Made by a program: the position numbers and the translations under genes
The notes under the pieces: model-generated
Told to the model about the DNA's origin: nothing
Seen by the model: only the letters and a program-made list of their open reading frames with translations
The model's database searches: none
IMG/VR virus record: IMGVR_UViG_3300013885_000001
Span: 1 to 63,263 of that record
DNA: 63,263 nucleotides
Origin: a virus
Taxonomy: Duplodnaviria; Caudoviricetes
Direction: 5' to 3' (one strand)
Shown here: piece after piece, positions 1 to 63,263 of the stretch
How positions within the stretch are numbered: position 1 is the first letter of the stretch
How the letters are laid out: the number at the start of each line of letters is the position of its first letter

Positions 1-79
1 CCTTAGTTTGAAATTTATAAATTGAAAGTTAGTATCATTTTATTTTTTTATTAAATTTAAGCTTTTTTATTTTTTTATT
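1..79. repeat. Terminal redundancy, left copy (circular assembly overlap)
   Basis: 1..79 is identical to 63185..63263. Confidence 0.95.
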
Positions 80-150
80 AAATTTAAGCTTTTTTATTTT
101 TTTATTAAATTTAAGCTTTTTTATTTTTTTATTGAATTTAAAACCTTTTT
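38..150. repeat. 27-bp AT-rich tandem repeat, 3 copies plus 1 degenerate copy
   Basis: Palindrome TTAAATTTAA starts at 51, 78 and 105, variant TTGAATTTAA at 132, separated by GC-T6-A-T7-A tracts. Confidence 0.9.
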
Positions 151-298
151 TATATATTTGTCTTTCTTATTATTAGACTCAAGATTTTTTCTTCTATCAA
201 TCTTCTTCATTAAACTTACAGTTATCTTTTTTTTACTTTCTATTATCCATTAGCGACAGTCATAAAATTTAAATACTATAGATACCTAAATATTAAAC

Positions 299-2467
299 AT
301 GAATAAAGACACATATGATGTAGAGCTTGTTTGGCATGGAAAACGACATAAGGAGGTAGAGACAACAAGCACCTCATTCTTTTCAGAAAAGGGTTGGGAG
401 AACAAACTGGTATGGGGTGATAACAAGCTTGTAATGTCCTCGTTGATAAAGCAAGGCTGGGTTGGGAGGATCAATTTGATTTATATTGATCCACCCTTTT
501 TCACGAACAGAAGTTATCATGCTAAGGTGAAACCTACTGATGAACCAAGGGAAGAAGGCTCTATTAATTTGAAACCAGCTTTCTCTGATGTTTGGAAAGG
601 TGGGATTGCTTCTTATCTTCAATACATGTATGAAAGATTGGTATTGATGAGGGAGTTGTTGGCTGAAAATGGTTCTATTTATGTGCATTGCTTTCATCCA
701 GAGACGCCAATATTGATGGGGGATTTCACCCTTAAGAATATCCAAGATGTACAAGCAGGAGACTTAGTTGTATCAGATACCAATAGAGTAAACAAAGTTG
801 TGAGAAAATATAGAAGACCTTATAAAGGAAAGTTGTTGGAAATCAGATATATGGGTAATGTTATCCCCCTGAAGGTTACACCTGAGCATAAGTTTTTTGC
901 CATAAAGAAAGTGTGGAGAAAGAAAATCAGAAATAAATTTAAAAATGGAATAAGCAATAATCTTCATAGTGAGTTTATAGAAAAAATTAGAGCAGATCAA
1001 TTGGAAATAGGAGACTATCTTATCATACCTATAAATGGTGAAATTACTAAGGGAAAATCTTTTATAGAGACCAAAAAATTTATTAGTGAATCTGATACAC
1101 GCTCCAAAAGCATTCCAGAGAAAATTCAAATTGATGCAAAATTCATGCGATGGATTGGGTATTATCTTGCTGAAGGTATGATAGATTATTCTGCTACTAC
1201 TGGTAATCCATCTGGTGTAAATTTTACAACGGGATTAAATGAAATTCATTTGCATGAAGAAATAATCACCTTGACTAAAGAGATATTTAAATTGGATGTT
1301 ATAAAGGTACCTCTTCCTAAATATGGAGGAATGAGGTTAAGGATATGTAGTAATCCTTTAGGTAAACTTATTGAAATTTTATGTGGAACTGGAGCAGGTA
1401 AAAAAAGGTTACATCCCCTTTTCATGACACTGCCGCCTAAATTCCAATATGAGATATTTGATGCGTGGGCTAAAGGTGATGGTTGGAATTACAAAGGACC
1501 AAGAAATGAGAATTCTACAATTGTTGGAACAGTTTCAAAAGAATTAGCATTGCAAATGTTTATAATTTTATTACGAAATCATAAAGGTCCAAGATTAGAG
1601 ATAAGTAGAAATCCCAATGTACTAAAAGATAATCATCATCTTCCTTATAGAATAGTATTGCCTCTTGGTGAAAGGAATAGCCCACGGCACTGGATAGAAG
1701 GTAGATATCTCGCTGTTCCAATTACCTCTATAAGGAAATTTGACTATGAGGGAGATGTATTCAATTTAGAGGTGGAAAACGACCACAGTTATTGTGCTGA
1801 TTTTGTAAAAGTAAGCAATTGTGATTGGCATGTAGGACATTACGTAAAAGTAATGATGGATGAGATTTTTGGGTATGAGAATTTTGTTAATGAAATTGTA
1901 TGGTGTTATACAGGTCCGAGAAAGATATCAAGAGCTTTTTCAAGAAAGCATGATATCATACTACTTTATTCCAAAACTCAAAATTATACATTTAACCAAT
2001 TGACAGTACCTCATAAAAGTGGTCTCCATGACACAGGTATAGTTGAGACTTTTGGAAGATTGAGAGGCGAACGCATTCCTCAAGAACAAATCAAGGAGTT
2101 GGAAGAGAGAGGTAAACTCTTAGAGGATTGGTGGGTAGATATTTGGGCTACAGAGAGATACAGGAGCGAATTATTGGCTTTCGACACCCAAAAACCTGAA
2201 GCTCTTTTAAAAAGAATCATCCTTGCATCCTCTAATCCAGGAGATATTGTAGCTGACTTCTTCTGTGGTTCAGGGACAACATTGGCAGTAGCAGAGAAGT
2301 TAGGGAGAAGATGGATAGGATGCGATTTATCCAAGTTTGCGATTCAGGTTACAAGAAAAAGATTATTGAATATTCATAACTCTCATGATCTGCTTAGTGA
2401 GAAGAAAACAAAGAGAAAGTATGGTAGGTTTGTGAGACTGTTCCAGATTTTGCAGTGTGGTTTATGA
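299..2467 (+). CDS. N6A/N4C DNA methyltransferase (Mod-like, beta class) interrupted by an intein
   Basis: LIYIDPPF catalytic motif, TQKPEALL, DFFCGSGTT SAM-binding motif; conserved IYVH/CDWH segment is split by an insertion. Confidence 0.9.
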   Translation: MNKDTYDVELVWHGKRHKEVETTSTSFFSEKGWENKLVWGDNKLVMSSLIKQGWVGRINLIYIDPPFFTNRSYHAKVKPTDEPREEGSINLKPAFSDVWKGGIASYLQYMYERLVLMRELLAENGSIYVHCFHPETPILMGDFTLKNIQDVQAGDLVVSDTNRVNKVVRKYRRPYKGKLLEIRYMGNVIPLKVTPEHKFFAIKKVWRKKIRNKFKNGISNNLHSEFIEKIRADQLEIGDYLIIPINGEITKGKSFIETKKFISESDTRSKSIPEKIQIDAKFMRWIGYYLAEGMIDYSATTGNPSGVNFTTGLNEIHLHEEIITLTKEIFKLDVIKVPLPKYGGMRLRICSNPLGKLIEILCGTGAGKKRLHPLFMTLPPKFQYEIFDAWAKGDGWNYKGPRNENSTIVGTVSKELALQMFIILLRNHKGPRLEISRNPNVLKDNHHLPYRIVLPLGERNSPRHWIEGRYLAVPITSIRKFDYEGDVFNLEVENDHSYCADFVKVSNCDWHVGHYVKVMMDEIFGYENFVNEIVWCYTGPRKISRAFSRKHDIILLYSKTQNYTFNQLTVPHKSGLHDTGIVETFGRLRGERIPQEQIKELEERGKLLEDWWVDIWATERYRSELLAFDTQKPEALLKRIILASSNPGDIVADFFCGSGTTLAVAEKLGRRWIGCDLSKFAIQVTRKRLLNIHNSHDLLSEKKTKRKYGRFVRLFQILQCGL
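689..1819 (+). mobile_element. Intein (377 aa) with LAGLIDADG homing endonuclease
   Basis: Starts CFHPETPILM; block B VTPEHKF; IGYYLAEG and AWAKGDG motifs; block F VFNLEVENDHSY; ends VSN followed by Cys+1. Confidence 0.9.
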
Positions 2468-2524
2468 TGTATTATAGGATGTATATTATCACTGGAGAAA
2501 TCATAAGAGACCCATAGTTATTTA

Positions 2525-2544
2525 AGAAAACTCTTAAACAATAT
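2525..2544 (+). promoter_or_regulatory. Conserved viral promoter-like motif upstream of hsdM
   Basis: AGAAAACTCTTAAACAATAT; 9 related copies in the genome. Confidence 0.75.
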
Positions 2545-2564
2545 ATGAAAGATAAGAGAATGAG

Positions 2565-4106
2565 GTGAGTAATACTATGAATAATAAACTCGATATAAAG
2601 GCACTGGAAAACTGGCTTTGGGAGGCAACATGCAAAATCAGGGGTCCTATTGACGCACCAAAATATAAAGATTACATTTTGCCTCTCATATTCTTAAAGA
2701 GACTTTCCGATGTTTTTGAAGATGAATTAGATGCACTTTCCCAGAGATATGGAAGTAAAGATATTGTTGAACAATTATTGACAAAGGATCATAGTATAGT
2801 CCGCTTCTATCTCCCTAAGGAAGCTAGGTGGGAAGAGATTGCAAAACAAACTTCAAATATTGGAGAGTATTTAACCGATGTTGTTCACATCATTGCCAAA
2901 GAGAACCCTGAGCTTTCTGGTGTAATAGATATAGTGGATTTCAATGCCACCACTGCTGCAGGGCAGAGGATTATCGATGATGAGAGGTTGAAAGCACTAA
3001 TAAATATTTTAGGAAGATACAGATTGGGATTAAAAGATGTTGAGCCAGATATCTTAGGGAGAGCTTACGAATACCTTTTAAGGAAATTTGCAGAAGGTTC
3101 TGGGCAGAGTGCGGGGGAGTTCTATACACCCAAAGAGGTAGCTGTATTGATGTCTTACATTTTAAATCCTGAACCTGGTAATGAAGTGTATGATCCTTGT
3201 TGCGGTTCTGGCGGTTTGTTGATCAAATGTTATCTACGGTTTAGAGATAAATATGGTGCTGACACCTCTATCGAGCCTCTTAGACTCTATGGACAGGAGG
3301 TTTTGTCTTCAACTTACGCTATGGCAAAGATGAACGCTTTTATTCACGATATGGAGGCAGAAATCGCTCTTGGAGACACAATGAACAAACCAGCATTTTT
3401 AACATCTGAAGGATCACTCAGAAAATTCGACTTAGTAACTGCAAATCCTATGTGGAATCAAGCATTTGCGCAATCTGTTTATGAAAACGATCCTTACAAT
3501 AGATTCGTTTTTGGTTATCCTCCATCAAACACCGCAGACTGGGGCTGGATTCAGCACATGTTTGCTTCTTTAAACGATCATGGAAAGATGGCTGTTGTGT
3601 TGGATACGGGGGCTGTTTCAAGAGGAAGCGGTAATGTAGGAAAGAATAGAGAGCGCGATATAAGAAAGGAGTTTGTTGAGAGGGATTTTATAGAAGCGGT
3701 TTTATTGCTGCCTGAAAACATGTTTTACAATACTACCGCACCGGCGATTATCATCGTTATCAATAAGGCAAAACCCATAGAGAGAAGGGGACAGATACTT
3801 CTTATAAACGCTTCAAAGCTCTATGAGAAGGGAAGACCTAAGAATTTCTTGCCTGATGAAAGCATTGAAAAGATAGCAGACATCTATTTGAACTGGCAGG
3901 AAGAGGAGGGAATAAGCAAGATCATAGCGAAGGATGAAGCCGTAAAGAGCGACTATAACTTAAGCCCTTCCCGTTATGTTGCCCAGAACGGAGAAGATGA
4001 AACGTTGCCTTTGGAGGATGCTGTTGTGCAGTTAAAAGAGGCAGAAGAAGAGAGAAAAGAGGCGGATGAAAAATTAATGGTTATTTTGAAAGAGATGGGA
4101 TTGTAA
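2565..4106 (+). CDS. hsdM: Type I RM methyltransferase subunit
   Basis: LENWLWEA N-terminus, GEFYTP, YDPCCGSGG, ANPMW, YNLSPSRY. Confidence 0.93.
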   Translation: MSNTMNNKLDIKALENWLWEATCKIRGPIDAPKYKDYILPLIFLKRLSDVFEDELDALSQRYGSKDIVEQLLTKDHSIVRFYLPKEARWEEIAKQTSNIGEYLTDVVHIIAKENPELSGVIDIVDFNATTAAGQRIIDDERLKALINILGRYRLGLKDVEPDILGRAYEYLLRKFAEGSGQSAGEFYTPKEVAVLMSYILNPEPGNEVYDPCCGSGGLLIKCYLRFRDKYGADTSIEPLRLYGQEVLSSTYAMAKMNAFIHDMEAEIALGDTMNKPAFLTSEGSLRKFDLVTANPMWNQAFAQSVYENDPYNRFVFGYPPSNTADWGWIQHMFASLNDHGKMAVVLDTGAVSRGSGNVGKNRERDIRKEFVERDFIEAVLLLPENMFYNTTAPAIIIVINKAKPIERRGQILLINASKLYEKGRPKNFLPDESIEKIADIYLNWQEEEGISKIIAKDEAVKSDYNLSPSRYVAQNGEDETLPLEDAVVQLKEAEEERKEADEKLMVILKEMGL

Positions 4107-4143
4107 TGATTAAGGACGTGATATCTAAAAGGGGTATGGCAAA

Positions 4144-5643
4144 ATGCGTATTTTATTAGACACAAATATTCTTATTCATAGAGAGGATGATAAGGTAATA
4201 TCTAATAACCTACAATCACTATTAAGAACGCTAAGTAGAATGAAAACTGAAATTCTCATACACCCATTATCTATCAATGAATTGAAACGGGATAAAGATG
4301 AAGAAAGAAAAAAAATAATAATTTCAAAAGTTCAGTCCTACTCCCTATTAGAATCTCCCCCAAATCCCAAAAATGACACTGAGTTTAAAGACAAGGTAAA
4401 TTGGAGGGAAGAGGAAAAAGATATAGAGGATAACATCCTACTATATGCTGTTTACAAAGATGCTGTAGATTTTTTAATTACAGAGGATAAAGGAATCCAT
4501 AAAAAAGCGAAAAATTTGGACATTGATAATCGTGTTTTTCTTATTGATGATGCTTGTGAAATATTTGAAAAAAGTGCACAGACACCTAAAATAACACCCC
4601 CTCCAGCATTGAGAGAGGACTCTGTCTATAATTTGGACATAAACGACCCAATATTTAACCAATTGAAAAAAGATTATCCTGAGTTCGATGATTGGATTAA
4701 GAGAATATCAAGAGAAGGCAGAAAATGTTGGGCGTATTATCGAGAAGATGATAGTATAGGTGCATTACTTATCTATAAAACTGAAGATGAGCCAATAGAT
4801 TCAAAACCTCCGTTACCAAAAAAGAAGAGGTTAAAGTTATCTACATTCATAGTTACCCATGTGGGGCATAAGATAGGAGAACTTTTTATAAAGCTATCTG
4901 TTGATTTTGCTGTTAAGAACAATATCTCAGAGATTTATTTGACCCACTTTACTGAGCCCAATGACCGATTAGTGCAATTAATCACAGAATATGGTTTTTA
5001 TAGGACGGCAGTAAATGAAAGGGGGGAAGATATTTTTGTTAAAGAATTGGTTATTCAGGGGAGATTTGAATATAAACATCCAATAGATGTTGCTAAGAGG
5101 TTCTATCCCAGCTTTTATGATGGTGCACACGTAAATAAGTTTGTAATCCCAATTCAACCTAAATATCACAACAGACTTTTTACTGATTTTTCAGAACGAC
5201 AAACAACAATTACTGAGCATGCTGGGGATTTCATAGTCGAAGGAAACACGATTAAAAAGGCGTATCTAACTCATTCAAGAATAAAAAAGATGAGAACCGG
5301 AGACATTATTTTGTTTTATCGTTCTCAAGAGCAGAGCGAGATTACTTCACTTGGAGTTATTGAATCGGTCTATACTAGAATTCAAAATCCCGACAAAATA
5401 ATAAGGCTAGTGGGTAAAAGATCTGTTTATACAATAAAAGAGATTGAAGAATTTGCTAATAAGCCAACAACTGTTATCTTATTTCTGCATCATTTTCATC
5501 TAAAGAACCCATTACATCTTGATAAATTGAAAGACATGGGAGTTCTAGCTGGGGCTCCTCAAACCGCAGTTGAGATTGATGATAATAGCTACAATAAAAT
5601 AAAAACCAGAGGTGGTATAGATGAACGTTATACTATCCATTAA
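4144..5643 (+). CDS. PIN - GNAT - PUA/EVE(ASCH)-like multidomain protein
   Basis: N-terminal LLDTNILI...FLITEDKG (PIN); central LKLSTFIV..GHKIGELFI...YGFY (GNAT); C-terminal IPIQPKYH...IKKAYL...GDIILFYRS (PUA-like). Confidence 0.8.
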   Translation: MRILLDTNILIHREDDKVISNNLQSLLRTLSRMKTEILIHPLSINELKRDKDEERKKIIISKVQSYSLLESPPNPKNDTEFKDKVNWREEEKDIEDNILLYAVYKDAVDFLITEDKGIHKKAKNLDIDNRVFLIDDACEIFEKSAQTPKITPPPALREDSVYNLDINDPIFNQLKKDYPEFDDWIKRISREGRKCWAYYREDDSIGALLIYKTEDEPIDSKPPLPKKKRLKLSTFIVTHVGHKIGELFIKLSVDFAVKNNISEIYLTHFTEPNDRLVQLITEYGFYRTAVNERGEDIFVKELVIQGRFEYKHPIDVAKRFYPSFYDGAHVNKFVIPIQPKYHNRLFTDFSERQTTITEHAGDFIVEGNTIKKAYLTHSRIKKMRTGDIILFYRSQEQSEITSLGVIESVYTRIQNPDKIIRLVGKRSVYTIKEIEEFANKPTTVILFLHHFHLKNPLHLDKLKDMGVLAGAPQTAVEIDDNSYNKIKTRGGIDERYTIH

Positions 5644-6028
5644 ACCGAAGTACGTGGAATCCATAATGAACGGTGAAAAACTATATGAATTCCGCAAAAG
5701 CATGTTTAGACGAGAAAACGTAGATAGAGCTTACATATATGCCACTTCACCAATTAAAAAAGTTGTTGGAGTTTTCATTATAGGAGGTATTATAGAAGAA
5801 CATCCAAATCGACTATGGGAGGAATGCGGCAATTATTCAGGATTAACTGAATTTGAGTTCTTCAGATATTTTAATGGAAAAAATAAGGGAGTAGCAATTG
5901 AGATAAAAGAACTAGAAAAATTCAACGAACCGTTAGAACTTACGGACATATTTCCAAATATTGTGCCACCACAATCATTCTGTTATGTAGATATGTTCGT
6001 TCCTGCCGGAGGAACAAAAGATGAATAA
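5621..6028 (+). CDS. ASCH domain protein
   Basis: ILSIKPKYVESIMNGEKLYEFRK, IYATSP, PPQSFCY. Confidence 0.88.
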   Translation: MNVILSIKPKYVESIMNGEKLYEFRKSMFRRENVDRAYIYATSPIKKVVGVFIIGGIIEEHPNRLWEECGNYSGLTEFEFFRYFNGKNKGVAIEIKELEKFNEPLELTDIFPNIVPPQSFCYVDMFVPAGGTKDE

Positions 6029-9000
6029 CGACGAACCTGAAGGATACAAAAAGACAGAACTGGGCTTATTGCCGAAGGAGTGGGAGGTTGTGAGATTAAA
6101 AGATGTGGTGACTACAAAGAAAGGTAGGAAACCAAAGACATTATCAGAAGATATTAAGAAAGATTATTTACCATACCTCACTGCAGAATATTTTAGAACA
6201 AAAAGAGCAAAACAATTTGCTTCAACAAAAAACGAATCTCTTATTACTGTTGATAAGGAAGATGTTGTTTTTATTTGGGATGGTTCTAATGCTGGTGATG
6301 TTTTTACAGGTCTGAATGGTGTACTTGCCTCTACAATGATAAAGATATCCCCAAAAAAAGAGAGCTCATTAACAAGGAAAATATTATATTACTACCTAAA
6401 AACAAAATTTTACCAGTTCAATACACAAACTACGGGCTCAACTATTCCCCACGTTAACAAAAACATGTTTGAAAATTTACTTATTCCTCTTCCTCCGCTC
6501 TCTGAACAAAAAAGGATCACTTTTGTTCTCTCTACGATACAGGAAGCAAAAGAGAAGACCGAAGACGTTATAAAAGCAGCGAAAGAACTCAAAAAATCCA
6601 TGATGAAGCATCTCTTCACTTATGGGCCTGTGCCTGTGGAAGAGGCGGAGAATGTGCCGCTCAAAGAGACGGAACTGGGCTTGTTGCCGAAAGATTGGGA
6701 GGTTGTAAGGCTGGGAGATGAAAAGTTTTTCCATATATTGGAAAGTGGAATTGATAGTTTTTCAGGTAAGAAATATTATCTTGCAACCAGCTCAATAGAG
6801 GGGCTGAAATTAATAGGAATTGAACAGGAGATAACCTTTAACAATAGACCATCAAGAGCCAATATGCAACCTGTTTTAAATAGCGTTTGGTTTGCCAGAA
6901 TGGTGGACACTCGAAAGGTTTATGCTTTTTCTGAAGATAATATTGAAGAGATAAACGGATACATTTTATCTACAGGATTTTGTGGTATTAAAACATCTCC
7001 AGAAGTAGACACAGCTTTTTTAAAATTCTATTTTTATTCAGACATCTTTAATAATCTTAAAAATTCTCTTTGCACTGGTGCTGTTCAAGTGTCATTGAAT
7101 AATACAAATGCTAAAAAATTATTAGTCCCACTTCCCTCTCTTTCTGAACAAAAGAGGATTGCCTTTGCTCTCTCTACAGTGCAAAAAGCAATAGAGAGGA
7201 CTGAAGACGTTATAAAAGCTACCAAAGAACTCAAAAAGTCCATGATGAAGCATCTTTTCACCTATGGGCCTGTGCCTATTGAAGAGGCAGAGCATGTGCC
7301 ACTCAAAGAGACGGAACTGGGCTTGTTGCCGAAGGATTGGGAGGTTGTGAGATTAAAAGATGTGGTGACTACAAAGAAAGGTAGGAAACCAAAGACATTA
7401 TCAGAAGATATTAAGAAAGATTATTTACCATACCTCACTGCAGAATATTTTAGAACAAAAAGAGCAAAACAATTTGCTTCAACAAAAAACGAATCTCTTA
7501 TTACTGTTGATAAGGAAGATGTTGTTTTTATTTGGGATGGTTCTAATGCTGGTGATGTTTTTACAGGTCTGAATGGTGTACTTGCCTCTACAATGATAAA
7601 GATATCCCCAAAAAAAGAGAGCTCATTAACAAGGAAAATATTATATTACTACCTAAAAACAAAATTTTACCAGTTCAATACACAAACTACGGGCTCAACT
7701 ATTCCCCACGTTAACAAAAACATGTTTGAAAATTTACTTATTCCTCTTCCTCCGCTCTCTGAACAAAAAAGGATCACTTTTGTTCTCTCTACGATACAGG
7801 AAGCAAAAGAGAAGACCGAAGACGTTATAAAAGCAGCGAAAGAACTCAAAAAATCCATGATGAAGCATCTCTTCACTTATGGGCCTGTGCCTGTGGAAGA
7901 GGCGGAGAATGTGCCGCTCAAAGAGACGGAACTGGGCTTGTTGCCGAAAGATTGGGAGGTTGTAAGGCTGGGAGATGAAAAGTTTTTCCATATATTGGAA
8001 AGTGGAATTGATAGTTTTTCAGGTAAGAAATATTATCTTGCAACCAGCTCAATAGAGGGGCTGAAATTAATAGGAATTGAACAGGAGATAACCTTTAACA
8101 ATAGACCATCAAGAGCCAATATGCAACCTGTTTTAAATAGCGTTTGGTTTGCCAGAATGGTGGACACTCGAAAGGTTTATGCTTTTTCTGAAGATAATAT
8201 TGAAGAGATAAACGGATACATTTTATCTACAGGATTTTGTGGTATTAAAACATCTCCAGAAGTAGACACAGCTTTTTTAAAATTCTATTTTTATTCAGAC
8301 ATCTTTAATAATCTTAAAAATTCTCTTTGCACTGGTGCTGTTCAAGTGTCATTGAATAATACAAATGCTAAAAAATTATTAGTCCCACTTCCCTCTCTTT
8401 CTGAACAAAAGAGGATTGCCTTTGCTCTCTCTACAGTGCAAAAAGCAATAGAGAGGACTGAAGACGTTATAAAAGCTACCAAAGAACTCAAAAAGTCCAT
8501 GATGAAGCATCTTTTCACCTATGGGCCTGTGCCTATTGAAGAGGCAGAGCATGTGCCACTCAAAGAGACGGAACTGGGCTTGTTGCCGAAGGATTGGGAA
8601 GTTGTGAGGCTTGGAGATAAAGGGCATTTTCAATATGGATATACTACTTCTGCTACAGAAGAAGACACAGGAACAAAATTTCTTAGGATAACAGATATAA
8701 AAGAAGATGGTGTTGTAAATTGGGACACAGTTCCTTATGGAATTATTGATGATAACCTACAAAAATTCAAGTTATTTGAAAATGATATCCTTTTTGCAAG
8801 AATAGGTGCTACCACTGGTAAAGCGTGCATAATTGAAGGAAAGATTCCAAACGCTGTTTTTGCTTCTTATCTTATAAGATTTATATCTAACAAAGAACTG
8901 AATCCAAAATATGTATTTTACTTTACTCAAACTAGAGAGTATCAGGAACTTGTTAATGCAGGAAAAGAGGGAAAATTGAAGAAAGGGCTGAGTGCTACTG

Positions 9001-9185
9001 AATTAAAAAACTTTAAAATCCCTCTTCCACCACTCTCAGAACAAAAAAAGATCGCTTCAATCCTCTCTGCTATTGATCAAAAGATCGAAGCCGAAGAGAA
9101 CAAAAAGAGGGCACTTGAAGATCTATTTAAATCGATGCTTAATAATTTAATGACTGCTAAGGTTAGGATTAGTAATGTGGATTGA
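6021..9185 (+). CDS. hsdS: Type I RM specificity subunit with five TRDs (A-B-A-B-C)
   Basis: Five LPxxWEVVRL...PLPxLSEQKxI units joined by the same coiled-coil conserved region. Confidence 0.92.
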   Translation: MNNDEPEGYKKTELGLLPKEWEVVRLKDVVTTKKGRKPKTLSEDIKKDYLPYLTAEYFRTKRAKQFASTKNESLITVDKEDVVFIWDGSNAGDVFTGLNGVLASTMIKISPKKESSLTRKILYYYLKTKFYQFNTQTTGSTIPHVNKNMFENLLIPLPPLSEQKRITFVLSTIQEAKEKTEDVIKAAKELKKSMMKHLFTYGPVPVEEAENVPLKETELGLLPKDWEVVRLGDEKFFHILESGIDSFSGKKYYLATSSIEGLKLIGIEQEITFNNRPSRANMQPVLNSVWFARMVDTRKVYAFSEDNIEEINGYILSTGFCGIKTSPEVDTAFLKFYFYSDIFNNLKNSLCTGAVQVSLNNTNAKKLLVPLPSLSEQKRIAFALSTVQKAIERTEDVIKATKELKKSMMKHLFTYGPVPIEEAEHVPLKETELGLLPKDWEVVRLKDVVTTKKGRKPKTLSEDIKKDYLPYLTAEYFRTKRAKQFASTKNESLITVDKEDVVFIWDGSNAGDVFTGLNGVLASTMIKISPKKESSLTRKILYYYLKTKFYQFNTQTTGSTIPHVNKNMFENLLIPLPPLSEQKRITFVLSTIQEAKEKTEDVIKAAKELKKSMMKHLFTYGPVPVEEAENVPLKETELGLLPKDWEVVRLGDEKFFHILESGIDSFSGKKYYLATSSIEGLKLIGIEQEITFNNRPSRANMQPVLNSVWFARMVDTRKVYAFSEDNIEEINGYILSTGFCGIKTSPEVDTAFLKFYFYSDIFNNLKNSLCTGAVQVSLNNTNAKKLLVPLPSLSEQKRIAFALSTVQKAIERTEDVIKATKELKKSMMKHLFTYGPVPIEEAEHVPLKETELGLLPKDWEVVRLGDKGHFQYGYTTSATEEDTGTKFLRITDIKEDGVVNWDTVPYGIIDDNLQKFKLFENDILFARIGATTGKACIIEGKIPNAVFASYLIRFISNKELNPKYVFYFTQTREYQELVNAGKEGKLKKGLSATELKNFKIPLPPLSEQKKIASILSAIDQKIEAEENKKRALEDLFKSMLNNLMTAKVRISNVD
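6081..8599 (+). repeat. 1257-bp in-frame tandem duplication inside hsdS
   Basis: 6081..7342 matches 7338..8599; identical shadow ORFs are offset by 1257 nt. Confidence 0.92.
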
Positions 9186-9231
9186 TTGATAATGGAAGAA
9201 AGAGAAGATTAAGTTAGGAGGAGAAGTTAGG

Positions 9232-11850
9232 ATGGATAATAAGTTTATAGAGATAGATTTTCCAATAAGATCAGTGAGCGATGAGTCTGCAAGAGAGAAG
9301 AACATAAGACATGGGCATATCTCCACATTACATATATGGTGGGCACGTAGACCTTTAGCATCTTCGAGGGCATCAATATATGCATCACTCACACCAGAAC
9401 CAGAGGATGAAGAAGAGAGGATGAAGAAATCACAGTTTATAGGTGAGCTATCGAAATGGGAGAACTCTTTAAACAAAGATCTCATTGAAAGAGCAAGGGA
9501 AGACATCTTAAAAGCGAACAATGGCAAACCACCGAAAGTCTTAGATCCTTTTGCTGGTGGTGGTGCTATACCATTAGAGGCTTTAAGGTTGGGTTGTGAG
9601 ACATATGCAAGTGATTTAAACCCAGTTGCTGTGCTTATAGAAAAATGCACATTGGAGTATCCACAGAAGTATGGACACAGAGAAGAAGATAGCTATTTTG
9701 GTGGTAAGACAACAAATCCTTTATTGCAAGATGTTAAAAAATGGGGATATTGGGTTTTAGAAGAGGCAAAGAGAGAGATTGGTAAATTTTATCCACCAGA
9801 AGAAGATGGCTCGATACCAGTCGGTTATATCTGGGCAAGAACTATCAGATGTCAAAATCCTGAATGTGGTGCTGAAATACCTTTGGTAAGACAAACATGG
9901 TTAGCTAAAAAGGATAAGAAGAAGATAGCATATAAGATCATCCCTAAAGGTAATAAAATAGACTTTGAGATTAAAGAGGGAGAAGAGATAAATTTTGATC
10001 CTAAAGAGGGAACTACTTCAAAAGCTAAAGTTATATGTCCATGTTGTGGTAGTGGTATAAGTGATAAAGATAACAGGAAACAATTTCAGGAAGGAAAAGC
10101 AGGGCAGAGGATGATTGCTGTTGTTCTCCATCATCCTGATATAAAAGGTAAAACCTATAGATTGGCAACAGACAAGGATTTAGATATCTTCAAAGAAGCA
10201 GAAGCATATTTAGAGAAGAAAAGATCGAAGTTGATGGGTGAGTGGGGAATTGATCCTGTGCCAGATGAACCACTGCCACCAATAGGAACTTTGGGTTTTA
10301 GTGTCCAAAGATATGGCATGACGAAATGGGGTGACCTTTTCAATTCACGTCAGAAGTTGGCATTGATTACTTTTGTGGAGAAGGTCCGACTTGCATATAA
10401 GAAGATGATCGAGGAAGGATATGATGAGGAGTATGCGAAAGCAGTTGTGAGCTATTTGGCACTGATGATAAGTCGCTGTTCTGATTTTGAAAGCAATATT
10501 GTTAGATGGTTTAATCATGTTGAAAATATATGCAATACATTTGCTCGGCAGGCTCTTCCCATAACATGGGATTACTTCGAACTAAATTTATTCTCTCCTG
10601 TTTCCCAAGGAACTATTAAAAGTATGTTTAATCAAATCACTAAAACAATGAAAGGCGCAGTGAATACTCTATCTTCTCCTGCTACCGTTTCCCAATCCTC
10701 CGCTACTTCTTTACCTTACCCTGACAACTACTTTGATGCAGTGATCACGGATCCACCATATTATGATAACGTTCCCTACTCCTACCTCTCTGACTTCTTT
10801 TATGTCTGGCTTAAAAGAACAATTGGTAATTTATACCCTGATCTATTTGCTACACCCTTAACACCAAAGAGCGAGGAGATTGTAGCTTATTCTCATAACA
10901 AGGGAGGTTTTGAAGAAGGGAAGAAATTTTTCGAGGATATGATAACTAAAGCATTTCAGGAGATCTACAGGGTTCTAAAACCTGAAGGTATTGCGTGTAT
11001 CGTCTTTACCCATAAGTCAACAGAGGCATGGGAAACTATTATAAACGCTCTTGTCGCATCAGGCTTGTATCTTACAGCTTCCTGGCCTATACATACGGAA
11101 ATGAAGGAGAGGTTAAGAGCGCAGAAGTCGGGTGCTCTGGCATCATCCATATACATGATCTGTCGCAAACGTGTAAATAAGGAGACAGCCTATTTCAATG
11201 AGATCAAGCTGGAGATCGAGCAGAGAGTAAAGGAAAAACTGGATCAGTTCTGGAACGAAGGTATAAAAGGAGCGGACTTTTTCATATCTGCCATAGGACC
11301 TGCAATGGAAGTTTTTGGGAAGTATGAAAATGTTGAAAAGCCTACAGGAGAGAAAGTATCCGCAAAAGACCTCCTTGAATTAGTGAGAAAGATAGTGATC
11401 GATTACACTTTAGGAAAGGTTTTAAAGACGCATATAGGGAGCGTAGATGCGGAAACAAGGTTTTACATCATATACCGCTTGAACTATGGTCAGGCGAAGG
11501 TTGATTATGACGATGCGAGGAAACTTGCTCAAGCGGTTGGAGTCTCTATAGAGGACTCTAAGTTGATAAAAAAGAGTGGAAGTCTCGTCTCGGTTTTAAA
11601 TGCAGATTATAGAGAACCTGGCGAGGAGAAGAGTATGATAGATGTCCTGCACTCTTGTTTATATTACCAGAAAAGAAACGATAGAGACTCTATAATAAAA
11701 CTGCTGGAAGAAAAGGGATATATAAACAACAACGATTTCTGGTGGTTTGTTCAGGCTTTATCAGAAGTCCTTCCTGATGGAGATAAGGAGAGGCAGATGC
11801 TTCAGGTTTTTATGTTTGGGAATGGTAATGTTGTCAGTAAGGTAAGGTAG
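9232..11850 (+). CDS. DUF1156-type adenine DNA methyltransferase with Zn ribbon
   Basis: [23 protein letters not shown], CxxxxC/CPCC, TDPPYYD. Confidence 0.88.
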
Positions 11851-11886
11851 ATAAATGTTAGCAATCACTCACGTTTTCCATCGGGA

Positions 11887-11910
11887 AGTAGAATCGAAAC
11901 ATTTATATAC
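11887..11910 (+). promoter_or_regulatory. BRE-TATA promoter, second motif class
   Basis: AGTAGAATCGAAACATTTATATAC; 23/24 identical to 13745..13768. Confidence 0.65.
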
Positions 11911-11973
11911 AGGTAGGTACACACTATATATTAGAGAGAAAGAATCTCAAGAAATATGAGAAAGAAAAATTTT

Positions 11974-11993
11974 AGAAAACTCTTAAACAATAT
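11974..11993 (+). promoter_or_regulatory. Conserved viral promoter-like motif
   Basis: AGAAAACTCTTAAACAATAT. Confidence 0.75.
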
Positions 11994-12695
11994 GTGAGAG
12001 GTATGTTAAAAATGTCAATGGCTAAAACAATTTTAGAGAATGAAAGAATTGGATACCTAAAGGAGCAGAGAACAAGCAATTTGGAACTTGCAAAGCAATT
12101 TATAAACAATACCATCAAATATGAGAAGTTGATATTAGAGAGTCTTAAAGACATTACTAAGACTAAAATTATGACTGATGTATCCGCTCCCATACATTGC
12201 TGGGAGAAGCTTGGGTTAGACAAGTTCGGTATTATATCATGTGATGATAAGAGCAGGGAGATCAACTATGTTGAAAACGTACACCATCTGAAGCAAATTA
12301 ATTGGGACGAATTTATAAGACAATTAAATCTAAGAGGCAAACAGAGGAAGAAACTTGAGGCTGTAGCATCATCAGTCCAGAATTACATCGATATAGTGAG
12401 AGTTTTTGAAGAATGCCACAAGAAGGTGCTGGAGATTACAAATTGGAATATCGATGCTGTTGAGAGAGAAGTTACTCAAGTAGGAATAAGTCACACTGGT
12501 GAATATGTAATTTACATGAAGGATCGGGTGTGTCAATGTGAATACGGGCTTGCACTATCAGAATATCTGTTATTAGAACAGCTTTACGATGAGTTCCGCA
12601 GATTAAACATTCGATTTAAGTCTGATATCATAGAGGCAATAGATAACAACTTGCAAGTCTGTGATCAGTTGAGGGTCAGTCTTGAGAACATCTAA
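11994..12695 (+). CDS. Hypothetical protein (true start probably a few codons downstream)
   Basis: Long ORF behind the promoter motif, followed by a T-tract. Confidence 0.65.
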   Translation: MRGMLKMSMAKTILENERIGYLKEQRTSNLELAKQFINNTIKYEKLILESLKDITKTKIMTDVSAPIHCWEKLGLDKFGIISCDDKSREINYVENVHHLKQINWDEFIRQLNLRGKQRKKLEAVASSVQNYIDIVRVFEECHKKVLEITNWNIDAVEREVTQVGISHTGEYVIYMKDRVCQCEYGLALSEYLLLEQLYDEFRRLNIRFKSDIIEAIDNNLQVCDQLRVSLENI

Positions 12696-12723
12696 ACTGA
12701 TCTCTTATCTCTTTAATTTTTTT

Positions 12724-12743
12724 AGAAAGTTCTTAAATAATGT
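12724..12743 (+). promoter_or_regulatory. Variant of the conserved promoter motif
   Basis: AGAAAGTTCTTAAATAATGT. Confidence 0.6.
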
Positions 12744-12764
12744 GTGAATAGAGGTGTAATTGGG

Positions 12765-13418
12765 ATGGAGTTAATAAAAGAAGAAAAAGAATACTACATT
12801 AATAGATTACAAGAGGCTATATCTATAGTCAAAGAGGCATGTGGAGGATTAAATACCTCTCTTGTATCTACCGTTTTTGATAAGATAGCTGTGGATATAG
12901 TAGAACTTAGGAGGGAACAAGCAGGGTCTAAGAGAGATGGTGTTAAGAAGGCTACTGGTATAATGAGTGGAAAGAAAAATGATGATTCAGCTGGGAATGC
13001 TGGGGTTGTGAAATTAAATGATGGGGTTAAAGGTGAAGAGACGCAAGTTGGAAAGATAGATGCTAAGGATGTGTTTGACGTTATAGCTAAGTTGGAGACA
13101 CCTCGATATAGAGAGGATGGGCAGATGGCTGTAGCAGATCTGCTGGACGATGATATAGTAATTTCAGGCATTGAGAAGAGTGAAGATGATACCGATCCTG
13201 CTTATTTTATTAGCACATCGAAGGGAGTAGTAAAGACCTATTCGAAGGTATTAATTGGTCAGATACAGCATCTTGATGATAAAGGCTTACTACCAGTTAA
13301 AGGTAAGATAGTGAGGAGGGAAAGCTCAAGATCTCATAAGAATTATTATACATTTATCAAGTATCATGCCTCTTCTCTTAATCCTAAGAGAGGAGAATGT
13401 CTTCCAGGATACTTGTGA
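12765..13418 (+). CDS. Hypothetical protein, possible C-terminal OB-fold/SSB-like domain
   Basis: GAGGTG RBS before ATG 12765; beta-rich C-terminus ending KGKIVRRESSRSHKNYYTF. Confidence 0.5.
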   Translation: MELIKEEKEYYINRLQEAISIVKEACGGLNTSLVSTVFDKIAVDIVELRREQAGSKRDGVKKATGIMSGKKNDDSAGNAGVVKLNDGVKGEETQVGKIDAKDVFDVIAKLETPRYREDGQMAVADLLDDDIVISGIEKSEDDTDPAYFISTSKGVVKTYSKVLIGQIQHLDDKGLLPVKGKIVRRESSRSHKNYYTFIKYHASSLNPKRGECLPGYL

Positions 13419-13458
13419 CGTCATTTATCTCCTCTTTTCTTTCTAACCTTTTTCTGGG

Positions 13459-13746
13459 ATGGGAGGTAAGAAGATGAAGATGAAAGTGAAGTTTGATGAT
13501 GGTGGAGAGATGGAATATGAAGGTAAGAAAGTGGGAAATGAATTCTATATTGGAGAAAAGGCTGGGTATTACTTCATGCATCCGAAAAGAGCTCATGAGT
13601 TAGAGATCATAAATAAAGATACTATGGAATATGCCTATAGGCGGGGGTTTATGTGCTTGATGTATGCTAACTCTCTTCATCATAATAGAAAGAGGGAGTA
13701 TGACAAATTCATAGGGCTAGTTAAAGGATACTCTATTGAGGGATAG
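13459..13746 (+). CDS. Hypothetical protein
   Basis: ORF with GGAGGT RBS. Confidence 0.6.
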   Translation: MGGKKMKMKVKFDDGGEMEYEGKKVGNEFYIGEKAGYYFMHPKRAHELEIINKDTMEYAYRRGFMCLMYANSLHHNRKREYDKFIGLVKGYSIEG

Positions 13747-13768
13747 TAGAATCGAAAGATTTATATAC
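13745..13768 (+). promoter_or_regulatory. BRE-TATA promoter, second motif class, ahead of the packaging operon
   Basis: AGTAGAATCGAAAGATTTATATAC. Confidence 0.65.
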
Positions 13769-13803
13769 CCTTAGTATCATAGTATGTATTAGAGGTAAAT
13801 GTT

Positions 13804-14229
13804 ATGAAAAAGGATCTGTCTTTCAAAATGTGTGAGCTGTTTGAACAAGGTAAAACTGTAGAAGAGATAGCTGATATACTTAAAGTATCAGCACCAACAG
13901 TAGCTAAGTATTTGAAACAGAATGGATATCCCAAGTGTAGAAGATGTGGTGTATCATTAGCTGGTGAGAGACTAAACATGAGGTATTGTGAAACTTGCAG
14001 GAAGATAATTAATATAGAGATGGTTAGAAGATGTCAAAAGGCACATTGGGACCTTAAGAATATTAATGGTGTACATGAGCGATACTCTGTAAATGAGCTA
14101 TCTACTCATGGAGATCTTTATAATCTAAATGGCACCTTAGGGACGCTTGGGTTAGCGCAGCATTATGATACGTTTGAAGATGAGTGGGAGGCTATACAAA
14201 GAGAGCATGCAAGAATATTTGGTAGATAA
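13804..14229 (+). CDS. HTH plus Zn-finger protein
   Basis: GKTVEEIADILKVSAPTVAKYL; CRRC...CETC. Confidence 0.7.
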   Translation: MKKDLSFKMCELFEQGKTVEEIADILKVSAPTVAKYLKQNGYPKCRRCGVSLAGERLNMRYCETCRKIINIEMVRRCQKAHWDLKNINGVHERYSVNELSTHGDLYNLNGTLGTLGLAQHYDTFEDEWEAIQREHARIFGR

Positions 14230-15538
14230 AACAAGCCTTGTAGTGCATTCACCTAAATTATTTCTTTCTTATATTTTAGGCTTTGATCTTCAGCCATTCC
14301 ATAAAGAGTGGCTTGATCTCGTAGATAGAAATAGATTTACTCTCATTTTAGCACCCAGAGGATCGGGTAAGTCCACTGTAGTTACGGTGGGTTACTCCCT
14401 ATGGAAGGCATTGATGGATCCTCAATTACGTGTGCTTATAGTCTCTAATACACAAAGTCAGGCAGAGACTTTTCTTAGACTTGTCAGAAACCTTTGTGTA
14501 TCAGGTAAAGTAGCAGATATCTTTGGGGATGTGGTTGGAAGTGTATGGACAAATACGGAGTTGGAATTTAAAGGACATGGTAATCAAAAAGAAATGACGA
14601 TCACTGCTTTAGGAGCTAGTGGGGCACTGGTAGGACGACATTTTGACGTGATTATGTTGGATGATATATGTGATGGTAAAAATATGGCTACTGAGAATCG
14701 GAGGAGTAAAGTTTATGAGTGGTATTTCCAAACGCTACTTCCTATGCTTGAACCTGATGGTGAACTTCATATAATTGGAACGAGATGGCATGAGGATGAC
14801 TTCTATAATAGAATAAAAGGAGGTAACTATAAAACAAAGATTTATAAGGCATTGAATGGTAGAAAGTCATATTGGGAGGAGAGATATCCATATGAATTAC
14901 TTAAGAAGTTGAGGGCTGAATCTCCCACTACTTTTGAGATGCAGTATCAGAATGAGATCGTGCATAGTGAAGATGCTATATTCAAAGAAAGATATTTTAA
15001 GTATTATACAGTCTTACCTGATAATGTGGAGTTTTATCAGGGCATCGATCTGGCTGCGAGTGAGAGAGGGGACTACTTCGTGATTGTTACAATAGCGATA
15101 GATAAACAAACTAATGATATTTATGTAGTAAATGTGTTCAGGCAGAGATTGAGTTTATCTCGTCAGATTGAAGCAATAATTAAAATGGCAGAGAAGTATA
15201 AACCGATGAGGATAGGGATAGAGTCAAACGGTTATCAGTTAGCACTTGCCAGTGAGATGATTAAGCGATCCATGCTTCCCATTAAGAAAGTATATCAGGA
15301 GCGAAGTAAGATTGATAGAGCATCTAAGCTATCAGTCTTATTTGAAAATGGCACTATATTCCTACCTGAAAGGCGGATGAGGCTAATAGATGAGTTACTT
15401 GTATTTCCAAGAGGGAAGTATGATGATTGTGTTGATGCTTTGGATCTGGCTGTATCTGTAGCGAAGAAACGGATGACATGGAGTTGGGATGAGATTAGGA
15501 CTCGGATATTTGCTGGTAATTATGTTGCGAAGGTCTAA
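14165..15538 (+). CDS. terL: Terminase large subunit
   Basis: Walker A APRGSGKS, Walker B VIMLDD, IGTRWHEDD, nuclease GIDLA and YDDCVDAL. Confidence 0.93.
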   Translation: MIRLKMSGRLYKESMQEYLVDKTSLVVHSPKLFLSYILGFDLQPFHKEWLDLVDRNRFTLILAPRGSGKSTVVTVGYSLWKALMDPQLRVLIVSNTQSQAETFLRLVRNLCVSGKVADIFGDVVGSVWTNTELEFKGHGNQKEMTITALGASGALVGRHFDVIMLDDICDGKNMATENRRSKVYEWYFQTLLPMLEPDGELHIIGTRWHEDDFYNRIKGGNYKTKIYKALNGRKSYWEERYPYELLKKLRAESPTTFEMQYQNEIVHSEDAIFKERYFKYYTVLPDNVEFYQGIDLAASERGDYFVIVTIAIDKQTNDIYVVNVFRQRLSLSRQIEAIIKMAEKYKPMRIGIESNGYQLALASEMIKRSMLPIKKVYQERSKIDRASKLSVLFENGTIFLPERRMRLIDELLVFPRGKYDDCVDALDLAVSVAKKRMTWSWDEIRTRIFAGNYVAKV

Positions 15539-15618
15539 GTGAGAAGAGATTGGAGAGTATGTTTGAGGAAGATAGGATATGTCTGAGAATGTATGAATAT
15601 AGTGATATTGGGTTATAA

Positions 15619-16788
15619 ATGATGAGGCTAAGATTGCTTAATAATATAAGAAGGCTATTTAGGAAGAGGGGACGATTTGATGAGAAGTCATTATCAGCAT
15701 CTGTCTCTCAACCTCGTTTTTATGCTACATCTAATGAATATAGAAACTTTGCTTGGTTAAGAAATTATGAAAGGATATATCTAACTGATGGTGTAGTGTT
15801 TTCTTGTATTAATTCATTAGCACGGTATGTAGCCAGTACAGACTGGGATATTTCTTATAGTGATCCAGATGTTAAACAGATAGTTCAAGATTTTATAGAT
15901 AATACTATGTTCGATAGAAAGATGCTGACTATGGTTAGGCATGTCTTGATCTATGGTGATGCATTTATCGAGAAGGTGATGAATGCTAAAGGAGAGTTGG
16001 CTGATTTGGTGTTATGTGATCCTAAAACTATTGAGATCGGTGTTAATGAGTATGGAGAACCTGAGATGTATGTTCAACGGGTTGGAAATAAAGAAATAAT
16101 ATTTGAGCCTGAAGAAGAGATGATCCAGCTGAATTTCTATGACATACCAGGCAGTCCTTATGGAGCTTCAGTGGTAGGTGTAAATTATGATATAATAGTT
16201 AAGAAGATTAAGGTAGATGAAGCAATTGCAGCAGCCATCTTACATCATGGCTTTCCTAAGTTTCATGTATCAGTAGGATCAGCGTCAGAAGATATAATAC
16301 CATCTAAGGAAGTGATTGATGACATTGCATCTAAGTTTAAAGATATAAATTCAAAGAGTGAGTTTGTAACACCAGATCTTATACAAATTAAGAATATAGA
16401 TGCTAAAGGCATCGAACATATTGAAGACTACACATCATATTTCCTTAACTTACTTACAGCAGGGTTTTCTGTCCCAGAAGAACAACTTGGGTTAGGAAAG
16501 GGATCAACAGAGGCATCGGGTAAAGTAAGACAAGCTTTGTTTGAAAGAACGGTCAGGACCATGCAATCTCAATTAGAAACATTTGTCTCAAGGAAGATAT
16601 TTGATGTAATCACCTCTCCTTACGGTGGGAGTGCACAATTACAATTTAGAGATATAAGTCCAATAGATGAGGCAATGATCATAAAGTGGGTGGAGCCTTT
16701 ACTTAAAACAGATGAAGGAACATTTGCCATCCTTGCGAGAAATGAGATCAGGAGGCTATTCAATTTGCCTGTTACAGAAGATGAGTAG
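15619..16788 (+). CDS. Portal protein
   Basis: Follows terL; LIYGDAFIE, SPYGAS, GFSVPEEQLG, NEIRRLFNL. Confidence 0.88.
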   Translation: MMRLRLLNNIRRLFRKRGRFDEKSLSASVSQPRFYATSNEYRNFAWLRNYERIYLTDGVVFSCINSLARYVASTDWDISYSDPDVKQIVQDFIDNTMFDRKMLTMVRHVLIYGDAFIEKVMNAKGELADLVLCDPKTIEIGVNEYGEPEMYVQRVGNKEIIFEPEEEMIQLNFYDIPGSPYGASVVGVNYDIIVKKIKVDEAIAAAILHHGFPKFHVSVGSASEDIIPSKEVIDDIASKFKDINSKSEFVTPDLIQIKNIDAKGIEHIEDYTSYFLNLLTAGFSVPEEQLGLGKGSTEASGKVRQALFERTVRTMQSQLETFVSRKIFDVITSPYGGSAQLQFRDISPIDEAMIIKWVEPLLKTDEGTFAILARNEIRRLFNLPVTEDE

Positions 16789-16851
16789 ATTTATAAATTT
16801 TAAGCTACGATTATAAAAAAGTAAGCGTCTTTCATATGGGGTTGATATCGT

Positions 16852-17714
16852 ATGAAGAATCTGTTATTGATAAGGTATCCTGGTGGTAAACAGTATTTGT
16901 TAAAATTCCTACTTCCATTCATTCCTAACCATAAATATTATTTAGAGGTATTCGGTGGTGGGGCATCTGTATTATTGAATAAACCTAAATCATATTTTGA
17001 GGTGTATAATGATATTGATGAGTCATTAGTAAATCTATTTAGAGTTATTAGAGATAAGAGTAAGTATAAGTTGTTTAAAGAAAAGTTACGTTATGTTTTA
17101 TATGCTCGGTCAGAATTTGAGAAGGCGTTAGAGAATCTATATACACATGATGATGTTGATCGGGCAGTCAATTTTTATATAGTAAACAGGATGAGTTTTG
17201 CTTCGATGGGGAAATCATGGTCTCATAGCTTGGGATCACCTCAATGGTCGTTTCCTCCATCAGCTTGGGAGAATGCTAAGAAACGGATAGATGAAATTTA
17301 CGATAGATTTAAATCCGTGCAAATTGAGAATTCTGATTGGTTCGAAGTAATGAATCGATATAATTGGAAGGAGAGCTCGTTTGCTTATTTAGATCCACCT
17401 TATATTCTACCTGATAAAGGTAAGAATGGCTATTATAACCAATCGTTTAGTATTGAGGATCATGAAAACTAGTCGATTATCTCTCATCAGAAAAATGGAA
17501 TGGTAAGATAATGTTAAGTGGCTATAAGAATGAATTATATGAAGAGCTGGAAAAATATGGTTGGGTTAGGAGGGATACTGGGTATAAATTATCATTGCTT
17601 TGGTGTAAAGGGAAGGGAACGAGACCTTTAGTAGAAGAGAGTGTCTGGATGAATTATAATCCAAGCTCAGTTAGAAATCACGGACAATTAAGTTTGGATG
17701 AGTGCTCGATGTAA
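16852..17714 (+). pseudogene. Dam/D12-class adenine methyltransferase, frameshifted
   Basis: RYPGGK, EVFGGG, YLDPPY; stop at 17472, but one extra A at 17465-17468 restores DHEKLVDYL...KIMLSGY to 17714. Confidence 0.78.
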
Positions 17715-17744
17715 TAAGAAAGCACCCAATACAGGAGGTGAAAT

Positions 17745-18005
17745 ATGATTTATAATTTAGATGAATATAAGAGATTATTGAGAGAGGTAGTCGATAGGAG
17801 GAAGTTTAAGGTTAAGTTGCTATATCATTTGATAAGATCAAGGATAGATGTAGATAGACCTGCATTTATAATTAACAAGAAGGTTTACTCACTAAGAGAT
17901 ATTAAAGATGCTTTAGATAGAGATGATCCACTTATTACAAAAATCGTTAAAGCTGGTATCGATAGGCTAAATGATATCCTTAATCTGAAGGAGGTTAAAA
18001 AATAA
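17745..18005 (+). CDS. Hypothetical protein
   Basis: GGAGGTGA RBS; TAATG coupling to the next gene. Confidence 0.65.
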   Translation: MIYNLDEYKRLLREVVDRRKFKVKLLYHLIRSRIDVDRPAFIINKKVYSLRDIKDALDRDDPLITKIVKAGIDRLNDILNLKEVKK

Positions 18006-18586
18006 TGAAAGCTTTGTTTGTAGCACCATCATTTGATCAGGCATCTGAAGTATCATTCAAATGGTATAGAGATGCACTCAGAGAGATCAGACAAAAGAGT
18101 AGCTGGAGTATCGAGGCGTTGCCTAAGGAGATGGTAACAAGGGAGAATTTTGAGAGAAAGATTGCTGATGTTGATATATTTGCATACTGGGATCACGGTA
18201 ATTATGATAAACTGGCAGATCAGAATAAAGATAATCTTGTAGATTGTAATAACTCTCATCTGTTATCAGGTAAGGAAGTTTTTACTTTGGCATGTATGTC
18301 ATCTAAAAAATTAGGTAGAGATGCAGTAGATAAAGGGGCTAAGTTGTATCAAGGCTATAGAGAACCATTTGTTTTTGCACTACCACCATTCGATAAGATA
18401 TTCGAAATACCAGCTAACAGTGGGATAATTGCAAGAGTGGACAATGATATAGAACAGTCCGAAAGAATACAAAGAAAGACTTTTCTGAAAATGCTTATGG
18501 CACTTTTGCCTGTTTCACCACTGTGGTTATATGCAGTGTTTTTAGCTTGGGACTTTGCCATTTTGGAGTGGCTTAAGAATGGATAA
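18005..18586 (+). CDS. Caspase/gingipain-fold (clan CD-like) cysteine protease with hydrophobic C-terminus
   Basis: FAYWDHG and VFTLAC His/Cys dyad motifs, GAKLYQGY. Confidence 0.6.
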   Translation: MKALFVAPSFDQASEVSFKWYRDALREIRQKSSWSIEALPKEMVTRENFERKIADVDIFAYWDHGNYDKLADQNKDNLVDCNNSHLLSGKEVFTLACMSSKKLGRDAVDKGAKLYQGYREPFVFALPPFDKIFEIPANSGIIARVDNDIEQSERIQRKTFLKMLMALLPVSPLWLYAVFLAWDFAILEWLKNG

Positions 18587-18773
18587 TGATCGGTGGATTC
18601 TCGTTAAGCTAAGCCAAATAGAGAAGAGAGTTGATAGTATTGAGAAGAACAGCTTAACACATCTCTATAATCAGATTTGGGATATTAGAAATGAAATGGT
18701 TACCAAATGGGAAGTAAGATTGATTGTGAGTTTGATGGTAGGTATCCTGTCTCTCATTCTAATTGAATATTGA
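18579..18773 (+). CDS. Small coiled-coil plus C-terminal TM protein (XhlA/holin-like architecture)
   Basis: LSQIEKRVDSIEK followed by LIVSLMVGILSLILI. Confidence 0.55.
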   Translation: MDNDRWILVKLSQIEKRVDSIEKNSLTHLYNQIWDIRNEMVTKWEVRLIVSLMVGILSLILIEY

Positions 18774-18789
18774 AGGAGGTGATAAGTGA

Positions 18790-18960
18790 ATGAATACTCT
18801 AACATCGTTGATGGCTGGATCTGCATCTTGTTGCAATGCGATATGTGCATCACTAGTATTATGTAATAGCATAGGAGCGGTGCTGAGGAATATAGGCTTG
18901 ATTTGTATGAATACAGTGAATTCAATTGTGTTGGCGGCTGACGTATTGATGACTAAATGA
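18790..18960 (+). CDS. 56-aa Cys-rich hydrophobic protein (not in ORF track)
   Basis: GGAGGTGA RBS; MNTLTSLMAGSASCCNAICASLVLCNSIG...; ATGA overlap with next ORF. Confidence 0.55.
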   Translation: MNTLTSLMAGSASCCNAICASLVLCNSIGAVLRNIGLICMNTVNSIVLAADVLMTK

Positions 18961-19064
18961 CGACGTTGTGTGACATTGTACTTTGCGTGTGTTTGGGCTA
19001 TGACTTCGTTTGTCAGATATTATCGATAATTAAGCATATCTTGCTACCTGCACCATGCGTATGA
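18957..19064 (+). CDS. 35-aa Cys-rich hydrophobic peptide (not in ORF track)
   Basis: MTTLCDIVLCVCLGYDFVCQILSIIKHILLPAPCV; ATGA overlaps at both ends. Confidence 0.5.
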   Translation: MTTLCDIVLCVCLGYDFVCQILSIIKHILLPAPCV

Positions 19065-19291
19065 TTGGAGAGATGCTTATGATTGAAGAGATGCTTATGA
19101 TTGAAGAGATCTTAAGGGAAGTTGGTTTTGAGGCTATGCTTACGATAGGTGATAGGCAGTTTGATGTCACCTATCCTATTTTATTGATTGTAGCGGATTG
19201 GTTCGGAGGCATCTTAGTGAATGGGTGTGCGTTATTATGCAGTCCGTTTAGTAGGTTGATGAATATTGTTAGTCTGATAGCTATAAAATGA
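19061..19291 (+). CDS. Small membrane protein with 18-bp repeat at its 5' end
   Basis: ATGA-coupled at both ends; MLMIEE repeats; hydrophobic C-terminal half. Confidence 0.55.
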   Translation: MIGEMLMIEEMLMIEEILREVGFEAMLTIGDRQFDVTYPILLIVADWFGGILVNGCALLCSPFSRLMNIVSLIAIK

Positions 19292-19746
19292 CAAAGATAA
19301 TATTCAAAGGAATGGCATCTAATATAGCAGGAGATAGGATATATAAGGGAGCTATTCTTTTAACAGAGGGAATATATACTGATATGTATTCACAAAAGAC
19401 TATCTACTATGATGGTCGGGTAATCAGGAAAAACGCTAAGAATTGGAAAGATAACTATGTGACTATTGACCACTCAACATCTGTGTTAGATAGGATTGGG
19501 TATGTGGAGAATCCCAGATGGGAAGATGATGCATTGAAAGGTGACATCAGAATACTCCCTATCACTACGAGAGCAAAAGATGTTATTAATCTAATAGATA
19601 ATGACTTGACACGTGGTTTATCAATTGAGGCAGAGACCCAAGATCAGTATGATGGAGAATTGAAGTGTTTGAGATTAATCGATATTACGTTTTTAGGTGT
19701 AAGTATAGTAACCGATCCAGCTTGTGAGATGGCGAGGATATTATGA
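19288..19746 (+). CDS. Putative prohead protease 1 (HK97-fold associated)
   Basis: VTIDH...RIGYV...RGLSIE...VSIVTDPAC pattern. Confidence 0.65.
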   Translation: MTKIIFKGMASNIAGDRIYKGAILLTEGIYTDMYSQKTIYYDGRVIRKNAKNWKDNYVTIDHSTSVLDRIGYVENPRWEDDALKGDIRILPITTRAKDVINLIDNDLTRGLSIEAETQDQYDGELKCLRLIDITFLGVSIVTDPACEMARIL

Positions 19747-20633
19747 AACCGAAGTATTACTCTACAGCTAAGCCATACTATAGATTTGAACTCCCTACTC
19801 TGATAAACGATTTAAAGAGAGTCGGGTGGGAAGATGAAACATTAGTAGCTGAACAGAAGGTAGATGGTGTAAGGGTCTCTCTCCTTAATATCGATGGTAG
19901 AGGCTATGTCTTTGTTGATCCTGAGGGACTAAAACAGAAGGATCCAAATGTCTCTAATAGATTACCAGATATTTGTAAGGAGCTAAAGGGGTTACCATCT
20001 AATACAATATTAGATGGGGAATTGTTATCCCTCAATAAAGATAGAAAGGAGGTGTTGCATAGAACAGTTACGAATGCTCTGTTGAATGCTACTACATTTG
20101 AAGCATCTAAATTGAGTGATATATCGATGGCATATGTTTTTAGGATATTATTCTATAAAGGTAATGATATAAGGAGCTACCCACTGAAAGAGGAACTTGA
20201 AATAAGATCTCAACTCAAGGATACTAAGCATATTCACTTTGCCAGGATATCAACCAGATTGGATAAACTTGCTGATGGCTATGTTTGTGGTATAAATGAT
20301 ATAATGCGTGTATCACATAAGGTCTTAAATCAGAATGCACTTGGCTTAAAACACTTAGCAGAAGGTGTAATGATAAAGAAACTGAACCATGAGTATGAAT
20401 ATCCTACTAACAAGGGATGGGCTAAAGCTAAAAGGTTTTATGAGTGTGATGTAAGAGTATTGGAGAAGTATCTTGTTAAAGATGCTCCTGGAGTTTACAA
20501 CTTTCTGTTAGGTATAGATATCACAAAGGGTTATGCATTGAAGATGCTTGAAACGGACTTTCATAAGTATGTAGGTGTATTGGTAGATGGTAAATTCTAC
20601 AGAGGTAGGGATGCATTAAGATGGTTAGAGTAA
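19743..20633 (+). CDS. ATP-dependent DNA ligase-like protein (adenylation domain plus start of OB fold)
   Basis: EQKVDGVR (KxDG), ILDGEL, AEGVMIKK, GWAKAK. Confidence 0.8.
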   Translation: MKPKYYSTAKPYYRFELPTLINDLKRVGWEDETLVAEQKVDGVRVSLLNIDGRGYVFVDPEGLKQKDPNVSNRLPDICKELKGLPSNTILDGELLSLNKDRKEVLHRTVTNALLNATTFEASKLSDISMAYVFRILFYKGNDIRSYPLKEELEIRSQLKDTKHIHFARISTRLDKLADGYVCGINDIMRVSHKVLNQNALGLKHLAEGVMIKKLNHEYEYPTNKGWAKAKRFYECDVRVLEKYLVKDAPGVYNFLLGIDITKGYALKMLETDFHKYVGVLVDGKFYRGRDALRWLE

Positions 20634-21835
20634 TACCTGTAATGATATTTGGTAAATCAGATAATGCTAAACCTGAAACGAAGATAGAGATTGGAGACAT
20701 AATTAGGGTAGCATCTGAGGAAGTTATCAAAAAGGAGATTGATGGGGTGGTCAGGTATTCAGGCTATATATCGAGATTCTTAGAACCCATACCTGAAAAA
20801 TCGGTAACAGACACTTTAGATGTCTTTGAGAAATTATCTATGTTCCAGCCTAAGAGACCATCAGTTGAAGAAATAGCAAGGTGGAAAACTACTAAAAAGC
20901 AACAAACAGAAAGGATATCTCCTGTTTTACTCCCTCCATTCCAAACACCCAAGAGAGAAGATATAGTATGTTTTAGATGTCCAGTATGTAAGAATATAGT
21001 GGTATGTGGCTATCGATTAGAAGGTAAAGAGTTGATGCAAGTGTGTCCTTTTTGTGGACATTTAGGATTAGTTAAGGTAAGTAAAGAAGAAAAACTAAAG
21101 TCGTTGAGATCTGATGTTGAAGTATCTAAAAAGGAAGGAAGAATACCTGATGATATATATGAGAAGTATGCAGTTGAAAATAAACCACTTCCTAAAGAGT
21201 TCTATAAGGATTATAGGGAAAGCAAGGTAGCTTTTGCTCAATTCCATATTAGGGGCATATTACCTGAAGATGCAGACAAATTCAAGTCTGGTAAAATATC
21301 AGTAGCGGAGATGGTAGAAGGTCATAGCTTACACTGTGATCTAAGAATAGACTTTGGGTTTGAAAAATTAATTCAATGGGTGATTACGGATAATGAACCT
21401 GCATCTTACATACGGACGTTTAAAGGAGAGACAGATCCTAAGACTGGGAACGTTCAGAAGTCAAAGGTAATAGTCAAACCATCGGCATTGTTAGAGCCTG
21501 AAGAAAAGAAAAAGTCTCAAGAAGAGACTTTAGCTTTAGATAAGGAGGGAGCTAAAATAGTTGAGAAGTATGATATAAAGAAAGGAAGCTATTTAATAGA
21601 ACCGGGAGATGTTGGGGCTACAGCTAAGACTTATGCGTACATGGAATTAATATGGGAGGGGAAAGTAAAAGCTGGAGTGCAGAGACAGGATTTGCATGAG
21701 TATTTTATGTATCCTAACGACGATTTGCCAAGTCTAAATAAAGAGCTATTTAACGGTAGGTTTATAATCAGGTGTTTCAAATTCAAGGATGGGAACACTT
21801 GGATGATATTTAAGGGATCAGGTGGTACACAATGA
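20621..21835 (+). CDS. Ligase OB-fold remainder plus Zn ribbon plus LigD-like 3'-phosphoesterase domain
   Basis: IGDIIRV; CPVC...CPFC; QFH...SLHCDLR, LIWEG, FNGRFIIR, WMIFK. Confidence 0.6.
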   Translation: MVRVIPVMIFGKSDNAKPETKIEIGDIIRVASEEVIKKEIDGVVRYSGYISRFLEPIPEKSVTDTLDVFEKLSMFQPKRPSVEEIARWKTTKKQQTERISPVLLPPFQTPKREDIVCFRCPVCKNIVVCGYRLEGKELMQVCPFCGHLGLVKVSKEEKLKSLRSDVEVSKKEGRIPDDIYEKYAVENKPLPKEFYKDYRESKVAFAQFHIRGILPEDADKFKSGKISVAEMVEGHSLHCDLRIDFGFEKLIQWVITDNEPASYIRTFKGETDPKTGNVQKSKVIVKPSALLEPEEKKKSQEETLALDKEGAKIVEKYDIKKGSYLIEPGDVGATAKTYAYMELIWEGKVKAGVQRQDLHEYFMYPNDDLPSLNKELFNGRFIIRCFKFKDGNTWMIFKGSGGTQ

Positions 21836-22488
21836 GGATATTAATATTATCCACACTAAACGGGATCATAAATCTTGAGCATAGAAGGAATATTGAGTAT
21901 ATGATAGGTAGTCTTGCTCTTGATCTAAGTAGGCATGATGAAGTAGATAAAGTAACATTGATCTGTTGCAAGGGATCTAAACTACTGAAGCTTGACAAGT
22001 TAGAAATAAGATATTCGGTAGATCCTCAAGTTGTAGATCCTATAAAAGATATAGTAGTGGAACATAAGCTTCTAAGTAAGATCAAAGACATGATACCCAA
22101 TTACGATATAGTTTGTGACTTTATGAATCATGGATGTATAGGTGAATATGAAGATGAACTGAAAAATACTGTGGTTTGTCACGTATTTTATAAGAAGCCA
22201 AGCGAATATATTGTGGGATCGGAATACACTCATCTCCTTGCTTTATCTGAACATCTATCTAAGTATGTATCTCGGTTATATAACAAGCCATGCACCACTC
22301 TAACAGGTACTGGATTGAGTCTGCTATCATCATCTCTTTTAGATTATTTCAAGCGAGAGGTGGTTGCGAAAGGCAAAGCGGGTAAGGGTGGCTATCCTAT
22401 GGACCCGATATTGCATAAGGATCAAGGGGATTATTTTCCGAAGAAGGCTAAAGATGTGAATAAGTTTGGTAAAGAGGCATATAAATAA
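21832..22488 (+). CDS. GT-B (GT4) N-terminal-like partial domain with unrelated C-terminal tail
   Basis: MRILILST...IEYMIGSLALDL...LALSEH resembles the N-halves of the genes at 24938 and 25939. Confidence 0.45.
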   Translation: MRILILSTLNGIINLEHRRNIEYMIGSLALDLSRHDEVDKVTLICCKGSKLLKLDKLEIRYSVDPQVVDPIKDIVVEHKLLSKIKDMIPNYDIVCDFMNHGCIGEYEDELKNTVVCHVFYKKPSEYIVGSEYTHLLALSEHLSKYVSRLYNKPCTTLTGTGLSLLSSSLLDYFKREVVAKGKAGKGGYPMDPILHKDQGDYFPKKAKDVNKFGKEAYK

Positions 22489-22516
22489 GTAGTAGGTAGT
22501 AGGTAGTAGGTAGATC

Positions 22517-22675
22517 ATGGTAAGGAATAAGCTTAATGCTGAGATATTAGATTCTCAATTTTGTCAGATATGTGGTAGGAAGCTAAGAAGGGGCAAGAAA
22601 ATAAAGTTATGTGGTAATATATATGTTTGTGAAATGTGCTACAAGAATGAGGTAAAGAATAATGAAAGGCTATAA
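22517..22675 (+). CDS. 52-aa Zn-finger protein (not in ORF track)
   Basis: CQICG...VCEMCY. Confidence 0.55.
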   Translation: MVRNKLNAEILDSQFCQICGRKLRRGKKIKLCGNIYVCEMCYKNEVKNNERL

Positions 22676-23366
22676 TGAGGATTCAGACGTGACAGTAGTA
22701 ATACCCACAGTGTTTAATCTGTTTGACGATCCTAAAGTTCTTTCGCTCCTGTTTGAATGTGATTACTTCAGAAAACTGATTGTAGTGGTAGAGGTTGCTA
22801 ACAAGGACTATATCGAAAAGGCTATGCGGGTCTACTATGATAATATACCAGCTATTATGCTGGTGTTAGATTCTCATCCTTCGGGTTTAGCATCAGCGTT
22901 TAATAAAGGACTTAAATTATCAGATACGAAATATACAATGATGATGGCAGACGATATTTATGCTACAGACGGGTTTATAACATCACTTCAGAGAGCTTTA
23001 GATGAGCATGAGAACTTAGGTTGGGTCTCATCTATTCAGCTTAACCATCCTGAGTTTCCATTTACAGCGATGTGCTCAATGATACGCACAGATCTCTTAA
23101 AGGATGTAGATTATCTTGATGAGAGGTTTAATCCAGCTTGTTTTGATGATGCTGATTTGGTAATGAAGGTTAGATCATACGGTTATAGAGTAGTAGGTGT
23201 TAGATCATCAAAAGTGTATCATTTAGGAGACGCTTTAACTGTTAGCAGACTAACTAATCATAGATCAGGTGAGACAAAGGGTCTTTATGAGATAAACCGT
23301 AAGAAGTTTGAAGAAAAGTGGGGTATTGATAATTTCTATTGGGCGGATATTGAGGTGATTGAATGA
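22662..23366 (+). CDS. Glycosyltransferase family 2
   Basis: VTVVIPT, AFNKGL, MADD, LDERF..FDDADL, KFEEKW. Confidence 0.85.
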   Translation: MKGYNEDSDVTVVIPTVFNLFDDPKVLSLLFECDYFRKLIVVVEVANKDYIEKAMRVYYDNIPAIMLVLDSHPSGLASAFNKGLKLSDTKYTMMMADDIYATDGFITSLQRALDEHENLGWVSSIQLNHPEFPFTAMCSMIRTDLLKDVDYLDERFNPACFDDADLVMKVRSYGYRVVGVRSSKVYHLGDALTVSRLTNHRSGETKGLYEINRKKFEEKWGIDNFYWADIEVIE

Positions 23367-23995
23367 CGGCTCATTGGGAAGTTGAAGATACGTCTTGCAT
23401 GATAGGCATTCCATACATGGGTCCAGTATCTCTTGAGTGGGCACTTATGTTTAGACAGGTTATTCTTCCAAAGGATAGTTTTGTAATGACAAGCTCTGGT
23501 ATGCCTATAGATATAGCAAGGGAAAAGATAGTTAAGAGCTTTATGAAAAGAGACTTTCAATGGTTATTCTTTTTAGACTCTGATATACACATACAACCCG
23601 ATACAATCATGAAAATGATCTCTAAGAAACTTCCTATATTATCTGGTTTATATTATACAAGATATCCACCCATACAACCTGTCTGCTGGAGGATTACAGA
23701 AAGAGGTAGAGAAGTAATACCATTTAAGTTGGGAGATGTTGTAGAGGCAGAAGCAGGTGGATCGGGTTGTTTATTGATACATAGATCCGTCTTTGAGAGA
23801 ATTCTACCACCATACTTTAGATGGACATTGGGTCTCAAGTCTGAAAGGTTGGAGGGTATGTCGGAGGACTTTTATTTTTTCAGGAAGGCAAGAAGGGCTG
23901 GTTTTAAGTTTCTAATTGATACATCTATTCAATGTAAACATGAAGTGAAACAAGTAGTAGATGCAAATGGGAAGTATGGATTCTTGAGAATATGA
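23363..23995 (+). CDS. GT-A fold glycosyltransferase
   Basis: LFFLDSD, GSGCLLIHRSVFE, SEDFYF. Confidence 0.82.
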   Translation: MTAHWEVEDTSCMIGIPYMGPVSLEWALMFRQVILPKDSFVMTSSGMPIDIAREKIVKSFMKRDFQWLFFLDSDIHIQPDTIMKMISKKLPILSGLYYTRYPPIQPVCWRITERGREVIPFKLGDVVEAEAGGSGCLLIHRSVFERILPPYFRWTLGLKSERLEGMSEDFYFFRKARRAGFKFLIDTSIQCKHEVKQVVDANGKYGFLRI

Positions 23996-24972
23996 AAGTG
24001 CTTGAAGTTGGTGGAGGAGAAAATCCGAGATATCATCCGAATTTAGATATAAGAGACTTACCTCAAGTGGATATAGTAGCTGATATAAGAGATGGTATAC
24101 CGTTCTGTGATGGAGTGTTAGATTTGATCTATTGTAACCATCTCATAGAGCATCTCAATTTTAATGAGGCAGAGAGGTTTATAGATGAATGTCATAGAGT
24201 CCTGGCTAAGAAGGGAAGGTTGATAGTTGGATTTCCAGACATCAAAGAGATTGCAGACTATATAAACTACCGACCTATCAACTTACATTCTATAGATATG
24301 ATTTACGGTGCACAGGATTATGAAACTAATCTACATAAGTCGGGTTTTAACACTGAAAGTCTTCGATCAATGGTAGAGAAGAAAGGGTTCAGGCTACTGG
24401 GTGAAACAGTTGCACCTGACAACATTTGTAAGTTGGTTTCATTTATCAAGGATGATCCAGTGATTGAGATATCAGATGATCTGTTCTTTGATCTCATGCG
24501 ATTTCTTGAAGTCTCCAAGAGGTTTATGGGTGATCTTATAAACGATATAGATAAGTATGATAATGAAGGGAGTTTTAGGGATCGGTCAAACTATTACCAG
24601 TCTATACCATTTCTATTGAGAACGGAACTCAGATCATATAACACTAACAATCTCATTAGTAAGTTATCTGGCTTAGATCATATATTGCAGATTGGTGGGA
24701 ATACAACAGTAGCTTTGGGTCTCTCCACTAAAGTAGCTTCTCTTACTCTGTGTCATAAAGGAATAGCTAAGGATTTTGCTGGAAGGAGATTGGATGGTGA
24801 TAATTTGAAAGTGATTGATGTTGGTTGTTTAGGGAAGTTAGATAATAGATTTGATAAAATTGTGTTGCTTGATCCTCATATGATTGATTACAAGATATTG
24901 TTAAGTAAAATAGATGAGTTTGGAGAGATAATTCCATATGAATATACTGATAATCACTCCCACAGTGTTTAG
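23992..24972 (+). CDS. Class I SAM-dependent methyltransferase
   Basis: VLEVGGG, HLIEHL, CHRVLAKKGRL. Confidence 0.8.
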   Translation: MKVLEVGGGENPRYHPNLDIRDLPQVDIVADIRDGIPFCDGVLDLIYCNHLIEHLNFNEAERFIDECHRVLAKKGRLIVGFPDIKEIADYINYRPINLHSIDMIYGAQDYETNLHKSGFNTESLRSMVEKKGFRLLGETVAPDNICKLVSFIKDDPVIEISDDLFFDLMRFLEVSKRFMGDLINDIDKYDNEGSFRDRSNYYQSIPFLLRTELRSYNTNNLISKLSGLDHILQIGGNTTVALGLSTKVASLTLCHKGIAKDFAGRRLDGDNLKVIDVGCLGKLDNRFDKIVLLDPHMIDYKILLSKIDEFGEIIPYEYTDNHSHSV

Positions 24973-25945
24973 GTATCCGATTAAGAGTTATGCGGGTATC
25001 GAATATCTTTGCCAGGAGTTAGCAGTTGGGTTAGTGAAACGAGGACATAAAGTTGATCTTGTAGCACCAAGAGGCTCTAAGATAGAAGGGGTTAATGTTA
25101 TAGAGACGGTTTATCTCAATTCAAATGATAATCTTGAGTATGTCCAATTTTCAATTTTGAAAGATTTTCCACTTGGTAACTATGATGTGATACATGATAA
25201 TACTCATGGCTGTTATATGTATTTACACGAGGATGTCAATAAACTCCCGTTGATATGGACTTTACATGATCCACCACATTTCAAAACTAAACCACCAGTC
25301 AAATATATGAGATTAGTTGCTATATCTAAGAGACAACAGAGTTTATTATCCAAGTTAGGCTTTAGTTCCAAGCTGGTATATAATGGAGTGAAGTTAGATA
25401 ATTATAGATATAATGAGGAGAAGTTAAATAGATTATTATACTTTTCAAGGTTTAGTCAGGAGAAGGGAGCGCATATTGCAATCGATATAGCACATAGGCT
25501 TAGAATGCCTATAGATGTAGCTGGTGGTATTTATGTTCGGAGTAAGGGATATCTTGAGCATATTAAGCGGGTATGTGAGAAGATACCAGAAGCTACATAT
25601 TGGGGAGAGGTATCAAATGAGTTGAGAACAGAATTATTAAGCAGAGCAAAATGTTTAGTGTTCCCTATACTACATGAAGAACCATTTGGGTTAGTTGTAT
25701 TAGAGGCTATGGCATCAGGCACACCTCCCATCGTAAGAAATCGGGGTCCTATGTCTGAATTTGTTAAACATGGAGAGAACGGGTATCTATGTGAGACTGA
25801 CGATGATATACTTAAGGCAGTGGGACAAGTTGATGAGATCGAGAAAAGAAAGTGTTTGGAGACGGCTCAAAGGTTTAGTTCAGATGTTATGATTGAGAAT
25901 TATATAAAGTTGTATGAAGAAGTGATGGATGGTGAAGCTTGGTGA
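24938..25945 (+). CDS. Glycosyltransferase family 4
   Basis: YAGIE, EKGAH, EPFGLVVLEAMASGTP. Confidence 0.9.
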   Translation: MNILIITPTVFRYPIKSYAGIEYLCQELAVGLVKRGHKVDLVAPRGSKIEGVNVIETVYLNSNDNLEYVQFSILKDFPLGNYDVIHDNTHGCYMYLHEDVNKLPLIWTLHDPPHFKTKPPVKYMRLVAISKRQQSLLSKLGFSSKLVYNGVKLDNYRYNEEKLNRLLYFSRFSQEKGAHIAIDIAHRLRMPIDVAGGIYVRSKGYLEHIKRVCEKIPEATYWGEVSNELRTELLSRAKCLVFPILHEEPFGLVVLEAMASGTPPIVRNRGPMSEFVKHGENGYLCETDDDILKAVGQVDEIEKRKCLETAQRFSSDVMIENYIKLYEEVMDGEAW

Positions 25946-26877
25946 ATATCCTGATAATAACTGATAGGGTTATCAATAAAGCGAGTACGGATATGGTTGC
26001 TAAGTTCATAAGAGATCTGAGCTTAGGCTTAGCGAGATTGGGATACAAAGTTAGTCTGTTATGTAAGACAGGATCAGAAATTAATTTAGTCCAAGTATTT
26101 ACTGCTGATAATGAGGAGCAGATGATAAGGAGTATCAGAGATAAGCTTTTTAAATTCGATGTTATAAGCTCTCATACTAATAGAAATCTCATCTATAACT
26201 TGCAGAGCGTAGATAAGTTGCCAGTCTGCGCTACATTTCATGATATACCCAAGAGTATTCCCTCATTGATAGACTTCCCGTGCTTCATAGGGGCGTCTAA
26301 TCTCGTTTGTAATCAGTCAAGTTTAGTAGTCGGTTGTCCTGTTAGGCTAATATACGATACATTAGATCCTTCGAATTATGATGTATGTGGGAAGAAAGGA
26401 GATTATGTCTTGTATAATGCACCTATCACTGAAGATAATGGAGTTTATGATGCATTCGAGATCTGTAAGACTCAGAATCTAAAGATTATTGGTAATATTG
26501 GGAATGAGACGAGCACTTATATTAAGCTAAGCCATAGAAAGGAAATGATAGGTAGAGTGGGAGTTTATGCGGAGAGGTATTTGCTTAGGAATGCCAAGTG
26601 TTTGTTAGTGCCTCAACGTTCTCCAATCTGCAATGGTTTATCTATAGTTGAAGCAAATCTATGTGGAACTCCTGTGGTTATCAGGAATGTTTTAGGGGCT
26701 AATGAATATGTTAGTGAAGGGGTTAACTTTCTATTCGATAAGAATGAAGATGCATCTGATTGCATAGAGCAATTGGGAGAGAGCTCGTCTGTAGATGCAT
26801 CTGTTCATTCATTCGAGGATATGCTAAACCAATATGTGGATTTATTTAGGGACGTGGCTGTATTTGATCGATGGTAA
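25939..26877 (+). CDS. Glycosyltransferase family 4, divergent paralog
   Basis: GLSIVEANLCGTPVV; same layout as the upstream GT4. Confidence 0.72.
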   Translation: MVNILIITDRVINKASTDMVAKFIRDLSLGLARLGYKVSLLCKTGSEINLVQVFTADNEEQMIRSIRDKLFKFDVISSHTNRNLIYNLQSVDKLPVCATFHDIPKSIPSLIDFPCFIGASNLVCNQSSLVVGCPVRLIYDTLDPSNYDVCGKKGDYVLYNAPITEDNGVYDAFEICKTQNLKIIGNIGNETSTYIKLSHRKEMIGRVGVYAERYLLRNAKCLLVPQRSPICNGLSIVEANLCGTPVVIRNVLGANEYVSEGVNFLFDKNEDASDCIEQLGESSSVDASVHSFEDMLNQYVDLFRDVAVFDRW

Positions 26878-26908
26878 AGGATGGAAGAGATGGAGGTGAT
26901 GAGAAGCA

Positions 26909-27523
26909 ATGATGGGTTTAAGAGATTTGTTTCTTAATGAAGATGCGGTTGCAAATGTAGTAATTCAGGAAGTTAATGGAGCAGCTGGATCTCAAGTATA
27001 TACTACTCTTACGTCTGCGAGATATTGCACCGATGATGATGCAACACCAGGTCTATCAAATCCAATTCCGGTTCCAGCATCAGGATCGTTTAATTTTTCA
27101 TTCTGGAAGTCGCATTGTCTTGATATATCAGGCACATTTACGCAAGTCAATAATATAAGATGGTATACAGATGGAACGATAAACTGGACACTCGGTACAT
27201 CAGGCAGAGTCTATGTTGGGACAAAAGATACGGGTGATAATGGCTGTCCAATAGCGAACTATGCACAAGCCACTGGAACAGTTGGCACTACTGGACATGA
27301 TATATGGGATGCAGCGAATGGTCATCCTTATTATAAAGATGAGACTACAAAATATACAGAAGCTGTGAGCTATACAAGTGCGAGTCCATTAACGGTTGAT
27401 ACAACGAACTACACAACTGCAAGTAAATCTAAAATTGTAGTAACTCAAGTGAGCGTGGATGATGATGCTACTCAGGGAGCTCAACCGGCGGAGGTATACA
27501 CGTTTAGGTATGATGAGATCTAA
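26909..27523 (+). CDS. Putative virion structural protein (Thr/Gly-rich, beta-rich)
   Basis: Composition, position and RBS. Confidence 0.5.
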   Translation: MMGLRDLFLNEDAVANVVIQEVNGAAGSQVYTTLTSARYCTDDDATPGLSNPIPVPASGSFNFSFWKSHCLDISGTFTQVNNIRWYTDGTINWTLGTSGRVYVGTKDTGDNGCPIANYAQATGTVGTTGHDIWDAANGHPYYKDETTKYTEAVSYTSASPLTVDTTNYTTASKSKIVVTQVSVDDDATQGAQPAEVYTFRYDEI

Positions 27524-27568
27524 AGTCTGTTTTTGATGTCATAGATATTAGGATTAGGTTGAGACAGA

Positions 27569-27925
27569 ATGAATTTTGAGTGGGTTGTTCATCTGAAAGA
27601 TAATAGGTGCGTCTTTCAATATGATCCATACACTAAACAGGAAATAAAATGGAATGATGCCTATCTCTCTGATGCTACTAAGATAGGTTGGTATCCATAT
27701 GTAGAGAGTAGTGATAAACTGATGATACTACCGAGTCCTCATTTTGAGCTTGCTTTATACGATCATGTCAAGCCATTAATATTTAGGCGTAATAATATCT
27801 CTTTTAATAATAGGGGTGTAACTGGAGATAAGGAGGTAAGATACGTGCTTGGGTATGAGTTCGATAAAAGAAGGTGTATTATGATGATATCGGAGAACGG
27901 TAATGTCGTAATGAGTTTGGATTAG
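27569..27925 (+). CDS. Hypothetical protein
   Basis: ORF within the structural operon. Confidence 0.6.
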   Translation: MNFEWVVHLKDNRCVFQYDPYTKQEIKWNDAYLSDATKIGWYPYVESSDKLMILPSPHFELALYDHVKPLIFRRNNISFNNRGVTGDKEVRYVLGYEFDKRRCIMMISENGNVVMSLD

Positions 27926-27935
27926 TTTTGTAAAT

Positions 27936-29292
27936 ATGCCAGAGATTACGGTTCAGATAGCAGATATATATGATGACGCATACCAAGAGGGATCATCTTG
28001 GATTCAGAACTATAATTATGTAAGTTTTGGCAAGACTCTTGGAATTCCTTGTAGGACTGCTCTTCGTTTTAGCATTCCTATACCACGAGGTAGTCAGATA
28101 ATTAGTTCACAACTTGAATTTTGCGCTGGTGCATCTACCTCTTTACCCACATCGTTCACCACGAATATTAGAGTTTATGAAACGGGAAATATGCCACCTT
28201 TTGATGCACCTCCAGATATCCCTCTATCAACTGAGTCGGTTTCTTGGGAGGTCCCTCCCTGGACTAAGGATGAATGGTATAAGAGCACAGATGTTTCTAC
28301 ATTAGTTCAGCATATTGTTAATAGATCAGACTGGCAAGCGAATAATTATATCGGGTTTAATTTAGATGAGGGTGATGCTGGACTTATGCAAATAAGAGAT
28401 GCCTATGCATACGAATATTCTCCTACAGCGGCTGCTAAGCTTCATGTAAAGTATACTTTGACACTCACTGAATCCTCTCAATTTGACACACTGATATCTA
28501 AAGATGTCCCAAAGACATATACTTTTGATAACTTTATACAAAAACAAAACATTTATATATCAGGACTGATTAATATATTACTGAGGTCGGCACTTACTAA
28601 AGATTATCCGATTGACAACATGATACAGATGTTAGATATTGAGAAAGATGAAACAAGTGATGTAATAATCAAGGCTTTGATATTTAAGGGATATGATATA
28701 GATGCTCTGGTTAAGACTCTTGGTTTAACAAAAGCACAACTCATGGATACTCTCATAAGAGCATCCTTAGATAGGAGTTTGTTCTTAGAAACAGTTATCA
28801 GTAGAAAATATTTTAAAACTCAAGCTGTTGATGTTTTCGTAAAGAAGATTGGTGAGACGGATACTAATATCGATAGTATTTTGAAGTTATTGGGGATACA
28901 ACGAGATTTGATAACTACGCTTCTGTTACAGACTGAAGCTACGAGTGACATGGAGGCGGATACATCACTAATCTTAAGATTTGAAAATAATCTGTTTAAT
29001 GACATATTGTTGAAACGTCTGAACAATAGCTTAAGTCTGGCTTATAGTATCCTGATAGGGGATGAAGAATTTTTTAAACTTAAAGAGGTTATATATGATG
29101 TGTATTCAAACATAAGAAATGAGTATGGGATTAAGAACACTATGAGGGGATATCTACATTGCTTATCTTGCTTTGAAGAGGATGTATGAAGTGCGTAATT
29201 GTTTAAGAGATATCTATGATGTTTATACGGACTCTAAGGTCGGGTATAATGTGAGAACCAGTTTAAAGAGTATATATGACGTGGCATCATGA
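27936..29292 (+). CDS. Putative adhesin/fibre protein; as assembled it stops at 29189, with a frameshifted extension to 29292
   Basis: N-terminal domain shared with 38576 and 45123 (DDA...LRF...W..S.D...LVQ..VNR..W..NN); C-terminal 10-aa repeats continue in the +1 frame. Confidence 0.6.
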
Positions 29293-29603
29293 CAAGCATA
29301 AATATTGTAAAGGGAGATAGGAATTTTAAACTTCGGTTTAGAGTTAGGAATGCAGATGATGAGATACAAGATTTGACTGGTGCATCGATATTATTTAAAG
29401 CGAGGTTAAGAGGACAAGATGATACAGTTGAAGGAGTTTGTGAGATAGAGGATGCATCGAATGGTATATGTTATTATGAAGTTAAGCAGGATGACTTCAA
29501 ATTTACGGGTATCTATGATGCTGAATTAGAGATTACTTACGTTGAGACGGATAAGGTGATCACGTGTCCTGATATACAAGTATTGGTTAAGGAAGAACTA
29601 TGA
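29289..29603 (+). CDS. BppU-like Ig-fold baseplate/fibre adaptor
   Basis: IVKGD...DLTGA...NGICYY...GIYDAELEITY. Confidence 0.65.
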   Translation: MTSINIVKGDRNFKLRFRVRNADDEIQDLTGASILFKARLRGQDDTVEGVCEIEDASNGICYYEVKQDDFKFTGIYDAELEITYVETDKVITCPDIQVLVKEEL

Positions 29604-30448
29604 CTGATATTAAGAAACTAACTAAAAAGGGAGAAGAGGAACAGTTGGCACCTGTGCCATCATCTGGAGTAGTTAATTTTAAACTTGAAGATGTCGTTAG
29701 TAAACTCAAGAGCTTTTATATAGATGAGATCGGTTATTTAGTAGGATCGGTTGTAGTGCATGGTCAGGGGAGAGATGTTGATATTGCTTTGCATGATAGT
29801 GGTTTATCAGATCACTTGAAAGAAGCTATAGAATTCAGATTGTATAGGCAGTTTTCAGGTCTCTTTAATATTCCTTATGATGAGGTTACTGAATACTGCC
29901 ATTTGCATTGGTCTCCGCATCCTTATACTGATCATGTGCCTATATATCGTTTGAAAGTTGAGAAGGTAGAGAATGGTGATATAGTTAGGATGAGCAAGCT
30001 GACGATACTTAGGAAGAGTGATGACAAGCGAATTATAGCTGGTTATGCTTCAGTTATTGCTATTGACCTTGAGAATAATATAGTTACAAAGGAAGCTTTG
30101 GAGAAGGCATTAAAGCGGTTTATGGAAGAGGATAAATATAGAAATGTGATGTATGAGCATGAAGCGGTGCCTATAGGTAGAGTGATAGAGAGCTATGATG
30201 GTCATACTACTCATGTGGATGACAATGGGCTATATATAGTAGTGGAGGTTAGGGATGATCTTAATATAGCGAATAAAATATGGAGAGATATTGAGGATGG
30301 TAACTTAGATGGTTTCTCTATACATGGTGAGGTATTAGTATCTCATGAGCAGAATGGAATTGAAGTAGTTGATGATCTTAACCTCTATGAAATATCTGTT
30401 TGTAAGTCTCCAGTTAATGTATATTCGAGGTTTAAAGTTCTAAAGTAA
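29600..30448 (+). CDS. Nucleotidyltransferase-like domain fused to prohead protease 2
   Basis: LVGS...GRDVDI (Pol-beta-like motif), then IIAGYAS, MYEH, GFSIHG, LYEISVC..PVN. Confidence 0.75.
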   Translation: MTDIKKLTKKGEEEQLAPVPSSGVVNFKLEDVVSKLKSFYIDEIGYLVGSVVVHGQGRDVDIALHDSGLSDHLKEAIEFRLYRQFSGLFNIPYDEVTEYCHLHWSPHPYTDHVPIYRLKVEKVENGDIVRMSKLTILRKSDDKRIIAGYASVIAIDLENNIVTKEALEKALKRFMEEDKYRNVMYEHEAVPIGRVIESYDGHTTHVDDNGLYIVVEVRDDLNIANKIWRDIEDGNLDGFSIHGEVLVSHEQNGIEVVDDLNLYEISVCKSPVNVYSRFKVLK

Positions 30449-30456
30449 TTCAGGGG

Positions 30457-30978
30457 GTGATATTAGATATGGCTGAAGAGGTTATATTAACTCAGGATGA
30501 GGTAGAAGAGGAAGGTGGTATTTCCACATTTGAAGAAAGTAAAGAGAAAGATAAAGATGAGGAGGAGGAGTTAAAGAAGCGGAGTTTGGAGGAGAAGGTT
30601 AAAGATTTAGAGGCAAGAGTAAAAGCCATTGAGGAAATGCTAAGAAAATATCCATTACCATCTAAGTATCCATATCCGCAGAAGAAAGGGGAAGAGAAGA
30701 ACCAAGAGGAGGAAGAAGAAAAACAAAAAAAGAGTTTCGATGAGTGGGCTGACTTTATTACTAAGAGCGTCCAAGATTTGACATCGAGAGACACTAAACA
30801 AATTGAGGAGCTGAAGAAAGCTGTAAGTGAGAGAGATACGAAGATCAAAGAATTATCAGATCGGTTAGAGATTGTGGAGAACAGAAAAATTAGAAAATCA
30901 TTAGCGGGATCTGGAACTGAAGATGATTTAATGTCAACCGATATAATAGTAAAGGATGGTAAGGTATATAGGGAGTGA
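30457..30978 (+). CDS. Capsid scaffolding protein
   Basis: Acidic coiled coil between protease and MCP. Confidence 0.7.
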   Translation: MILDMAEEVILTQDEVEEEGGISTFEESKEKDKDEEEELKKRSLEEKVKDLEARVKAIEEMLRKYPLPSKYPYPQKKGEEKNQEEEEEKQKKSFDEWADFITKSVQDLTSRDTKQIEELKKAVSERDTKIKELSDRLEIVENRKIRKSLAGSGTEDDLMSTDIIVKDGKVYRE

Positions 30979-30984
30979 GGGCAA

Positions 30985-31464
30985 GTGGCAGATATAGCCA
31001 CATTTCCAACTTTGCATGATGTTTTAATTACGGGTGATAATATTCAGTCATTCATAGCTGGATCGGCTATCAAGGCAGGGCAAGTTGTTTCAATGGATAC
31101 GGATGGGCGGGTAGTGTCATCAAAAAGTGATTTGCCAGTAATGGGAGTAGCTTTATATGATGCATCGGAAGGGGATAGAATATCAGTGGCTGTAGTTGGT
31201 TGTTCGGCAAATCTTGTTAATGCGGATGATACTCAAAATATACCATCAGGCGTGGAAGTAAAATCAGATGATAATCAAGTTGGAGGCACCGTCTCTCAAG
31301 CCTCTTTAACATCTCTGAATAAATCTACTGAGTATATAGTTGGAATATCACTTGATGAAATTGGAGGCGGTGATAAAGGTAGAGTGTTCTTAATACCACA
31401 TGTGGCAGCAGGTCCTAATATACCAGTTGCTTATTATCAGGCTGATGTTATTATAGGTAGTTGA
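30985..31464 (+). CDS. Capsid decoration/cement protein 1
   Basis: AGSAIKAGQVV...GVALYDA; immediately upstream of MCP. Confidence 0.7.
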   Translation: MADIATFPTLHDVLITGDNIQSFIAGSAIKAGQVVSMDTDGRVVSSKSDLPVMGVALYDASEGDRISVAVVGCSANLVNADDTQNIPSGVEVKSDDNQVGGTVSQASLTSLNKSTEYIVGISLDEIGGGDKGRVFLIPHVAAGPNIPVAYYQADVIIGS

Positions 31465-31498
31465 AATATTAGATGAGTTAAGAAGGAGGTGATAGTGA

Positions 31499-31945
31499 TT
31501 GGCTGATATTACTACATTTCCAATCATGCATGATGTATTGATAGCAGGTGATAATATACAGTCATTTACAGCAGGTGGAGATATCAAGGCGGGTCAAGTA
31601 GTTGGAATGAATACAAATGGTAAAGTTGTGGCTGCTAAGGATGATCTAGTGGTGTTGGGAGTGGCATTATACGATGCAGCTCAAAATGATAATGTGCTTG
31701 TAGCAAGTTTGGGTTGTATCGTAAATGTTGTGAACGCAGATGATACTGCGGGTATAGATAGTGGCGTTGAGATAAAGTCTAATGCGAATACTGTTGGAGG
31801 AACGGTCTCTTTAGCTTCAAAAACTCTCACTGAGGATGCTTTTGAGTATATAGTGGGAGTGACGGTAACAGCTATACCCGGAAATGGTGTTGGTAGAGCT
31901 ATATTAGTGCCACATGTAGCAGTAGGTCCGAATGTAACTCAATAA
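31499..31945 (+). CDS. Capsid decoration/cement protein 2 (paralog)
   Basis: Clearly alignable with 30985..31464. Confidence 0.7.
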   Translation: MADITTFPIMHDVLIAGDNIQSFTAGGDIKAGQVVGMNTNGKVVAAKDDLVVLGVALYDAAQNDNVLVASLGCIVNVVNADDTAGIDSGVEIKSNANTVGGTVSLASKTLTEDAFEYIVGVTVTAIPGNGVGRAILVPHVAVGPNVTQ

Positions 31946-31975
31946 ATTAGATAGCTAAGTGTAAGGAGGTGATAT

Positions 31976-32947
31976 TTGAGAATGAGTAGGTTTATAGAAC
32001 TAATGAAATATGCATTTGGAGATAATGCAGATAGGAAGAAGATATTGGTTCGGTTACAAAAGAGTAATGATCGAAAAGATATGAGAATCGTAAAGTTATT
32101 ACAAAGTGAGGAGATAGAATCCACTACATTAATTCAGGAGGAAGTATTTAGTACTGTGTTGGAGGGTGCTGAACCAGCGCAGTGTATGCGGGACGCTTTA
32201 CCCATAATAAAAGTAAATACTAATGCTTTAAGGTATGTTGTAGGAGAAGAGGGTGCATATGCTGGTGAAGTAGCGGAAGGTGCAGAGATACCGATCGATA
32301 CTCAAGATTATACTAAGAGAGATTTTACCATTAAGAAAGTCGGCGTGAGACCTCTAATTACTAAAGAGCTTATAGAAGATGGACTGTTTGACGTCATAGA
32401 TTTAGAGCTTAGAAAGGCTGGTGCGAAGATAGAAAATAAGCTTAATAAGGATGCTCTTGAAGAGTTGCTTAACAATGTTGCTAATTCAGTTACTGTAGGA
32501 ACGGCGGATCAACTCAGTGTAGGTGATATAGCAAGTGCGCTTCAGAGTGTAAGAGGTAGCAACTTCCAACCTGATAAGCTAATCTTGTCCTCATTAGGTG
32601 AGGGTACGTTGTTGGCTGATTCTAATCTTGCTTATGTAGCTTATGCTGGAGATAATGCGGCGTTAAGAAGAGGATCTGTTGGAGCATCGCTACTTGGTTT
32701 AACACCTATGGTTACAACTGTAGATGCAAAGGATTCAAGTGGAAATTCTTGGGGTGGAACTGATGCGGGGGATATTCTTGCAATAGTATTAGATGGTGAT
32801 CATGCAGGGGCTACAGCTATGAGACGGGATCTTACAGTTGATAGATACGAAGATCCTATTAGAGATTTAGTCGGTATCTCGATTACTATGAGATATGATG
32901 TTAAATATCTAATGAGTAAAGCAATGTGTAAGATAATAACAACTTGA
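31976..32947 (+). CDS. Major capsid protein (HK97 fold)
   Basis: VAEGAEIP, KKVGVRPLITKELIED, MRYD; size and context. Confidence 0.88.
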   Translation: MRMSRFIELMKYAFGDNADRKKILVRLQKSNDRKDMRIVKLLQSEEIESTTLIQEEVFSTVLEGAEPAQCMRDALPIIKVNTNALRYVVGEEGAYAGEVAEGAEIPIDTQDYTKRDFTIKKVGVRPLITKELIEDGLFDVIDLELRKAGAKIENKLNKDALEELLNNVANSVTVGTADQLSVGDIASALQSVRGSNFQPDKLILSSLGEGTLLADSNLAYVAYAGDNAALRRGSVGASLLGLTPMVTTVDAKDSSGNSWGGTDAGDILAIVLDGDHAGATAMRRDLTVDRYEDPIRDLVGISITMRYDVKYLMSKAMCKIITT

Positions 32948-32952
32948 ACTGA

Positions 32953-33189
32953 ATGATAGGGAAAAGATATAATGCAAGATTGACCGAGTGTCAGAAGATC
33001 CTGTTTCAGTCATTCGAAGAGGATCGACGAGAGGCTCTGCATGATAGGATACTCTTTAGAGATGACGAGCTCGGTAATCTTGGTGTATCTTTCCCACAAG
33101 GTGGTGGTAAAACAAATAGGGACACTTACATAATTGAGAGTTTATTTAAAAAGGAAGAGGTAGATATCAGGAGGATACGGGGTAGATGA
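32953..33189 (+). CDS. Hypothetical virion protein
   Basis: Directly after MCP; ATGA-coupled to the next gene. Confidence 0.55.
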   Translation: MIGKRYNARLTECQKILFQSFEEDRREALHDRILFRDDELGNLGVSFPQGGGKTNRDTYIIESLFKKEEVDIRRIRGR

Positions 33190-33539
33190 TAGAGCTGATT
33201 ATAGATGTAACAGGGCTTGGAAGAATAAGTGAGTTACGCTTTGATGGCTATCTTGATGCAGTGATGTCTTCTGTGGATGCCATCTCAAGATCTGCATTTG
33301 AGACAGAGTATGGAGATACACCATTCATAAATGCTACTGGTAGGTATCATGATGCGGTGCAGTTTGTTAGAGAAAGTAAGACTTACTTTAGAGTTACAGC
33401 GTCCATTGACTACTCTTCTTACTTAGAGTATGGTCATCAGTCATTTGGAGGCTATTTTATCATGACGAGGACAGCTGATAGGATAGCTTCAGAGATATCT
33501 ACCAATCTTCAAAATCTTGCAAATACATATTTTAAATAG
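33186..33539 (+). CDS. HK97 gp10-like neck/tail completion protein
   Basis: TP...TGRY...YSSYLEYG. Confidence 0.6.
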   Translation: MIELIIDVTGLGRISELRFDGYLDAVMSSVDAISRSAFETEYGDTPFINATGRYHDAVQFVRESKTYFRVTASIDYSSYLEYGHQSFGGYFIMTRTADRIASEISTNLQNLANTYFK

Positions 33540-33551
33540 AAGGGGTGGATA

Positions 33552-33980
33552 GTGTATTATCAAAAACTAAAAGCAGTAGTAGATTATCTTAAGAGTAGCT
33601 TTGAGGAATTATCAGACATTCAAGAGATAGGAACAAAGTTGAGATTAGCTGAGAAAAATTATCTATTCCCAAGAATAGACATCTTGCCAGAGAGAGAAGT
33701 GATCAGAGAGGAGAAGATACACAATGGGGAGCGTCTATGCACTTTTACACTCAGGATAGTTCCTGCTTTGAAGTCCTATAATGAAATTAAAGGGAGTTTA
33801 GATTTACTTAAGTTAACGGGAGATGTATATGATAAAATATATGATAAGAGACGGGATTTTATCAAGCGAGGAATAGGAGACGATATATATGTAGATACAA
33901 TTGAAAATCATTACTTCAAAGGTAATAATTTCGTTCTCTATCTCTCATCAATTATGTTAATTTGTGAGTTGAGATTTTAA
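33552..33980 (+). CDS. Putative tail terminator
   Basis: Size and position before the tail tube genes. Confidence 0.5.
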   Translation: MYYQKLKAVVDYLKSSFEELSDIQEIGTKLRLAEKNYLFPRIDILPEREVIREEKIHNGERLCTFTLRIVPALKSYNEIKGSLDLLKLTGDVYDKIYDKRRDFIKRGIGDDIYVDTIENHYFKGNNFVLYLSSIMLICELRF

Positions 33981-34002
33981 AAATGGATAAGGAGGTGAAG
34001 AA

Positions 34003-34449
34003 GTGGGATCGGTTAGGAAAGGTTGGGAAGGAGAAATTAGAATGTCCTCCACTGAATTAGGGTTATCTGGTGCAGCACCTGTTTATGTTCAAGAGTTCTC
34101 AATTACAGAAGAGACAGGTACGGAACCAAAGTTTGTGATTGGTAAGCGGTCACCTCATGCATTACTTGAGAGTCCGTCTGTTATCACTGGTTCGTTTACG
34201 AAACCATTTGAGGATACTACATTTGCTAATAAGTTGGGCATTCAATCATCAGGAGAGATTACTGATCCAGAGAAGTTTGTGCTTGGGGTGTTCCCTCAGG
34301 GTTTTGGTGATGGGAATGATGCATTAATCATCGATGATGTCATGGTAACGTCTTGGGGTGTAGATGTCGGTCCCGATGACGTTACAGAAGAGTCTGTAGA
34401 TTGGATGGGTAAGAATGTTAGATGGAAATTCTGTGAGCAGATAATCTGA
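34003..34449 (+). CDS. Tail tube protein 1
   Basis: VRKGWEG..., ITGSFT, WGVDV; paralog of the next gene. Confidence 0.6.
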   Translation: MGSVRKGWEGEIRMSSTELGLSGAAPVYVQEFSITEETGTEPKFVIGKRSPHALLESPSVITGSFTKPFEDTTFANKLGIQSSGEITDPEKFVLGVFPQGFGDGNDALIIDDVMVTSWGVDVGPDDVTEESVDWMGKNVRWKFCEQII

Positions 34450-34460
34450 GGAGGTGAAAG

Positions 34461-35147
34461 ATGACAGTTCGTAAAGGTTGGGAGGCAGAGATCACACTAT
34501 CAAAAATAGGATCAGAAGGTCCTCCTACTGAGTATGGAATAGTTAAAGAGGTACTTGCGTCGTCTTTAGGAACGGATGTTCAAGGCGGTGTTGCCTACAC
34601 TGCTGTTTATCCTGTTGTGGATTTTAGTGGGGATGTAATTACAAGTAATAATCAAGTAGAGGTATATCATAATGGCACACTCTCTCCACCAGCATCTGGG
34701 GAATATACAATCTCAGGAACTAATGGAAGGGTTGAATTAGCAGCACCCAATCAATGGACAGGTGAAAAACTTGAGATAAGTTACAATTACAAGAGAACGG
34801 TAGGTTATGCTCAAGGTTTATCGTGGGAAGTATCGGCTGCCTCTGATCCTGTAACAGTGATAGGACAGAAAGATCCTAAAGAAGTTGTACCAGGCAGGGC
34901 AGAAATTACGGGTACTGTTGATGAGTTTTTTGTAGACAGGAGATTATTCCAACAAGCAGATAAGGCGGTTCAGGGGCAATTAGTAGAATTTGATATGGAT
35001 GTAGTTGATAATCCTGATGCAGCTAATCCAATATATGTTAAGTTTGAGAAAGTTAAATTTGGAACTTGGAATTATGATATGAGTGCGGATGGGTTCACTG
35101 CCAACAACACAGACTTTACAGCGAGGAATATGCTTATATCACAATGA
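34461..35147 (+). CDS. Tail tube protein 2 with an inserted beta-rich domain
   Basis: VRKGWEA..., ITGTVD, WNYDM; ~90-aa insertion. Confidence 0.6.
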   Translation: MTVRKGWEAEITLSKIGSEGPPTEYGIVKEVLASSLGTDVQGGVAYTAVYPVVDFSGDVITSNNQVEVYHNGTLSPPASGEYTISGTNGRVELAAPNQWTGEKLEISYNYKRTVGYAQGLSWEVSAASDPVTVIGQKDPKEVVPGRAEITGTVDEFFVDRRLFQQADKAVQGQLVEFDMDVVDNPDAANPIYVKFEKVKFGTWNYDMSADGFTANNTDFTARNMLISQ

Positions 35148-35691
35148 GTAGGGCTGAGGAATATCGGGCATCTTTATATGTTGATGTTAAGTTACCGTCT
35201 GGGTTCACATTTAAGGTAAGAAAAGTGGGTCCTCTTGCGGTAGCGAGGATAATGAGTGAGCATAATCTGACTGTTGATCAAATCAATGAGGGATCTATGG
35301 AGTTTAATATAGCTTTTTTAGAGTATGCGGTTGTTGACCCTAAGCTTGTCTCTTCAGATCCTAAAGATGATGAGCTACAGGTTGAAGATCTAACTAATGA
35401 AGATGTTAAGTTCCTTCTTAATAAGATCATAGATATATCAGGGTTGAGCAGTGATAAGAACCCTTTGCAGAAACAGAAATAGGGAGAGCAGTAGCCAATA
35501 TAGCGTTTACCTTTCATCAGAGACCGTCTGATATAATAGATCCACATTATGAAATGACGGATTTTGAACGGCTTATGTTTGATCTTGAGTGCATAAGGAT
35601 TTTAAATCAGGAAACAAAAAGAGCTGAGAAAGGGAGTGTGAGTTTGGAAGAGAAAATTAAAGAGTTGAGAGCGAGAAGGGGAGAGGTATAA
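35144..35691 (+). CDS. Tail assembly chaperone (stop 35482) with -1 frameshift-extended product to 35691
   Basis: In-phase slippery site C CCT TTG at 35461-35467; -1 frame open to a TAA overlapping the TMP ATG. Confidence 0.8.
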
Positions 35692-38579
35692 TGCCAGAGG
35701 TTACTATAGATATAAATGCAAAGGATAACTCAAGGTTGGCAATTGGCTCATGTATAGATGGGTTTAAGAAGCTTGGGTCTGAAGTAGCTTCGGTAGCGTC
35801 TGGTGCATCGGGTGCACTTGCTGGGATAGCACATTCATTTGGTCCTATAGTGGCAGGAATAGGAGTGGTTGTGGCAGCAGTGGGAAGCCTCAAAGTGGCT
35901 TTCGATCAAACTAGGGATTGTGTCAGCATATTCAGAGAGTTTGATGATGTAATGGTATCAGTAGCTAAGACTACAGGAATGACTGCAGACGAAATGGAAG
36001 TTTTACGAGAAGGAATTTTAGAGATTGCTAATACTGCACCGATGAGTGCGGAAGCAATTGGAGAAATTGCAGTTAAGGCTGGTCAGTTAGGCATAGAAGG
36101 TGCTGAGAATATAGCTAAGTTTACTGAAACTGTAATGCAATTAAGCGTGGCTTGTGATATGAGTGCAGAGAAGGCTGCTGAAGCATTTGGTAAATTGGCG
36201 TCTATATTCGAGTTAACTACTGAAGACGTATACGGTTTAGGCTCATCTATTAATGAGATGGCAAATACTACAGCAGCATCAGCAGATCAGATTATAGACG
36301 CTATGGTAAGAGCCTCATCATCATTTGCATTATTGGATGATGAGCCTGAGAAGCTTGCGGCTATTGCAGCTACTTTAGTATCAGTATCTGAATCTGGAGA
36401 GAGAGCTGGTACAAGATTGAGGGGCGTGTTTGAGAGATTAGCATCTGATTCTGATAAGTTAGCTGAACGTTTGGGAATGGTTGGAGAACAATTTAGACAA
36501 GCTATTGAAGAGGATGCTGTTGGTGCGTTAATGATGTTACTTGAATACTATGCATCGATAGAGAATGAGACAGAAAGAATGGCACAAATACAAGAGGACT
36601 GGGGCAGAACAGCGGGAACAGCTATATCTCAGTTAGTTGAACACTACGATAAGTTACAAGGTAGAATTCAGATATGTGGCGAAGAGATGGAGACTGGTAG
36701 ATCGCTTATGGAAGAATATGCCACAGTAGTGGCATCTTTCGGAGCACAGTTGGATATTCTTGGAGGTCAGTTTGAGAACATTAAGATGCAAATTGGTGAG
36801 GCACTTGCACAGCCTCTCTCAGAAGTAGTGTCTATAATTATGGATGAGTTAGTTCCAGCCTTTCAGTCTTTTGCAGATTTGATTAGTAGCATTGATTTCT
36901 CTCCTATTGTGACAGGTATTCAAGAAATCATAAGTGTTATATCTCATTTATTAGGTGCAGTATCAGAATGTGAGGATGCGGCACAGATAATTGTTAATAT
37001 TATTGGTTACATAATAGAAGCATTTGCTACGTTACTGAAAGTGATAGCTACTGTAGCTGAAGCATTTTTAACAGTAGCTGATGCAGCATCTACGTTTTAT
37101 AAATCACTTCGAGGGGGAGAAGGTGTAATAGCATCTCTTGCGGCATCTGGTGGAAGACTAAAGGAGGGGTTATCAGGTATTAAAGATCTATGGATAGATG
37201 TAGGTGAAAGCGTTGATGATGTTAATAATAAAATGAGTGATGCTGTTAATAATTTAGATGGTATAGGTAGTAAAGCAGATGAAGCTAAGGAACCCATACA
37301 CGGACTGACAGAATCTCTTAATAACATACCTGAAAAGAAAGACATTGAGATAGAAGTAAAGCCTATTGATGAATCTAACATATCTGATCTACAGACAAAG
37401 CTATCAGAGATTACAGGGAGGGAAGTTAACATAGAGTGTGTAGTGACTAATGAGGAGAGGATTAAAGAATTAGCTGATTACGTAGAAGGTTTAACAGGTA
37501 AGTCTATAGGTCTTACTGTAGAGATGACTGATGAGGAGAAGTTAGAAGCTATTAGACAGCATCTGGAAGAGGTTACAGGTCAAGATTGGATTATAAATGT
37601 AGAAGTTGATACCATAGGTGCAGGAGATCTTAATAATGTAGAAAACATGATATCTTCTCTGATGGGGAGAAAAATAGAGATAGGTGTTGAGTTTACTGAA
37701 GAGGAGAAGCTTGAGATCATAAATCAAAGAATAGAGGAGATGACTGGTAAGCCTATTGAACTTTCTGTTGAAATGACAGGTGCTGAGAAGTTACGTGCTT
37801 TAGAAGAGCATCTTGAAAGCATTACTGGTAAAGAGATAGTGATTAATCCTCATGTTGATATGGAAGAACTATATGAGTATAATGATTTTCTACGAGGCAT
37901 TGAAGACAAGGTTGTAAATGTTGCTGCTAATGTTGTTGGAGAAGAAAATGCTGAGAAGCTGAAGAACGTATTAGATGGTATAGTTGATAAGAAGGTTGAG
38001 GCACGTATGGAAGTGCTTGGCATTGAACAAGTAGATGATATTGATAATAAGTTGGCTGATCTTAGAACATTTGGAGATATCCCAATCCAGTTACAAGTTG
38101 AAGGTAAAGAAGAAATAGAAGATCTTGATAGAGATTTGACTGATGCTCAGATAAGAGCAGAAGAAGGAGTAGAAGTTGAGATTCCACCTATGGAAGTCCC
38201 TCAACCAGAGCCTGTTGAGATTAAAACTGAAGTAGATACAGTAACCTGTAGAGACATATGTCCAGAGAGTTGTAAAGTTAAAGTTGAGACTGAGGTTGAG
38301 GAGATCGAGGGCATGAGAACTGGCGGGTTAGTAAGAAAAGAGGGTATTTACTATCTACATAAAGGAGAGAGAGTGGTGCCTAACGGCATTCGGAGTTTTC
38401 AGCATGGTGGTTATGTGCCAAGAAACACCTTAGCATATCTACACAGAGGAGAGTATGTTATACCCAAAAGAGCGAATAGAAGTATGAATGTTAATTTCAG
38501 TCCAGTCATTGAAAAGGATGTTGATGTGGATAGAGTTATTGATGCTCTTATGAGAAGATTGGAGATGGTAGTAGTATGA
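35691..38579 (+). CDS. Tail tape measure protein (TP901-like)
   Basis: FDDVM..VAKTTG, AGQLGI, GERAGT; long helical ORF after the chaperone. Confidence 0.9.
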   Translation: MPEVTIDINAKDNSRLAIGSCIDGFKKLGSEVASVASGASGALAGIAHSFGPIVAGIGVVVAAVGSLKVAFDQTRDCVSIFREFDDVMVSVAKTTGMTADEMEVLREGILEIANTAPMSAEAIGEIAVKAGQLGIEGAENIAKFTETVMQLSVACDMSAEKAAEAFGKLASIFELTTEDVYGLGSSINEMANTTAASADQIIDAMVRASSSFALLDDEPEKLAAIAATLVSVSESGERAGTRLRGVFERLASDSDKLAERLGMVGEQFRQAIEEDAVGALMMLLEYYASIENETERMAQIQEDWGRTAGTAISQLVEHYDKLQGRIQICGEEMETGRSLMEEYATVVASFGAQLDILGGQFENIKMQIGEALAQPLSEVVSIIMDELVPAFQSFADLISSIDFSPIVTGIQEIISVISHLLGAVSECEDAAQIIVNIIGYIIEAFATLLKVIATVAEAFLTVADAASTFYKSLRGGEGVIASLAASGGRLKEGLSGIKDLWIDVGESVDDVNNKMSDAVNNLDGIGSKADEAKEPIHGLTESLNNIPEKKDIEIEVKPIDESNISDLQTKLSEITGREVNIECVVTNEERIKELADYVEGLTGKSIGLTVEMTDEEKLEAIRQHLEEVTGQDWIINVEVDTIGAGDLNNVENMISSLMGRKIEIGVEFTEEEKLEIINQRIEEMTGKPIELSVEMTGAEKLRALEEHLESITGKEIVINPHVDMEELYEYNDFLRGIEDKVVNVAANVVGEENAEKLKNVLDGIVDKKVEARMEVLGIEQVDDIDNKLADLRTFGDIPIQLQVEGKEEIEDLDRDLTDAQIRAEEGVEVEIPPMEVPQPEPVEIKTEVDTVTCRDICPESCKVKVETEVEEIEGMRTGGLVRKEGIYYLHKGERVVPNGIRSFQHGGYVPRNTLAYLHRGEYVIPKRANRSMNVNFSPVIEKDVDVDRVIDALMRRLEMVVV

Positions 38580-39535
38580 ATCTTAATGTATGGGGTCTTA
38601 CAGAGACAAGAGATGATGATAGAGGCAGTTATGAACAGTTTGGAGGTCTATGGAGAGGAGATTTTCGGACAGATGATAAGTATATCTTCTGTGGACATAA
38701 TGCAAGTAGGCTATCCAGATATTTTTATCATGTTAGGTGGAAGCTTCCAGTGTTTAGGAGTAGCACAATAAACTCTGCTATTATTAAGTCATTTTGTATA
38801 GGACCAGGTCCTTTGGAAGATCCACGTAACTCATCTCCAGACTTTAATGTAAAAGTTTACTATGAGTCATCAGATGATGGTGTATCCTTAGCTTATGGAA
38901 CTCGTAGGGATTGGAGCACATCATATGTAACATGGTGGATGAGCGAGGCGAATGACTTTGGTATGTATGAATGGGTTAACTCTCCTGATATAAAATCATT
39001 AGTCCAAGAGCTTGTTAATAGAGATGGATGGAAATACAATAATCATATGGTAGTTAGATATGATCCTTATGATGCTAATGATGAAATATGGGCATTTGCA
39101 GCATATGACTTTGGTATGCAAAAGGGAAGAGGCTCATCAAGGCTTGAAGTTAACTACACTATTAAAGGAACTAAACTAACTGAAACTCTAATATTGACAG
39201 ATGCACCAAGTGTTGAGGGAGAAGCTCCACCACCTTTGAATGCTGTATACTTAGATAATATAATGTTACATCCTACTGTAAGAGACTATGTCACTTCAGA
39301 TAAGTATGAAGAGGATGTTCGAGTAAGTATACTTCCTGATGAGTTTACACTTGAAGATGCAATCACCTTTGATGAGGCAAGACAGCTGTTGAGCAAAGCA
39401 GGTAAGAATGTTCCAGTATGGTATTATGGTAGGTCTTATAATTGTATCGTGTCTGATCTGGAAATAGAATATGGTAAAGATTTTGCACTTGTGAATATCA
39501 GTTTAGTTAATACAAATAAGAGGAAGAAAGTATGA
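38576..39535 (+). CDS. Tail protein with adhesin-like domain
   Basis: WVNSPDIKSLVQELVNRDGWKYNN shared with 27936 and 45123. Confidence 0.55.
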   Translation: MNLNVWGLTETRDDDRGSYEQFGGLWRGDFRTDDKYIFCGHNASRLSRYFYHVRWKLPVFRSSTINSAIIKSFCIGPGPLEDPRNSSPDFNVKVYYESSDDGVSLAYGTRRDWSTSYVTWWMSEANDFGMYEWVNSPDIKSLVQELVNRDGWKYNNHMVVRYDPYDANDEIWAFAAYDFGMQKGRGSSRLEVNYTIKGTKLTETLILTDAPSVEGEAPPPLNAVYLDNIMLHPTVRDYVTSDKYEEDVRVSILPDEFTLEDAITFDEARQLLSKAGKNVPVWYYGRSYNCIVSDLEIEYGKDFALVNISLVNTNKRKKV

Positions 39536-39924
39536 AGTTTAAGATAATCTACAGAGATAGAGAGATAGAAGCTCATAACTTGATCACCGATAGGGGATAT
39601 GAAGAATATGCTGCAAGGTTAGGATGTGGATCATCAGAATTACCATTCACCTACATAGCAATTGGAACAGACACTACTCCTCCATCTCCAGATGATACAT
39701 CACTGGGTAATGAGCTTGTGAGGACTGAATCACTATATTCATATACAAGTAAGGCTTTTGAGCTTGTTGCACAATTCATAGCTGGATCAGGAACTGGATC
39801 AATAACGGAAGCTGGTATATTTAATTCAGACTATGGTGGAACGATGTGTGCTCGAGCTACTTTTGATCCTATCAATAAAACTGAAACTGATGATCTTGTT
39901 ATAATATGGACACAGAACCTATAA
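39532..39924 (+). CDS. Tail fibre/baseplate-associated protein
   Basis: YIAIGTDTTPP..DTSLGNE...ITEAGIFN. Confidence 0.6.
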   Translation: MKFKIIYRDREIEAHNLITDRGYEEYAARLGCGSSELPFTYIAIGTDTTPPSPDDTSLGNELVRTESLYSYTSKAFELVAQFIAGSGTGSITEAGIFNSDYGGTMCARATFDPINKTETDDLVIIWTQNL

Positions 39925-40047
39925 AGTATAGTAGGTTTTGTTCTCTATTGATGAAATTAGCGAGAATATCGCAAGGTAAATATGACAGTAATATTAAATG
40001 TAATGGAGAGTGTTTAGAGTGGGTTTATGCTTGTCTATTAATGCAAT

Positions 40048-41733
40048 ATGACTGAAATTATCCTAAAGATAGGAGGTAAGAAAGTACATTTTGAGTCTCT
40101 AACATTAAAAGATGTGATTGGAGACATATCAAGCTTGACTGGTGAAGTGAGTGGGACTAATCTTGAGCTTTACGATCCAGTGGTTTTGAAAGATGGCAAT
40201 CATGAGTTGTTTAGTGGTTACTTGATAAAGACAACCACTGAAGGTGGAAGATCGAATATACTGTGTTATTCTCAAGCTTGGAGATTAAGAGGCATGATCA
40301 CTAATCTTCATATTTGGCGTTTCTTTTTCCTATATGAGTTCTTTTATGGTATGAGGAGAGAGCATGAAGATCATATAGGAGAGGGTGAAATAGGAGAGAT
40401 AACGACTGAGCAATCATTGATCAACATCCAATGGTTAGATTCAAATGATCCATATGGTGCATGGGATGATATAGTAAGGATAACTACTGGTGGTTACATT
40501 AAAGGTGTTCACGTAGTTGAAGATATGAATTTGTATCCTGAAGTATGGGATGACAACAAAAATGAACCTATAGACATAATGTATTCTCAATGGATAAAAG
40601 CGGGTCCATCAGGAGGTCCACGCAGAGGTGCCAAGCATGACTGGGATGAGATTACTTTTATGCATATGACAGATCAATCGGGTTATATGGTATATCCTTT
40701 AAGAAGAGAGTCATTTCCATATGATTCAGACTATGTCAGAATATACAATTACAATACTCTATTAGGAGAGCTATCTTATTATGTTCCATGTCTTGCTAAC
40801 GAAGATCCTAATTCTCCTATAATAGATGATCTGCCTCCGGATGAGGCACCTCACAGATACTATGCTAATGGTCTACTCTATAAAACTGGTTTAATACTAC
40901 ATCGAGATATTTCTAATGAGGTATTTTTTAAAAGTCAGATAGTCATAGAAGAGGATAATGTTCTTGATGCACTTAGAAGTTTATGCTCTCATGGTTTAGT
41001 CTGGCTACTTGGTGTTGCAAAACCATTTCAAGTACACTTTTGGCTAAATGGTAATGATCTATATGTGAAGGAAGTTAAAGATACAGTTGTTCACACCCTT
41101 AAGGATGATAATATAATGGATGCACATCTAATTAAAGACATGAGAGGCATTTCAAACAAGATTACATATGTTACTGATAGAGTAGTAGAGATACGCTATG
41201 ATGAGGAATCCATGGAAAGGTATGGTCAATATGCAGCATCAGAAGAATTAGCTTTAAGTCCAGCTGAATGCAATAAACTAATTGATCTTGAGTTTGCCTA
41301 TATGTCAAATCCTCAGGTATCATTAGAAATATCCACTACGAACAAGTTCATCAACGTTGCAGATAAGATTAGAGTTAAGAGTTCTAATCTATCAATAGAT
41401 AATGTTTATGTTGTTCGTGAGCTAACAAGGAATATCTCTCCTTATGGTGTTACCACTACTCTCTCATTGTCAGATACACCTACTACTGAAATCACACGGG
41501 TGTTATCACCTGATGAGATGAAGAGTCTATTCATTATGTATATGAATGGGGTTAAGAAAGGTTTGAAGGCTAAACATAGATCGTATGAGATGGTTAAGAT
41601 AAGAGATGGTAGAGGGACAGCTTATGGCTTTGATAGCACATCATGGTTATCTGATACAGCAAAAAACTCTTCCGGTATCTATCACGAACATAGATTTCAT
41701 CTTCCATACTCTACTCAAATAACATTCGAATGA
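40048..41733 (+). CDS. Tail tip/hub-like protein, paralog 1
   Basis: YYANGLLY, SMERYG, C-terminal HEH. Confidence 0.55.
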   Translation: MTEIILKIGGKKVHFESLTLKDVIGDISSLTGEVSGTNLELYDPVVLKDGNHELFSGYLIKTTTEGGRSNILCYSQAWRLRGMITNLHIWRFFFLYEFFYGMRREHEDHIGEGEIGEITTEQSLINIQWLDSNDPYGAWDDIVRITTGGYIKGVHVVEDMNLYPEVWDDNKNEPIDIMYSQWIKAGPSGGPRRGAKHDWDEITFMHMTDQSGYMVYPLRRESFPYDSDYVRIYNYNTLLGELSYYVPCLANEDPNSPIIDDLPPDEAPHRYYANGLLYKTGLILHRDISNEVFFKSQIVIEEDNVLDALRSLCSHGLVWLLGVAKPFQVHFWLNGNDLYVKEVKDTVVHTLKDDNIMDAHLIKDMRGISNKITYVTDRVVEIRYDEESMERYGQYAASEELALSPAECNKLIDLEFAYMSNPQVSLEISTTNKFINVADKIRVKSSNLSIDNVYVVRELTRNISPYGVTTTLSLSDTPTTEITRVLSPDEMKSLFIMYMNGVKKGLKAKHRSYEMVKIRDGRGTAYGFDSTSWLSDTAKNSSGIYHEHRFHLPYSTQITFE

Positions 41734-41755
41734 CGTATATCAACATTTTTAGAAT

Positions 41756-43345
41756 ATGGAAAACATTGGTTCTATGATACAACTTTTAATTAACGGACAA
41801 AAGTATGAATTTAAAGAGTTGCATTATAATGAAACTATAGGTGAGGTAGCAACTCTGACTGGTAAAGTTCCTAATTTGGAAGAGGACATAGACCTCAATA
41901 TGAACGTAGGGTTACTGCCATATTTCACTGGGTTTATAGTGTATTGTAAGAAAGATCCTAATTATACAGAGTTCATAGCCTATCAACACATCTACAAGTT
42001 GAAAGGATACATACCTCCTCTCGATCATTATAACAAGTTTAAGATAGATCATATATTTAATGGGATACAAGATAAAGATTTAGGAACTATAGAGTTTGAT
42101 CCTCATGAGGCAAGAGTTGGAATAACTAAAACTAGAGCTGGAGATGAGTTCAATAATAAGAGAAGTGCTATCTTAGTAGGAACTATAAAAGATGGTATTA
42201 TCAGAGAACGTATTAGTTTAAGAAGCCATTTTGAAGAGGATTCAGAGAAATTTGAAGCCTACAGTAAATACAATGAAGGTATGGCTTGTAATCCCCATTG
42301 GATGAGAGATAGTTGGAACAGTATATTTTCATGGCATATAGAGGACGAGCATAACAGACCTGTAGCCTTATCAGGAATTACATATTTGAAGCAGTTTAGT
42401 GATACATGTGGATCTGCTACTACTCTTTGCTCAATGGGTACTGGACAGACATTTGCAGCTACACAAGATAGCAATGGGCACTACTCTAATGGATTGCTCT
42501 ATAATACACCTTTCACAGTTAGCCTTGATATAGATTCTAATATTAGATCAACTGGCTACTACCATGTGAAAGGGACAAACATACTTGAGATCATCCAGCA
42601 GATATGCAAAGGACCTGTTTATACGTTAGATGATTTTCAGATGTTTCAAGCTCGTATGTGGATGGATAATAACACCATATATTTGAGACAGAGAGATGAA
42701 AAGGTAAATGAAACATTGAGGTTTAATAAGGAGATACTAAGTTATAAACGTTCTATTAGTATAAGTCAGTTAACAAACTCAGTTGGCATCATCACCAATA
42801 AGAATGTTATCTCAAGAACAAACGATATCTCTATAGATAAATATGGTAAGTTTGAATCGATTATGGAGATGCCTCTTGATGATAATGATGCGTATGTATT
42901 AGCAAAGAGAAACATTAGCATGTATTCAACACCTGAAGATGTCCTTACTGTTACCACTCACAAAGATTTGTCTCTTGGTAATAAAGTTTACATTCCTGAT
43001 TTAGGTTACTATACAGTTCAAGAAGTCACTAAGGACATATACGGTAGTGGTAAAACAATAAATGAGATTGTTCTTAGTGAGTATATACCTTATGAAAAGT
43101 GGTTTGAGATTATGCAGAAGAGAAAGAGTATGGACTTTCTATTTAGGATCTATCTAAGAGGTGGATCTAAGAAGTTGAGTAGTAAACACAAAAATTATGA
43201 GTTGTTTAAGGTTCTCAGAGGTAACAAGCATCTCATTACTTGGGATTCAATATCTAGCAGAAGGTTCACTACTTCAACAGTTGATGATCATTCCCATAAT
43301 ATAGACGTTGGAGTCGGGAATGCTATAGGGTTTGATCAAGTATGA
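41756..43345 (+). CDS. Tail tip/hub-like protein, paralog 2
   Basis: HYSNGLLY, SIDKYG, C-terminal HSH. Confidence 0.55.
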   Translation: MENIGSMIQLLINGQKYEFKELHYNETIGEVATLTGKVPNLEEDIDLNMNVGLLPYFTGFIVYCKKDPNYTEFIAYQHIYKLKGYIPPLDHYNKFKIDHIFNGIQDKDLGTIEFDPHEARVGITKTRAGDEFNNKRSAILVGTIKDGIIRERISLRSHFEEDSEKFEAYSKYNEGMACNPHWMRDSWNSIFSWHIEDEHNRPVALSGITYLKQFSDTCGSATTLCSMGTGQTFAATQDSNGHYSNGLLYNTPFTVSLDIDSNIRSTGYYHVKGTNILEIIQQICKGPVYTLDDFQMFQARMWMDNNTIYLRQRDEKVNETLRFNKEILSYKRSISISQLTNSVGIITNKNVISRTNDISIDKYGKFESIMEMPLDDNDAYVLAKRNISMYSTPEDVLTVTTHKDLSLGNKVYIPDLGYYTVQEVTKDIYGSGKTINEIVLSEYIPYEKWFEIMQKRKSMDFLFRIYLRGGSKKLSSKHKNYELFKVLRGNKHLITWDSISSRRFTTSTVDDHSHNIDVGVGNAIGFDQV

Positions 43346-44889
43346 GACTCTTAGTTAATAGTGAGGAATTGGAATATATTAGCTTAAACTTACATGAAGC
43401 AATAGCTCGGGTATCTACCTTAGAATGTAAAACTAAAAAGGAGGTAAAAGTAAACTCTAAAGTGATTGTTCCTTATTACTTTGAAGGTATAATAGTTAGT
43501 GTTGAGGAAGATAATGGTATCTTTAACTTCATAGCCTTTGAGAACACATGGAAATTACAAGGTATTCCTTCAAGACTGGATCATTATACACAATGGAAGT
43601 TAGATCATATTTTAAATGGTTACGCAACTACTGAGCTACATAAGACATTCTATGACTCAACACCTAAGATTAATGTTCGATGGTATGGTCTCAGTGGGAA
43701 AGCAGTCTTAACGGGAATTATAAACGGAGTGCACGTTGTAGAATATTTAAGTTTAGTAGAGACAACTGATGGAAAGTTGAGGAAATCAAGATGGTGCACA
43801 GATGCTAACTATGTTCCTGAACCAGCTGATATAGGATGGCATGAAATCACTGGATTTCATGTAGAAGGAAATGATAATAAACCAATTGAAAATATTAGTA
43901 GTGCGTATGCCACATTATATAACTCCAGCACATCGATTTTGAAGCTTAGTGGAACAAATTATATGGCTGCACATTCAGATGGTAAAGGTCATTATAGCAA
44001 TGGGATACTCTATGACACTGACTATTCAGTCAACTATCAGGTTGATGATCAAGTGTTAGACTTAGCCAAATTTGAAGTATCTGGCGAGACTGCTCTTGAT
44101 ATCTTGGAGAATATATGTGAAGGTCCTATGTATTCGTATAACGATGTTCATCCATTCAAAGCATCCTTTTATACGAGAGGGAACACTATGTACATTAGAC
44201 AGGCTGGTCATAAGCTAAAAGAGATATTTAGAGAAGATGAGGAGATTGGATCTTATACTTACGATATGAGCATCGAGAACTTAGTAAATAAATTCTCTGT
44301 AGTGACAAATAGAAATGTTAGTAGCAAGTCAAATGATGCATCCATTAGTAAGTATGGTTTGTTTGAGAAGATAGAGGATGCAGGACTTGATGATGAGGAG
44401 GCAAGACGTTTAATTGAGTATAACATAAGTAGGTTCTCTATGCCTGAAGAAGAGTTAAGCATAACTACTCACAACAAAAGGATATTCACTGGTGATAAGA
44501 TATATGTGGATATACCATCTTTAGGTATTAAAGGGTATAAAACAGTTCAGGAGATCGATAGAAGTTTCAGTAGTTGCTCAGATGACATAGAGATGATTGT
44601 AAGACTAACCGAATATACACCAGTTAAGAAACTACTTGAAAAGAGAGCTAATGCCAGACATCTGTTTTACCTTGATGAGATATTTGTTAGAGGAGCTAAA
44701 AAACTGCTACAGAGACATCTTAGTTCTGATTTTATAGAGTTTCTATCAGGTGATAAACCAAGCGGACCGAGATTTATAGTTGCATCCGCAATACTATTTA
44801 AAGGTGCAGTGCCTACTACCACAAATGAGGCGCATGCCCATACCATAGAATGGGATGTTACTAAAGGATCTTCCATAGATCTCACTTGA
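43342..44889 (+). CDS. Tail tip/hub-like protein, paralog 3
   Basis: HYSNGILY, SISKYG, C-terminal HAH. Confidence 0.55.
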   Translation: MRLLVNSEELEYISLNLHEAIARVSTLECKTKKEVKVNSKVIVPYYFEGIIVSVEEDNGIFNFIAFENTWKLQGIPSRLDHYTQWKLDHILNGYATTELHKTFYDSTPKINVRWYGLSGKAVLTGIINGVHVVEYLSLVETTDGKLRKSRWCTDANYVPEPADIGWHEITGFHVEGNDNKPIENISSAYATLYNSSTSILKLSGTNYMAAHSDGKGHYSNGILYDTDYSVNYQVDDQVLDLAKFEVSGETALDILENICEGPMYSYNDVHPFKASFYTRGNTMYIRQAGHKLKEIFREDEEIGSYTYDMSIENLVNKFSVVTNRNVSSKSNDASISKYGLFEKIEDAGLDDEEARRLIEYNISRFSMPEEELSITTHNKRIFTGDKIYVDIPSLGIKGYKTVQEIDRSFSSCSDDIEMIVRLTEYTPVKKLLEKRANARHLFYLDEIFVRGAKKLLQRHLSSDFIEFLSGDKPSGPRFIVASAILFKGAVPTTTNEAHAHTIEWDVTKGSSIDLT

Positions 44890-44890
44890 T

Positions 44891-45070
44891 ATGGTTCACT
44901 ATATCAATGGTAGGGAGCATAGCATGATATGCTTAAGGAATGTTAATGATAAGAGGTCGGCATTAAGAGAAGCTATGAGAATAGCCAAACTTAGGGGTTG
45001 GATACTCATAGGTGTTAGAGAGGAAAATAAATGTCCGTATGGCTGGTCAGCTTTATTTAAGAAACTATGA
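44891..45070 (+). CDS. 59-aa hypothetical protein (not in ORF track)
   Basis: MVHYINGREH...LFKKL fills the gap on the coding strand. Confidence 0.4.
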   Translation: MVHYINGREHSMICLRNVNDKRSALREAMRIAKLRGWILIGVREENKCPYGWSALFKKL

Positions 45071-45122
45071 ATTTCTATTAGCTTCAGAGTATGATGATGC
45101 AAGTTATTCAGGAGGTTAGATT

Positions 45123-46109
45123 ATGCCATTAAAAGAGATAACAATATCAATAGCAACTGGATATGATGATGCACAAGAAAAGAATAGCACTTGGGAACCG
45201 AGTGAGACTACTCTTACTTTTGGTTACACTGGCGGTATTATCTTTATCTTAGGTAAACCATACAGATCTTTCTTACGGTTTCAGCTACCTATTGAAAAGG
45301 ATGCTATTATCGTAAGTGCTAAACTTAAATTCTACAGCCAAGTAGCTAATGCAGAGACTTTTACTTGTAATATAGACGTATATGATACAGATGACATGCC
45401 AAGTTTAGAGACTGCTCCTACAGTTCCTCTATGGAATAATCCTGTTCCATATACTCCAGAAGCTTGGGAAGTTGATACTTGGTATGAGTCTCCAGATATT
45501 AAAACACTTGTCCAACATATAGTTAATAGAACTGGCTGGGTTAAGAATAACCATATTGGATTTAAGATAGATGAAGGTAATGCTGCTAAAGGTGCATTCA
45601 GAGAGTTTTATGCTTATGAAGGATCTACTGTAAACTGTGCTCAGTTATATGTTAAATACTCTGAAAAGAAAGAGACCTTAGATGCCACTTGTAATATACA
45701 GACAACATTTCACTCATCATCATCAGTTGATTCATTAGTTCAAACGACTGAATATGAGACATTAGAGACAACCAGTGCTATTAAAAAAGAGAATCTTCAA
45801 CTGTCTGTAATGTCTGATGCATTGATTTTGAACACCTTAGTGATTTATCCTTATGAGTCTCTTGTTGTTAAGAGGTCAGTAGAGATGGCTGAGACAATTC
45901 CTAAGTATACTCATCCACTTTATATCAGTATTGAAACCAGATATCAAAACATTCCAGATTATATTAACAGAGATTATTACTTCTATATTAAGATACCTAC
46001 TGAAGATGACTATAGGCTATGTAAATGTGTAAGTTGTAGGGAGGTTAATTATGACATTAGGAAAGCATATCAACTTACACTTGTAGAGGTTAAGCTAATA
46101 GGAGGGTGA
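45123..46109 (+). CDS. Putative adhesin/fibre protein, paralog of 27936
   Basis: YDDAQE, FLRFQLPI, WYESPDIKTLVQHIVNRTGWVKNNHIGF. Confidence 0.6.
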   Translation: MPLKEITISIATGYDDAQEKNSTWEPSETTLTFGYTGGIIFILGKPYRSFLRFQLPIEKDAIIVSAKLKFYSQVANAETFTCNIDVYDTDDMPSLETAPTVPLWNNPVPYTPEAWEVDTWYESPDIKTLVQHIVNRTGWVKNNHIGFKIDEGNAAKGAFREFYAYEGSTVNCAQLYVKYSEKKETLDATCNIQTTFHSSSSVDSLVQTTEYETLETTSAIKKENLQLSVMSDALILNTLVIYPYESLVVKRSVEMAETIPKYTHPLYISIETRYQNIPDYINRDYYFYIKIPTEDDYRLCKCVSCREVNYDIRKAYQLTLVEVKLIGG

Positions 46110-46112
46110 TAA

Positions 46113-46439
46113 GTGAGTTACACAAACTTAGATGATGTAAAATCTCTTCTTAATATTAAAGTTGCTGATTATGATTTACAGATAGAGAAGTGTATACAAG
46201 ATGCTGATGTTTGGGTGGATAATAACTTCATAAACTTCTCTCCTGATATTAGTCTAAAGAGGACTATAGCTCGGTTATATGCAGCATACTTGTTTAGGAC
46301 TTCAACATTTGAAAACTATACAGAAGAGGGATCATCTTTAGCTAATGAGCTTAAGAGAGAGGCAGAAAATTTAGTGAGAATCTATAAGAGAGCTCATTCC
46401 ATGCATATGAAAAAAGTAAAAGCATTAAGGATACGCTAA
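46113..46439 (+). CDS. Head-tail connector (gp6/gp15-like)
   Basis: YTNLDDVKSLL...IQDADVWVD. Confidence 0.6.
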   Translation: MSYTNLDDVKSLLNIKVADYDLQIEKCIQDADVWVDNNFINFSPDISLKRTIARLYAAYLFRTSTFENYTEEGSSLANELKREAENLVRIYKRAHSMHMKKVKALRIR

Positions 46440-46491
46440 TTGTGGTGTGTAGATTTATCTCTATCAATAAAAAAAGAGAGGAAGGAGAAAT

Positions 46492-46878
46492 TTATTCTAT
46501 ATAGTCGTCCTCATCCATCTCTTCGTATAGCCATAATAGCTCGTTGGCTACTTGGTCAATCATCCAGAAAACCAGCTTTTCTACCAACTGATATGTGGTT
46601 TTGATAGTTTCACCAGATGTCTCTCTTGCTAAGAAATCAAAGATATTTTCACACTCATCTAATCTTGTCATATCTATTGCTTTCTGCATGATATCATATT
46701 GGTATTTAACAAACAGCTCTGTTATCTCATCTCTATTTAATATACCAGAGAATATGGATTCTGCTCCATACTCAACTATATCTCGCAGATCCACATCACA
46801 CAAGTCACCAATACCACACCTCTCACTTAGCCAGTCCTTAAACGAAATCTCATCAATACTAAAACTTTGTACTACCAT
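46492..46878 (-). CDS. Small acidic protein, possible Ocr-like DNA mimic
   Basis: About 31 D/E versus 10 K/R; acidic tail EEMDEDDYIE; own promoter motif. Confidence 0.45.
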   Translation of the reverse strand: MVVQSFSIDEISFKDWLSERCGIGDLCDVDLRDIVEYGAESIFSGILNRDEITELFVKYQYDIMQKAIDMTRLDECENIFDFLARETSGETIKTTYQLVEKLVFWMIDQVANELLWLYEEMDEDDYIE

Positions 46879-46894
46879 TTTTTGTCATCTCCAC

Positions 46895-46914
46895 ATATTG
46901 TTTAAGAGTTTTCT
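46895..46914 (-). promoter_or_regulatory. Conserved viral promoter-like motif
   Basis: Reverse complement AGAAAACTCTTAAACAATAT. Confidence 0.75.
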
Positions 46915-47060
46915 TAAGAATCTCACTCCTTCATAACCAATCATATAAGAAGCATAGACGGCATTTAAACGTTAACTAAATAGCCATCTAATGTTTCTAT
47001 ATTAGGATCATATTTACCTTCTCATATTCTCTTTAATTTCATCTAATCCAATCATATTTT

Positions 47061-47798
47061 TCAGTACCCTTCAACTCTTGGAGCTAATAGATACTCTATC
47101 TCACCAAAGTAGTATTTCGATCTCACAGATATAGGCATATCATTACCTAAGTTAATAGTAACAGGTCCTGCATCCCGAAGCCCCTTAACTATATTCACTA
47201 GATAACCAGCATCGAATTTAGATTTAACTTCCATCTTCTTCTTCTTCTCTCCCTCAACAGTAAGCTCCAAGCCATCTTCTTTATCCATCTCATATTCAAC
47301 TTCTGTGAACACCGATGCACTACTTATCTTAAGCTTATCATCCGCAACATGGAAGATTACATCATCACTTACTGAACAGGCTGCATTAACAGCTTCTGTA
47401 AAATCACTCCTCTCCATAGTCACACTTACAGGGAGGTCGAGTGATAATAGTTTCTTTAGTTTTCTTATTGTATCCAGTCTTACTTCACTCAAAGTATACC
47501 TTAACTTACTCTGATAGAATACAATCTTACCATCTAACTTCTCTATTACTATAGGCTCATTCTTCTTAGCATTCTTAACTATATTTGTCACCTGCCTGAG
47601 ATCTACACCAACAGATCCTATTGCTTCATAATCATCAAATGCATCCTTTAAGATGCCTATAGACGCCATACATACATATGCATTATCTATTATTCTCGAT
47701 TGAACACCCTTATCATCACTGTCTATCCTTACTTCATCCGCAAGCCAAGAGACCGCTTTAGTAAATACATCTACTACATTGGCACTAATTCTTAACAT
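47061..47798 (-). CDS. pcn: PCNA sliding clamp
   Basis: 245 aa; SVGVDL, LGNDMPI, EYLLAPRVE. Confidence 0.9.
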   Translation of the reverse strand: MLRISANVVDVFTKAVSWLADEVRIDSDDKGVQSRIIDNAYVCMASIGILKDAFDDYEAIGSVGVDLRQVTNIVKNAKKNEPIVIEKLDGKIVFYQSKLRYTLSEVRLDTIRKLKKLLSLDLPVSVTMERSDFTEAVNAACSVSDDVIFHVADDKLKISSASVFTEVEYEMDKEDGLELTVEGEKKKKMEVKSKFDAGYLVNIVKGLRDAGPVTINLGNDMPISVRSKYYFGEIEYLLAPRVEGY

Positions 47799-48586
47799 CC
47801 AAACACCACCTCCTTACTTAAACATACCTTTGCTTTAAAACCCAAATCCCTCTCGGTTTTAGTTGTATCTGCACACGTTCTATAAACATACTTCTCTATA
47901 GGGTTATCAATATATCTACATCTACAGTCTGTAAGTTTGGCTATCTCATTAAATGATGTCTCAACACCCGTCCCTACATTATACACACCCCGTTTATCAC
48001 TCTCTCCTGCTATGATAAATGCTCTTACTACATCATCCACATGTATAAAATCTCTTGTTTGAGTCCCATCACCATATATCTCAAAGTAGCCTTTCTTCAT
48101 TTGAGTGATAACATTAGCATACTTACCTTTAGCCTCATCTCCACCATACACCGAGAACAGTCTTAAGCAGATGCTATCTAAGTCTTTGGACATCAATTCG
48201 ATGTTATATCTGCTTAGTGTGTAGTAATCAAATGGCTCTACTTTAAATGATTCATTGTTGGGAATGGGACACTTTCTATAAAGAGATGAAGTTGATGCTA
48301 TAACCAATCGAGGATATACGATCTCACAATATTCCTTAATTATGTCAAAATCTCTAATCACCTGACAAAATGAAGTGACATTATGATCCATCATGGGTGC
48401 TGATGACGGCATACCAAGATGGTATATTATATCAAAATGATTTTGTAATGAGCTCAAGACACTCTCAATTGAATTCATCTTTATATCAGCTATCTCAACA
48501 TTATTATCCTTCTTAAGCTCTGATACCAACCTCGAGCCTATAAACCCCAACCCACCTGTAACTAATATGTTTTTACCTCTTAACAT
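47792..48586 (-). CDS. NAD-dependent epimerase/dehydratase
   Basis: TGGLGFIG, YGDGTQTRDFIHVDD, YNVGTG. Confidence 0.9.
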   Translation of the reverse strand: MLRGKNILVTGGLGFIGSRLVSELKKDNNVEIADIKMNSIESVLSSLQNHFDIIYHLGMPSSAPMMDHNVTSFCQVIRDFDIIKEYCEIVYPRLVIASTSSLYRKCPIPNNESFKVEPFDYYTLSRYNIELMSKDLDSICLRLFSVYGGDEAKGKYANVITQMKKGYFEIYGDGTQTRDFIHVDDVVRAFIIAGESDKRGVYNVGTGVETSFNEIAKLTDCRCRYIDNPIEKYVYRTCADTTKTERDLGFKAKVCLSKEVVFGC

Positions 48587-48947
48587 CTCTATTCCTCACA
48601 AGCACAGTTTCATACTTCTCAATCTCACTCAGTAAACTATCTTTATCAACCGCACTTCGTAAGATCTCGTTGTTCTCATCTTTATGCAATATCAGGACTT
48701 TGTTCTCATTATGGTTTAGTATAAACATAGGTGTTCTCACTAATGATAGCAATTTAGCAAATGCCACTTTATCCATCTCTTTAATAGAACAATCATACGG
48801 TAGCCCTAACTCAATGCTTTTTAGGTCTTCTTTTCTATCAGGAAAAACATACTTCCCATTTGGCAGTCTGCTCATGATCTTGCCTCCTTTCTTATAAAAG
48901 TAAAGGATCTCTCTTTTGTTGAATAACTCCTTATTCATATCCTCCAC
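48573..48947 (-). CDS. Hypothetical protein
   Basis: Coupled ORF in the minus-strand operon. Confidence 0.6.
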   Translation of the reverse strand: MEDMNKELFNKREILYFYKKGGKIMSRLPNGKYVFPDRKEDLKSIELGLPYDCSIKEMDKVAFAKLLSLVRTPMFILNHNENKVLILHKDENNEILRSAVDKDSLLSEIEKYETVLVRNRDVKR

Positions 48948-49582
48948 CTAATATCACCTCCTTGTATAATACACTCAACATCCTTAAGATCTCTCTCATA
49001 GATATGTGCTGATACACTTAGTATATTAATACCACCAGACGAAACAGATAGCTCGTTTGCCACATAATCCTGTAATCTTGAAAGTGCATGAACATTATAT
49101 GGATACGCACCATAGAAATCATGTGATCTAAACACTGATGTCATCTCCAAGATTGAATTTCTTAGCTTAAAATCCACCATAATCAAGCAAGGAGATTCAC
49201 TGCTGGTTAAATCTACCTTAGGCATCCAAGTGGTAGCAGTTCCTCTTTTTGATGTTCTGTTATGCTTGAGCTTGTTTATTATTAGTTGTATCTGATCAAC
49301 ATCTCTCCTAAGCCTCTCTCCATATGTATAGATAAATCCCTTATTATCAGGATTTAACAATTGATCCTCATACTCTCTAAGCATTTGATGTCGTAAACTG
49401 GGATACTCGTCATGTGGATATTCAATCCTGGTTGCTAAATTTAATATCTCTCTTATAGTGTATCTTCTATCTCTAACATCCAGCCCATAGTCCATAATAA
49501 GCTTTAGTCCTCTTAACCAAACATCATTCACTGATCGTCCTCTTATAAACCGACCTACCTTATAGGTTACATCCATATTCAT
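48935..49582 (-). CDS. thyA: Thymidylate synthase (archaeal ThyA-like)
   Basis: YTYGERL, PCL, FRSHD..GAYPYN, SAHIYE. Confidence 0.85.
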   Translation of the reverse strand: MNMDVTYKVGRFIRGRSVNDVWLRGLKLIMDYGLDVRDRRYTIREILNLATRIEYPHDEYPSLRHQMLREYEDQLLNPDNKGFIYTYGERLRRDVDQIQLIINKLKHNRTSKRGTATTWMPKVDLTSSESPCLIMVDFKLRNSILEMTSVFRSHDFYGAYPYNVHALSRLQDYVANELSVSSGGINILSVSAHIYERDLKDVECIIQGGDIRWRI

Positions 49583-49736
49583 CCCTCTATTCTTCTGTTA
49601 GTCTATCTAAAGATTCTATATCTTTTTCGATCACTTCCTTCAAGAGTCTAATCGTCTATCACCACTATATCCAGAACAATATTGGAATAAAAATAATAAA
49701 AAGAAAGAAAAATAATGTTTCGTGTGTAGACAACAT

Positions 49737-50036
49737 TTATATCATCTCTCCAAGATCTTCAATATACCTCCTGGCTTGTTCAAGACTTGAAAAAAGTTGA
49801 AACATCTCATCTTTCTTAAACGTAGATCCATCATCCCTGGACTCGACAAACACCACACTATATAAAGGACCGTATCTTTTCGCCTCATAGACTCCCTCAG
49901 TTATCATGTAAGCAGTGTTTCCATTCAGCATCCCAATCTCCACGATATGTAACCTTAGATGGTATATGCATGTCTCTCCAAAGTGTCGATATATTATCTC
50001 CTCAGCTCTTGTTTTCTCAATGTCCAATGCGTTCAT
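49737..50036 (-). CDS. Hypothetical protein
   Basis: GGTGA RBS; followed by a T-rich tract on the minus strand. Confidence 0.6.
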   Translation of the reverse strand: MNALDIEKTRAEEIIYRHFGETCIYHLRLHIVEIGMLNGNTAYMITEGVYEAKRYGPLYSVVFVESRDDGSTFKKDEMFQLFSSLEQARRYIEDLGEMI

Positions 50037-50054
50037 AATGTATCACCCACTGAA

Positions 50055-50276
50055 TTAAGCACACATCATCTCTGTTAGCTGTATAATGTATTCACAAAAT
50101 CCTTTTCCACCAAAGCATACTATGTTGTAGGCTTCAGCCCAAGCGGTTACACTAAAGCAAGTTCCGCACGTTTCCACAAACGTTTGAGCCAATATTCCCA
50201 TAGCATCTTCTCCACTCAAAAGCCTGTCTAAATCCGACTTTAGTCTTCTTAAGAACACTCTTCTCAACTTTGTCAT
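50055..50276 (-). CDS. Hypothetical protein
   Basis: GGAGGTGA RBS. Confidence 0.55.
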   Translation of the reverse strand: MTKLRRVFLRRLKSDLDRLLSGEDAMGILAQTFVETCGTCFSVTAWAEAYNIVCFGGKGFCEYIIQLTEMMCA

Positions 50277-50279
50277 TAT

Positions 50280-50459
50280 TTACTCACCTCCTACTTTTCT
50301 TATTCTACATCTTACACATCTTACCCCACTTAATGACTCTCGCTCTATGGTATTCCAAGAGCAATCTCTTGTTACATACTTAATAACCCACTCTAACTCT
50401 TTGTCACTTATCTCATCAAATACGTGTCTAACACCATCCAAACTTTGTCTGTTATCCAT
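50280..50459 (-). CDS. Small hypothetical protein (start MDNRQ)
   Basis: Start placed downstream of the promoter motif at 50475-50494. Confidence 0.5.
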   Translation of the reverse strand: MDNRQSLDGVRHVFDEISDKELEWVIKYVTRDCSWNTIERESLSGVRCVRCRIRKVGGE

Positions 50460-50474
50460 TTTTACATCCTCCAT

Positions 50475-50494
50475 ACATTGTTTAAGAGTTTTCT
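50475..50494 (-). promoter_or_regulatory. Conserved viral promoter-like motif
   Basis: Reverse complement AGAAAACTCTTAAACAATGT. Confidence 0.72.
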
Positions 50495-50505
50495 TAAACT
50501 TTCCT

Positions 50506-50817
50506 CTAAAGCACCTTATCAATTTCTATGTCTACATCATCCTGATGATAATACCGCTCTAACCATAACAGACAATAACCAACTATATCGGTCAGTGTTT
50601 CACATATGAAATTCTTCTGACTCTCACTTAGATCTTCCATGAGTTTATTCTTATTCCATAGGGTTTTAAGCCTTGCAAATTTATCTGATAACCGAATATA
50701 TATGCCCAGCTCACCATTCTCTATATAAGCATCTCCATATTGTCTGTTTTTCTCTATTACAAGATCTATTATATCTATAGCCACATCATACAATCTACTT
50801 CTATTTACCATTTCCAT
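50506..50817 (-). CDS. DUF1599 / nucleotide-modification-associated helical domain protein
   Basis: KNRQYGDA, IRLSDKFARL, TLTDIVGYCLL. Confidence 0.7.
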   Translation of the reverse strand: MEMVNRSRLYDVAIDIIDLVIEKNRQYGDAYIENGELGIYIRLSDKFARLKTLWNKNKLMEDLSESQKNFICETLTDIVGYCLLWLERYYHQDDVDIEIDKVL

Positions 50818-50859
50818 TCACACACTCCTTTTTGAATATTTAACTAAAGATATGTGATA

Positions 50860-51096
50860 TTACCTCTGTTTCAATCTCTCTGACAACCTCATGATCACTT
50901 GATCTGTAGCAAGTTGAATATGCCTACTTGTTAGGATCTGTTTCCCATCAAACTTGAGTAGTCTAATAGCCTCACTGACAAGCTCGTTTATATACTCTTC
51001 TCCCAATGCAACTAAAAAATCTAAAGCCTCTTTCCGGATGTGATATCCACTTTCCTTAATATTATCATTCAGGACACTTTTTTTAATTACACTCAT
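50860..51096 (-). CDS. Histone-fold protein (78 aa)
   Basis: GGAGGT RBS before ATG 51096; IRKEALDFL...EEYINELVSEAIRLLKFDGKQILTSRHIQLA follows the HMf-type alpha2-L2-alpha3 pattern. Confidence 0.72.
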   Translation of the reverse strand: MSVIKKSVLNDNIKESGYHIRKEALDFLVALGEEYINELVSEAIRLLKFDGKQILTSRHIQLATDQVIMRLSERLKQR

Positions 51097-51112
51097 ATTA
51101 TACCTCCTACTC

Positions 51113-53446
51113 TTAAATACTACAGGTACCACTTTTACAAGACAAATCGAAATCCCAACTAATAGGTTGGTCACGTCTTGAGTTATTTCTATAAATAGTT
51201 ATACCTTTACATCTCATCTTCCAAGCCTTAGTATAGATATCTTTAACTTCATCAACTGTAGCAGATTCATACAGATTGATAGTCTTTGAGACTCCCAGAT
51301 CAACTATTTCTTGTGCTGCTGCCTGTATCTTCAAGTGTTCAATTGCTGGTATCTCAAAAGCTATCCTAAATACCTTTTTCTCATCCTTAGAAAATACGTC
51401 TATATTGGCTATAGAGCTATCCCGTTTGATCTGCTCAATAGTCTCTTGGTCTAAGTCTGGAAACCTCTCTTTAAACACTTGATTTACTTCAATTAAGACC
51501 GATCCGTCTAATATCCTTCTCTCATACATCCAACCAAAAGGTGGCTCAATTCCTGATGTGCAATTACAGATGGTACTTAATGTGCCAGTGGGTGCAATAG
51601 ACATCAGGTTAGCATTTGATCTACCATTATACACCTTAGGATATTCCAGATTACACGATATCTCATGTGCTTCATCTCGGATTATGCTCAGTAGTCTTCT
51701 TAACTCTCTTACTGATTCATCAGAACCATAGACTAAGTTATGTTTCAGACAATAGTCTCCAAATCCCATAACACCGATACCTATCTTCCTGAACCGTTTC
51801 ATGGCACGTTGTAGTTCTTTGTATGGCAATCTGTTCTTATCTATTATCCTATTAAGTAACAATGTCATGACCGATGCACTCTCTCTCAGCTGATCATCAT
51901 TTTCATATTTAGCTAAATTCAATGATCCTAAGTTACAGCTTTCCCACGGTAATAATGGACTTTCACCACAGTTTTTAGTGAGCACCAAATGTCGATTACC
52001 TATAAAGTCTGCATCAGATACGATGTAGTAGTTATGAGTCCCAGATACAGTCATATTATAAACATCCTCTTTTCTATTTCCGCTTATTACATGCTTAACT
52101 TTATAGTAAATGTTGTCGTCTCCCTTCAGATAATCTCCACTAACCAACTCTTTAGCCTCTTTCAATTGTCCATTCTTCAGATAGAACTTATGATCAGGTG
52201 TGACTGTAAATACTGCATAATTAGTCAATACAACTTTAACAACGGATGTATTCTCTCTTGTTTTTCTGATATTATAAGCTCTATGATAGGCATCTTTACC
52301 GGTCACATAGTTATGAGATAAGACCCAGACATCCTCCTCACTAACAAGATCCTTAATTTTCTTATATCCTTGAGTGGTTTTAATCAGAGTATTCCCACTT
52401 ACACAAGGATTGGTCATGGTGATGGGTTTATCTCCAACATAATTATCCTCGTTTATTCTATCATAAAATAGCATGCCCGGATCTCCACTCTTCCACGCCT
52501 CATAGCATATCAGATTAAAGATCTGTTGTGCCTTGACTTTTCTAACTACTCCCTTAGAATGTGGTGATATAAGATTAACATAGTCATTATCTTCAAGCGC
52601 ATACATAAAGTTATTATCCACCATCACTGAGAAGTTAAAAGATGATACATTCTCATTCTCTTTCATTATGATGAAGTCAAGTATATCGGGATGCGTATAG
52701 TTTAAACAAGCCATATTAGCTCCTCTTCTTCTACCACCTTGTTTAATCTCTGTAGTTGCTGCATTATAAATCCTAATCCACGATAGCAAACCAGATGATC
52801 CTTGAGATGATCCACTTATAGGTGCATCCTTTTCTCTCAGATTTGAAAAATCAAATCCAGTTCCTCCTCCATATTTGTGGATTACAACAGCCTTCTTTAA
52901 GGTTTCAAATATACCCTCTAAGGAGTCTTCAACAGGCAAACAGAAACACGCTGAATATAGATGCATTGGAGTCCCTGCGTTTGCTAATGCGGGTGAGTTT
53001 GGTAATCCTCGCATTTCTACAAACAAATTATAAAATAATTCTTGCTCCCTCTTATTAGTCCCAAAGTATCTTGATACTCTCCTTAACATGCCTAAGGGTG
53101 TCTCATCACCATATAAACAACGTTCCTTTAAGACCTGTAGTGCATTCTTAGATATACCCCAATCGTCTAAAACAGGAAACTGTTGTGATTCTCTCTTCTG
53201 CATCCTATACAGTATAAATTTCTTAGCTGTGTTATAACACCCAAATTCCATAAGCACCTTCTCAATGGTATCTCCTATTATATTAGTATCCAAGTTATCT
53301 CCCTTATCCCGCAATATTTCCATAACCCGATCAAAACAACCATCTTTTTCTTGCTCTCCAGATGCCGCAAACGCTTTAGATATAGATGCTCTTATCTTCT
53401 TAGGATTTAGATCCTCAAACTTATTACTTCTCTTTCTAACTTTCAT
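51113..53446 (-). CDS. nrdJ: Class II (B12) ribonucleotide reductase with ATP cone and intein
   Basis: PNSP, SACF, QGGRRRGANM, TNP/CGE, SIAPTGT, VSKTIN. Confidence 0.92.
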   Translation of the reverse strand: MKVRKRSNKFEDLNPKKIRASISKAFAASGEQEKDGCFDRVMEILRDKGDNLDTNIIGDTIEKVLMEFGCYNTAKKFILYRMQKRESQQFPVLDDWGISKNALQVLKERCLYGDETPLGMLRRVSRYFGTNKREQELFYNLFVEMRGLPNSPALANAGTPMHLYSACFCLPVEDSLEGIFETLKKAVVIHKYGGGTGFDFSNLREKDAPISGSSQGSSGLLSWIRIYNAATTEIKQGGRRRGANMACLNYTHPDILDFIIMKENENVSSFNFSVMVDNNFMYALEDNDYVNLISPHSKGVVRKVKAQQIFNLICYEAWKSGDPGMLFYDRINEDNYVGDKPITMTNPCVSGNTLIKTTQGYKKIKDLVSEEDVWVLSHNYVTGKDAYHRAYNIRKTRENTSVVKVVLTNYAVFTVTPDHKFYLKNGQLKEAKELVSGDYLKGDDNIYYKVKHVISGNRKEDVYNMTVSGTHNYYIVSDADFIGNRHLVLTKNCGESPLLPWESCNLGSLNLAKYENDDQLRESASVMTLLLNRIIDKNRLPYKELQRAMKRFRKIGIGVMGFGDYCLKHNLVYGSDESVRELRRLLSIIRDEAHEISCNLEYPKVYNGRSNANLMSIAPTGTLSTICNCTSGIEPPFGWMYERRILDGSVLIEVNQVFKERFPDLDQETIEQIKRDSSIANIDVFSKDEKKVFRIAFEIPAIEHLKIQAAAQEIVDLGVSKTINLYESATVDEVKDIYTKAWKMRCKGITIYRNNSRRDQPISWDFDLSCKSGTCSI
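51971..52405 (-). mobile_element. Mini-intein (145 aa) without endonuclease
   Basis: Starts CVSGNTLI; VTPDHKF; VYNMTV..THNY; ends TKN followed by the catalytic Cys. Confidence 0.9.
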
Positions 53447-53479
53447 TTGTTATCACCTCCTCAACACTTGTACATCTTC

Positions 53480-54109
53480 CTATTCACGATAAACTATATT
53501 ACCTGCCTCTTCTATTGCCTTCTGTTTGGTTAAACAAGCTACGCACTCACCACAAGGTCTTTCTTGATCCTTAATACAATCCCATGTCTCATCGATAGGC
53601 ACACCCAACATCAAGGCTTCTCTTGCTATTTCCGTTTTATTGAGATAGATGAATGGTGCATCAATTCTTATGAGATTGCCATTCACTCCGCTCTGAGTTC
53701 CAAACCTTATTGTGGTACCAAACGATTGAATAAATTCCAAACGACAATCAACATACCTATTATAATCAGTAAGATTAGCTCCATAACTAACAGTTTCTGC
53801 ACCTACCCGATTAGCGTATGCTATACCGTATGATAGAAATATAAGTTGCTTTCCCTCAAACGCACCATAGCTTAAACTTGTATCCGACCTATGATCTACA
53901 ATTTTATCAAGATTAAGCTCAATAAGTTGGTGCTCCTTCACTCCCAACATCTCGCCTATCTTCATGGCTGCTTCTAACTTTCTCTTGTTTTCTCGTCCAT
54001 ACCTGAACGTCAGTGCATAGATATCCTTTTGCTCTTTGTGTTTCAAATAATATGCTAATGTGCTACTATCTAAGCCTCCCGATAGAAGTACTATAGCTCG
54101 TTTGTTCAT
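53480..54109 (-). CDS. queC: QueC-like PP-loop ATPase (7-cyano-7-deazaguanine synthase family), divergent
   Basis: LLSGGLDS, YVDCR.EF, TWDC...CGECVAC. Confidence 0.8.
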   Translation of the reverse strand: MNKRAIVLLSGGLDSSTLAYYLKHKEQKDIYALTFRYGRENKRKLEAAMKIGEMLGVKEHQLIELNLDKIVDHRSDTSLSYGAFEGKQLIFLSYGIAYANRVGAETVSYGANLTDYNRYVDCRLEFIQSFGTTIRFGTQSGVNGNLIRIDAPFIYLNKTEIAREALMLGVPIDETWDCIKDQERPCGECVACLTKQKAIEEAGNIVYRE

Positions 54110-54124
54110 TTTATCATCTCCATA

Positions 54125-54144
54125 TTACTATTTAAGAGGTTTCT
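54125..54144 (-). promoter_or_regulatory. Variant of the conserved promoter motif upstream of queC
   Basis: Reverse complement AGAAACCTCTTAAATAGTAA. Confidence 0.6.
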
Positions 54145-54148
54145 AAAT

Positions 54149-54844
54149 TTATACATAGACCAGCGATGGAAGATTGTCACATATCCTTACGAACCCGGGT
54201 ACCTGCATTGGATAAGTTGATGATACCTTAAGATACTCAATTTTAGATATATCGAATAGACCTCCTGACTCAATGATAAAGTGTTTACCACTTGCATCCT
54301 TGCTAAGTGATAATCTATGTTGATGTGCTGCCACCACGTTCATCCTATACTTTTCTGCTAATCTTTTAGATACTGACAATGGAACGAATGAGTAGTTTTT
54401 CGGATGGCATATATACCAGCTGTCATTGAGAACACAGTGATCATAGTTAGTTACCTTATAGTCTTCATCCTCGTTTAGTTCACCTCTGAAGAGGCTTATA
54501 AGATCAGATAGATCATTCTCTCCACCAAGTTTAGATAAAAATCTATCCTCGTGGTTGCCTCTTAGAAAATATATATTCTTAAAGACTGATAATGAGGTTA
54601 ACACCCGATTAGCTTGTTCCAACTCACGTTTAAATGTAAGCTCTCTATATTCAAAATTTAAAAAGTCCGTCATTTTAAAACAATCCAAGAAATCTCCTGC
54701 TATTATCAGATCAGTTATATTATGTTTTTTAGCCATATCCAAAAGTTTCTGTATATGTCTCTGGCTGTGGAATGGCACATGATAATCTGAAGATACGATT
54801 ACATCACTGGCATAGATCCTTAACTCTTTTCTTAGCATCTTCAC
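54149..54844 (-). CDS. Calcineurin-like metallophosphoesterase
   Basis: SDYH, GDFLD, GNHE, AHQH. Confidence 0.88.
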   Translation of the reverse strand: MKMLRKELRIYASDVIVSSDYHVPFHSQRHIQKLLDMAKKHNITDLIIAGDFLDCFKMTDFLNFEYRELTFKRELEQANRVLTSLSVFKNIYFLRGNHEDRFLSKLGGENDLSDLISLFRGELNEDEDYKVTNYDHCVLNDSWYICHPKNYSFVPLSVSKRLAEKYRMNVVAAHQHRLSLSKDASGKHFIIESGGLFDISKIEYLKVSSTYPMQVPGFVRICDNLPSLVYV

Positions 54845-54995
54845 CTCTCCGCAAATGATATATTTTACGCTCTATAGATTTAGGACTTCTCAACAGTATT
54901 CTACCTATATCTTTATAAGGGACATTATACGCTTTCAATATTTTCAAACACTCAACTTCGTGTTCAGTCCACCTCTCAAACTGTCTGAAGTTCAT
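54804..54995 (-). CDS. Small Myb/HTH-like DNA-binding protein
   Basis: WTEHE...YKDIGRILLRSPKSI. Confidence 0.6.
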   Translation of the reverse strand: MNFRQFERWTEHEVECLKILKAYNVPYKDIGRILLRSPKSIERKIYHLRRGEDAKKRVKDLCQ

Positions 54996-54998
54996 TTT

Positions 54999-56999
54999 TT
55001 ACATATCCTCCATAAACTCAAAGTCATCTAACGACAGAGTAATAAGATCTTTCACACGTGAGATACTTCTCTCACATGTTTTATCATAATCTATTTTGTA
55101 TCCGTCTAATTTAGACAGATCTTTAGGCAAAGCAAGTATATCAGTGTATGGCACTCCAGAAGGACAACTCTTAACATATACTAACATTCCTAAATCCTCA
55201 TATTCAGTCTCGCCTATATACCTGTGTGTATATTCCAGAGCCCTTGCAGCTTGAGTTTTAACTCTATATGCCTTATCTAAGCGTATCTTTCTGGGAAATG
55301 CAATATAATGTAGAGGATGCTCCTTAATCATAGCTAACTGCCTACTAACATTAGCTGCAATCTCCCGTTTCTTTAACCCATTCAACAGACCCTTTATGAC
55401 ATCAAACTCTATATCTTTCTGTAGATTTGAAGTATCACCTCTCACTATACCCATACCCTTAATAACATATTTGTCGGGTTCATTAAACAGCACATATTGT
55501 TTCTTAGTTTTGATAAACACCTTCTCCCAAAGTCCTTTGAACTCAACTCTAAATTTATCCACAAAGTTAAACTCACTGACATAGTCGTTTAGGATATCAT
55601 CTATGAACAGCCCAGACTTTTTGTCTGGATCATCCGATACAAACACAGAGTCCGTGTCTGCATAAACGATATTAAACCCTCTATCTTCTAAACCTGATTT
55701 TAGATACTGTATTACACTCCTACCAATTGAAGTTATCGACTCAGCTATTGTTCTGTTGTATATACGAGAGTTGACAAACCCAAATTGACCATATATTGCA
55801 TTGATAACTGATGTCTTTAAGGCTTCTTGTTGGATATAGTATCTTCTATCTCCAGTCTCCTTGTATTTCTTTTTTAATATCATTCTTTCTGAGATTAGCT
55901 CTTTTAGGATTTTAGGTATTATTCCAAACGGTTTACTCTTGAACCTAATACCATTCTCTAACAATATGTCTCCTGATGCATCAAACGTCTCAAGTGATAT
56001 ATTAGATGCTATGATAATTGTAGGATACAGAGCTGTGAAATCCCAAATAGCTACATTCTCGTATCTGCCGGGATTGGCATAGACATATGCTCCCTCGTAT
56101 TTCCCACCATTATTACGCCATTTACAAGTTCTTAGAACATACCCCGATCGGTTAAACGATCTTAGTAAAATTATATCATCAAAAGTAGATGAGCTTAAGG
56201 TATCTTTTATTAGGCATCTGCCTATGCTTGCCAGATACGTAAAGTAAAACATTATCTCAAATTTCTCATCAAGAAGCTTTATAATCTCAGTATCTCGTCT
56301 ATTATACTCCTCCAGCTCTTCCTTACTAAGATCTTCAGGGTGTCTTGGACCTAAATCTATCTTCTCACTGTCTACCAGTTTTGCCACAGTGGATAGCTTA
56401 AAGTTGCTGATGGGATCAGTCCATATCTTACGAAACATCGTGAGTAAATCAAGATACTCGATGCTCATTGGAATACTAAAGTTTTTTCTCTGAAGTATCT
56501 TATAGTCCCATTCACTCCAAGATGTGATAATATCATACCCAACTATAAACGAATCGAATTCACTAAGTATCTCTTTCTCCTTTGAAGCACAATACATTTC
56601 CCTACCATCATTTGTCATAGCTGACAACGCTATAATATTATCCTTCCTATCAGCCTCGATATCGAAGTATACTACTCTTGGTTCTATAAATAACTCATCC
56701 TCAAGGACATCAATTAAGATCCTCCGATCGAACGGGATATCTCCTTCATAGGTATGTTTAAATTGCTTTCTAAGCTTTCTAACTTTTGTTAGATCTTCTA
56801 CAACTACCTTCCTAATAGTACTCCGCTCTCTCAGAGTGCCACCTCTTCGATCATCTACGTAGAAATAAGGCTTGATCTTATTAGAATACCACACCTCTTT
56901 TTCATCATCTTCATTTCGTCCAAAGAACATCATCATAGGAGTTCTACCATACCCAGATGAATAAACTTGCCCATCTATCTCAGGTGTTAGCTCTTTCAT
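54999..56999 (-). CDS. polB: Family B DNA polymerase
   Basis: FDIE, YNRRD, DFTALYPT, INAIYG, YADTDS. Confidence 0.94.
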   Translation of the reverse strand: MKELTPEIDGQVYSSGYGRTPMMMFFGRNEDDEKEVWYSNKIKPYFYVDDRRGGTLRERSTIRKVVVEDLTKVRKLRKQFKHTYEGDIPFDRRILIDVLEDELFIEPRVVYFDIEADRKDNIIALSAMTNDGREMYCASKEKEILSEFDSFIVGYDIITSWSEWDYKILQRKNFSIPMSIEYLDLLTMFRKIWTDPISNFKLSTVAKLVDSEKIDLGPRHPEDLSKEELEEYNRRDTEIIKLLDEKFEIMFYFTYLASIGRCLIKDTLSSSTFDDIILLRSFNRSGYVLRTCKWRNNGGKYEGAYVYANPGRYENVAIWDFTALYPTIIIASNISLETFDASGDILLENGIRFKSKPFGIIPKILKELISERMILKKKYKETGDRRYYIQQEALKTSVINAIYGQFGFVNSRIYNRTIAESITSIGRSVIQYLKSGLEDRGFNIVYADTDSVFVSDDPDKKSGLFIDDILNDYVSEFNFVDKFRVEFKGLWEKVFIKTKKQYVLFNEPDKYVIKGMGIVRGDTSNLQKDIEFDVIKGLLNGLKKREIAANVSRQLAMIKEHPLHYIAFPRKIRLDKAYRVKTQAARALEYTHRYIGETEYEDLGMLVYVKSCPSGVPYTDILALPKDLSKLDGYKIDYDKTCERSISRVKDLITLSLDDFEFMEDM

Positions 57000-57858
57000 T
57001 TATCTTGCCCCGTCGACAATCTATACATAAGTTATATTTCTTAAGTGTTTTACATCGAGGGAGGATATACTTCCCATTTCTTATATGCTTAATCTGATAC
57101 CATACTATCTTAGGGTTCCAATCCACCCAACCCTTCTTCTCCAAGTCTCTAAATATCTGCAGATCAGAGTATCCCTCGATTATCTTGTAGATCACGTAAA
57201 AGACTCTTGCTAAATGAGGTGGCTCATCTTCCTTAATGAAATGATCTAAACATGGATAGGTATGAAGCTCTGATATACGCATATCCAAGATATTAGTTGA
57301 CTCATTAAATTTAACTTTATCAAAGTACGTAGCATCATTCTCCCAGAGCAAGAGATCCAATTGAGGAGTTTGGTTTTCAGTCCTAAATATCTCTTTACAT
57401 AATTTGCCATTCTTCTCATTGATGGTTCCAGGTATTCTCATCAATCTCTTTACATCTCCAACAATATGCGGATCTGCTGATTTCAATCTCAGCCCATCTA
57501 TGATATCCCGTTGAAACTTGAACAGGTCTTTATCAGTATAATGATGTTCAACCACCCTTAAATATACGTGATAGCCATTACCAGAAAAAATCACTCTGTA
57601 TGTTAGCCCATTCAAATCAAAAAATCTACATAACTTTGAGACATCATGCTTAGCGTTCGACCCGTCAAGATCAAATGGCACATAAGTTAAATATGGTTCC
57701 TGATCATACTGACAAACACTTATAAAGCATGGATTAATACCATTATTCTCTTCAATAAGCGTCTCAAGTCGTTGCATCGAATAGACTTTTACCTGATAGG
57801 GATTTCCAAACATTCTATAACTCCCTTTATCAATCGTCACCAAGTCCATCCATCTCAT
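56980..57858 (-). CDS. Archaeo-eukaryotic primase with C-terminal Cys-containing (PriL/PriX-like) domain
   Basis: FDLD, SGNGYHVY, RLMRIPGTIN; C-terminal PC...PRC...CIDC. Confidence 0.85.
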   Translation of the reverse strand: MRWMDLVTIDKGSYRMFGNPYQVKVYSMQRLETLIEENNGINPCFISVCQYDQEPYLTYVPFDLDGSNAKHDVSKLCRFFDLNGLTYRVIFSGNGYHVYLRVVEHHYTDKDLFKFQRDIIDGLRLKSADPHIVGDVKRLMRIPGTINEKNGKLCKEIFRTENQTPQLDLLLWENDATYFDKVKFNESTNILDMRISELHTYPCLDHFIKEDEPPHLARVFYVIYKIIEGYSDLQIFRDLEKKGWVDWNPKIVWYQIKHIRNGKYILPRCKTLKKYNLCIDCRRGKINERANT

Positions 57859-57968
57859 CCCACAACCGATACTTTCTTCCTGCCATGCTCTTCACCTATC
57901 CATTAACTACCACTTTCTTAATCATCCCTAAACATTGAGACCATAGAAGAGACTACAATCTATAGATG

Positions 57969-58574
57969 TCATTCATTATAGAACTCATATATGTTCTTAG
58001 ATGTCTTCTTCCCTAAACCCTCATTCATTAGATCGTCAACAGTTGCATTGGCTATATTCTTGATTGTTCCAAATTTACTCAGTAACATCTCTGCCCTCTT
58101 AAATGATACACCTCTTATACAACTTAATGAGGCATGCCTTAGATACTTGATATCCCGACCTTTCCTGATGGGAAGTGAGGGAGTGGATGGTGTCTCTTTA
58201 CGCTTATCAATGAATTTTAGATATTCAATAAATTCGTCATCATCATAGAAATACATCAGTGGTAACTTATACTTTAAGATAAGAGATCGGACTATTCCGA
58301 AATATACATTCTTATTCTTCTTAATACCTGATAAATAGAGTGCCTTCCAGATATTACCAGTGATCGCTATTATGCTATTGTAGTCTGTTTGATTCTTAAG
58401 CTCATAGGCTTGTAGCCACAATCTACCATCAAGTAATGATGTAACAAGATCTTTTGCCGTCTTCCGCTCATACAACTCATTCCCTACTATGTAATCTCCC
58501 ACCTTCAACTCATCCAGTTTAGCATCTGCAAATTTGTCCCGTATTTCCTTAGGCTCTCTTTTATCTATGATCAT
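57969..58574 (-). CDS. ERCC4/XPF-family nuclease with HhH domain
   Basis: IDKRE, GDY, ERKT..DL, GRLWLQ; IRGVS...GLGKK. Confidence 0.9.
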   Translation of the reverse strand: MIIDKREPKEIRDKFADAKLDELKVGDYIVGNELYERKTAKDLVTSLLDGRLWLQAYELKNQTDYNSIIAITGNIWKALYLSGIKKNKNVYFGIVRSLILKYKLPLMYFYDDDEFIEYLKFIDKRKETPSTPSLPIRKGRDIKYLRHASLSCIRGVSFKRAEMLLSKFGTIKNIANATVDDLMNEGLGKKTSKNIYEFYNE

Positions 58575-59368
58575 TCTAAGTCAGCATAACCATAGTCTTC
58601 TTTGATCATTACAGGCTTGAACTCAGATTCCATGCTACCAGTCCATCTGTATCTTTGTACTCTCCTGCCACGCATGCCAACCTTATCAAACAGAGGTTTA
58701 TCTGCTTTCTTAAGAAGGATGAGATATTTAGAAAGATACATAAGAACAGGACCACCAAATGGATTCTGTTTATCAGCAAAAGCTATTGGATTTACTGATG
58801 CATGATGAGTTAGAATAAATGTATTACCATACTCCTCCATACACTCAGTCATTGCACCGAATAGTTGAGTTTCAATTATACTTCTCGCTCCTAAATTCTG
58901 TGGCTCCATTACCATCGTTAATTTAATCATCTCACTGAATGAATCTAAGACTATCAGGTCATACTTAGAAAGATCCTCTCGAGTCCATTCACCATTAGTC
59001 TTCCGTTCCTTGATCTCCTTGCTTTTCATATCTCGTATCTGGATAGATATCTTATCTTTACTCTTATCAAGATCAATATAGATATTGAGCATAGCTCCAA
59101 ATGCTTGACTGTTCAAGACCTTACAATAGTCTGGTATCTTGTCAACTTTAAATCTATCAAGAAATATCTTAGCAATTTTGTCAGAGTCATACTCAGAGGG
59201 TGTTGTAATATGCAAACATTTCTTACCATCGTGGATAGCGTTCATCATAACTTGAGTGGCTAATAGAGACTTACCAGTATTAGGGAGAGCAAAAATCCCA
59301 GAGACTCTTTGCTCTGGGAAGCCTCCAAATATTAATTCATCAATAGTTTTAACATCAGTTGCATACAT
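58571..59368 (-). CDS. RecA-superfamily (RadA/RadB-like) ATPase
   Basis: IDELIFGGFP, PNTGKS, LIVLDS. Confidence 0.8.
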   Translation of the reverse strand: MYATDVKTIDELIFGGFPEQRVSGIFALPNTGKSLLATQVMMNAIHDGKKCLHITTPSEYDSDKIAKIFLDRFKVDKIPDYCKVLNSQAFGAMLNIYIDLDKSKDKISIQIRDMKSKEIKERKTNGEWTREDLSKYDLIVLDSFSEMIKLTMVMEPQNLGARSIIETQLFGAMTECMEEYGNTFILTHHASVNPIAFADKQNPFGGPVLMYLSKYLILLKKADKPLFDKVGMRGRRVQRYRWTGSMESEFKPVMIKEDYGYADLE

Positions 59369-59386
59369 ATAGCACCTTACACCTCC

Positions 59387-60067
59387 TTACTCTTCTCCTT
59401 TATTATCATCCAATTCTGTATCATCGAATTCTATCTCATCTTCTCCCGATCCTACGTCAGTCATATTGTCCTTCTTATAGATCAATCTATCCTGTCTCAC
59501 CTCAATCCGCCTCATATTCCTGGCAACCTTATCAAACTGCTCCGATGTAATCTTAAATACATTTCGTATTATGTTTCTGACATCTGATAGAGATGCCTCT
59601 CCACCATTTGCTCTCACCATAGATTCTATTTCCATCTGGATATCAGCTACTTTCCTCTGAGGTAAGTCTCGGGACAAGTCAGAACGTGGCTTAGCAGATT
59701 TTCGAGATCCAGCAAATCCCTCAAATCTCACTGTCCAATCATACATGCTATCCCGTTGAATTGTGAATATAGGTTGTTTGTTCTCAAGATCATCTAAAGA
59801 TATATTCCTTATAGCCATCTCTTTCTTTAATGCCCGTCGAAGTCCTAACTGACCTATTAGTAACTTCCTTTCTTCATTAGGCACTATATTAATTTCCGCT
59901 AACCACTGATTCCATCTTACTTCATCTCCAATTGGATTTTCCTCACCTTTCTGATAGAGCCAGAACCCTGTAAGGAACTTTATACATGCTTTTTGTCCCT
60001 CTTTTAAAGATACATATGAACCGAAGTCCATACTATCCCATTCTGCCTGAGTCATTTTTCTTGGCAT
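59387..60067 (-). CDS. Hypothetical protein, possibly ssDNA-binding, with acidic tail
   Basis: First gene of the replication operon; acidic C-terminus. Confidence 0.5.
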   Translation of the reverse strand: MPRKMTQAEWDSMDFGSYVSLKEGQKACIKFLTGFWLYQKGEENPIGDEVRWNQWLAEINIVPNEERKLLIGQLGLRRALKKEMAIRNISLDDLENKQPIFTIQRDSMYDWTVRFEGFAGSRKSAKPRSDLSRDLPQRKVADIQMEIESMVRANGGEASLSDVRNIIRNVFKITSEQFDKVARNMRRIEVRQDRLIYKKDNMTDVGSGEDEIEFDDTELDDNKGEE

Positions 60068-60096
60068 ATTTTACCTCCTTAATTTTTTCTTATCAC

Positions 60097-60116
60097 TAAT
60101 TGTTTAAGAGTTTTCT
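60097..60116 (-). promoter_or_regulatory. Conserved promoter motif ahead of the replication operon
   Basis: Reverse complement AGAAAACTCTTAAACAATTA. Confidence 0.75.
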
Positions 60117-60248
60117 AAACGATTGTGGGTTTCAGTCTTTTTACTGATACATCCTCCTCAATATACATTTAAGAGTTACATAAAAATAATAAGCTTTAAA
60201 TATCATAAGAGTTTAATAAACCATCATTCATTCAGGAGAGGTGATGTA

Positions 60249-60812
60249 ATGAGAACTAATATTTCCAAGATAGAGAAGTTGGGTGTGGAGAACTATGTCA
60301 TCACACTAAGACATGAGGGATACTCATTCAGAGAGATAGCTGAGAAGGTGAATGAGATAATCCCTGATGCCAATCTGTCTACAGATAACGTCGCTAAGTT
60401 TATCAAGTCTCACCCACATTTGAATAAAATGTCTTCAGGTGAAGTGGTTACTTACAAAGTACTCAATAATATGAGACAGATTCTTGATAAGATATGGCAA
60501 CTTGAGGCTGAGGCTGAACAGTTTTTGAAAAAAGCTAAGGAGACTGAAGATAGAAGATCGATGGTGTCTGCTATCAGAGCTTGTAATGAAGTACTAAGAA
60601 CGTGTCTTGCTGTAGCCAGAGAGTTGAAGGCACCATCCGAAACTCTTAAGGTAGATGTTAGACATCAAACGATAAACTATATGATAAACATTATAAACCA
60701 GTTGCCTAAGGATTCTCAGATGATTTTAAGAAAGCAGATAGAAGAGATATATGAGAGAGAGTTAAGCCAGTCTAAAGAGGATATAGAAGATGGTGAAAAA
60801 GAAAACAATTAG
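60249..60812 (+). CDS. HTH plus helical protein, candidate terminase small subunit or regulator
   Basis: GAGGTGA RBS before ATG 60249; GYSFREIAEKV. Confidence 0.55.
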   Translation: MRTNISKIEKLGVENYVITLRHEGYSFREIAEKVNEIIPDANLSTDNVAKFIKSHPHLNKMSSGEVVTYKVLNNMRQILDKIWQLEAEAEQFLKKAKETEDRRSMVSAIRACNEVLRTCLAVARELKAPSETLKVDVRHQTINYMINIINQLPKDSQMILRKQIEEIYERELSQSKEDIEDGEKENN

Positions 60813-60813
60813 A

Positions 60814-60838
60814 GTGGTGATAAATGCGTCATCACCAC
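60814..60838. terminator. Inverted repeat between convergent genes
   Basis: GTGGTGAT-9 nt-ATCACCAC. Confidence 0.4.
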
Positions 60839-60848
60839 CCCATATGAT

Positions 60849-61433
60849 TTATTTATTGCGACCACTCTCTTCAATTGCCTGTCTCTTCTTTCTTTTCTTC
60901 TGAAATCTAACTTCAATATTATGCTTTCTAAGATGCCTTAACACAGTAGGACTCGTGCAACCAATCATCTCCGCAATTTCAGTGCTTGATTTTCTTTTGT
61001 TTATGTATTGATCATATAACCAGTCTCTATCTCTTAGCAATCTTAAATCAGAATTCTTACTATACCAGTTGAGATAACATGTTTCTTGTCTGACTCTTGT
61101 CATGATGCCAAACTTCTTCATGTTGTCGTTTATCCTTGCCTTTGTGGTGTGGGTAATCTGTTTGATTTTACCGAGAGATACTTTTTCTTCTTCATATTTC
61201 TTACGTAGCCATTCTTCATCCTCAACTAATGTATTGTTTGGATATTTCTTACTAAGCCATAGATGTATTCTCTCCTTGTGGTTTCTTGTTGGAATTTTAA
61301 ATCTCTTTATGGCTCTTATTAATGCCTTGTCACTGCAACCTATTAAGTCAGCCATCTCCCTCGCATTTAGTTTTTCTTCTACATATTTCTGCGTTAGCCA
61401 CTCTTTATCATATAGGAGACTGTGGTTATCCAT
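60849..61433 (-). CDS. Protein with three tandem HTH repeats
   Basis: Three units of the form D.EWL...Y.....S..EIA..IGC. Confidence 0.75.
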   Translation of the reverse strand: MDNHSLLYDKEWLTQKYVEEKLNAREMADLIGCSDKALIRAIKRFKIPTRNHKERIHLWLSKKYPNNTLVEDEEWLRKKYEEEKVSLGKIKQITHTTKARINDNMKKFGIMTRVRQETCYLNWYSKNSDLRLLRDRDWLYDQYINKRKSSTEIAEMIGCTSPTVLRHLRKHNIEVRFQKKRKKRQAIEESGRNK

Positions 61434-61458
61434 GATATCACCTCATTAGACTCCTCAT

Positions 61459-61538
61459 ATATTGTTTAATAGTTTCCTTAAGATTTAGTGTTAGTAGTAT
61501 CCGATAGTGATAAATTTTAGAAAACTCTTAAATAATAT
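61459..61538. promoter_or_regulatory. Back-to-back divergent copies of the promoter motif
   Basis: Minus copy 61459-61478 (AGGAAACTATTAAACAATAT); plus copy 61519-61538 (AGAAAACTCTTAAATAATAT). Confidence 0.7.
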
Positions 61539-61926
61539 ATGAGGGAGTGTAGATTAAACCCATCTTCAAATTGATGAAGTGGGAAGGATCCTCCCTGTAT
61601 ATGAGCATCCTATTTGAGGTGAGATGCCTACGTAGTAGTTAGAGGATAGGGTGTGATAAAGCCGCTGGGACTGAGGATGAGTCATAACTTGGGAACATAG
61701 GACTAATACCTTGACCCTTATCAGACCGCCTGTGAAGTCTGTCAGTGTTATACGACTCAGGGGATATTCCATTTTTTGTTTTTTTATGATCGGGAATGTT
61801 GCCCTGGGAGCCACTGACTGATGGACTGGCAACGTCTCTGACCAGAGACTTGAGATGCCTCTGGTGTGCTCTCCGTTGTCAGGGTCAGAGGTCACCTTTC
61901 TCTATAGTGGCTGCCTCTCTCATATA
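61536..61926 (+). ncRNA. Candidate structured non-coding RNA of unknown class
   Basis: Promoter motif, no credible ORF, raised GC, many nested helices with G-U-compatible mismatches. Confidence 0.55.
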
Positions 61927-62059
61927 AGACTAGACTATCTACAAATTCAGTAAATTCAGGTGTAAGAGTAGAAGTAAAATTAAACCAAAATCAACTGATG
62001 AAACTACTCAAAATGAAAAGTAAATAGTGTATAGTATGAATAGAATGTATGATATTAAA

Positions 62060-63160
62060 GGGTTTCACTCTATATAGATATAATCAGATATCAGTATAAT
62101 ATATAGAGGCGAGTAGGGTCTATATATGATATATATAATTGACAGAAACTATATATGGTCAGTAGTTCTATATATGACTATATAAGATCCATAGATCTAT
62201 ATATGAATATATATGGACTGTAGATCTATATATGACTCTATAGACACTATAGTTCTATATAGTTGGATAGGAGTTTATATAGACATACAGATCATATATA
62301 GACATCTGTATGTTTAGGAGGAAATATATAGACATACTGACGTCTATATATCAGGATATAGTCTATATATTTTAAGGAGAATATCTATAGTACTCTATAT
62401 AACTGAGGATGTCTATATAGGAAGTGATAGTCTATATATTTCCGAGTGAGTTTCTATAGTATCAGTAGGTCTATATAGAGTTGGTGGTGTCTATATATCT
62501 TACAGTATGAGTAAGTAAGATATAGAGACAACCACACTGATATATAGATGCTTGTAGTCTATATGAGTGGAAGTAGATCTATATATTTTCAGATGAATGT
62601 CCTTACTAATATATAGAGACTGATATCCATACATATGATGAGTAGATCTATATATCTCTAAACAGTAGTCCATACTGATACGGATTTCAGACAGTATCTA
62701 TATAGTTGAGAGTGAATGTCAGTAGTTTCTATATGTTGATATGGATCTATATATCTGTATCTTACTCTATGTAGTAGTCTATATCACTATGGATCTTAGG
62801 GAATATCTATATAATTAAGGTGGATGTCAGTAGGTCTCTATATATCATAGGAAGATTATATATGAGTGACACTCTCTATATAGACATAAGGAGAAGAAAG
62901 TAAATTCTATATAGACTAAACTTAAGATCAGTAACATACTTAAATCTAAGAGTCGTTATATAGAGACTAACTAACATATATAATCTGGAGCAGTGGTGGG
63001 TATCTCTATATAACAAGTAATAATCTATATACACCCATTGAGATCTCTATATACCAACATATACAAGGAGCATATCTACATACTCTCTGTAGTAGTAGCA
63101 TCAACAAACACTCAGTTAATACATCAACTGTTAGAGTGACTATAGAGACTAATATATAAT
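62060..63160. repeat. Dispersed array of TCTATATA/TATATAGA motifs
   Basis: Roughly 35-40 copies by eye, both orientations, unique spacers, no ORF. Confidence 0.85.
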
Positions 63161-63184
63161 GAATTAGTATCCTCGTGAAAAAAG

Positions 63185-63263
63185 CCTTAGTTTGAAATTT
63201 ATAAATTGAAAGTTAGTATCATTTTATTTTTTTATTAAATTTAAGCTTTTTTATTTTTTTATT
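63185..63263. repeat. Terminal redundancy, right copy
   Basis: Identical to 1..79. Confidence 0.95.

Follow-up and report, generated by a model that had tools for sequence, protein, structure and literature searches.

Viral orphan methylases are a known kind of gene. The Dam enzymes of phages T4 and P1 are orphan methylases used against restriction, and the Bacillus phages SPR, phi3T and rho11 carry multispecific C5-methylases that are likewise orphan and anti-restriction. For gut phages, type I methylases and incomplete restriction-modification (R-M) sets have been reported (PMC10711547). Another source of methylases is the Hma system, also named among the DUF499-centred BREX-related 'BR' systems (PMC11232893; PMC12839542). 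In its one experimental study, T4 grown in a host overproducing HmaB infected no differently from wild-type T4, and the study did not show methylation gating of Hma (PMC11232893). Finally, type I R-M operons may contain embedded genes, of which PrrC in EcoprrI is an example, and PDC-M11, from a set of 145 defence candidates, was put forward on the ground that it lies inside defence systems (bioRxiv 10.1101/2024.01.29.577857).

The window, i.e., the whole stretch of DNA analysed here (63,263 bp), is a whole archaeal tailed-virus genome. It encodes the hallmark proteins terminase, portal, capsid, protease, tube and tape-measure, as well as PCNA, a histone and PolB. The capsid protein shares 27-35% identity with those of haloarchaeal tailed viruses, and a terminal repeat of 79 nt closes the record on itself. 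Positions 299-11850 hold six genes: ORF1, hsdM, PDC-M11A, PDC-M11B, hsdS and hmaB (Table 1). A previous reading of the sequence alone, hereafter the sequence-only reading, had described this region as a methylation island with three RM-type methylases, taking up about 18% of the genome. Profile matches identify these three genes as ORF1, HsdM and ORF6 (DUF1156/HmaB), and the computed share is 18.3% (11,552 bases). However, the region is not purely a methylation island, since it also contains an intein, whose endonuclease-like motifs are weak, and a candidate defence pair of the PIN-GNAT-ASCH/ASCH type. We also observed a fourth methylase, Dam-like and frameshifted, outside the island. The gene content, the absent partners, the promoter motif, the intact catalytic motifs and the near-identical copies described below lead us to infer expression, methylation and protection of the viral DNA, and we consider it moderately probable that the island is a recently assembled, promoter-driven self-methylation operon.

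Table 1. Position of the features of the island and of its borders in the window.
Feature	Position	Strand	Length	Match or remark
ORF1, beta-class N6/N4 DNA methylase	299..2467	+	722 aa as encoded	Pfam N6_N4_Mtase 1.9e-46, two stretches
Intein in ORF1	689..1801	+	371 aa (residues 131-501)	Intein_splicing 1.4e-08
Promoter-like motif copy	2520..2554	+		Followed by GAGGTGA, then hsdM ATG at 2577
hsdM, type I methylase subunit	2577..4106	+	509 aa	Pfam N6_Mtase 9e-92, HsdM_N 1.7e-26
PDC-M11A	4144..5643	+	499 aa	PADLOC PDLC04422 1.2e-165
PDC-M11B, ASCH fold	5621..6028	+	135 aa	PADLOC 1e-48
hsdS	6021..9185	+	1054 aa	Pfam Methylase_S 4.3e-97, five stretches
hmaB-like DUF1156 adenine methylase (ORF6)	9232..11850	+	872 aa	PADLOC HmaB 7.3e-151, Pfam DUF1156 5.3e-22
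Next promoter-like motif copy	11969..12003	+		Opens the following transcription unit, at the right edge of the island

The motif GAAAACTCTTAAACAATAT is found in seven copies in the record at up to three mismatches, against 0.10 expected, and every copy has a start codon downstream. One copy precedes the hsdM start by 33 nt, in line with the claim that this gene sits behind a virus-wide promoter motif. The genes of the core operon hsdM/PDC-M11A/PDC-M11B/hsdS/hmaB (2577-11850), which would be read from this motif, are tightly spaced: two gaps measure 37 and 46 nt, and neighbours overlap by 23 nt in one case and 8 nt in another. Hence, the idea that captured loci were rewired may be kept, on the basis of this placement, for the hsdM operon only. 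The same junction, where hsdM begins immediately behind a viral promoter motif and a ribosome-binding site, argues against neutral hitch-hiking, i.e., a very recent illegitimate gain from a cellular defence island that came under a viral promoter by chance, has no adaptive role and is heading for loss. We judge this alternative unlikely: all five operon genes are open with their catalytic motifs kept, and two systems both came without their nuclease or motor genes and with their methylases whole. Compared with most backbone genes, the island genes do fit the codon usage slightly less well and have a lower G-C skew at third positions, as hitch-hiking would have it, but the composition ranges of the two groups overlap.

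The sequence-only reading had stated that every restriction partner is missing, and our searches agree. A six-frame HMM search of the whole record, which gave matches in control genomes, returned 0 matches for HsdR (TIGR00348), DUF499/HmaC (PF04465), ResIII (PF04851) and Helicase_C (PF00271), and none of these domains appeared in a Pfam scan of 66 ORFs. The closest cellular and metagenomic relatives, on the other hand, lie in complete operons of the type hsdM-(inserts)-hsdS-hsdR or hmaA-hmaB-hmaC, and comparing neighbourhoods, as that reading had proposed, showed that they keep their partners. HsdR lies downstream of hsdM in 33 of the 35 cellular loci whose flank reaches 6 kb or more (HsdR domains were confirmed in 23 cellular loci, plus one partial), and follows it in all 17 viral contigs that could be judged, the other 9 of the 26 having less than 3 kb of downstream flank. 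Among 23 metagenome hmaB loci, HmaA is upstream in 22 and HmaC downstream in 20. The description of the island as captured therefore suits hsdM, hsdS and hmaB, given these complete operons and the near-identical copies in other contigs, but not ORF1, whose family is common in viruses. The term disarmed applies only as absence of HsdR, HmaA and HmaC.

The viral HsdM has motif I DPCCGSG and motif IV NPMW, the latter common to 10 of the 11 HsdM homologs checked. While HsdR is indeed absent, the reading of HsdM plus HsdS needs amending, as hsdM and hsdS are not adjacent: PDC-M11A and PDC-M11B stand between them, the former with a PIN nuclease domain. PDC-M11A comprises PIN (residues ~1-145), GNAT (~155-305) and ASCH/PUA-like (~330-490) domains, and its AF2 model (pLDDT 74.6) retrieves ZmASCH and GNATs, TacT toxins included, in Foldseek. 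The acidic residues of its PIN domain (D6, D96, E114 and D115) are invariant across 31 sequences. PDC-M11B, which shares 23 nt with PDC-M11A and 8 nt with hsdS, is modelled with higher confidence (pLDDT 89.3) and matches ZmASCH in Foldseek (TM 0.82, 30% identity, E 1e-12); the exact protein is also found on a contig of 92,566 nt. The two genes adjoin each other in 18 of the 20 cellular loci fetched, and the order hsdM-M11A-M11B recurs in one cellular genome (L076). Their position between hsdM and hsdS, as in L076, is that of embedded genes of type I R-M operons, and the pair is probably a passenger embedded in the operon. It differs from PrrC in EcoprrI, being PIN-GNAT-ASCH plus ASCH and no ABC-ATPase anticodon nuclease; its function is a candidate one, and the operon around it is viral and lacks HsdR. 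This raises the question of whether embedded candidates such as PDC-M11 are functional outside a complete restriction operon. The intact PIN-GNAT-ASCH pair is left unexplained by a pure shield and counts against it.

The pair also bears on the possibility that the operon is a weapon. Viral HsdM and HsdS would then join a resident host HsdR to form a restriction enzyme whose specificity is set by the virus and whose targets are competing viruses or host DNA, with PDC-M11 as an abortive or backup effector, resulting in superinfection exclusion. Such combinations have parallels, since in Staphylococcus aureus hsdMS units cooperate with a distant hsdR, and hsdS occurs on plasmids in Lactococcus. 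Subunits could be interchangeable here too, as public contigs with other flanks contain hsdM segments whose DNA is 91-99% identical. The integrity of the pair, its invariant acidic residues, its conservation as a module and its proposal as a defence candidate (bioRxiv 10.1101/2024.01.29.577857) point in the same direction. However, PDC-M11 is a candidate defence pair only, and a host HsdR given a new specificity would also endanger the unmethylated viral DNA early in infection, which makes us regard this role as quite unlikely.

The five target-recognition domains of HsdS are arranged as A-B-A-B-C, with four conserved regions of the central type followed by a distal one, and the protein is the only one above 905 aa among 21 HsdS-like matches. 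The cores of the domains are 24-27% identical between domain types. As assembled, the gene contains an exact tandem duplication of 1197 nt (6081-7277 = 7338-8534), a repeat that short contigs cannot verify. A multispecific type I specificity subunit, or alternatively an in-frame store of alternative first domains, could account for this architecture. With the same recognition domains as those that circulate in co-resident cells, a single M+S enzyme would pre-methylate the virus against several host specificities, and the solo HmaB would do likewise against Hma/BREX-related systems. We find this extension doubtful. In the case of a store, recombination between the 262-nt conserved repeats of hsdS could shorten it. 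If the extension is true, protection by a solo HmaB would show that Hma/BREX-related systems distinguish self and non-self by methylation. The five-domain protein may also be unable to form an active M2S1 complex, and its oddity would suit hitch-hiking. It raises the question of whether stacking works for type I specificity subunits.

The third methylase of the island, HmaB, has the motifs DPFAGGG (residues 105-111) and DPPY (507-510). It scores 231 bits with the NCBIfam model, under the cut-off of 1000, and is full-length, alignments with relatives spanning residues 2-872. Along its entire length, it shares 55-71% identity with methylases encoded between HmaA and HmaC. The same profile searches (PF04465, Helicase_C and ResIII with 0 matches in the record) support the earlier view of a DUF1156 methylase deprived of the DUF499 ATPase and SNF2 helicase. 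Compared with the Hma system, the virus thus has the HmaB match and lacks the helicase HmaA and the ATPase HmaC, with hmaB flanked instead by hsdS and a viral gene. A solo DUF1156 methylase is also found in another viral contig (L123). The present virus provides a natural test case for whether Hma/BREX-related systems are methylation-gated.

Upstream of the operon, ORF1 would be a separate orphan methylase, of a type that viruses often carry. It has the motifs DPPF (residue 64) and FCGSG (residue 655), and its length reaches 722 aa only because an intein of 371 aa interrupts it; the exteins (299-688 and 1802-2467) are predicted to give a protein of about 351 aa once spliced. The sequence-only reading saw a Mod-like methylase, ending soon after its catalytic domain, without Res. 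The absence of Res holds (no match to PF04851 or PF00271). In a phmmer search of the PDB, the N-terminal part resembles EcoP15I Mod (90-203) and the C-terminal part M.MboIIA (93-244); among solved structures, M.MboIIA, CcrM and M.RsrI match best, EcoP15I Mod aligning to the N-terminal part only. The best PADLOC models are type III (6e-65) and type II (2.6e-60), the inter-motif region is short, and ORF1 matches phrog_67 (1.7e-51). By these sequence comparisons, the exteins are as close to small type II beta-class methylases and phrog_67 as to type III Mod. The hypothesis of a Mod that lost its Res is not supported, as the family is common in viruses (phrog_67, and three viral relatives found).

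The intein scores 35.2 bits with Intein_splicing, just below the cut-off of 35.8, and matches Hom_end_hint (0.002) and LAGLIDADG_3 (0.12) more weakly. It starts at C131, has TPEH as block B, and ends in VSN at N501 before C502 (+1). The insertion is precise in alignments with two intein-less homologs (L205 and L206): across the site, the viral L205 reads GSMYLH followed directly by CDWHAG. An intein-less allele exists as well, as one public contig joins 688 directly to 1822. With inteins of archaeal and viral replication genes it shares a putative Hint splicing domain, Cys1, TxxH, Asn-Cys+1 and exact insertion relative to intein-less alleles. The one in ORF1 differs in its penultimate residue (Ser instead of His), in its weakly recognisable endonuclease domain and in its host protein, so that a DNA methylase joins the proteins known as intein hosts in archaeal viruses. 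The virus has a second intein in its ribonucleotide reductase.

Public contigs carry copies of the island genes that are 90-100% identical (91-100% for hsdM, M11A/B, parts of hsdS and hmaB) and have different flanks. These flanks leave the virus sequence at 2577, 4102, 9181 and 11822, with seams at or within ~30 nt of gene ends, and the upstream sequence of one contig diverges exactly at 2577, the hsdM start. Differences to contigs elsewhere are as few as 0-1 at 3860-6085, 4047-6127 and 8540-9086, the latter, which covers the last recognition domain and distal region of hsdS, showing none to contigs in two runs. Because the copies are near-identical, a sign of selection within the virus is missing. 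A virus variant in one public contig has lost 262-1839, and thus most of ORF1; together with the frameshifted Dam-like gene, it indicates that individual methylases are dispensable or decaying. The near-identical stretches, this variant and the lack of viral contigs with a close M11A relative in our search fit hitch-hiking.

Near-identical copies in other contexts, and an hsdS repeat beyond the resolution of short reads, would also be expected if a host fragment had been misjoined into the viral contig. Yet a contig from another assembler, in a run that may be the source sample, links the left-end non-coding region (92-261) to the 3' end of ORF1, the promoter motif and hsdM (to 2672) with 0-1 differences. 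As the record closes on itself, a virus-specific motif precedes hsdM, and G+C is uniform across the record (32-41%), we consider a chimera very improbable.

The self-methylation operon that we favour would have two sources: a type I R-M operon of cells, cut before hsdR, and an Hma (BREX-related) system that supplied the methylase encoded between its helicase and its ATPase. During replication, HsdM and HsdS would methylate adenines in bipartite targets that the recognition domains specify, while HmaB and the protein-spliced ORF1 would each methylate their own site. Progeny DNA would therefore leave with marks that host restriction complexes read as 'self'. The methylases would most likely let the virus mark its own DNA and escape host restriction. 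Orphan methylases can also regulate genes, and these might act epigenetically on the expression of viral or host genes or on DNA packaging. This is hardly probable: the genes are of defence-system type with closest relatives in restriction operons, and we found no link between motifs and regulation within the window.

Relative to type I R-M operons of the form hsdM-hsdS-hsdR, the viral locus has an HsdM 64-81% identical to those of 80 cellular loci, an HsdS with Methylase_S domains, and the same gene order up to hsdS. It departs from them in having HsdR nowhere in the record and five recognition domains in HsdS instead of two. It is an unusually clean case of a virus taking only the 'self-marking' halves of two multi-gene defence systems, and near-identical copies persist in the same kind of habitat, with seams close to gene ends. 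Like phage orphan methylases, those of this virus have no cognate nuclease in the genome, and several target-recognition modules may be combined in one polypeptide. Unlike them, they are not single type II enzymes: the virus, an archaeal one, combines a two-subunit type I M+S and an Hma/BREX-related methylase, with the recognition modules in HsdS and a defence candidate embedded in the operon.

The island at positions 299-11850 is filled by six genes on the same strand, three of which encode methylases of restriction-modification type. The sequence-only reading held that their restriction partners are missing, and we found this to be the case. Profile searches of the complete record in all six frames for HsdR (TIGR00348), DUF499, ResIII and Helicase_C, which gave matches in control genomes, returned none, and Pfam scans of 66 ORFs of the window likewise contained none of these domains. 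Cellular homologs retain the partner. We kept 80 cellular loci with HsdM proteins 64-81% identical to the viral one, and an HsdR homolog lies downstream on the same strand, 1.2-8.1 kb away, in 33 of the 35 loci with at least 6 kb of downstream flank. The HsdR domain set was verified by Pfam in 23 cellular loci, and partially in one more. The two exceptions, loci L047 and L051, are among the most similar (HsdM 81% and 79% identical), and the queries used detected neither an HsdS nor an HsdR homolog within 10 kb. Homologs of hsdM also occur in 26 viral contigs, 17 of which have HsdR downstream; in the other nine the flank is under 3 kb, too short for a judgement.

The last gene of the island, ORF6, encodes a DUF1156 methylase akin to HmaB, a component of the BREX-related Hma systems (background in parts of PMC11232893 and PMC12839542). 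It has 80 metagenome relatives that align over residues 2-872 with 55-71% identity. The helicase gene hmaA precedes hmaB in 22 of 23 scanned loci (the remaining one, L151, has no upstream flank), and the ATPase gene hmaC follows it in 20 of the 23, with none seen in L133, L163 and L166. Beyond the 23 scanned, 12 further loci have two ORFs that match this pair in size. Locus L166 (4112-15339) has HmaA-HmaB followed by Cmr6 and Cas10, of type III CRISPR, in the place of HmaC, and L163 has an NsnB/AriA-like ATPase embedded between HmaA and HmaB. Since the relatives keep their partners, we regard the viral genes as the methylation components of two systems, a type I operon and an Hma triad. A truncation of ORF6 at 11822 was considered and rejected, as its metagenome relatives align up to residues 863-872. 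A solo DUF1156 methylase is also present in one viral contig (L123). Catalytic motifs are intact in all three methylases: DPPF and FCGSG in ORF1, DPCCGSG and NPMW in HsdM, DPFAGGG and DPPY in ORF6.

ORF1 had been proposed to be a Mod subunit that lost its Res, and this part was not supported. The best solved relatives of its exteins are M.MboIIA, CcrM and M.RsrI, EcoP15I Mod being matched by the N part only; the exteins also match the phage family phrog_67, and relatives with 30-52% identity occur on three viral contigs. For these reasons we do not class ORF1 as a Res-less Mod. A viral homolog with 38% identity (L205, 1-1254) carries a C-terminal fusion to an Mrr_cat restriction-endonuclease-like domain that is absent from ORF1, and ORF1 ends about where this domain begins. 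The same homolog lacks the intein that interrupts ORF1, reading GSMYLH and then directly CDWHAG across the insertion site, and a public contig without intein joins 688 directly to 1822. The intein profile scores 35.2 bits, just below the Pfam cut-off of 35.8, its endonuclease domain is faint (LAGLIDADG_3, E 0.12), and a comparison with solved structures gave no match. With the one in the ribonucleotide reductase, this 63-kb virus has two inteins.

The layout of the operon is given in the table. The claim that hsdM lies behind a virus-wide promoter motif was borne out: at up to 3 mismatches the promoter-like motif has seven copies in the window, for 0.10 expected, each with a start codon shortly downstream. 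We rejected a 35-nt direct repeat around hsdM to hmaB as an insertion scar, because all seven copies have the extended consensus and each stands before a start codon. In IMG/VR the motif was found in 4 loci, none of which encodes a relative. A region of 38 nt (89%) in common with that of the motif occurs in a 4.9-kb viral contig (L260, 1225-1262) with no protein similarity nearby.

Features of the methylase island and of other parts of the window
Feature	Position	Strand	Remarks
ORF1, N6/N4 methylase	299-2467	+	Pfam match in two stretches around intein
ORF1 intein	residues 131-501	+	starts with Cys, has TPEH, ends VSN before Cys502
hsdM	start ATG 2577	+	GAGGTGA and motif copy 2526-2544 upstream
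PDC-M11A	4144-5643	+	37-nt gap after hsdM
PDC-M11B	5621-6028	+	23-nt overlap with M11A
hsdS	6021-9185	+	8-nt overlap with M11B
ORF6, DUF1156/HmaB methylase	9232-11850	+	46-nt gap after hsdS
Next promoter-like motif copy	11975-11993		opens following transcription unit
Fourth methylase, D12/Dam-like	16852-17711	+	DPPY at residue 181
Glycosyltransferase cluster and SAM methyltransferase	22662-26877	+	
Thymidylate-synthase-like gene	48935-49582	-	
Ribonucleotide reductase large subunit	51113-53446	-	own intein, residues 354-476 (Intein_splicing, PT-HINT)
QueC	53480-54109	-	
27-nt tandem repeat, 3.9 copies	38-141		partly within terminal repeat; two fewer copies in one public contig
Iteron-like 29/58-nt repeats	62120-62261		in right end, poor in ORFs

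The 63,263-nt IMG/VR record, with a G+C content of about 36%, is classed as having direct terminal repeats, and the same 79 bases stand at both of its ends. It encodes the large terminase, portal, prohead protease, HK97-type capsid, tail tube and tape measure, together with PCNA, a histone fold, a family B polymerase, an ERCC4 nuclease, an ATP-dependent ligase and QueC. The capsid protein matches haloarchaeal tailed viruses only (9 records, 27-35% identity), and the window is an archaeal tailed virus. Judging from sequence similarity, a close relative is absent from the collections searched: the terminase has at most 38% identity across 42 IMG/VR loci, reaches at most 36% identity in one archaeal phylum, where 30 of 329 genomes match at E<=1e-20, and has no match in a set of five genomes. 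By megablast the island matches no phage record, Rfam and tRNA scans were empty, and scans for bacterial-type promoters and terminators gave nothing beyond shuffled sequences. The ORF-poor right end with its iteron-like repeats may be the origin region.

That the island was joined to the virus by a chimeric assembly is very improbable. In one contig, built by another assembler, 92-261 continues directly into 1840-2672 (0-1 differences), which links the left-end viral non-coding region, the 3' end of ORF1, the promoter motif and the start of hsdM. Our low rating rests on this contig, on the closure of the record on itself by the terminal repeat, and on the position of a virus-specific motif ahead of hsdM. 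The joining contig, a variant of the virus without 262-1839 and without two of the 27-nt repeats, is not independent proof, because its run may be the source sample.

Near-identical copies of parts of the island exist elsewhere. Fourteen public runs from six studies, labelled as oil-field, crude-oil, wastewater or unspecified metagenomes, each hold 25-50% of the sampled words of the island, and we compared contigs from four of them with the window. A copy of hsdM has 69 differences and 3 gaps over 770 nt, and its upstream flank departs exactly at 2577. Other contigs pass from the end of hsdM (4102) directly into the start of another hsdS, the usual arrangement without M11A and M11B, or match 3860-6085 with one difference and 4047-6127 with none. 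We found no repeat of the hsdM tail when comparing 4000-4200 with 5560-5700, 5900-6100 and 9100-9300. In hsdS, contigs match the final recognition domain and the distal region without differences, over 8540-9067 and 8540-9086, and another contig of the hsdS end has 11 differences and departs after 9181. Copies of hmaB have 19-46 differences per 420-470 nt and a different continuation after 11822. Seventeen contigs encode exactly the M11B protein of the virus, and the longest of them (92,566 nt) exceeds the virus in length; the order hsdM-M11A-M11B also occurs in one cellular genome (L076; 74%, 59% and 54% identity). Composition is not decisive on the origin of the island, since codon fit and third-position skew of its genes are slightly off, with ranges overlapping those of backbone genes. 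Two public runs, X1 and X4, give next to no cover of the backbone at 12283-16000, of 1-534 and of the intein at 1069-1602; we did not take these uncovered parts as evidence and left depths out of any ranking of genes or organisms.

The 1054-aa HsdS has five Methylase_S stretches in the order A-B-A-B-C. A central-type conserved region follows each of the first four recognition domains and a distal region follows the fifth; identity between the A, B and C cores is 24-27%. Between the two 1257-nt units of the gene there are 19 differences, confined to 6023-6080, and 6081-7277 is identical to 7338-8534. Short contigs neither confirm nor refute the duplication, as many fit two places. Among proteins of 579-1845 aa we found 21 HsdS-like hits at E<=1e-20, and only the HsdS of the window exceeds 905 aa. 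Short ENA contigs encode three HsdS-like proteins (P0123, P0124 and P0125; 641-680 aa) that cover 59% of it and may be three-domain forms.

The PDC-M11 pair lies between hsdM and hsdS. Relatives of M11A number more than 1,596 at E<=1e-10, out of 7,999 scored, and those with a named organism come from an archaeon or a Chloroflexi bacterium. The AlphaFold model of M11A (pLDDT 74.6) contains PIN, GNAT and ASCH/PUA-like domains, with Foldseek matches to ZmASCH and to many GNATs, including TacT toxins; D6, D96, E114 and D115 are invariant across 31 sequences. The predicted fold of M11B is confident (pLDDT 89.3) and resembles ZmASCH (TM 0.82, 30% identity), reported to be a single-strand RNase (PMC5615036); ASCH proteins are also reported to be tRNA N4-acetylcytidine deacetylases (bioRxiv 10.64898/2026.02.27.708502). 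Within one archaeal phylum, 35 of the 401 genomes sampled contain M11A. It adjoins M11B in 18 of 20 fetched loci, and in 7 of these 20 an HsdM-like gene lies within 8 kb. PDC systems number 145, all untested candidates that were selected for being embedded within BREX, DISARM or type I loci (bioRxiv 10.1101/2024.01.29.577857). The sequence-only reading had named a nuclease encoded by a hypothetical ORF as evidence against itself, and to the letter the PIN domain of M11A is one, but none of the three methylases has M11A as its restriction subunit. The predicted PIN-GNAT-ASCH protein is more likely directed at RNA.

We infer that the operon would be transcribed from the putative viral promoter, as its layout suggests, that the island methylases would modify replicating viral DNA, and that progeny would enter the next cell with marks accepted by type I and Hma-type systems of the same specificity. 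Several points were counted against this self-methylation: the variant without most of ORF1; the frameshifted Dam-like gene outside the island; the possible inactivity of the five-domain HsdS; and the infectivity of T4 grown in an HmaB-overproducing host, reported to be the same as that of wild-type T4 (PMC11232893). The Dam-like gene has a stop (TAG) at 17470 and the family's C-terminal part in another frame (17466-17711), with PHROG profile positions continuous across the break (263 to 264) and the frameshift at an A4 run; the break may reflect an error of sequencing, the decay of the gene into a pseudogene or a slippery site. The window is strongly depleted in short palindromes (observed/expected of 0.08 for CTAG, 0.09 for CGCG, 0.10 for GGCC, 0.29 for GTAC and 0.36 for CCGG), and GATC has a ratio of 0.82. 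Against type II enzymes the virus seems to rely on site avoidance, and against type I-like systems on methylation. QueC, the thymidylate-synthase-like gene and the glycosyltransferase cluster could provide further modification of DNA or virion; no transglycosylase was recognised.

Orphan methylases are well known in viruses. Among 3,921 methylases of gut phages, 282 are of type I, according to a study that also counted incomplete restriction-modification sets (PMC10711547). In the parts of the literature searched, we found no description of an R-less hsdM/hsdS operon in a virus, nor of an intein in a viral DNA methylase. Several features are new: the combination of these genes in a virus of archaea, the precision with which the motor and nuclease genes of two systems were removed, recognition-domain DNA that is identical with copies found elsewhere, the PDC-M11 pair embedded in the operon, the stacked HsdS and the intein in a DNA methylase.

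Follow-up and report, generated by a model that had tools for sequence, protein, structure and literature searches.

The 63-kb window analysed here (63,263 nucleotides, the whole stretch of DNA) is the complete genome of a tailed virus, and it carries an hsdS gene whose 1054-aa product contains five consecutive TRDs in the order A-B-A-B-C. On balance, we think it somewhat probable that this gene belongs to a virus-encoded Type I methyltransferase without HsdR, whose HsdS grew by recombination at TRD repeats and which would have several specificities and a protective role.

The hsdS gene (6021..9185; this and all features below lie on the + strand) starts with ATG, has GGAGG 8 nt upstream and keeps its reading frame intact across 3165 nt. 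The five TRDs that the initial annotation had proposed from the sequence were recovered as five Methylase_S stretches (PF01420; Pfam, E 4.3e-97), each followed by a conserved helix as expected for the HsdS family, and the protein also matched the PADLOC model Specificity_I (3e-141). Cutting the protein at the recurring motif TELGLLPK likewise gave five TRD-helix units: unit 1 with TRD A (residues 12-216; 6054..6668), unit 2 with TRD B (residues 217-430; 6669..7310), unit 3 with a second TRD A (residues 431-635; 7311..7925), unit 4 with a second TRD B (residues 636-849; 7926..8567) and unit 5 with TRD C (residues 850-1054; 8568..9182). Unit 3 agrees with unit 1 at 204 of 205 residues and unit 4 with unit 2 at all 214. 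Units 1 to 4 each end in a central-type helix and unit 5 in a C-terminal-type helix, so that, in place of exactly two TRDs, a single frame holds at least three consecutive TRDs with helical connectors, the arrangement of 'extended' multi-TRD HsdS proteins. The best match of unit 5 was 1yf2_A (E 7.7e-32), a canonical HsdS from M. jannaschii that shares its fold and its joint and helix motifs with the viral protein but has two modules against five. The three TRD types are distinct, as first proposed: A, B and C align poorly to one another outside the linkers and find separate sets of relatives (43 A-type, 16 B-type and 98 C-type domain matches of at least 60 bits). The description of the linkers as near-identical does not hold for all of them: those after A and after B share 193 of 225 nt (86%), identical stretches reaching at most 32 nt, and the last helix, after C, differs from the internal helices in being of the C-terminal type.

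The exact in-frame 1257-bp duplication that had been noticed earlier is a 1262-nt identical run at a period of 1257 nt, occupying 6081..8599 (6081-7342 equals 7338-8599); the period corresponds to 419 codons and the duplication is therefore in frame. Mismatches border the run at 6051, 6056, 6068 and 6080 and from 7343 onward. Comparison of the repeats and joints identified a chimeric joint between the helix after B and the following TRD A (7311..7352), the left part of which resembles the joint before C and the right part the N-terminal joint. The crossover falls within 7338-7342, a 5-nt overlap inside the conserved motif at the start of each TRD, and the N-terminal joint has no exact run of more than 11 nt in common with the joint before C, as read from the joint sequences. 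A crossover in the joint motif together with an exact 1257-nt copy is what origin by recombination at TRD-flanking repeats predicts, and the sequence indicates that the second A-B block probably arose through an in-frame duplication in the very recent past. In turn, the two copies of 1257 bp, being perfect, should readily undergo expansion and collapse, which would make the gene unstable. The duplication creates no neighbour pair that was not there before, since the order B-A is A-B circularly permuted, and therefore such an 'accordion' would alter dosage and valency more than specificity.

We found no inverted repeats in 5000-10500 or across the whole window, no recombinase among the ORFs scanned with Pfam and no frame-shifting simple-sequence repeat tract in hsdS; with a single hsdS, the locus does not have the makeup of an inverting shufflon. 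The earlier suggestion of in-frame linker recombination without an invertase is plausible given the direct repeats, the joint within the motif and the lack of inverted repeats. Both this suggestion and that of several TRD pairings in one polypeptide are plausible on our analysis, but comparable ideas are already in print, as described for other S subunits (PMC3936762, PMC3077401).

An identity of 1262 nt is also what an assembler would yield by walking one graph edge twice, and the second A-B block could be an assembly product, the true gene being A-B-C or a set of joint-sharing alleles threaded once through a graph loop. Matching public sequencing runs (14 in 6 studies, all as contigs) were sampled through four runs from four studies. 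Their contigs show the conserved joint and helix beside other sequence, with joints at 6720, 7352 or 7977 running to 9046 and ambiguous letters between; many alleles there share joints and helices while carrying other TRDs. The depth of the TRD A contig exceeded that of the virus-specific flank in two runs (272 versus 96.5 and 665 versus 156) and was close to it in two others (93 versus 95.8; 54.2 for a single contig across); from these depths TRD A sits in other alleles too, and in at least two contexts, which makes a mixture of alleles a serious risk. Among the pieces listed for the four runs no contig bridges the B-to-A joint, and one piece begins exactly at 7338. TRD B had zero cover in bin 6771-7137 in all four runs and next to none in bin 7872-8238, and since TRD B was uncovered, the duplication lies beyond the reach of these runs and the hole proves nothing. 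The B-to-A joint, on the other hand, is a new chimera: words spanning both 7337 and 7343 occur once in the window and cannot be supplied by the parent joints, so reads must have contained the joint, and a tandem duplication is the simplest molecule that holds it. The identical 1054-aa protein is recorded on 4 JGI/IMG contigs in total, which may not be independent, and even the collapsed form would leave a three-TRD gene. The earlier caveat that the duplication might be an assembler's rendering is lifted only in part. We regard an assembly origin as a minority possibility, though one to be taken seriously. Searches of viral contigs, a set from which the virus's own or near-identical records may have been left out, returned no match for HsdS, for the exact 41-nt joint, for PDC-M11A or for a degenerate pattern of the central-helix motif.

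The viral setting of the gene is clear from the terminase, portal, protease, capsid and tape measure genes recognized with Pfam. The virus comes from oil-field-type habitats. Its terminase relatives are at most 38% identical and, among phage records, its PolB relatives at most 25%; no tRNA genes were found, and a promoter and terminator scan gave sites no commoner than in shuffled sequence. The first 17.5 kb hold, besides hsdS, four further methylase genes: an N6/N4 methylase with an intein-like insert (722 aa; 299..2467; Pfam N6_N4_Mtase 1.9e-46, and Intein_splicing at 6e-08, under the curated cut-off), hsdM for the Type I m6A methylase subunit (513 aa; 2565..4106; Pfam N6_Mtase 9e-92 and HsdM_N 1.7e-26, PADLOC MTase_I 7e-210), a DUF1156/HmaB-like adenine methylase (872 aa; 9232..11850; Pfam DUF1156 5e-22, PADLOC HmaB 7e-151), which stands without the other Hma genes, and a Dam-like D12 methylase (206 aa; 16852..17472; Pfam MethyltransfD12 8.7e-21). 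HsdM looks intact from its sequence, with a SAM motif and a motif IV of NPMW that is the same in 72 of 73 relatives checked. HsdR and helicase domains were absent from the 44 ORFs scanned with Pfam, which include all ORFs of at least 500 aa, and the 63-kb genome thus lacks the helicase-nuclease subunit of a complete Type I restriction-modification system. Relatives of HsdM at 64-81% identity are scattered over Atribacteria, Caldiserica, Bacteroidales, methanogens and many others, and because of this spread the host of the virus could not be called.

The partner hsdM lies on the same strand as hsdS, as in a shared operon, with two genes inserted between them. These encode a PIN-domain protein resembling PDC-M11A (499 aa; 4144..5643; PADLOC 1.2e-165; Pfam PIN_3 3.9e-05, under the curated cut-off) and a small protein resembling PDC-M11B (135 aa; 5621..6028; PADLOC 1e-48 and ORF list), the end of whose gene overlaps the start of hsdS. 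Both are candidate defence genes, and their position between hsdM and hsdS, where gene ends overlap or lie close together, along with an M11 gene at the same place in three cellular relatives, would fit a defence that the virus carries against rival viruses or plasmids, in which the PIN pair replaces HsdR as effector and the cassette has no part in self-protection from host restriction. We consider this highly improbable: a literature search on the name PDC-M11 turned up no reported function in the material it returned, the four other methylases of the virus occur without nucleases, which fits self-protection, and most relatives lack the insert (hsdM is directly followed by hsdS in 83 of 119 loci, with an M11 insert in 3 of 119).

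Multi-TRD forms are rare among relatives of the viral HsdS. Three units were found in 8 of 120 long relatives and five only in the viral protein itself; the HsdS ORFs of the fetched loci had two units in 122 of 129 cases and three in 1 of 129, and among the best 150 of 84,936 matches the longest relative was at most 565 aa. Some relatives (P0002-P0005 and L016) are built in the same way: they hold several different TRDs, their internal helices are nearly identical, and their last helix is of another type. The A, B and C types each also occur in ordinary two-TRD relatives, in either position, and in such relatives the C-terminal-type last helix pairs with the central helix. Single-module relatives were considered as a guide to helix self-pairing and set aside, as those found (P0147, P0199, P0255, P0265 and P0268) look like fragments. 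That the multi-TRD relatives are rare and each unique is what would be expected of short-lived by-products.

Such rarity, without a conserved lineage, raises the possibility of a genuine duplication with no effect on function. It would be a transient outcome of TRD shuffling: the last unit and one internal unit would form the only core, the other modules being displaced, with one specificity or reduced activity. In keeping with this idea, the C-terminal helix type, which partners a central helix in every two-TRD relative, is found in the last unit alone, and the N-terminal module of the H. pylori protein discussed below is described as inactive by itself (PMC3936762). A full-length AlphaFold model also gave a single core, from units 1 and 5, although this core is alignment-driven. 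The model had a mean pLDDT of 62.6, with residues 243-388, 407-493 and 617-791 below 50, and superimposed on 1yf2_A with Z 28.8 and rmsd 3.8 over 387 aligned residues (model range 7..1052). The two-TRD rows had been aligned by MAFFT to units 1 and 5 alone, and the model is confident only there because the rows covered no other units; we therefore dropped the unit 1-unit 5 core as support. When units 1 and 2 were modelled as a complex, by contrast with the silent reading, their central-type helices paired with a score of 0.77 versus 0.46 for the best control, passing a mark that 116 of 157 complexes of known structure and 2 of 215 mismatched pairs attained; the alignments for units 1 and 2 were the analyst's own, and contacts agreed to at least 98% between runs, at a partner pLDDT of at least 90. 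This pass could possibly reflect mere likeness of the modelled units to solved S subunits. The ORF is intact, moreover, and the native three-TRD H. pylori protein is reported to methylate two sites (PMC3936762). We judge a functionally silent duplication decidedly unlikely.

The closest precedent in architecture is that H. pylori protein, JHP1422 of strain J99, which with JHP1423 forms M.Hpy99XV; according to the report, this three-TRD HsdS methylates two sites by experiment, as we propose for the viral protein, and copy-number variants of JHP1422 were present within one DNA preparation (PMC3936762). As in the viral protein, more than two consecutive TRDs per ORF are joined by helical connectors and part of the gene is duplicated internally (PMC3936762). 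By the same description, JHP1422 differs in that its three modules are built from two different TRDs, where the viral protein has five built from three, and in that its duplicated part is a single TRD, whereas in the viral HsdS it is a two-TRD block. JHP1422 is bacterial and the five-module HsdS viral and without HsdR; the likeness considered is one of architecture. A route for such growth is outlined in the account of domain movement (DoMo) in Type I S genes, where the arrangement x-TRD-y-x-TRD-y lets recombination at flanking repeats move, delete or add TRDs (PMC3077401), and the viral B-to-A joint falls in just such a flanking repeat. The DoMo genes described there lie on the chromosomes of H. 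pylori, S. pyogenes and M. agalactiae and have one to three TRDs (PMC3077401). Phase-variable 'extended' three-TRD HsdS proteins of Mannheimia haemolytica and Fusobacterium nucleatum are reported to gain the third TRD by read-through, with a proposed change in methylase specificity; their switch is a frame-shifting simple-sequence repeat, a tract that the viral hsdS lacks (PMC7383803). Inverting shufflons such as SpnD39III share with the viral gene the principle, as their reports present it, that TRD reassortment changes Type I specificity in a population (PMC4190663, PMC4948785), but they depend on multiple hsdS copies, on inverted repeats and, as a rule, on a recombinase, whereas the virus has one gene and direct repeats only. 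Both three-TRD S subunits and the gain or loss of TRDs by recombination at repeats on their flanks are thus already part of the published record as it is available to us (PMC3077401, PMC7383803). Judging mostly by titles and the opening lines of abstracts, no four- or five-TRD S subunit is apparent in the literature, and in the same material our search found no multi-TRD HsdS encoded by a phage or archaeal virus.

For our preferred reading, the HsdR-less Type I methyltransferase with a TRD-enriched HsdS, we propose that hsdS was enlarged through unequal recombination at the repeats flanking each TRD. In a first step, two-TRD alleles would have given a three-TRD gene A-B-C; in a second and very recent step, the N-terminal motif would have crossed with the same motif before C, leaving an exact copy of the A-B block. 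The modules would pair by twos via antiparallel helices into ordinary two-TRD cores, each recruiting two HsdM, so that one hsdS may provide more than one bipartite m6A specificity. B-C is the likeliest pair, because the two are adjacent and combine a central with a C-terminal helix; pairing of A with B is likely and of A with C possible, and a leftover module may pair in trans. The DNA of the virus would thereby be methylated in advance against several Type I systems of its hosts, and the product is probably a self-protecting methylase of several specificities.

Multispecific Type II methylases with consecutive TRDs are phage cytosine methylases. They offer the closest functional analogy for the virus, with several TRDs on one polypeptide and several targets, and up to five consecutive TRDs have been described in them (PMC3510504, in the part available). 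These enzymes are monomeric with one TRD active at once, whereas the TRDs of the viral HsdS must act as pairs, together with two HsdM. A bolder version of our proposal, which we think unlikely, is that the HsdS is a multi-key tunable by recombination, in which one hsdM and one hsdS with its three kinds of TRD offer at least three bipartite specificities at once, its TRDs being swapped or amplified at the joints and tracking the Type I systems of local hosts; if true, it would be the Type I counterpart of the multispecific phage methylases.

We conclude that the viral five-module HsdS is an extreme, virus-borne variant of a mode of gene growth known from bacteria. The advance is one of extent and setting, the principles of three-TRD dual specificity and of repeat-mediated TRD gain and loss having been published before, as far as the accounts consulted extend. 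If real and active, the protein would exceed in size every other natural S subunit that these searches turned up and would offer a natural test of the number of two-TRD cores that a single chain can form, and its pairing rules (central-central or central-C-terminal helix) would be relevant to the engineering of methylases of chosen specificity. It would also mean that a virus counters Type I restriction by a multispecific Type I methylase and not by an inhibitor.

The gene at 6021-9185 on the plus strand is a specificity subunit (HsdS) of a Type I methylase by its domain content, fold and partner. Pfam identifies five Methylase_S stretches in the 1054-aa product (E 4.3e-97), which therefore fails the rule of two target-reading modules (TRDs) per HsdS. 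All five units open with the motif TELGLLPK..., and cutting at this motif yields units of 205, 214, 205, 214 and 205 residues in the order A-B-A-B-C. A single residue separates unit 1 from unit 3, and units 2 and 4 are identical; at the DNA level, 6081-7342 is identical to 7338-8599, an unbroken self-identity of 1262 nt at an offset of 1257 nt. The A-B block is thus an in-frame tandem duplication, present as two copies in the sequence, and Pfam, the unit comparison and the exact repeat together bear out the anatomy proposed in the initial annotation. The only other long repeat in the whole window is the 79-nt terminal repeat, and no inverted repeats were found in it. With linkers set aside, TRDs A, B and C align poorly with one another, and each retrieves a separate set of relatives. 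The four internal helices are of a single (central) type, with 193 of 225 nt identical between the after-A and after-B linkers (longest exact run, 32 nt), and the final helix is of the C-terminal type, as in two-TRD relatives.

The joint of the duplication bears on whether it is real. At the transition from the helix after B to the second TRD A (7311-7352), the sequence is a hybrid, the left part matching the joint before C and the right part the N-terminal joint, with the switch point within five shared bases (7338-7342). On visual reading, the longest exact run common to the two parental joints is at most 11 nt, so words covering both 7337 and 7343 must come from the reads, because a de Bruijn assembler cannot invent them. 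Their presence means that the N-terminal joint once recombined with the joint before C. The simplest carrier of this product is a tandem duplication; an excised A-B circle would carry the same joint. The identical 1054-aa protein is recorded on four contigs, all of one source. Because an assembler walking a graph loop once also prints two identical copies, the true number of A-B copies could be two or higher, and we consider it probable that real molecules carry at least two A-B blocks.

Contigs from four public oil-field or crude-oil runs, each from a different study, place this gene among related alleles. Contigs without a single difference span 4031-6124 and 4047-6127, and the same or a near-identical element was therefore present in those runs. 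In some contigs hsdM is joined straight to the start of a different hsdS (from 4102 to 7919 or 8561, separated by 32 letters of other sequence), others run from a conserved joint across unknown sequence to the C-terminal helix (6720, 7352 or 7977 to 9046), and TRD A occurs in more than one context. Clearly, other alleles sharing these joints and helices exist in the community. Among the pieces listed for the four runs, none bridges the B-to-A joint.

HsdS proteins with more than two modules proved rare. In a list of 120 relatives, 579-1845 aa long, 98 have two units, 13 one and eight three, the only one with five being the query itself; three Methylase_S stretches were found in 4 of 35 relatives scanned with Pfam. 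The 129 HsdS ORFs in 160 fetched loci comprise 122 with two units, six with one and one with three. The best 150 of 84,936 matches among 1.84 billion representatives are all 228-565 aa long, and of 50,697 phage records only 11 match at all, in no case across 80% of the query. A search of the viral contig collection did not recover the central-helix motif, nor was a second five-module HsdS found in the relatives, loci, representatives or phage records searched. In the clear three-unit relatives (P0002-P0005 and the metagenome contig L016), the three TRDs all differ, the internal helices match completely or at 99%, and the last helix is distinct. The L016 gene occupies 265-2259 of a 2.4-kb contig; its two internal linkers agree at 99% over 300 nt, and its layout is that of a collapsed A-B-C form of the viral gene. 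From this shared plan and the counts, we conclude that three-module forms arise repeatedly but rarely.

Methylase genes crowd the first 17.5 kb of the window: an N6/N4 methylase with an intein-like insert (299-2467; Pfam Intein_splicing 6e-08, below the curated cut-off), HsdM, whose motif IV, NPMW, is shared with 72 of 73 relatives, the five-module HsdS, an HmaB-like DUF1156 adenine methylase (9232-11850; PADLOC 7e-151) unaccompanied by the Hma helicase and ATPase, and a Dam-like methylase. Between hsdM and hsdS, within 4144-6028, lie a 499-aa PDC-M11A-like PIN-domain protein (PADLOC 1.2e-165) and a 135-aa PDC-M11B-like protein (1e-48); PDC-M11 is a candidate defence system in PADLOC. In 83 of 119 relatives' loci hsdM is followed by hsdS with no insert, and relatives with this arrangement also appear in the public-run contigs. 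There, hsdM and a ∼9% different version of the HmaB-like gene both reach ∼10-fold the depth of the virus-specific part. Because no HsdR-like ORF was found among 44 ORFs scanned, including all those of at least 500 aa, the system is a methylase without a nuclease.

The window is a complete genome record whose two ends repeat over 79 nt, and its terminase, portal, prohead protease, capsid and tape-measure genes identify a tailed virus. It also encodes PCNA, a family-B polymerase, an ERCC4 plus HhH nuclease, a KaiC/RadA-like ATPase and an ATP-dependent ligase, and its replication genes suggest an archaeal host. HsdM relatives (64-81% identity) are scattered over many anaerobic bacteria and archaea and point to no particular host; the viral relatives found for the terminase and polymerase are all distant, and the window contains no tRNA genes. 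The ribonucleotide reductase large subunit (51113-53446) also carries an intein-like insert (Intein_splicing 7e-08, below the curated cut-off; PT-HINT 5.5e-07). The presence of a thymidylate-synthase-like gene and QueC, at 48935-49582 and 53480-54109, in this methylase-rich virus hints that DNA bases are modified in further ways (7-deazaguanine or a modified pyrimidine). Several glycosyltransferase genes in a row (GT2, GT4/GT1 twice), with a methyltransferase, occupy 22662-26877, flanked by the ligase-containing block on one side and by the head protease and capsid genes on the other. At 1-141 and 63185-63263, the 79-nt direct terminal repeat continues into a 27-nt A+T-rich tandem repeat of 3.9 copies (38-141), and 62120-62261 holds a second array, of 29/58-nt units; such repeats are possible signals for replication origin or packaging. 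A 51-nt motif is present in three copies (46867-46917, 50447-50497 and 60069-60119; 71-73% alike), located immediately upstream of gene blocks on the minus strand; the copies have in common a core that ends in a conserved 21-nt block, and the motif may be a common promoter or regulator site.

How might five modules pair? An S subunit consists of two TRD-helix halves with their helices zipped antiparallel, one HsdM being bound per TRD, as described in PMC3874165. According to PMC3936762, H. pylori JHP1422, with three TRDs of which the last two are identical, methylates AAGN5CTT and AAGN6TAAAG together with its HsdM; two-module constructs assigned each site to one TRD pair, on its own the last module was active, as a homodimer, whereas the first was not, and clones from one DNA preparation varied in module number. 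By analogy, the expected partners are B and C, which are neighbours and would join a central to a C-terminal helix, and A and B, which would join two central helices; A may also pair with C. Structure prediction of units 1 and 2 as separate chains, run with custom-made alignments, scored 0.77 versus 0.46 for the best control, passing a mark that 116 of 157 solved complexes, and 2 of 215 mismatched pairs, also attain. At least 98% of contacts recur between runs, partner pLDDT is at least 90, and the predicted contacts run antiparallel along both helices; the pass may reflect only likeness to solved S subunits.

The viral HsdS groups with the multi-TRD S subunits already described, and the published mechanism of repeat-mediated TRD recombination is visible at its joint. 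Several TRD pairings from one polypeptide and in-frame variants by linker recombination, as the initial annotation envisaged, are reasonable but already known: the pairings have a precedent in JHP1422 (PMC3936762), and gain and loss of TRDs at flanking repeats had been proposed before that experiment (PMC3077401). New here are the five modules, the three different TRDs and the viral, nuclease-less setting. The suggested specificity accordion would change dosage more than specificity, since B then A is a circular permutation of A then B and the duplication adds no new neighbour pair. The duplication doubles the number of A and B modules and would let an A:B core and a B:C core coexist on one chain. 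In a virus without HsdR, a plausible use, fitting the four other methylase genes, would be self-methylation that protects viral DNA from Type I enzymes of the host.

What the first reader, a model, noticed from the sequence alone, without database searches (positions are those of the whole stretch)
61536..61926. Promoter-linked ~390-nt highly structured element with no ORF: candidate new ncRNA
Seen helices: CCCA-CTTCA 61559-68 / TGAAGTGGG 61575-83; TGAGTC-ATAAC 61678-88 / GTTAT-GACTCA 61747-59 enclosing CAGAC/GTCTG; CAGGGGATATTCC 61758-70 / GGAATGTTGCCCTG 61793-806 around a U-rich loop; AGCCACT 61809-15 / AGTGGCT 61906-12 enclosing CTGGCAACG / CGTTGTCAG. The 5' TATATGAGGGAG can pair either locally (61591-602) or with the 3' end (61915-26). 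Mismatches are often G-U compatible on the + strand, and a GAGGTGA RBS with a 3-codon ORF sits in a hairpin near 61617. I do not recognise the family. Caveat: a TSS ~25 nt past the TATA would exclude the 5'-most helix. Inference: scaffold, decoy, switch or replication-primer RNA.
Basis: partly seen in the sequence, partly recalled or inferred. Interest (0 to 1): 0.8.

Follow-up and report, generated by a model that had tools for sequence, protein, structure and literature searches.

The report
Orphan viral promoter driving GC-rich non-coding stretch
In the only long non-coding region of a 63-kb, probably archaeal, tailed virus, one copy of the virus's own repeated promoter points into the most GC-rich stretch of the genome, which codes for no protein and probably yields a short non-coding RNA rather than one large, highly folded 390-nt RNA.

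Summary
Partly confirmed. The element is also the GC-richest stretch of the genome at 100, 200 and 391 nt. It lies behind one of eight copies of a 26-nt promoter motif; the other seven each precede an ORF. It has no coding signal and matches no Rfam family.

"Highly structured" is overstated. The whole element folds at z -2.29 on the + strand and -2.35 on the - strand. The middle 150 nt folds no better than shuffles. A T6GT7 run at 61772-61785 splits the element. The virus encodes PCNA, PolB, an XPF-like nuclease and a RadA/KaiC-like ATPase, so the host is probably an archaeon, and there this run should end + strand transcripts. The predicted 242-nt transcript has z -0.55. Only its 5' end is well folded, at z -3.6 with 0 of 200 shuffles as good.

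I found no homologue, so there is no covariation test. No RNA data were listed.

Best reading: an approximately 245-nt non-coding RNA from an orphan viral promoter, function unproven, next to a likely replication origin. Interest is moderate to low.

The parts
61516..61541 (+). Promoter motif copy facing the element (TTTAGAAAACTCTTAAATAATATATG). The TATA-like TTTTAGAA is at 61515-61522. The inferred transcription start is near 61541.
   Evidence: One of 8 matches to TTWAGRAARNTNTTAAAYAATRTRTG, with 0 expected. In the alignment with the 7 gene-linked copies, start codons lie as little as about 13 nt after the motif. The start site itself is inferred.
61456..61481 (-). Divergent promoter copy that drives the 3xHTH gene 60849-61433. 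With the copy above it forms a 29-nt-arm palindrome.
   Evidence: inverted repeat I1, 86% complementary; 120-nt window at 61441 has z -5.6.
61541..61785 (+). Predicted non-coding transcript of about 245 nt, running from the inferred start to the oligo-T run.
   Evidence: No ORF and no coding signal. As a whole it is not better folded than shuffles: z -0.55 for 61544-61785. Both ends are inferred; there are no RNA data.
61542..61596 (+). 5' stem-loop I. AGGGAG pairs with CUCCCU and closes the hairpin 61559-61583. It begins one nucleotide after the inferred start.
   Evidence: Fold of 61541-61600: -22.7 kcal/mol, MFE frequency 0.69, z -3.61, 0 of 200 shuffles as good. The - strand scores the same, z -3.62.
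61602..61658 (+). Stem-loop II. An 11-bp stem carries a 29-nt loop that displays GAGGUGA, AUG-CCU-ACG-UAG-UAG (mini-ORF 61624-61635) and the first copy of UGAGAUGCCU.
   Evidence: Fold of 61541-61660: z -2.79, 4 of 200 shuffles. Folded alone, 61600-61680 gives z +0.28. The 10-mer has only two exact copies in the genome, both in the element.
61772..61785 (+). TTTTTTGTTTTTTT, the likely archaeal transcription stop for + strand RNA.
   Evidence: Within the two coding blocks, T runs of 7 or more on the sense strand occur only twice, and both are intergenic: 12717-23, about 22 nt after a stop codon (this run is also part of the next promoter's TATA region), and 46469-75 on the - strand, about 17 nt after a stop codon. 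Seven such runs lie on the antisense strand. Function is inferred.
61756..61808 (+). Hairpin whose 22-nt loop is the T-run. It has two G-U pairs on the + strand.
   Evidence: Fold of 61755-61810: + strand -19.7 kcal/mol, z -3.70, 1 of 200 shuffles; - strand -10.1 kcal/mol, z -1.77. It can form in RNA only if transcription reads through the T-run.
61806..61915 (.). GC-richest segment of the genome (0.58 per 100 nt). It forms a long imperfect hairpin with the second UGAGAUGCCU in its apical loop, and it lies downstream of the T-run.
   Evidence: GC rank. Fold z -2.01 on + and -2.68 on -. As ssDNA, 61750-61930 gives z -2.0. With its flanks, 61786-61930 gives z -0.82.
61915..61926 (-). Inverted copy of TATATGAGRGAG, closing the element.
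   Evidence: 6 matches at up to 1 mismatch in the genome against 1.76 expected.
60849..61433 (-). Context: neighbouring gene for a protein of three tandem HTH repeats. It is a candidate binder of the iterons and TATATGAG boxes.
   Evidence: Only weak HTH-family Pfam matches. The binding role is inferred.
62069..63053 (.). Context: helically phased array of about 32 (T)CTATATA(T/G) sites, a likely origin or protein-loading array.
   Evidence: 35 of the genome's 39 TCTATATA lie here, against 10.2 expected genome-wide. Spacings cluster at 19, 29, 38-39, 48-50 and 60.
63185..63263 (.). Context: 79-bp overlap with bases 1-79, so the assembly is circular or permuted. It lies inside AT-rich 27-bp tandem repeats that continue to about base 150 (GC 0.16).

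Best explanation
The element is an orphan transcription unit of the virus that makes non-coding RNA.

One copy of the virus's repeated promoter starts transcription near 61541. The motif reads as an archaeal BRE/TATA-type promoter, with TTTTAGAA about 25 nt upstream of a T|G start. The RNA begins with a well-defined 55-nt stem-loop (61542-61596). A second stem-loop follows, whose large loop displays a Shine-Dalgarno-like GAGGUGA and a 3-codon mini-ORF. Next comes a poorly structured, G-rich stretch. The RNA most likely ends in the oligo-U tract encoded at 61772-61785, giving about 245 nt.

I take it to act as an RNA in trans: a stable small viral RNA made together with the replication and modification genes that share its promoter. 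It may work through its exposed SD/AUG mimic or its anti-SD-like CCUCCC.

The GC-rich hairpin at 61806-61915 lies beyond the stop. It is either a read-through extension or a separate DNA-level feature.

Shown: the promoter motif family, the lack of coding potential, the GC island, the local 5' structure and the T-run.

Inferred: the archaeal host, the start site, the termination point, the stability of the RNA and any trans function.
For: Promoter. There are 8 copies of a 26-nt motif with 0 expected. Seven lie directly upstream of same-strand ORFs: the HsdM gene at 2565, then the ORFs starting at 11994, 12744, 46878, 50458, 60067 and 61433. The eighth faces the element.

Composition. The element is the GC-richest window of the genome at 100 nt (0.58), 200 nt (0.505) and 391 nt (0.468, best window starting at 61540-61543). 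The genome mean is 0.366. All other non-coding gaps of 120 nt or more have GC 0.16-0.30.

Not coding. The codon-usage score of the only long ORF (109 aa, - strand) is -0.111. That is within the range of 10 spurious overlapping ORFs (-0.244 to -0.021). The 33 training genes score 0.119-0.348 and 14 small genes score 0.157-0.366. All six frames of the element score 0 or below. There is no Pfam match. A search of 1.84 billion representative proteins gave only 2 hits, both inflated by repeats.

Structure. The 5' stem-loop starting at the inferred 5' end has z -3.61, 0 of 200 shuffles as good, and MFE frequency 0.69. The first 120 nt have z -2.79.

Host and termination. The virus encodes PCNA, PolB, ERCC4+HhH and a KaiC/Rad51-like ATPase. 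There is no excess of sigma-70-like promoters (65 found, 87.1 expected) or hairpin terminators (6 found, 8.2 expected). Sense-strand T7 runs are absent from genes.
Against: There are no transcript data: only 2 DNA runs were listed and their contigs do not cover 61574-62002.

No homologue was found anywhere, so there is no covariation or conservation evidence.

The predicted transcript as a whole folds no better than shuffles: z -0.55, with 59 of 200 shuffles as good.

The 5' stem-loop is equally good on the - strand, so it could be a DNA palindrome.

The best + strand-specific hairpin (61756-61808, with two G-U pairs) straddles the putative terminator and could not form in the terminated RNA.

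A test for complementarity to 80 viral translation-initiation regions gave nothing: 23% of 60 shuffles did as well.

The archaeal host is inferred. The nearest TerL in genome contigs is on a contig binned as Saccharibacteria, at 37% identity.
Confidence: 0.35

Rival explanations
1. Origin-associated, cis-acting transcript. The orphan promoter fires toward the iteron array and the AT-rich repeats, and the G-rich, GC-rich RNA acts at the origin. It could open the origin by transcriptional activation, or form an R-loop or primer for the viral PolB. This would work like ColE1 RNA II, the T4 ori(uvsY)/oriF R-loops, the T7 primary origin or the mitochondrial LSP transcript (all recalled from established knowledge).
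For: The element lies between the 3xHTH gene and a phased array of about 32 iterons followed by GC-0.16 tandem repeats. This is the only long non-coding region of the genome. Gene orientation and GC skew switch here: + strand genes run from 299 to 46439 and - strand genes from 46492 to 61433. The promoter points at the array. The + strand of the element has G 104 against C 77, with GC skew +0.17 to +0.42 over 61500-61750. The promoter class serves replication and modification genes.
Against: The T6GT7 run would stop the RNA about 280 nt before the first iteron and about 1.4 kb before the AT-rich repeats. G content is only 27%. No origin has been mapped, so the origin assignment is itself inferred. 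No primase or initiator has been identified. A relative with 37% TerL identity has a differently built, unrelated non-coding iteron region.
Confidence: 0.22
2. A DNA-level cis element. The hairpins and the four TATATGAG boxes (61453-, 61536+, 61598+, 61926-) would be protein-binding or cruciform sites of the origin or control region, for example for the 3xHTH protein. Any transcription would be regulatory or incidental.
For: Fold z-scores are the same on both strands, for the whole element and for the 5' stem-loop. The 3' hairpin is better on the - strand, z -2.68 against -2.01, and as ssDNA it gives z -2.0. TATATGAGRGAG is over-represented, 6 found against 1.76 expected, and it brackets the element in inverted orientation. 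It shares ATATATGA with the iteron variant CTATATATGA. The strongest local 'structure' is the promoter palindrome.
Against: This does not explain why 390 bp should be the GC-richest stretch of the genome while all other regulatory DNA is AT-rich. It does not explain why a full promoter copy with a start-site context like the 7 gene-linked copies points into it. The hairpin 61756-61808 is much more stable as + strand RNA because of two G-U pairs, -19.7 against -10.1 kcal/mol.
Confidence: 0.13
3. A relic. The stretch would be foreign or decayed DNA, such as a fragment of a captured gene or an insertion bounded by the 12-nt inverted repeat. It would sit behind a promoter that once served a gene and would have no present function.
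For: The GC content is unlike the rest of the virus. It has a 12-nt terminal inverted repeat with TA-rich flanks. The - strand has a 111-codon stop-free stretch, reached by 2.35% of 2000 mononucleotide shuffles. The genome carries other likely acquired DNA: its HsdM is up to 81% identical in amino acids to those of MAGs from many phyla.
Against: There is no second copy in the genome. There was no related DNA in 59 loci from other viruses and MAGs, in 5 relatives' records, in the phage collection, or in the 439 archaeal genomes searched, where only short low-complexity matches appeared. A 20-mer scan of genome contigs and viral contigs gave 1 chance hit and 0 hits. There is no credible protein homologue. 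The genome is otherwise tightly packed, which argues against keeping junk.
Confidence: 0.13
4. One reading: one approximately 390-nt structured RNA spanning 61536-61926, closed by the 5'/3' helix, with transcription reading through the T-run.
For: The full-length fold uses the terminal helix and the hairpin across the T-run, and it reaches z -2.29, better than either half alone. The GC island spans the whole 391 nt. The G-U pairs favour the + strand in 61756-61808. UGAGAUGCCU is present in both halves and sits in the hairpin loops of both halves in the predicted folds.
Against: T6GT7 lies in the middle. The - strand scores equally, z -2.35. The middle 150 nt is unstructured. The start inferred at 61541 removes 5 of the 12 terminal pairs. 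A 10-nt repeat within 391 nt is not rare by my own rough estimate, which was not computed.
Confidence: 0.08
5. It encodes one or more very small proteins: the 3-codon MPT mini-ORF at 61624, the 22-codon ORF from the AUG at 61574, the 32-aa ORF 61855-61953 or the 43-aa ORF 61796-61927.
For: GAGGTGA precedes the ATG at 61624. Both copies of TGAGATGCCT contain ATG-CCT.
Against: The SD-to-ATG spacing is only about 4 nt, against 7-10 nt at two genes behind the same promoter motif (2565 and 61433). The other ORFs have no SD. All + frames have codon scores of 0 or below. There is no Pfam match above threshold.
Confidence: 0.04

Closest known systems
GC-rich islands that mark structural RNA genes in AT-rich archaeal genomes (the GC-content screen of Klein, Misulovin and Eddy, 2002; recalled, not read here)
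   Same: A non-coding island of GC 0.46-0.58 in a genome of GC 0.37, where other non-coding DNA has GC 0.16-0.30.
   Different: That signal was established for hyperthermophile chromosomes, not for viruses. Here the island has no homologues and only patchy predicted structure.
Origin transcripts: ColE1 RNA II, T4 ori(uvsY)/oriF R-loop RNAs, T7 primary-origin promoters (recalled)
   Same: A promoter with no gene behind it points at an iteron and AT-rich region, and the transcribed segment is G-skewed and GC-rich.
   Different: A strong oligo-T run lies 280 nt before the iterons. There is no sequence or Rfam similarity. The origin is not mapped. The host is probably archaeal, where I know of no such case (recalled; three literature listings, showed none).
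Small phage-encoded RNAs such as lambda oop or P4 CI RNA (recalled)
   Same: A discrete promoter-to-terminator unit with no ORF in the control region of a tailed virus, carrying stem-loops.
   Different: At about 245 nt it is longer. It is not antisense to any annotated gene, and a complementarity test to 80 viral start regions was negative. It belongs to no family.
Lambda bar minigenes (an SD plus a 2-codon ORF that traps peptidyl-tRNA; recalled)
   Same: GAGGUGA followed by AUG-CCU-ACG-UAG-UAG, displayed in a hairpin loop.
   Different: The SD-AUG spacing is only about 4 nt. Translation is untested. The resemblance may be chance.
Stowaway-type MITEs and MITE-derived miRNA precursors (Rfam MIR1120, MIR6288, MIR8706)
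   Same: The top sub-threshold Rfam matches are to these families (E 0.033-0.29), and the element has a 12-nt terminal inverted repeat with TA-rich flanks.
   Different: Those matches cover 61444-61554, which is the palindrome of the two divergent promoters and not the element. Their scores are 21.1-24.2 bits against gathering scores of 74-95. There are no further copies anywhere.

Membership tests
Any Rfam 15 family (4227 covariance models) | Score at or above the family's gathering threshold | tested here: not met
   There were 0 matches in the whole window at gathering scores. At E up to 10 there were 8 matches in 61300-62200 and 3 in 61536-61930, all far below gathering. The best inside the element scored 14 bits against a gathering score of 55.8.
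tRNA / tmRNA | Cloverleaf detected by ARAGORN | tested here: not met
   0 genes in the window.
5S rRNA (a lead from protein hit P0002, which I recognise from memory as a translation of tandem 5S-rDNA-like repeats) | Match to RF00001 or its three-helix-junction consensus | tested here: not met
   There was no 5S match even at E up to 10. The protein-level similarity is 13-17 identities per repeat unit and is summed over 5 repeats.
MITE / non-autonomous transposon | Terminal inverted repeats | tested here: inconclusive
   The repeat matches at 11 of 12 nt. However, 11 comparable inverted pairs occur in the same 800 bp, and the left arm is part of the promoter motif.
MITE / non-autonomous transposon | Multiple copies in the same or related genomes | tested here: not met
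   Only the promoter part recurs in the genome. The rest has no copy in 59 loci, in 5 relatives' records or in a 20-mer scan of genome contigs and viral contigs.
Protein-coding gene (native or decayed) | Codon usage like the virus's genes, or a detectable homologue | tested here: not met
   The codon score is -0.111 against 0.119-0.366 for genes. There is no Pfam match. The 2 hits among 1.84 billion representatives are inflated by repeats. Only the longest frame was searched against that library.
Origin primer / activator transcripts (ColE1 RNA II-like, T4 R-loop-like) | Promoter without a gene, oriented toward an origin | tested here: inconclusive
   The orientation toward the iteron and AT-rich region is met. 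That this region is the origin is only inferred, from gene-strand and skew switches.
Origin primer / activator transcripts (ColE1 RNA II-like, T4 R-loop-like) | Persistent RNA-DNA hybrid and a processed 3' end used by the polymerase | not testable with these tools
   This needs DRIP, RNase H mapping or replication-initiation-point mapping.
Archaeal C/D-box sRNA | C (RUGAUGA) and D (CUGA) boxes about 12 nt from guide-length spacers in a unit of about 60 nt | tested here: not met
   By eye, UUGAUGA at 61570-76 is not followed by CUGA at the required distance. Rfam snoRNA models gave nothing relevant.
Structured ncRNA in general | Folding energy clearly below shuffles on one strand, plus covariation | tested here: inconclusive
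   The whole element has z -2.29 on + and -2.35 on -. The 5' 60 nt have z -3.6 on both strands. The predicted transcript has z -0.55. Covariation could not be tested because no homologue was found.

The most novel reading that the evidence does not exclude
The stretch encodes a new class of archaeal-virus RNA with no relatives in Rfam. It would be made from a virus-specific promoter beside the replication origin. It would act either as the first RNA primer or R-loop activator described for an archaeal virus origin, or as a ribosome or SD decoy through its loop-displayed GAGGUGA-AUG minigene. The full 390-nt fold would form when the oligo-U tract is read through, which would make the T-run inside a hairpin loop a regulated stop.
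Probability: 0.12. Interest if true: 0.7.

Novelty: new member of a known kind. Interest (0 to 1): 0.35.

Why it matters
From recall, almost nothing is known about non-coding RNAs of archaeal tailed viruses or about how such viruses start replication. Three literature listings turned up nothing directly relevant.

This window offers a clean test case: a repeated, easily recognised promoter with one copy that serves no gene, beside a phased iteron array. If the RNA is real, it could be tested as a small regulator made with the replication genes or as part of origin firing.

As it stands, the virus is a singleton in the collections searched. The claim rests on composition and promoter homology, not on conservation or expression.

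Tried and rejected
Homologue searches, all negative:
- blastn against 50,697 phage records.
- Earlier findings by place and by sequence.
- blastn and nhmmer of the element against loci of relatives found with the MTase, HTH and TerL proteins. 59 loci were searched and nothing scored E 10 or below in nhmmer.
- Whole records of 5 relatives: one 14-nt chance match.
- Relatives of the RadA-like protein, the 226-aa ORF and PolB in viral contigs: none.
- Promoter pattern: 0 in viral contigs. It gave 9 hits in metagenome contigs, but none shares any tblastx similarity with the window.
- Element against 5 named archaeal MAG genomes, 301 genomes of the class of G006 and 133 of the class of G010. Only 20-45-nt matches appeared, mostly to the T-run, at per-genome E 1e-4 or weaker.
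- One 20-mer: 1 chance hit in genome contigs with unrelated flanks, and 0 in viral contigs.

Expression: no RNA holder was listed. The two DNA runs gave contigs covering 61390-61554 and 62057-63263, but none over 61574-62002. This says nothing either way.

Protein coding is rejected.

The 5S rRNA lead from P0002 is rejected.

MITE is rejected for lack of copies.

DGR template or other internal repeat: no second copy in the genome.

Antisense to viral start regions: the best duplex was -41.7 kcal/mol against a shuffle mean of -40.1, and 23% of 60 shuffles did as well.

Bacterial sigma-70 promoter or intrinsic terminator in 61300-62150: 2 promoter-like sites against 3.0 expected, and 0 terminators.

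Relatives with 35-38% TerL identity share only the structural module. Their non-coding regions are unrelated.

The host could not be named. HsdM relatives span many phyla.

Literature listings were seen as search listings and abstract starts only. No paper was read.
Full report
What the window is. The window is a complete IMG/VR virus record of 63,263 bp. Its 79-bp "direct terminal repeat" is an end overlap, with bases 1-79 equal to 63185-63263, so the assembly is circular or permuted. It is a tailed virus: terminase large subunit at 14165-15538, portal at 15619-16788, tape-measure protein at 35691-38579. Genes run on the + strand from 299 to 46439 and on the - strand from 46492 to 61433. The replication block encodes family-B DNA polymerase, PCNA, an ERCC4+HhH nuclease, a KaiC/Rad51-like ATPase, ribonucleotide reductase with an intein, a thymidylate-synthase-like protein and QueC. 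PCNA with PolB and an XPF-type nuclease points to an archaeal host. This is inference. The nearest TerL in genome contigs is on a contig binned as Saccharibacteria at 37% identity, and the HsdM relatives span many phyla. Sigma-70-like promoters (65 found, 87.1 expected) and hairpin-plus-T terminators (6 found, 8.2 expected) are not enriched. The genome is tightly packed. Only six gaps of 120 nt or more lack an ORF, five of them are 143-298 nt with GC 0.16-0.30, and the sixth is the 1,830-nt stretch 61434-63263 that holds the finding.

The observation. So are the 11-of-12 terminal inverted repeat and the GAGGTGA plus 3-codon ORF. Their statistical weight is modest. The 391-nt element folds at -131.9 kcal/mol on the + strand, z -2.29, with 4 of 100 dinucleotide shuffles as good. 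On the - strand it folds at -110.7 kcal/mol, z -2.35, with 3 of 100 as good. The signal is therefore not strand-specific. My background sample of 391-nt windows was small: 44 windows, all within the first 9 kb because the machine was slow. It had mean z -0.08 and sd 1.07, with 1 of 44 at or below -2.29. With 120-nt windows the background was 364 windows from 1 to 47 kb, with mean -0.13, sd 1.07, 2.5th percentile -2.35 and 1st percentile -3.36. Against this the element is patchy. Windows starting at 61501, 61531 and 61741 reach -3.0 to -3.6. Windows starting at 61561 to 61681 lie between -1.1 and +1.3 on the two strands. The strongest window in the neighbourhood, 61441 with z -5.6, is the palindrome made by two divergent promoter copies and not an RNA helix.

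What is solid. First, composition. The element is the GC-richest stretch of the whole genome at 100 nt (0.58 at 61791-61801), 200 nt (0.505) and 391 nt (0.468). The best 391-nt window starts at 61540-61543, almost exactly where the element starts.

Second, the promoter. The sequence just upstream is one of eight copies of a 26-nt motif, TTWAGRAARNTNTTAAAYAATRTRTG, with 0 expected in 100 shuffles. Seven copies lie directly upstream of a same-strand ORF: HsdM at 2565 and the ORFs starting at 11994, 12744, 46878, 50458, 60067 and 61433. The eighth, at 61516-61541, faces the element. Some start codons follow the motif by only about 13 nt, with GGAG at the motif's end. Transcription must therefore start at or before the terminal TG. 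That places a TATA-like TTTWAGAA about 25 nt upstream, as in archaeal promoters. For the element the inferred start is near 61541. The motif is absent from IMG/VR, and its 9 matches in JGI metagenomes are unrelated DNA.

Third, the stretch is not coding. No + strand ORF exceeds 43 aa. The 109-aa - strand ORF has a codon-usage score of -0.111. That falls among 10 spurious overlapping ORFs (-0.244 to -0.021) and far from 33 genes (0.119-0.348) and 14 small genes (0.157-0.366). All six frames of the element score 0 or below. Pfam finds nothing. HMMER against 1.84 billion representatives gives two hits whose scores are sums over five repeats of a weak match. One of them, P0002, I recognise from memory as a spurious translation of 5S-rDNA-like tandem repeats. 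Rfam's 5S model does not match the element. The 111-codon stop-free run is reached by 2.35% of 2000 shuffles.

Fourth, no known RNA family matches. Rfam gave 0 matches at gathering scores in the window and only chance-level matches at E up to 10. There are no tRNAs.

Anatomy of the likely transcript. From the inferred start, the first 60 nt form a well-defined extended stem-loop in which AGGGAG at 61542-47 pairs with CUCCCU at 61591-96 around the hairpin 61559-83. It folds at -22.7 kcal/mol with MFE frequency 0.69 and z -3.61, and 0 of 200 shuffles do as well. The - strand scores the same, z -3.62. A second stem-loop (61602-61658) displays GAGGUGA, the AUG-CCU-ACG-UAG-UAG mini-ORF and one copy of UGAGAUGCCU in a 29-nt loop. 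The first 120 nt together have z -2.79.

A T6GT7 run lies at 61772-61785. Within the two coding blocks, sense-strand T runs of 7 or more occur only twice, and both are in intergenic spacers 17-22 nt after a stop codon. Seven such runs lie on the antisense strand inside genes. One of the two sense-strand runs doubles as the TATA region of the next promoter copy. In an archaeal host such a run is expected to end transcription (established knowledge; not tested here). This gives an RNA of about 245 nt. Taken whole, that RNA is not better folded than shuffles: z -0.55, with 59 of 200 as good.

The remaining 140 bp is the GC-richest part. It holds a long imperfect hairpin at 61806-61915, with z -2.01 on + and -2.68 on -. 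With its flanks, 61786-61930, it scores z -0.82. The one hairpin that clearly favours the + strand is 61756-61808, with two G-U pairs: -19.7 against -10.1 kcal/mol, z -3.70. It carries the T-run in its loop, so it can form in RNA only after read-through.

Surroundings. Downstream lie about 32 sites of (T)CTATATA(T/G) in both orientations between 62069 and 63053. These include 35 of the genome's 39 TCTATATA, against 10.2 expected. Their spacings cluster at 19, 29, 38-39, 48-50 and 60 bp, which are multiples of roughly one helical turn. After them come 27-bp AT-rich tandem repeats across the assembly junction, GC 0.16. Gene orientation and GC skew diverge from this region. The divergent neighbour gene encodes three tandem HTH repeats. 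Together this looks like the replication origin and control region. That is inference; nothing maps the origin.

Search for relatives. None was found, so conservation and covariation could not be tested. The searches covered the phage collection and earlier findings. They covered 59 loci from relatives of three proteins and the full records of five relatives. Three replication proteins had no close relatives. The archaeal genome search covered 439 genomes. A 20-mer scan was also run. Relatives with 35-38% TerL identity share only the structural module and have unrelated non-coding regions. Two public DNA runs hold parts of the region. No RNA run was listed, and the contigs do not cover the element.

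Interpretation. The best-supported reading (0.35) is an orphan viral transcription unit producing a non-coding RNA of about 245 nt, with a stable 5' stem-loop and a U-rich 3' end. It would be made together with the replication and modification genes that share its promoter, and it would act as RNA in trans. A test for complementarity to 80 viral start regions was negative, so any target is unknown.

The main rival (0.22) is a cis-acting origin transcript that activates the origin or forms an R-loop or primer. The position, orientation and G-skew favour it. The oligo-T stop 280 nt short of the iterons weighs against it. Other rivals follow:
- A DNA-level element (0.13), favoured by the strand-symmetric z-scores and the four TATATGAG boxes.
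- A relic of foreign DNA (0.13).
- Small proteins (0.04).

Comparison and novelty. The element works most like a phage small RNA or an origin transcript, but it is a member of no described family: every membership feature I could test failed or was inconclusive. If real, it is a new member of a known kind, a virus-encoded non-coding RNA, in a group of viruses where few are known (recalled). The literature searches were seen as listings only and showed nothing relevant.

Verdict. This is a genuine, unusual non-coding island with a credible promoter. The claim of a highly structured 390-nt RNA is not borne out, and no comparative or expression evidence is available. Interest 0.35.

Noticed in passing
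window 62069-63053: There are about 32 sites of (T)CTATATA(T/G) in both orientations. Their start-to-start spacings cluster at 19, 29, 38-39, 48-50 and 60 bp, roughly multiples of one helical turn. The array holds 35 of the genome's 39 TCTATATA. It is a phased protein-binding array, possibly the origin or a TATA-like decoy array.
   Followed up: partly
window 63185-63263 and 1-150: AT-rich 27-bp tandem repeats (GC 0.16) span the 79-bp end overlap of the assembly. They are a likely DNA-unwinding element. The contig break falls inside the repeat.
   Followed up: partly
window 2522, 11971, 12721 (+); 46892, 50472, 60094, 61456 (-); 61516 (+): Eight copies of a 26-nt promoter motif, with 0 expected by chance. 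They serve HsdM, several small genes, a DUF7222 gene, a 226-aa ORF and the 3xHTH gene, but none of the structural genes I identified (TerL, portal, tape measure). This looks like a distinct, perhaps early, promoter class.
   Followed up: yes
window 60849-61433 (-): A 194-aa protein made of three tandem HTH repeats, transcribed divergently from the element. It is a candidate binder of the iterons and of the TATATGAG boxes.
   Followed up: no
window 51113-53446 (-) and 299-2467 (+): Intein or Hint domains are inserted in the ribonucleotide reductase and in an N6/N4 DNA methyltransferase.
   Followed up: no
window 2565-11850: A block of about 9 kb of restriction-modification genes. HsdM is up to 81% identical in amino acids to those of MAGs of Bacteroidales, Atribacteria and methanogens. 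The block also holds a PIN-domain protein, a 1054-aa HsdS-like protein with five Methylase_S stretches and an 872-aa methyltransferase. It was probably acquired horizontally.
   Followed up: partly
window 47061-47798, 48935-49582, 53480-54109 (-): The virus encodes PCNA, a thymidylate-synthase-like protein and QueC. QueC is part of the 7-deazaguanine pathway, which hints at modified DNA.
   Followed up: no
window 60812-60849: The convergent genes 60123-60812 (+) and 60849-61433 (-) are separated by a GGTGAT...ATCACC hairpin, a possible bidirectional terminator.
   Followed up: no
L024 3960-4600: A distant relative (37% TerL identity) has its own GC-richer non-coding region upstream of the packaging genes. 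It carries repeated TCTAGCAYG boxes and GGTGGG...CCCACC hairpins, unrelated in sequence to this element.
   Followed up: partly
G000 record: CheckV completeness is given as 43% although the contig closes on itself. This suggests that the reference viruses used for the estimate are poor matches for this lineage.
   Followed up: no

Follow-up and report, generated by a model that had tools for sequence, protein, structure and literature searches.

The window, that is, the whole stretch of DNA analysed here, is the complete 63,263-base record of an uncultured tailed archaeal virus that encodes PolB, PCNA, a primase-like protein, a RadA-like ATPase, an XPF-like protein and a histone-fold protein, as well as a ligase. 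Its two gene blocks diverge from the largest gene-free gap of the genome (2,049 bp), which is its sole large non-coding gap and is filled by an array of short repeated sites. To the left of the gap lies a minus-strand replication block (PCNA, histone fold, RNR, PolB, primase-like, XPF, RadA-like and OB-like proteins) and to the right a plus-strand block. GC-skew switches fall at the same places as the gene-strand switches, and skew therefore gives no independent support for an origin. No ORF of more than 57 amino acids (aa) overlaps the array region, and Rfam returned no family at the gathering threshold anywhere in the window and merely chance-level miRNA and snoRNA rows for 61300-63263. Contigs of two DNA runs of one study carry the array unchanged; one of these contigs, 2,168 nt long, spans 62057-63263 and extends 961 nt beyond the window end. 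The genes that bear on the array are as follows.

299..2467, plus strand: N4/N6 DNA methylase interrupted by an intein, the first gene right of the gap
13804-14229 and 14165-15538: terS-like gene and terL, a likely pair, 13.8 kb from the array
50860-51174: histone-fold protein (Pfam CBFD_NFYB_HMF, E 4.4e-6; partial coverage of the family profile)
59387..60067, minus strand: last gene of the replication block, with a beta-rich N-domain, a helical C-domain and an acidic tail
60249..60812, plus strand: 187-aa ORFan with a predicted N-terminal HTH-like bundle followed by long helices (low-confidence model)
60849..61433, minus strand: three-HTH protein, 194 aa, with three tandem HTH modules, the nearest gene left of the array

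The array is built from the 8-bp word TCTATATA, and its parts are listed here.

62069..63053, unstranded: core array with 35 exact TCTATATA matches (24 forward, 11 reverse), 31 sites and unique spacers
62128..63083, unstranded: 11 further one-mismatch sites, for example ACTATATA, TCTATATG, TCTATATC and TCTATAGA
62148..62261, plus strand: four tandem units of about 29 bp, 71-82% alike, each with a strong and a weaker site

Across both strands of the whole 63,263-base record the word has 39 matches, 35 of which, comprising 24 of the 27 forward and 11 of the 12 reverse copies, fall within 62069-63053. This agrees with the roughly 35-40 copies in both orientations that the original prediction had described. 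The motif count that it had proposed to set against background gave a clear answer, with 10.24 ± 3.69 copies expected from dinucleotide shuffles and 39 reached in 0 of 100 shuffles. The density outside the array predicts 0.06 copies per 985 bp, which makes the enrichment about 550-fold. Four of the array sites are the full palindrome TCTATATAGA and are counted on both strands, leaving 31 distinct centres, whose orientations run P-+++++---+++++P+-+-+++++PP-+++ (P, palindromic site). Position 2 is C in all 35 array copies, and information is confined to the 8-bp core (flanks at most 0.38 bit per position), although the sites were picked by TCTATA and the core values are in part given by construction. 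To judge from its repeat structure, the part of the array at 62148..62261 grew by tandem duplication; in these 29-bp units the core is exact and the remainder has drifted.

The sites are in register with the DNA helix. The 30 gaps between neighbours measure 18-22 bp (ten gaps), 29-32 bp (nine), 38-39 bp (four), 48-50 bp (six) and 60 bp (one), and their quantisation peaks at 9.9 bp with R = 0.82, a strength reached by 0 of 20,000 jittered or uniform null sets and one that still beats all nulls after the three tandem 29-bp gaps are dropped. With positions measured from the centre of TATATA, a single lattice of 9.86 bp holds all 31 centres across 977 bp, or about 100 lattice points (R = 0.72, residuals within ±2.9 bp, random-placement p = 0.0002 in 5,000 trials). 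The one-mismatch sites occupy otherwise empty lattice points, and in the set of 42 sites that includes them, 41 deviate from the lattice by no more than ±3.2 bp and the remaining one by −3.8 bp. The array had been described as semi-phased, with starts at 62167, 62196, 62225 and 62254 exactly 29 bp apart and near-helical steps between 62343 and 62490; both series hold, the latter with differences of 19, 32, 18, 19, 39 and 20 bp, and the phasing is stronger than was claimed, in that one lattice accommodates every centre. For sites of opposite orientation the common phase emerges solely with positions taken from the TATATA centre (R 0.93 and mean residual 0.08 bp over 8 mixed gaps), which points to one recognised, nearly symmetric core. 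The spacers proved unique, as had been noted, and their content of A/T, G, T or A, empty lattice points included, does not vary with a period of 9.86 bp (p 0.2-0.8), so that what has been kept is the set of sites and the distances between them.

The DNA on either side of the array carries the following elements.

38..141, plus strand: 27-bp tandem repeat TTTTATTTTTTTATTAAATTTAAGCTT, 3.9 copies, 6.7% G+C; its start recurs at 63222-63263
61459..61480, minus strand: divergent copy of a 22-nt promoter-like motif, 3 mismatches, upstream of the three-HTH gene
61517..61538, plus strand: copy of the 22-nt promoter-like motif aimed at the array, followed by a 47.6% G+C stretch and the T-run at 61774
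61774..61787, plus strand: single T-run 14-mer TTTTGTTTTTTTAT, resembling the first half of the 27-mer
63185..63263, unstranded: 79-bp exact overlap with window positions 1-79 (IMG/VR class, direct terminal repeats)

AT content reaches its genome-wide peak (93% over the 100 bp from position 44) in the 27-bp repeat, which begins 168 bp past the last exact site and is a candidate DNA unwinding element; its T-runs could alternatively be archaeal terminators. Because the 14-mer at 61774 resembles half of the 27-mer, a T-rich word is present on both sides of the array, and these flanking T-runs could equally be transcription terminators. The 79-bp overlap, which begins 38 bp past the last degenerate site, indicates a genome that is circular, permuted or terminally redundant. 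An 18-nt probe from the promoter motif gave 7 single matches, probably by chance. A structured RNA in the G+C-rich stretch after the promoter at 61517 was considered and set aside, the folding z-scores (+0.21 over 250 nt and −2.2 over 390 nt) giving none that is clear.

We then considered the proteins encoded beside the gap. The three-HTH protein lacks a nuclease domain; its modules correspond to those with which phage HNH endonucleases bind DNA, and its only three database relatives (E 4e-23 to 5e-6) all have HNH domains. It may be a mobile-element remnant, a nuclease-less homing endonuclease, rather than the protein that binds the array. A scan with this protein found 13 loci at 26-55% identity, with the 8-mer cluster in 0 of 13; a possible paralogue at 26909-27523 was rejected on comparison. 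For the protein encoded at 59387..60067 the predicted model (pLDDT 78) gave best fold rows at E ≥ 0.011, some of them ssDNA-binding OB folds (PrgE, PRD1 P12), a weak lead to an OB-fold protein with possible ssDNA-binding character. The single-sequence model of the 187-aa ORFan (pLDDT 67) had no fold match below E 0.18, and its candidacy as a small terminase was dropped, fold ranks 30 and 33 at E 0.69 not being evidence. When four neighbouring proteins were compared with PDB sequences nothing fell below E 0.06, and the sole lead was four weak PriS rows for a 292-aa protein.

The relative whose locus was compared (G001) is distant. It has nine proteins in common with the virus at 24-47% identity, among them PolB, primase-like, RadA-like and XPF proteins at 25-27%, and a relative of the 59387..60067 protein stands at the same position. 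Its equivalent divergent junction is a 1.8-kb gap that contains AT-rich 20-mers and, within 241 bp, four of the five CTATAG words of that genome; neither this gap nor the rest of the genome has a dense array. Aligned as a clade, PolB found IMG/VR relatives that all have 34% identity or less, with no full-length match above 29%, and none in JGI metagenome contigs or GTDB genome contigs. Neither the RadA-like nor the OB-like protein, each scanned singly against IMG/VR, gave relatives, nor did a search with a four-sequence alignment of the OB-like family.

Searches for the same word elsewhere led to arrays of another kind. A three-copy TCTATATA pattern occurs in at least 118 IMG/VR stretches. Among the matches listed, the 17 loci with the densest clusters (4-15 sites per 1.2 kb) have mostly regular, tandem-like spacing with exact periods of 8-54 bp; they lie mainly in AT-rich contigs, several labelled GVMAG, and were rejected as like arrays, not being unique-spacer lattices. 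Two further candidates were likewise set aside: TAGA-type words (L142/G002) are scattered across their genome and were put down to codon usage, and a 22-copy GTTCAAC cluster (L187), on a contig that we take to be a giant virus, has regular 9, 12 or 18 bp spacing and looks like a coding tandem repeat.

What might such an array do? Among the four readings offered by the original prediction, that of an origin or iteron field fits best, because the array sits in the divergent gap, beside the replication genes and about 170 bp from the most AT-rich DNA; the centromere, histone-track and TBP-sponge readings have lost ground, as set out below. We therefore tentatively favour, at close to an even chance, a role as the initiator or architectural docking part of the replication-origin region of the virus. 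The accessible text of PMC5333045 describes archaeal origins with an AT-rich unwinding element and repeats on its flanks. That a protein binds at the array and that replication starts there are inferences. Specifically, a viral or host sequence-specific protein would bind the 8-bp TCTATATA, with the TATATA hexamer as its effective centre, and would fill about 31 strong and about 11 weaker sites. Because the sites share one 9.86-bp lattice, the bound proteins would be aligned on one face of the DNA, or the DNA would be wrapped round them, and the outcome would be a kilobase-long nucleoprotein complex. Stress within this complex, or contacts made by it, could help to open the adjoining 27-bp repeats, at which synthesis would start by way of the primase-like protein, PolB, PCNA and the neighbouring ssDNA-binding-like protein. 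So many sites could also titrate the binder and thereby contribute to copy-number control. A Pfam scan that covered 59 of the 76 listed ORFs and one extra frame (the other 17 ORFs are of 148 aa or less) gave no match to Orc1/Cdc6, MCM, Rep or a DnaA-like protein. Recombination-driven replication with no fixed origin is possible, given the RadA-like, XPF-like and ligase genes of the virus.

The closest known counterparts of the array are iteron-type origins, which, as described in PMC5043065, combine phased short binding-site repeats with replication genes and an adjoining A+T-rich region that opens. Like these origins (phage lambda ori with its O protein, and those of P1, R6K, RK2 and pSC101), the array has repeated short predicted sites in helical phase, an adjoining A+T-rich region (93% AT, 168 bp away) and replication genes next door. 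Textbook iteron origins have 4 to 9 sites and an iteron of about 19-22 bp, whereas here 31-42 sites, far more than a handful, extend over 1 kb and the word is 8 bp long. The array also differs in its mixed orientations round a symmetric centre and in steps that vary from 2 to 6 helical turns, and its virus has an archaeal host and, among the ORFs scanned with Pfam, no Rep-type initiator. In bacterial oriC, too, the way in which boxes are spaced and phased along the helix affects the higher-order complex by which an AT-rich element nearby is opened, according to the same source (PMC5043065). Short asymmetric boxes in both orientations are shared with the DnaA-box clusters of oriC, but no DnaA homologue was found among the ORFs scanned with Pfam, and the array has a different word, a much higher site density and a long-range register. 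The oriC of Streptomyces has 19 boxes. The AT-rich unwinding-element candidate with repeats alongside recalls archaeal Orc1/Cdc6-ORB origins as presented in the accessible text of PMC5333045. Unlike at those origins, an orc1/cdc6 gene was not found, either adjacent or elsewhere in the virus, among the ORFs scanned with Pfam. ORBs are longer and fewer than the words of the array, and we take TCTATATA to be unlike an ORB. Taken together, we class the array as a variant of the phased iteron-array kind.

An alternative is that the array is a packaging or genome-end element, either a small-terminase recognition field (pac or cos-like) or a concatemer-processing array by the terminal repeat, in which an oligomeric terminase would contact the phased sites and the DNA would wrap round it. 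Phased short boxes are known from pac sites, and the terminal repeat of T7 has short-repeat arrays alongside. The proximity of the 79-bp end overlap, which starts only 38 bp past the last degenerate site, the IMG/VR class of direct terminal repeats and the relative G001, in which the equivalent gap immediately precedes a small-terminase-like HTH gene overlapping terL, all speak for this possibility. Yet the terS-like/terL pair of the present genome is 13.8 kb from the array, a 79-bp overlap ending inside a tandem repeat is what an assembler would produce for any circular or permuted genome, and the 123-bp end overlap of G001 lies about 22 kb from its gap. We consider a packaging role unlikely.

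The array might instead be not a plain origin but a DNA-encoded host-takeover or chromatin device, a kilobase-long lattice of TATA-like boxes in one register which, once multiplied by replication, drains TBP from the promoters of the host or nucleates a wrapped viral histone-fold filament on one face of the DNA. This is decidedly unlikely; if true, it would be a mechanism found described for no archaeal virus in the accessible text of the literature searched. Two related readings were weighed on their own. As a transcription-factor sink or regulatory hub, TATA-like boxes would capture host TBP, or else a regulator of viral or host origin, shutting down host transcription or timing the divergent early promoters at 61459-61538. 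The word is indeed one base from the archaeal TATA box TTTATATA, as had been pointed out, and the array resembles archaeal TATA boxes with BRE in having an 8-bp word with one position different and a nearly symmetric TATATA centre. Phasing from that centre is what would be expected of a nearly symmetric minor-groove binder, the 22-nt promoter-like motif occurs twice some 530-610 bp left of the array, T-runs insulate the array on both sides, and many genome copies with 31-42 sites each would make a large sink. Against this, the invariant C at position 2 is at odds with the virus's own promoter-like boxes, which read TTTATATA, TTTATAAA or TTTAAATA, and the array holds one TTTATATA only, although a TBP sink should use the best box. 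Upstream of the sites there is no BRE-like information (the flanks carry 0.38 bit or less), no ORF or gene lies downstream of them, and their spacing is too dense for independent promoters. Pfam found no TBP or TFB gene in the 59 of 76 listed ORFs and the extra frame, and no TBP-decoy device of such a kind was described among the papers listed on archaeal viruses and TATA boxes. The invariant C and the lack of BRE-like information weaken the suggestion of a TBP sponge, and we regard a sink or hub as improbable.

The other reading is a chromatin nucleation track, on which the viral histone-fold protein or host histones would assemble on phased, flexible TATATA steps and wrap the DNA for compaction, protection or origin remodelling. 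TA steps are flexible, the virus encodes a histone-fold protein at 50860-51174, and the 9.86-bp period is below that of free B-DNA (10.5 bp), as expected of DNA wrapped on a protein surface. The histone-positioning track that had been suggested nevertheless fares badly: gaps of about 20 bp (10) are as common as those of about 30 bp (9) and one gap measures 60 bp, so there is no 30-bp dimer step and no preference for 30-bp multiples, and the spacers lack any 9.86-bp signal. The strict TC before TATATA is base-specific, and histones are not expected to read bases. In addition, the histone-fold match extends over no more than a part of the family profile, and a protein-atlas search gave matches all below 0.9 (best 0.88). 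A chromatin track is quite improbable.

A hallmark of plasmid centromeres is a series of phased short repeats on which a long one-sided complex forms. In PMC2241845 and PMC3130281 the repeats are partly degenerate and the complex is one-sided or wrapped; the former paper gives two sets of five iterons for R1 parC. The array could on this account act in partition like a centromere, with a small adaptor bound to it in the style of ParR-parC or TubR-tubC, and so serve a plasmid-like carrier state. With R1 parC-ParR, TP228 parH-ParG and pBtoxis tubC-TubR it has in common phased, partly degenerate short repeats and AT-rich spacers, and HTH genes lie beside it. It differs in being about ten times longer and in belonging to a tailed virus that has no integrase or plasmid-maintenance genes and the gene content of a lytic one. 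A partition NTPase of the ParA, ParM or TubZ type was not found by Pfam in the same 59 of 76 listed ORFs and extra frame, and TerL, the RadA-like ATPase and the methylase/intein ORF are the sole carriers of a Walker A motif. The centromere-like reading that had been floated is thus weakened, and we hold it to be very improbable. Selfish or neutral short-repeat expansion with no function, for which the recent tandem duplication at 62148-62261 and the lack of a dense array in G001 could be cited, is the most improbable of all, because neutral decay would erode cores and spacing together, whereas the 8-bp cores are exact, the spacers unrelated and the helical register single over about 100 turns.

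The reading of the array as part of a replication origin bears on a gap in the biology of these viruses: for tailed archaeal viruses with their own PolB, PCNA and primase, we found no origin or cis-acting control region mapped in the literature searched. Even by the standard of the iteron and centromere arrays that are known, it is unusual for one register to be held across about 100 turns, and this implies a very large ordered protein-DNA assembly. The array offers a short, synthesisable target, an 8-bp word on a 9.86-bp lattice, with which its reader, viral or host, could be fished out, and which could be used to test how an archaeal virus starts or controls the copying of its DNA. If the binder proved to be TBP or the viral histone, the array would reveal a new viral strategy for taking over an archaeal cell.

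The 8-bp TATA-like word TCTATATA matches the window 39 times with both strands counted, against 10.24 ± 3.69 expected from dinucleotide shuffles, and none of 100 shuffles reached that number. Of these matches, 35 lie within 62069–63053, a density about 550 times that outside. Four array sites are the palindrome TCTATATAGA and are each matched on both strands, so that the array comprises 31 distinct sites; words with one mismatch supply 11 further separate ones. Beyond the 8-bp core, no position of the aligned sites exceeds 0.38 bit, and no open reading frame (ORF) longer than 57 amino acids (aa) overlaps the array, which is the same in contigs from two public sequencing runs of one study. The original prediction had proposed a semi-phased motif field here; its coordinates and spacings were all correct on recount, and the counts bear out the local excess over the genome background.

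The array is phased with the DNA helix. When the midpoint of the TATATA hexamer is taken as the position of each site, the 30 gaps between neighbours fall into discrete classes of 18–22 bp (n = 10), 29–32 bp (n = 9), 38–39 bp (n = 4), 48–50 bp (n = 6) and 60 bp (n = 1), with none in between. The predicted departure from random spacing holds: gaps are quantised at 9.9 bp (R = 0.82), a value reached by 0 of 20,000 null sets (gaps shifted at random by −5 to +4 bp, or taken uniformly from the range 18–60 bp), and the quantisation persists after the three tandem 29-bp gaps are dropped. A single 9.86-bp lattice takes in all 31 centres over 977 bp, some 100 lattice points, and no residual exceeds ±2.9 bp (p = 0.0002 under random placement; 5,000 trials); the halves fitted separately give 9.79 and 9.92 bp. 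When the one-mismatch sites are included, the lattice accommodates 41 of 42 to within ±3.2 bp, the exception being off by −3.8 bp.

The eight neighbour pairs in opposite orientation are in phase only when measured from the TATATA centre (R = 0.93, mean residual 0.08 bp), and moving the reference point by 1 bp reduces R to about 0.3. The site therefore behaves as a nearly symmetric core, CTAT|ATA(G), one side of which is strictly TC. In the 497 bases of spacer, neither A/T nor G, T or A taken singly shows a 9.86-bp period (p = 0.2–0.8). Phased sites among non-periodic spacers indicate that the array consists of discrete, sequence-specific sites in one helical register rather than a general bendability track. 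Free B-DNA has a repeat of 10.5 bp. Because the lattice is shorter than this, the sites would spiral slowly round the axis of relaxed DNA, by our arithmetic about one turn per 160 bp, and such a spacing would suit DNA that a protein assembly wraps round itself or twists.

The window is a complete IMG/VR virus record of 63,263 bases, the first 79 of which are identical to the last 79. Its plus strand carries a tailed-virus morphogenesis set, and an archaeal-type replication block lies at 47061–60067 on the minus strand. The array lies in the only large gene-free gap, of 2,049 bp (61434–63184 plus 1–298).

Features of the window
299–2467: N4/N6 DNA methylase, split by an intein
13804–14229, plus strand: terS-like helix-turn-helix (HTH) protein
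14165–15538, plus strand: TerL
15619–16788, plus strand: portal
Within the morphogenesis set, plus strand: prohead protease
31976–32947, plus strand: major capsid
35691–38579, plus strand: tape measure
50860–51174, minus strand: histone-fold protein, 104 aa (Pfam CBFD_NFYB_HMF, E = 4.4e-6, about 45 residues covered)
51113–53446, minus strand: ribonucleotide reductase (RNR) large subunit, split by an intein
53480–54109, replication block: QueC
54999–56999, minus strand: family B polymerase (PolB)
Replication block, minus strand: PCNA and thymidylate synthase
Replication block, minus strand: 292-aa protein with four weak matches to PriS
Replication block, minus strand: ERCC4/XPF nuclease
Replication block, minus strand: RadA/KaiC-like ATPase
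Replication block, minus strand: 226-aa protein with beta-rich N-domain, helical C-domain and acidic tail
60849–61433, minus strand, left of the array: 194-aa protein with three tandem HTH modules (three-HTH protein)
Right of the array, from 168 bp past the last exact site: 27-bp tandem repeat, 3.9 copies, 6.7% G+C

Between the three-HTH gene and the array, a 22-nt promoter-like motif occurs in two copies that diverge; beyond them is DNA of 47.6% G+C that ends in a T-run. On the right, the 27-bp repeat is the most AT-rich DNA of the genome, and the intein-bearing methylase gene comes next. The sign of the GC skew flips at two points, near 46.5 kb and 60 kb, which coincide exactly with the switches in gene orientation, so that skew carries no independent information.

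The 22-nt motif TTAGAAAACTCTTAAACAATAT occurs seven times at three or fewer mismatches (shuffles expect 0.01), at 2523–2544, 11972–11993 and 61517–61538, and on the minus strand at 46895–46916, 50475–50496, 60097–60118 and 61459–61480. Every copy is immediately upstream of a gene or start codon, which sometimes abuts it, and the motif is probably a virus-specific promoter class. Downstream of the copy at 61517, the G+C-rich stretch (61541–61920; genome, 36.6%) contains the T-run at 61774 and a single frame, of 109 aa on the minus strand and without a family. Rfam gives it no match and its predicted folding is unconvincing (z = +0.21 and −2.2); it may represent a remnant of foreign DNA or a small RNA not yet recognised.

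A Pfam scan of 59 of the 76 listed ORFs and one extra frame (the other 17 are all 148 aa or shorter) found no Orc1/Cdc6, MCM, Rep, ParA, integrase, TBP or TFB families. Walker A motifs are limited to TerL, the RadA-like ATPase and the methylase/intein ORF, and searches of the window detected no tRNA gene or Rfam family. Atlas look-alikes of the histone-fold protein score 0.88 or less. The window has two inteins, in the methylase and RNR. A large DNA-methylation island (299–11850 and 16852–17472) comprises the intein-bearing methylase, HsdM, a DUF1156 methylase, a Dam-class methylase and an HsdS-like protein of 1,054 aa with five specificity-domain stretches; no restriction subunit was recognised in it. 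QueC suggests 7-deazaguanine chemistry in this virus too.

Candidate binders were sought among the neighbouring genes. Through its HTH modules the three-HTH protein matches phage HNH-endonuclease families (phrog_8446, E = 2e-27, three stretches). A search of 5.8 billion proteins returned only three relatives, all with HNH domains and none with a longest contig that matches those of the PolB-clade relatives. The protein itself lacks a nuclease domain and may be a decayed or domesticated homing-endonuclease remnant, so that adjacency is its sole tie to the array. Four IMG/VR loci (L003–L006) carry relatives of both this product (31–56% identity) and that of 26909–27523 (51–56%), genes 34 kb apart in the window. 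The 187-aa protein encoded at 60249–60812 had no relatives in the search; its low-confidence model has an HTH-like head and long helices. The 226-aa protein belongs to a small family (eight relatives), with weak fold matches that include OB-fold single-stranded-DNA-binding proteins. A relative directly follows the RadA-like gene in G001, a distantly related virus genome. We take the 226-aa protein to act in replication but not as an initiator.

The window's PolB has nine relatives in the protein database (44–50% identity); the DNA encoding them was found neither in IMG/VR nor among the metagenome contigs of JGI or the contigs of GTDB, and further probes did not recover it. G001 (63,851 bp, complete) has nine proteins in common with the window virus at 24–47% identity, including PolB, primase-like, RadA-like and XPF proteins at 25–27%. 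At the same junction, between its minus-strand replication block and terS/terL, lies a 1.8-kb gene-free gap. A dense array is absent from this gap, which holds five AT-rich 20-mers and, within 241 bp (locus L230, about 3070–3320; record 23074–23315), four of the genome's five CTATAG words. Three of these four read GCTATAG. A second distant relative, G002 (55,840 bp), matches PolB, RadA-like and XPF at 25–29% identity and seven other proteins more weakly. Its words AGATAGA (n = 176), AGAGATA (n = 165) and ATAGAGA (n = 164) are dispersed over the 55.8-kb record (L233–L235) and are provisionally put down to AGA/ATA/GAT codon usage. There is thus a weak hint, short of proof of conservation, that a CTAT/ATAG-type word marks the replication-block junction in the wider group.

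We tentatively favour, at somewhat below an even chance, an origin-associated protein-docking array, because the layout is the one described for iteron origins and also fits the general archaeal origin plan: a phased short-site array, adjoining the genome's most meltable DNA, with neighbouring replication genes at the divergence of gene blocks. Sites in iteron origins are as a rule phased with the helical repeat, disturbance of this phasing can inactivate the origin, and binding leads to opening of an adjacent A+T-rich region (PMC5043065); the array resembles these in its phased short sites, AT-rich neighbour and nearby replication genes. The archaeal plan is described as an AT-rich unwinding element with flanking repeats (PMC5333045), which the array and its AT-rich neighbour would fit. 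The predicted origin or iteron field is partly supported: its anatomy is established; binding, the binder's identity and origin activity we infer.

A packaging or genome-end element is unlikely, although the record's end overlap is close to the array and the equivalent gap of G001 lies beside terS. A sink for TBP or a regulator is rather more doubtful: the invariant C of the array is missing from the virus's own TTTATATA, TTTATAAA and TTTAAATA boxes, and array sites have no BRE. A histone track is improbable given the non-periodic spacers and gaps as often of 18–22 bp (n = 10) as of 29–32 bp (n = 9). Equally hard to credit is a centromere, there being no partition NTPase among the scanned proteins, and a neutral repeat is the most improbable, since exact cores were kept on the lattice while spacers drifted.

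Origins and centromeres are known to carry phased arrays of binding sites. In the portions of the literature retrieved, our search found neither an array like this one nor a mapped origin described for viruses of this type. What is new in the present array is its size, with 31–42 sites in one register over about 100 helical turns; its 8-bp TATA-like word, in mixed orientation about a symmetric centre; and its setting, a tailed archaeal virus in which no initiator is recognisable.
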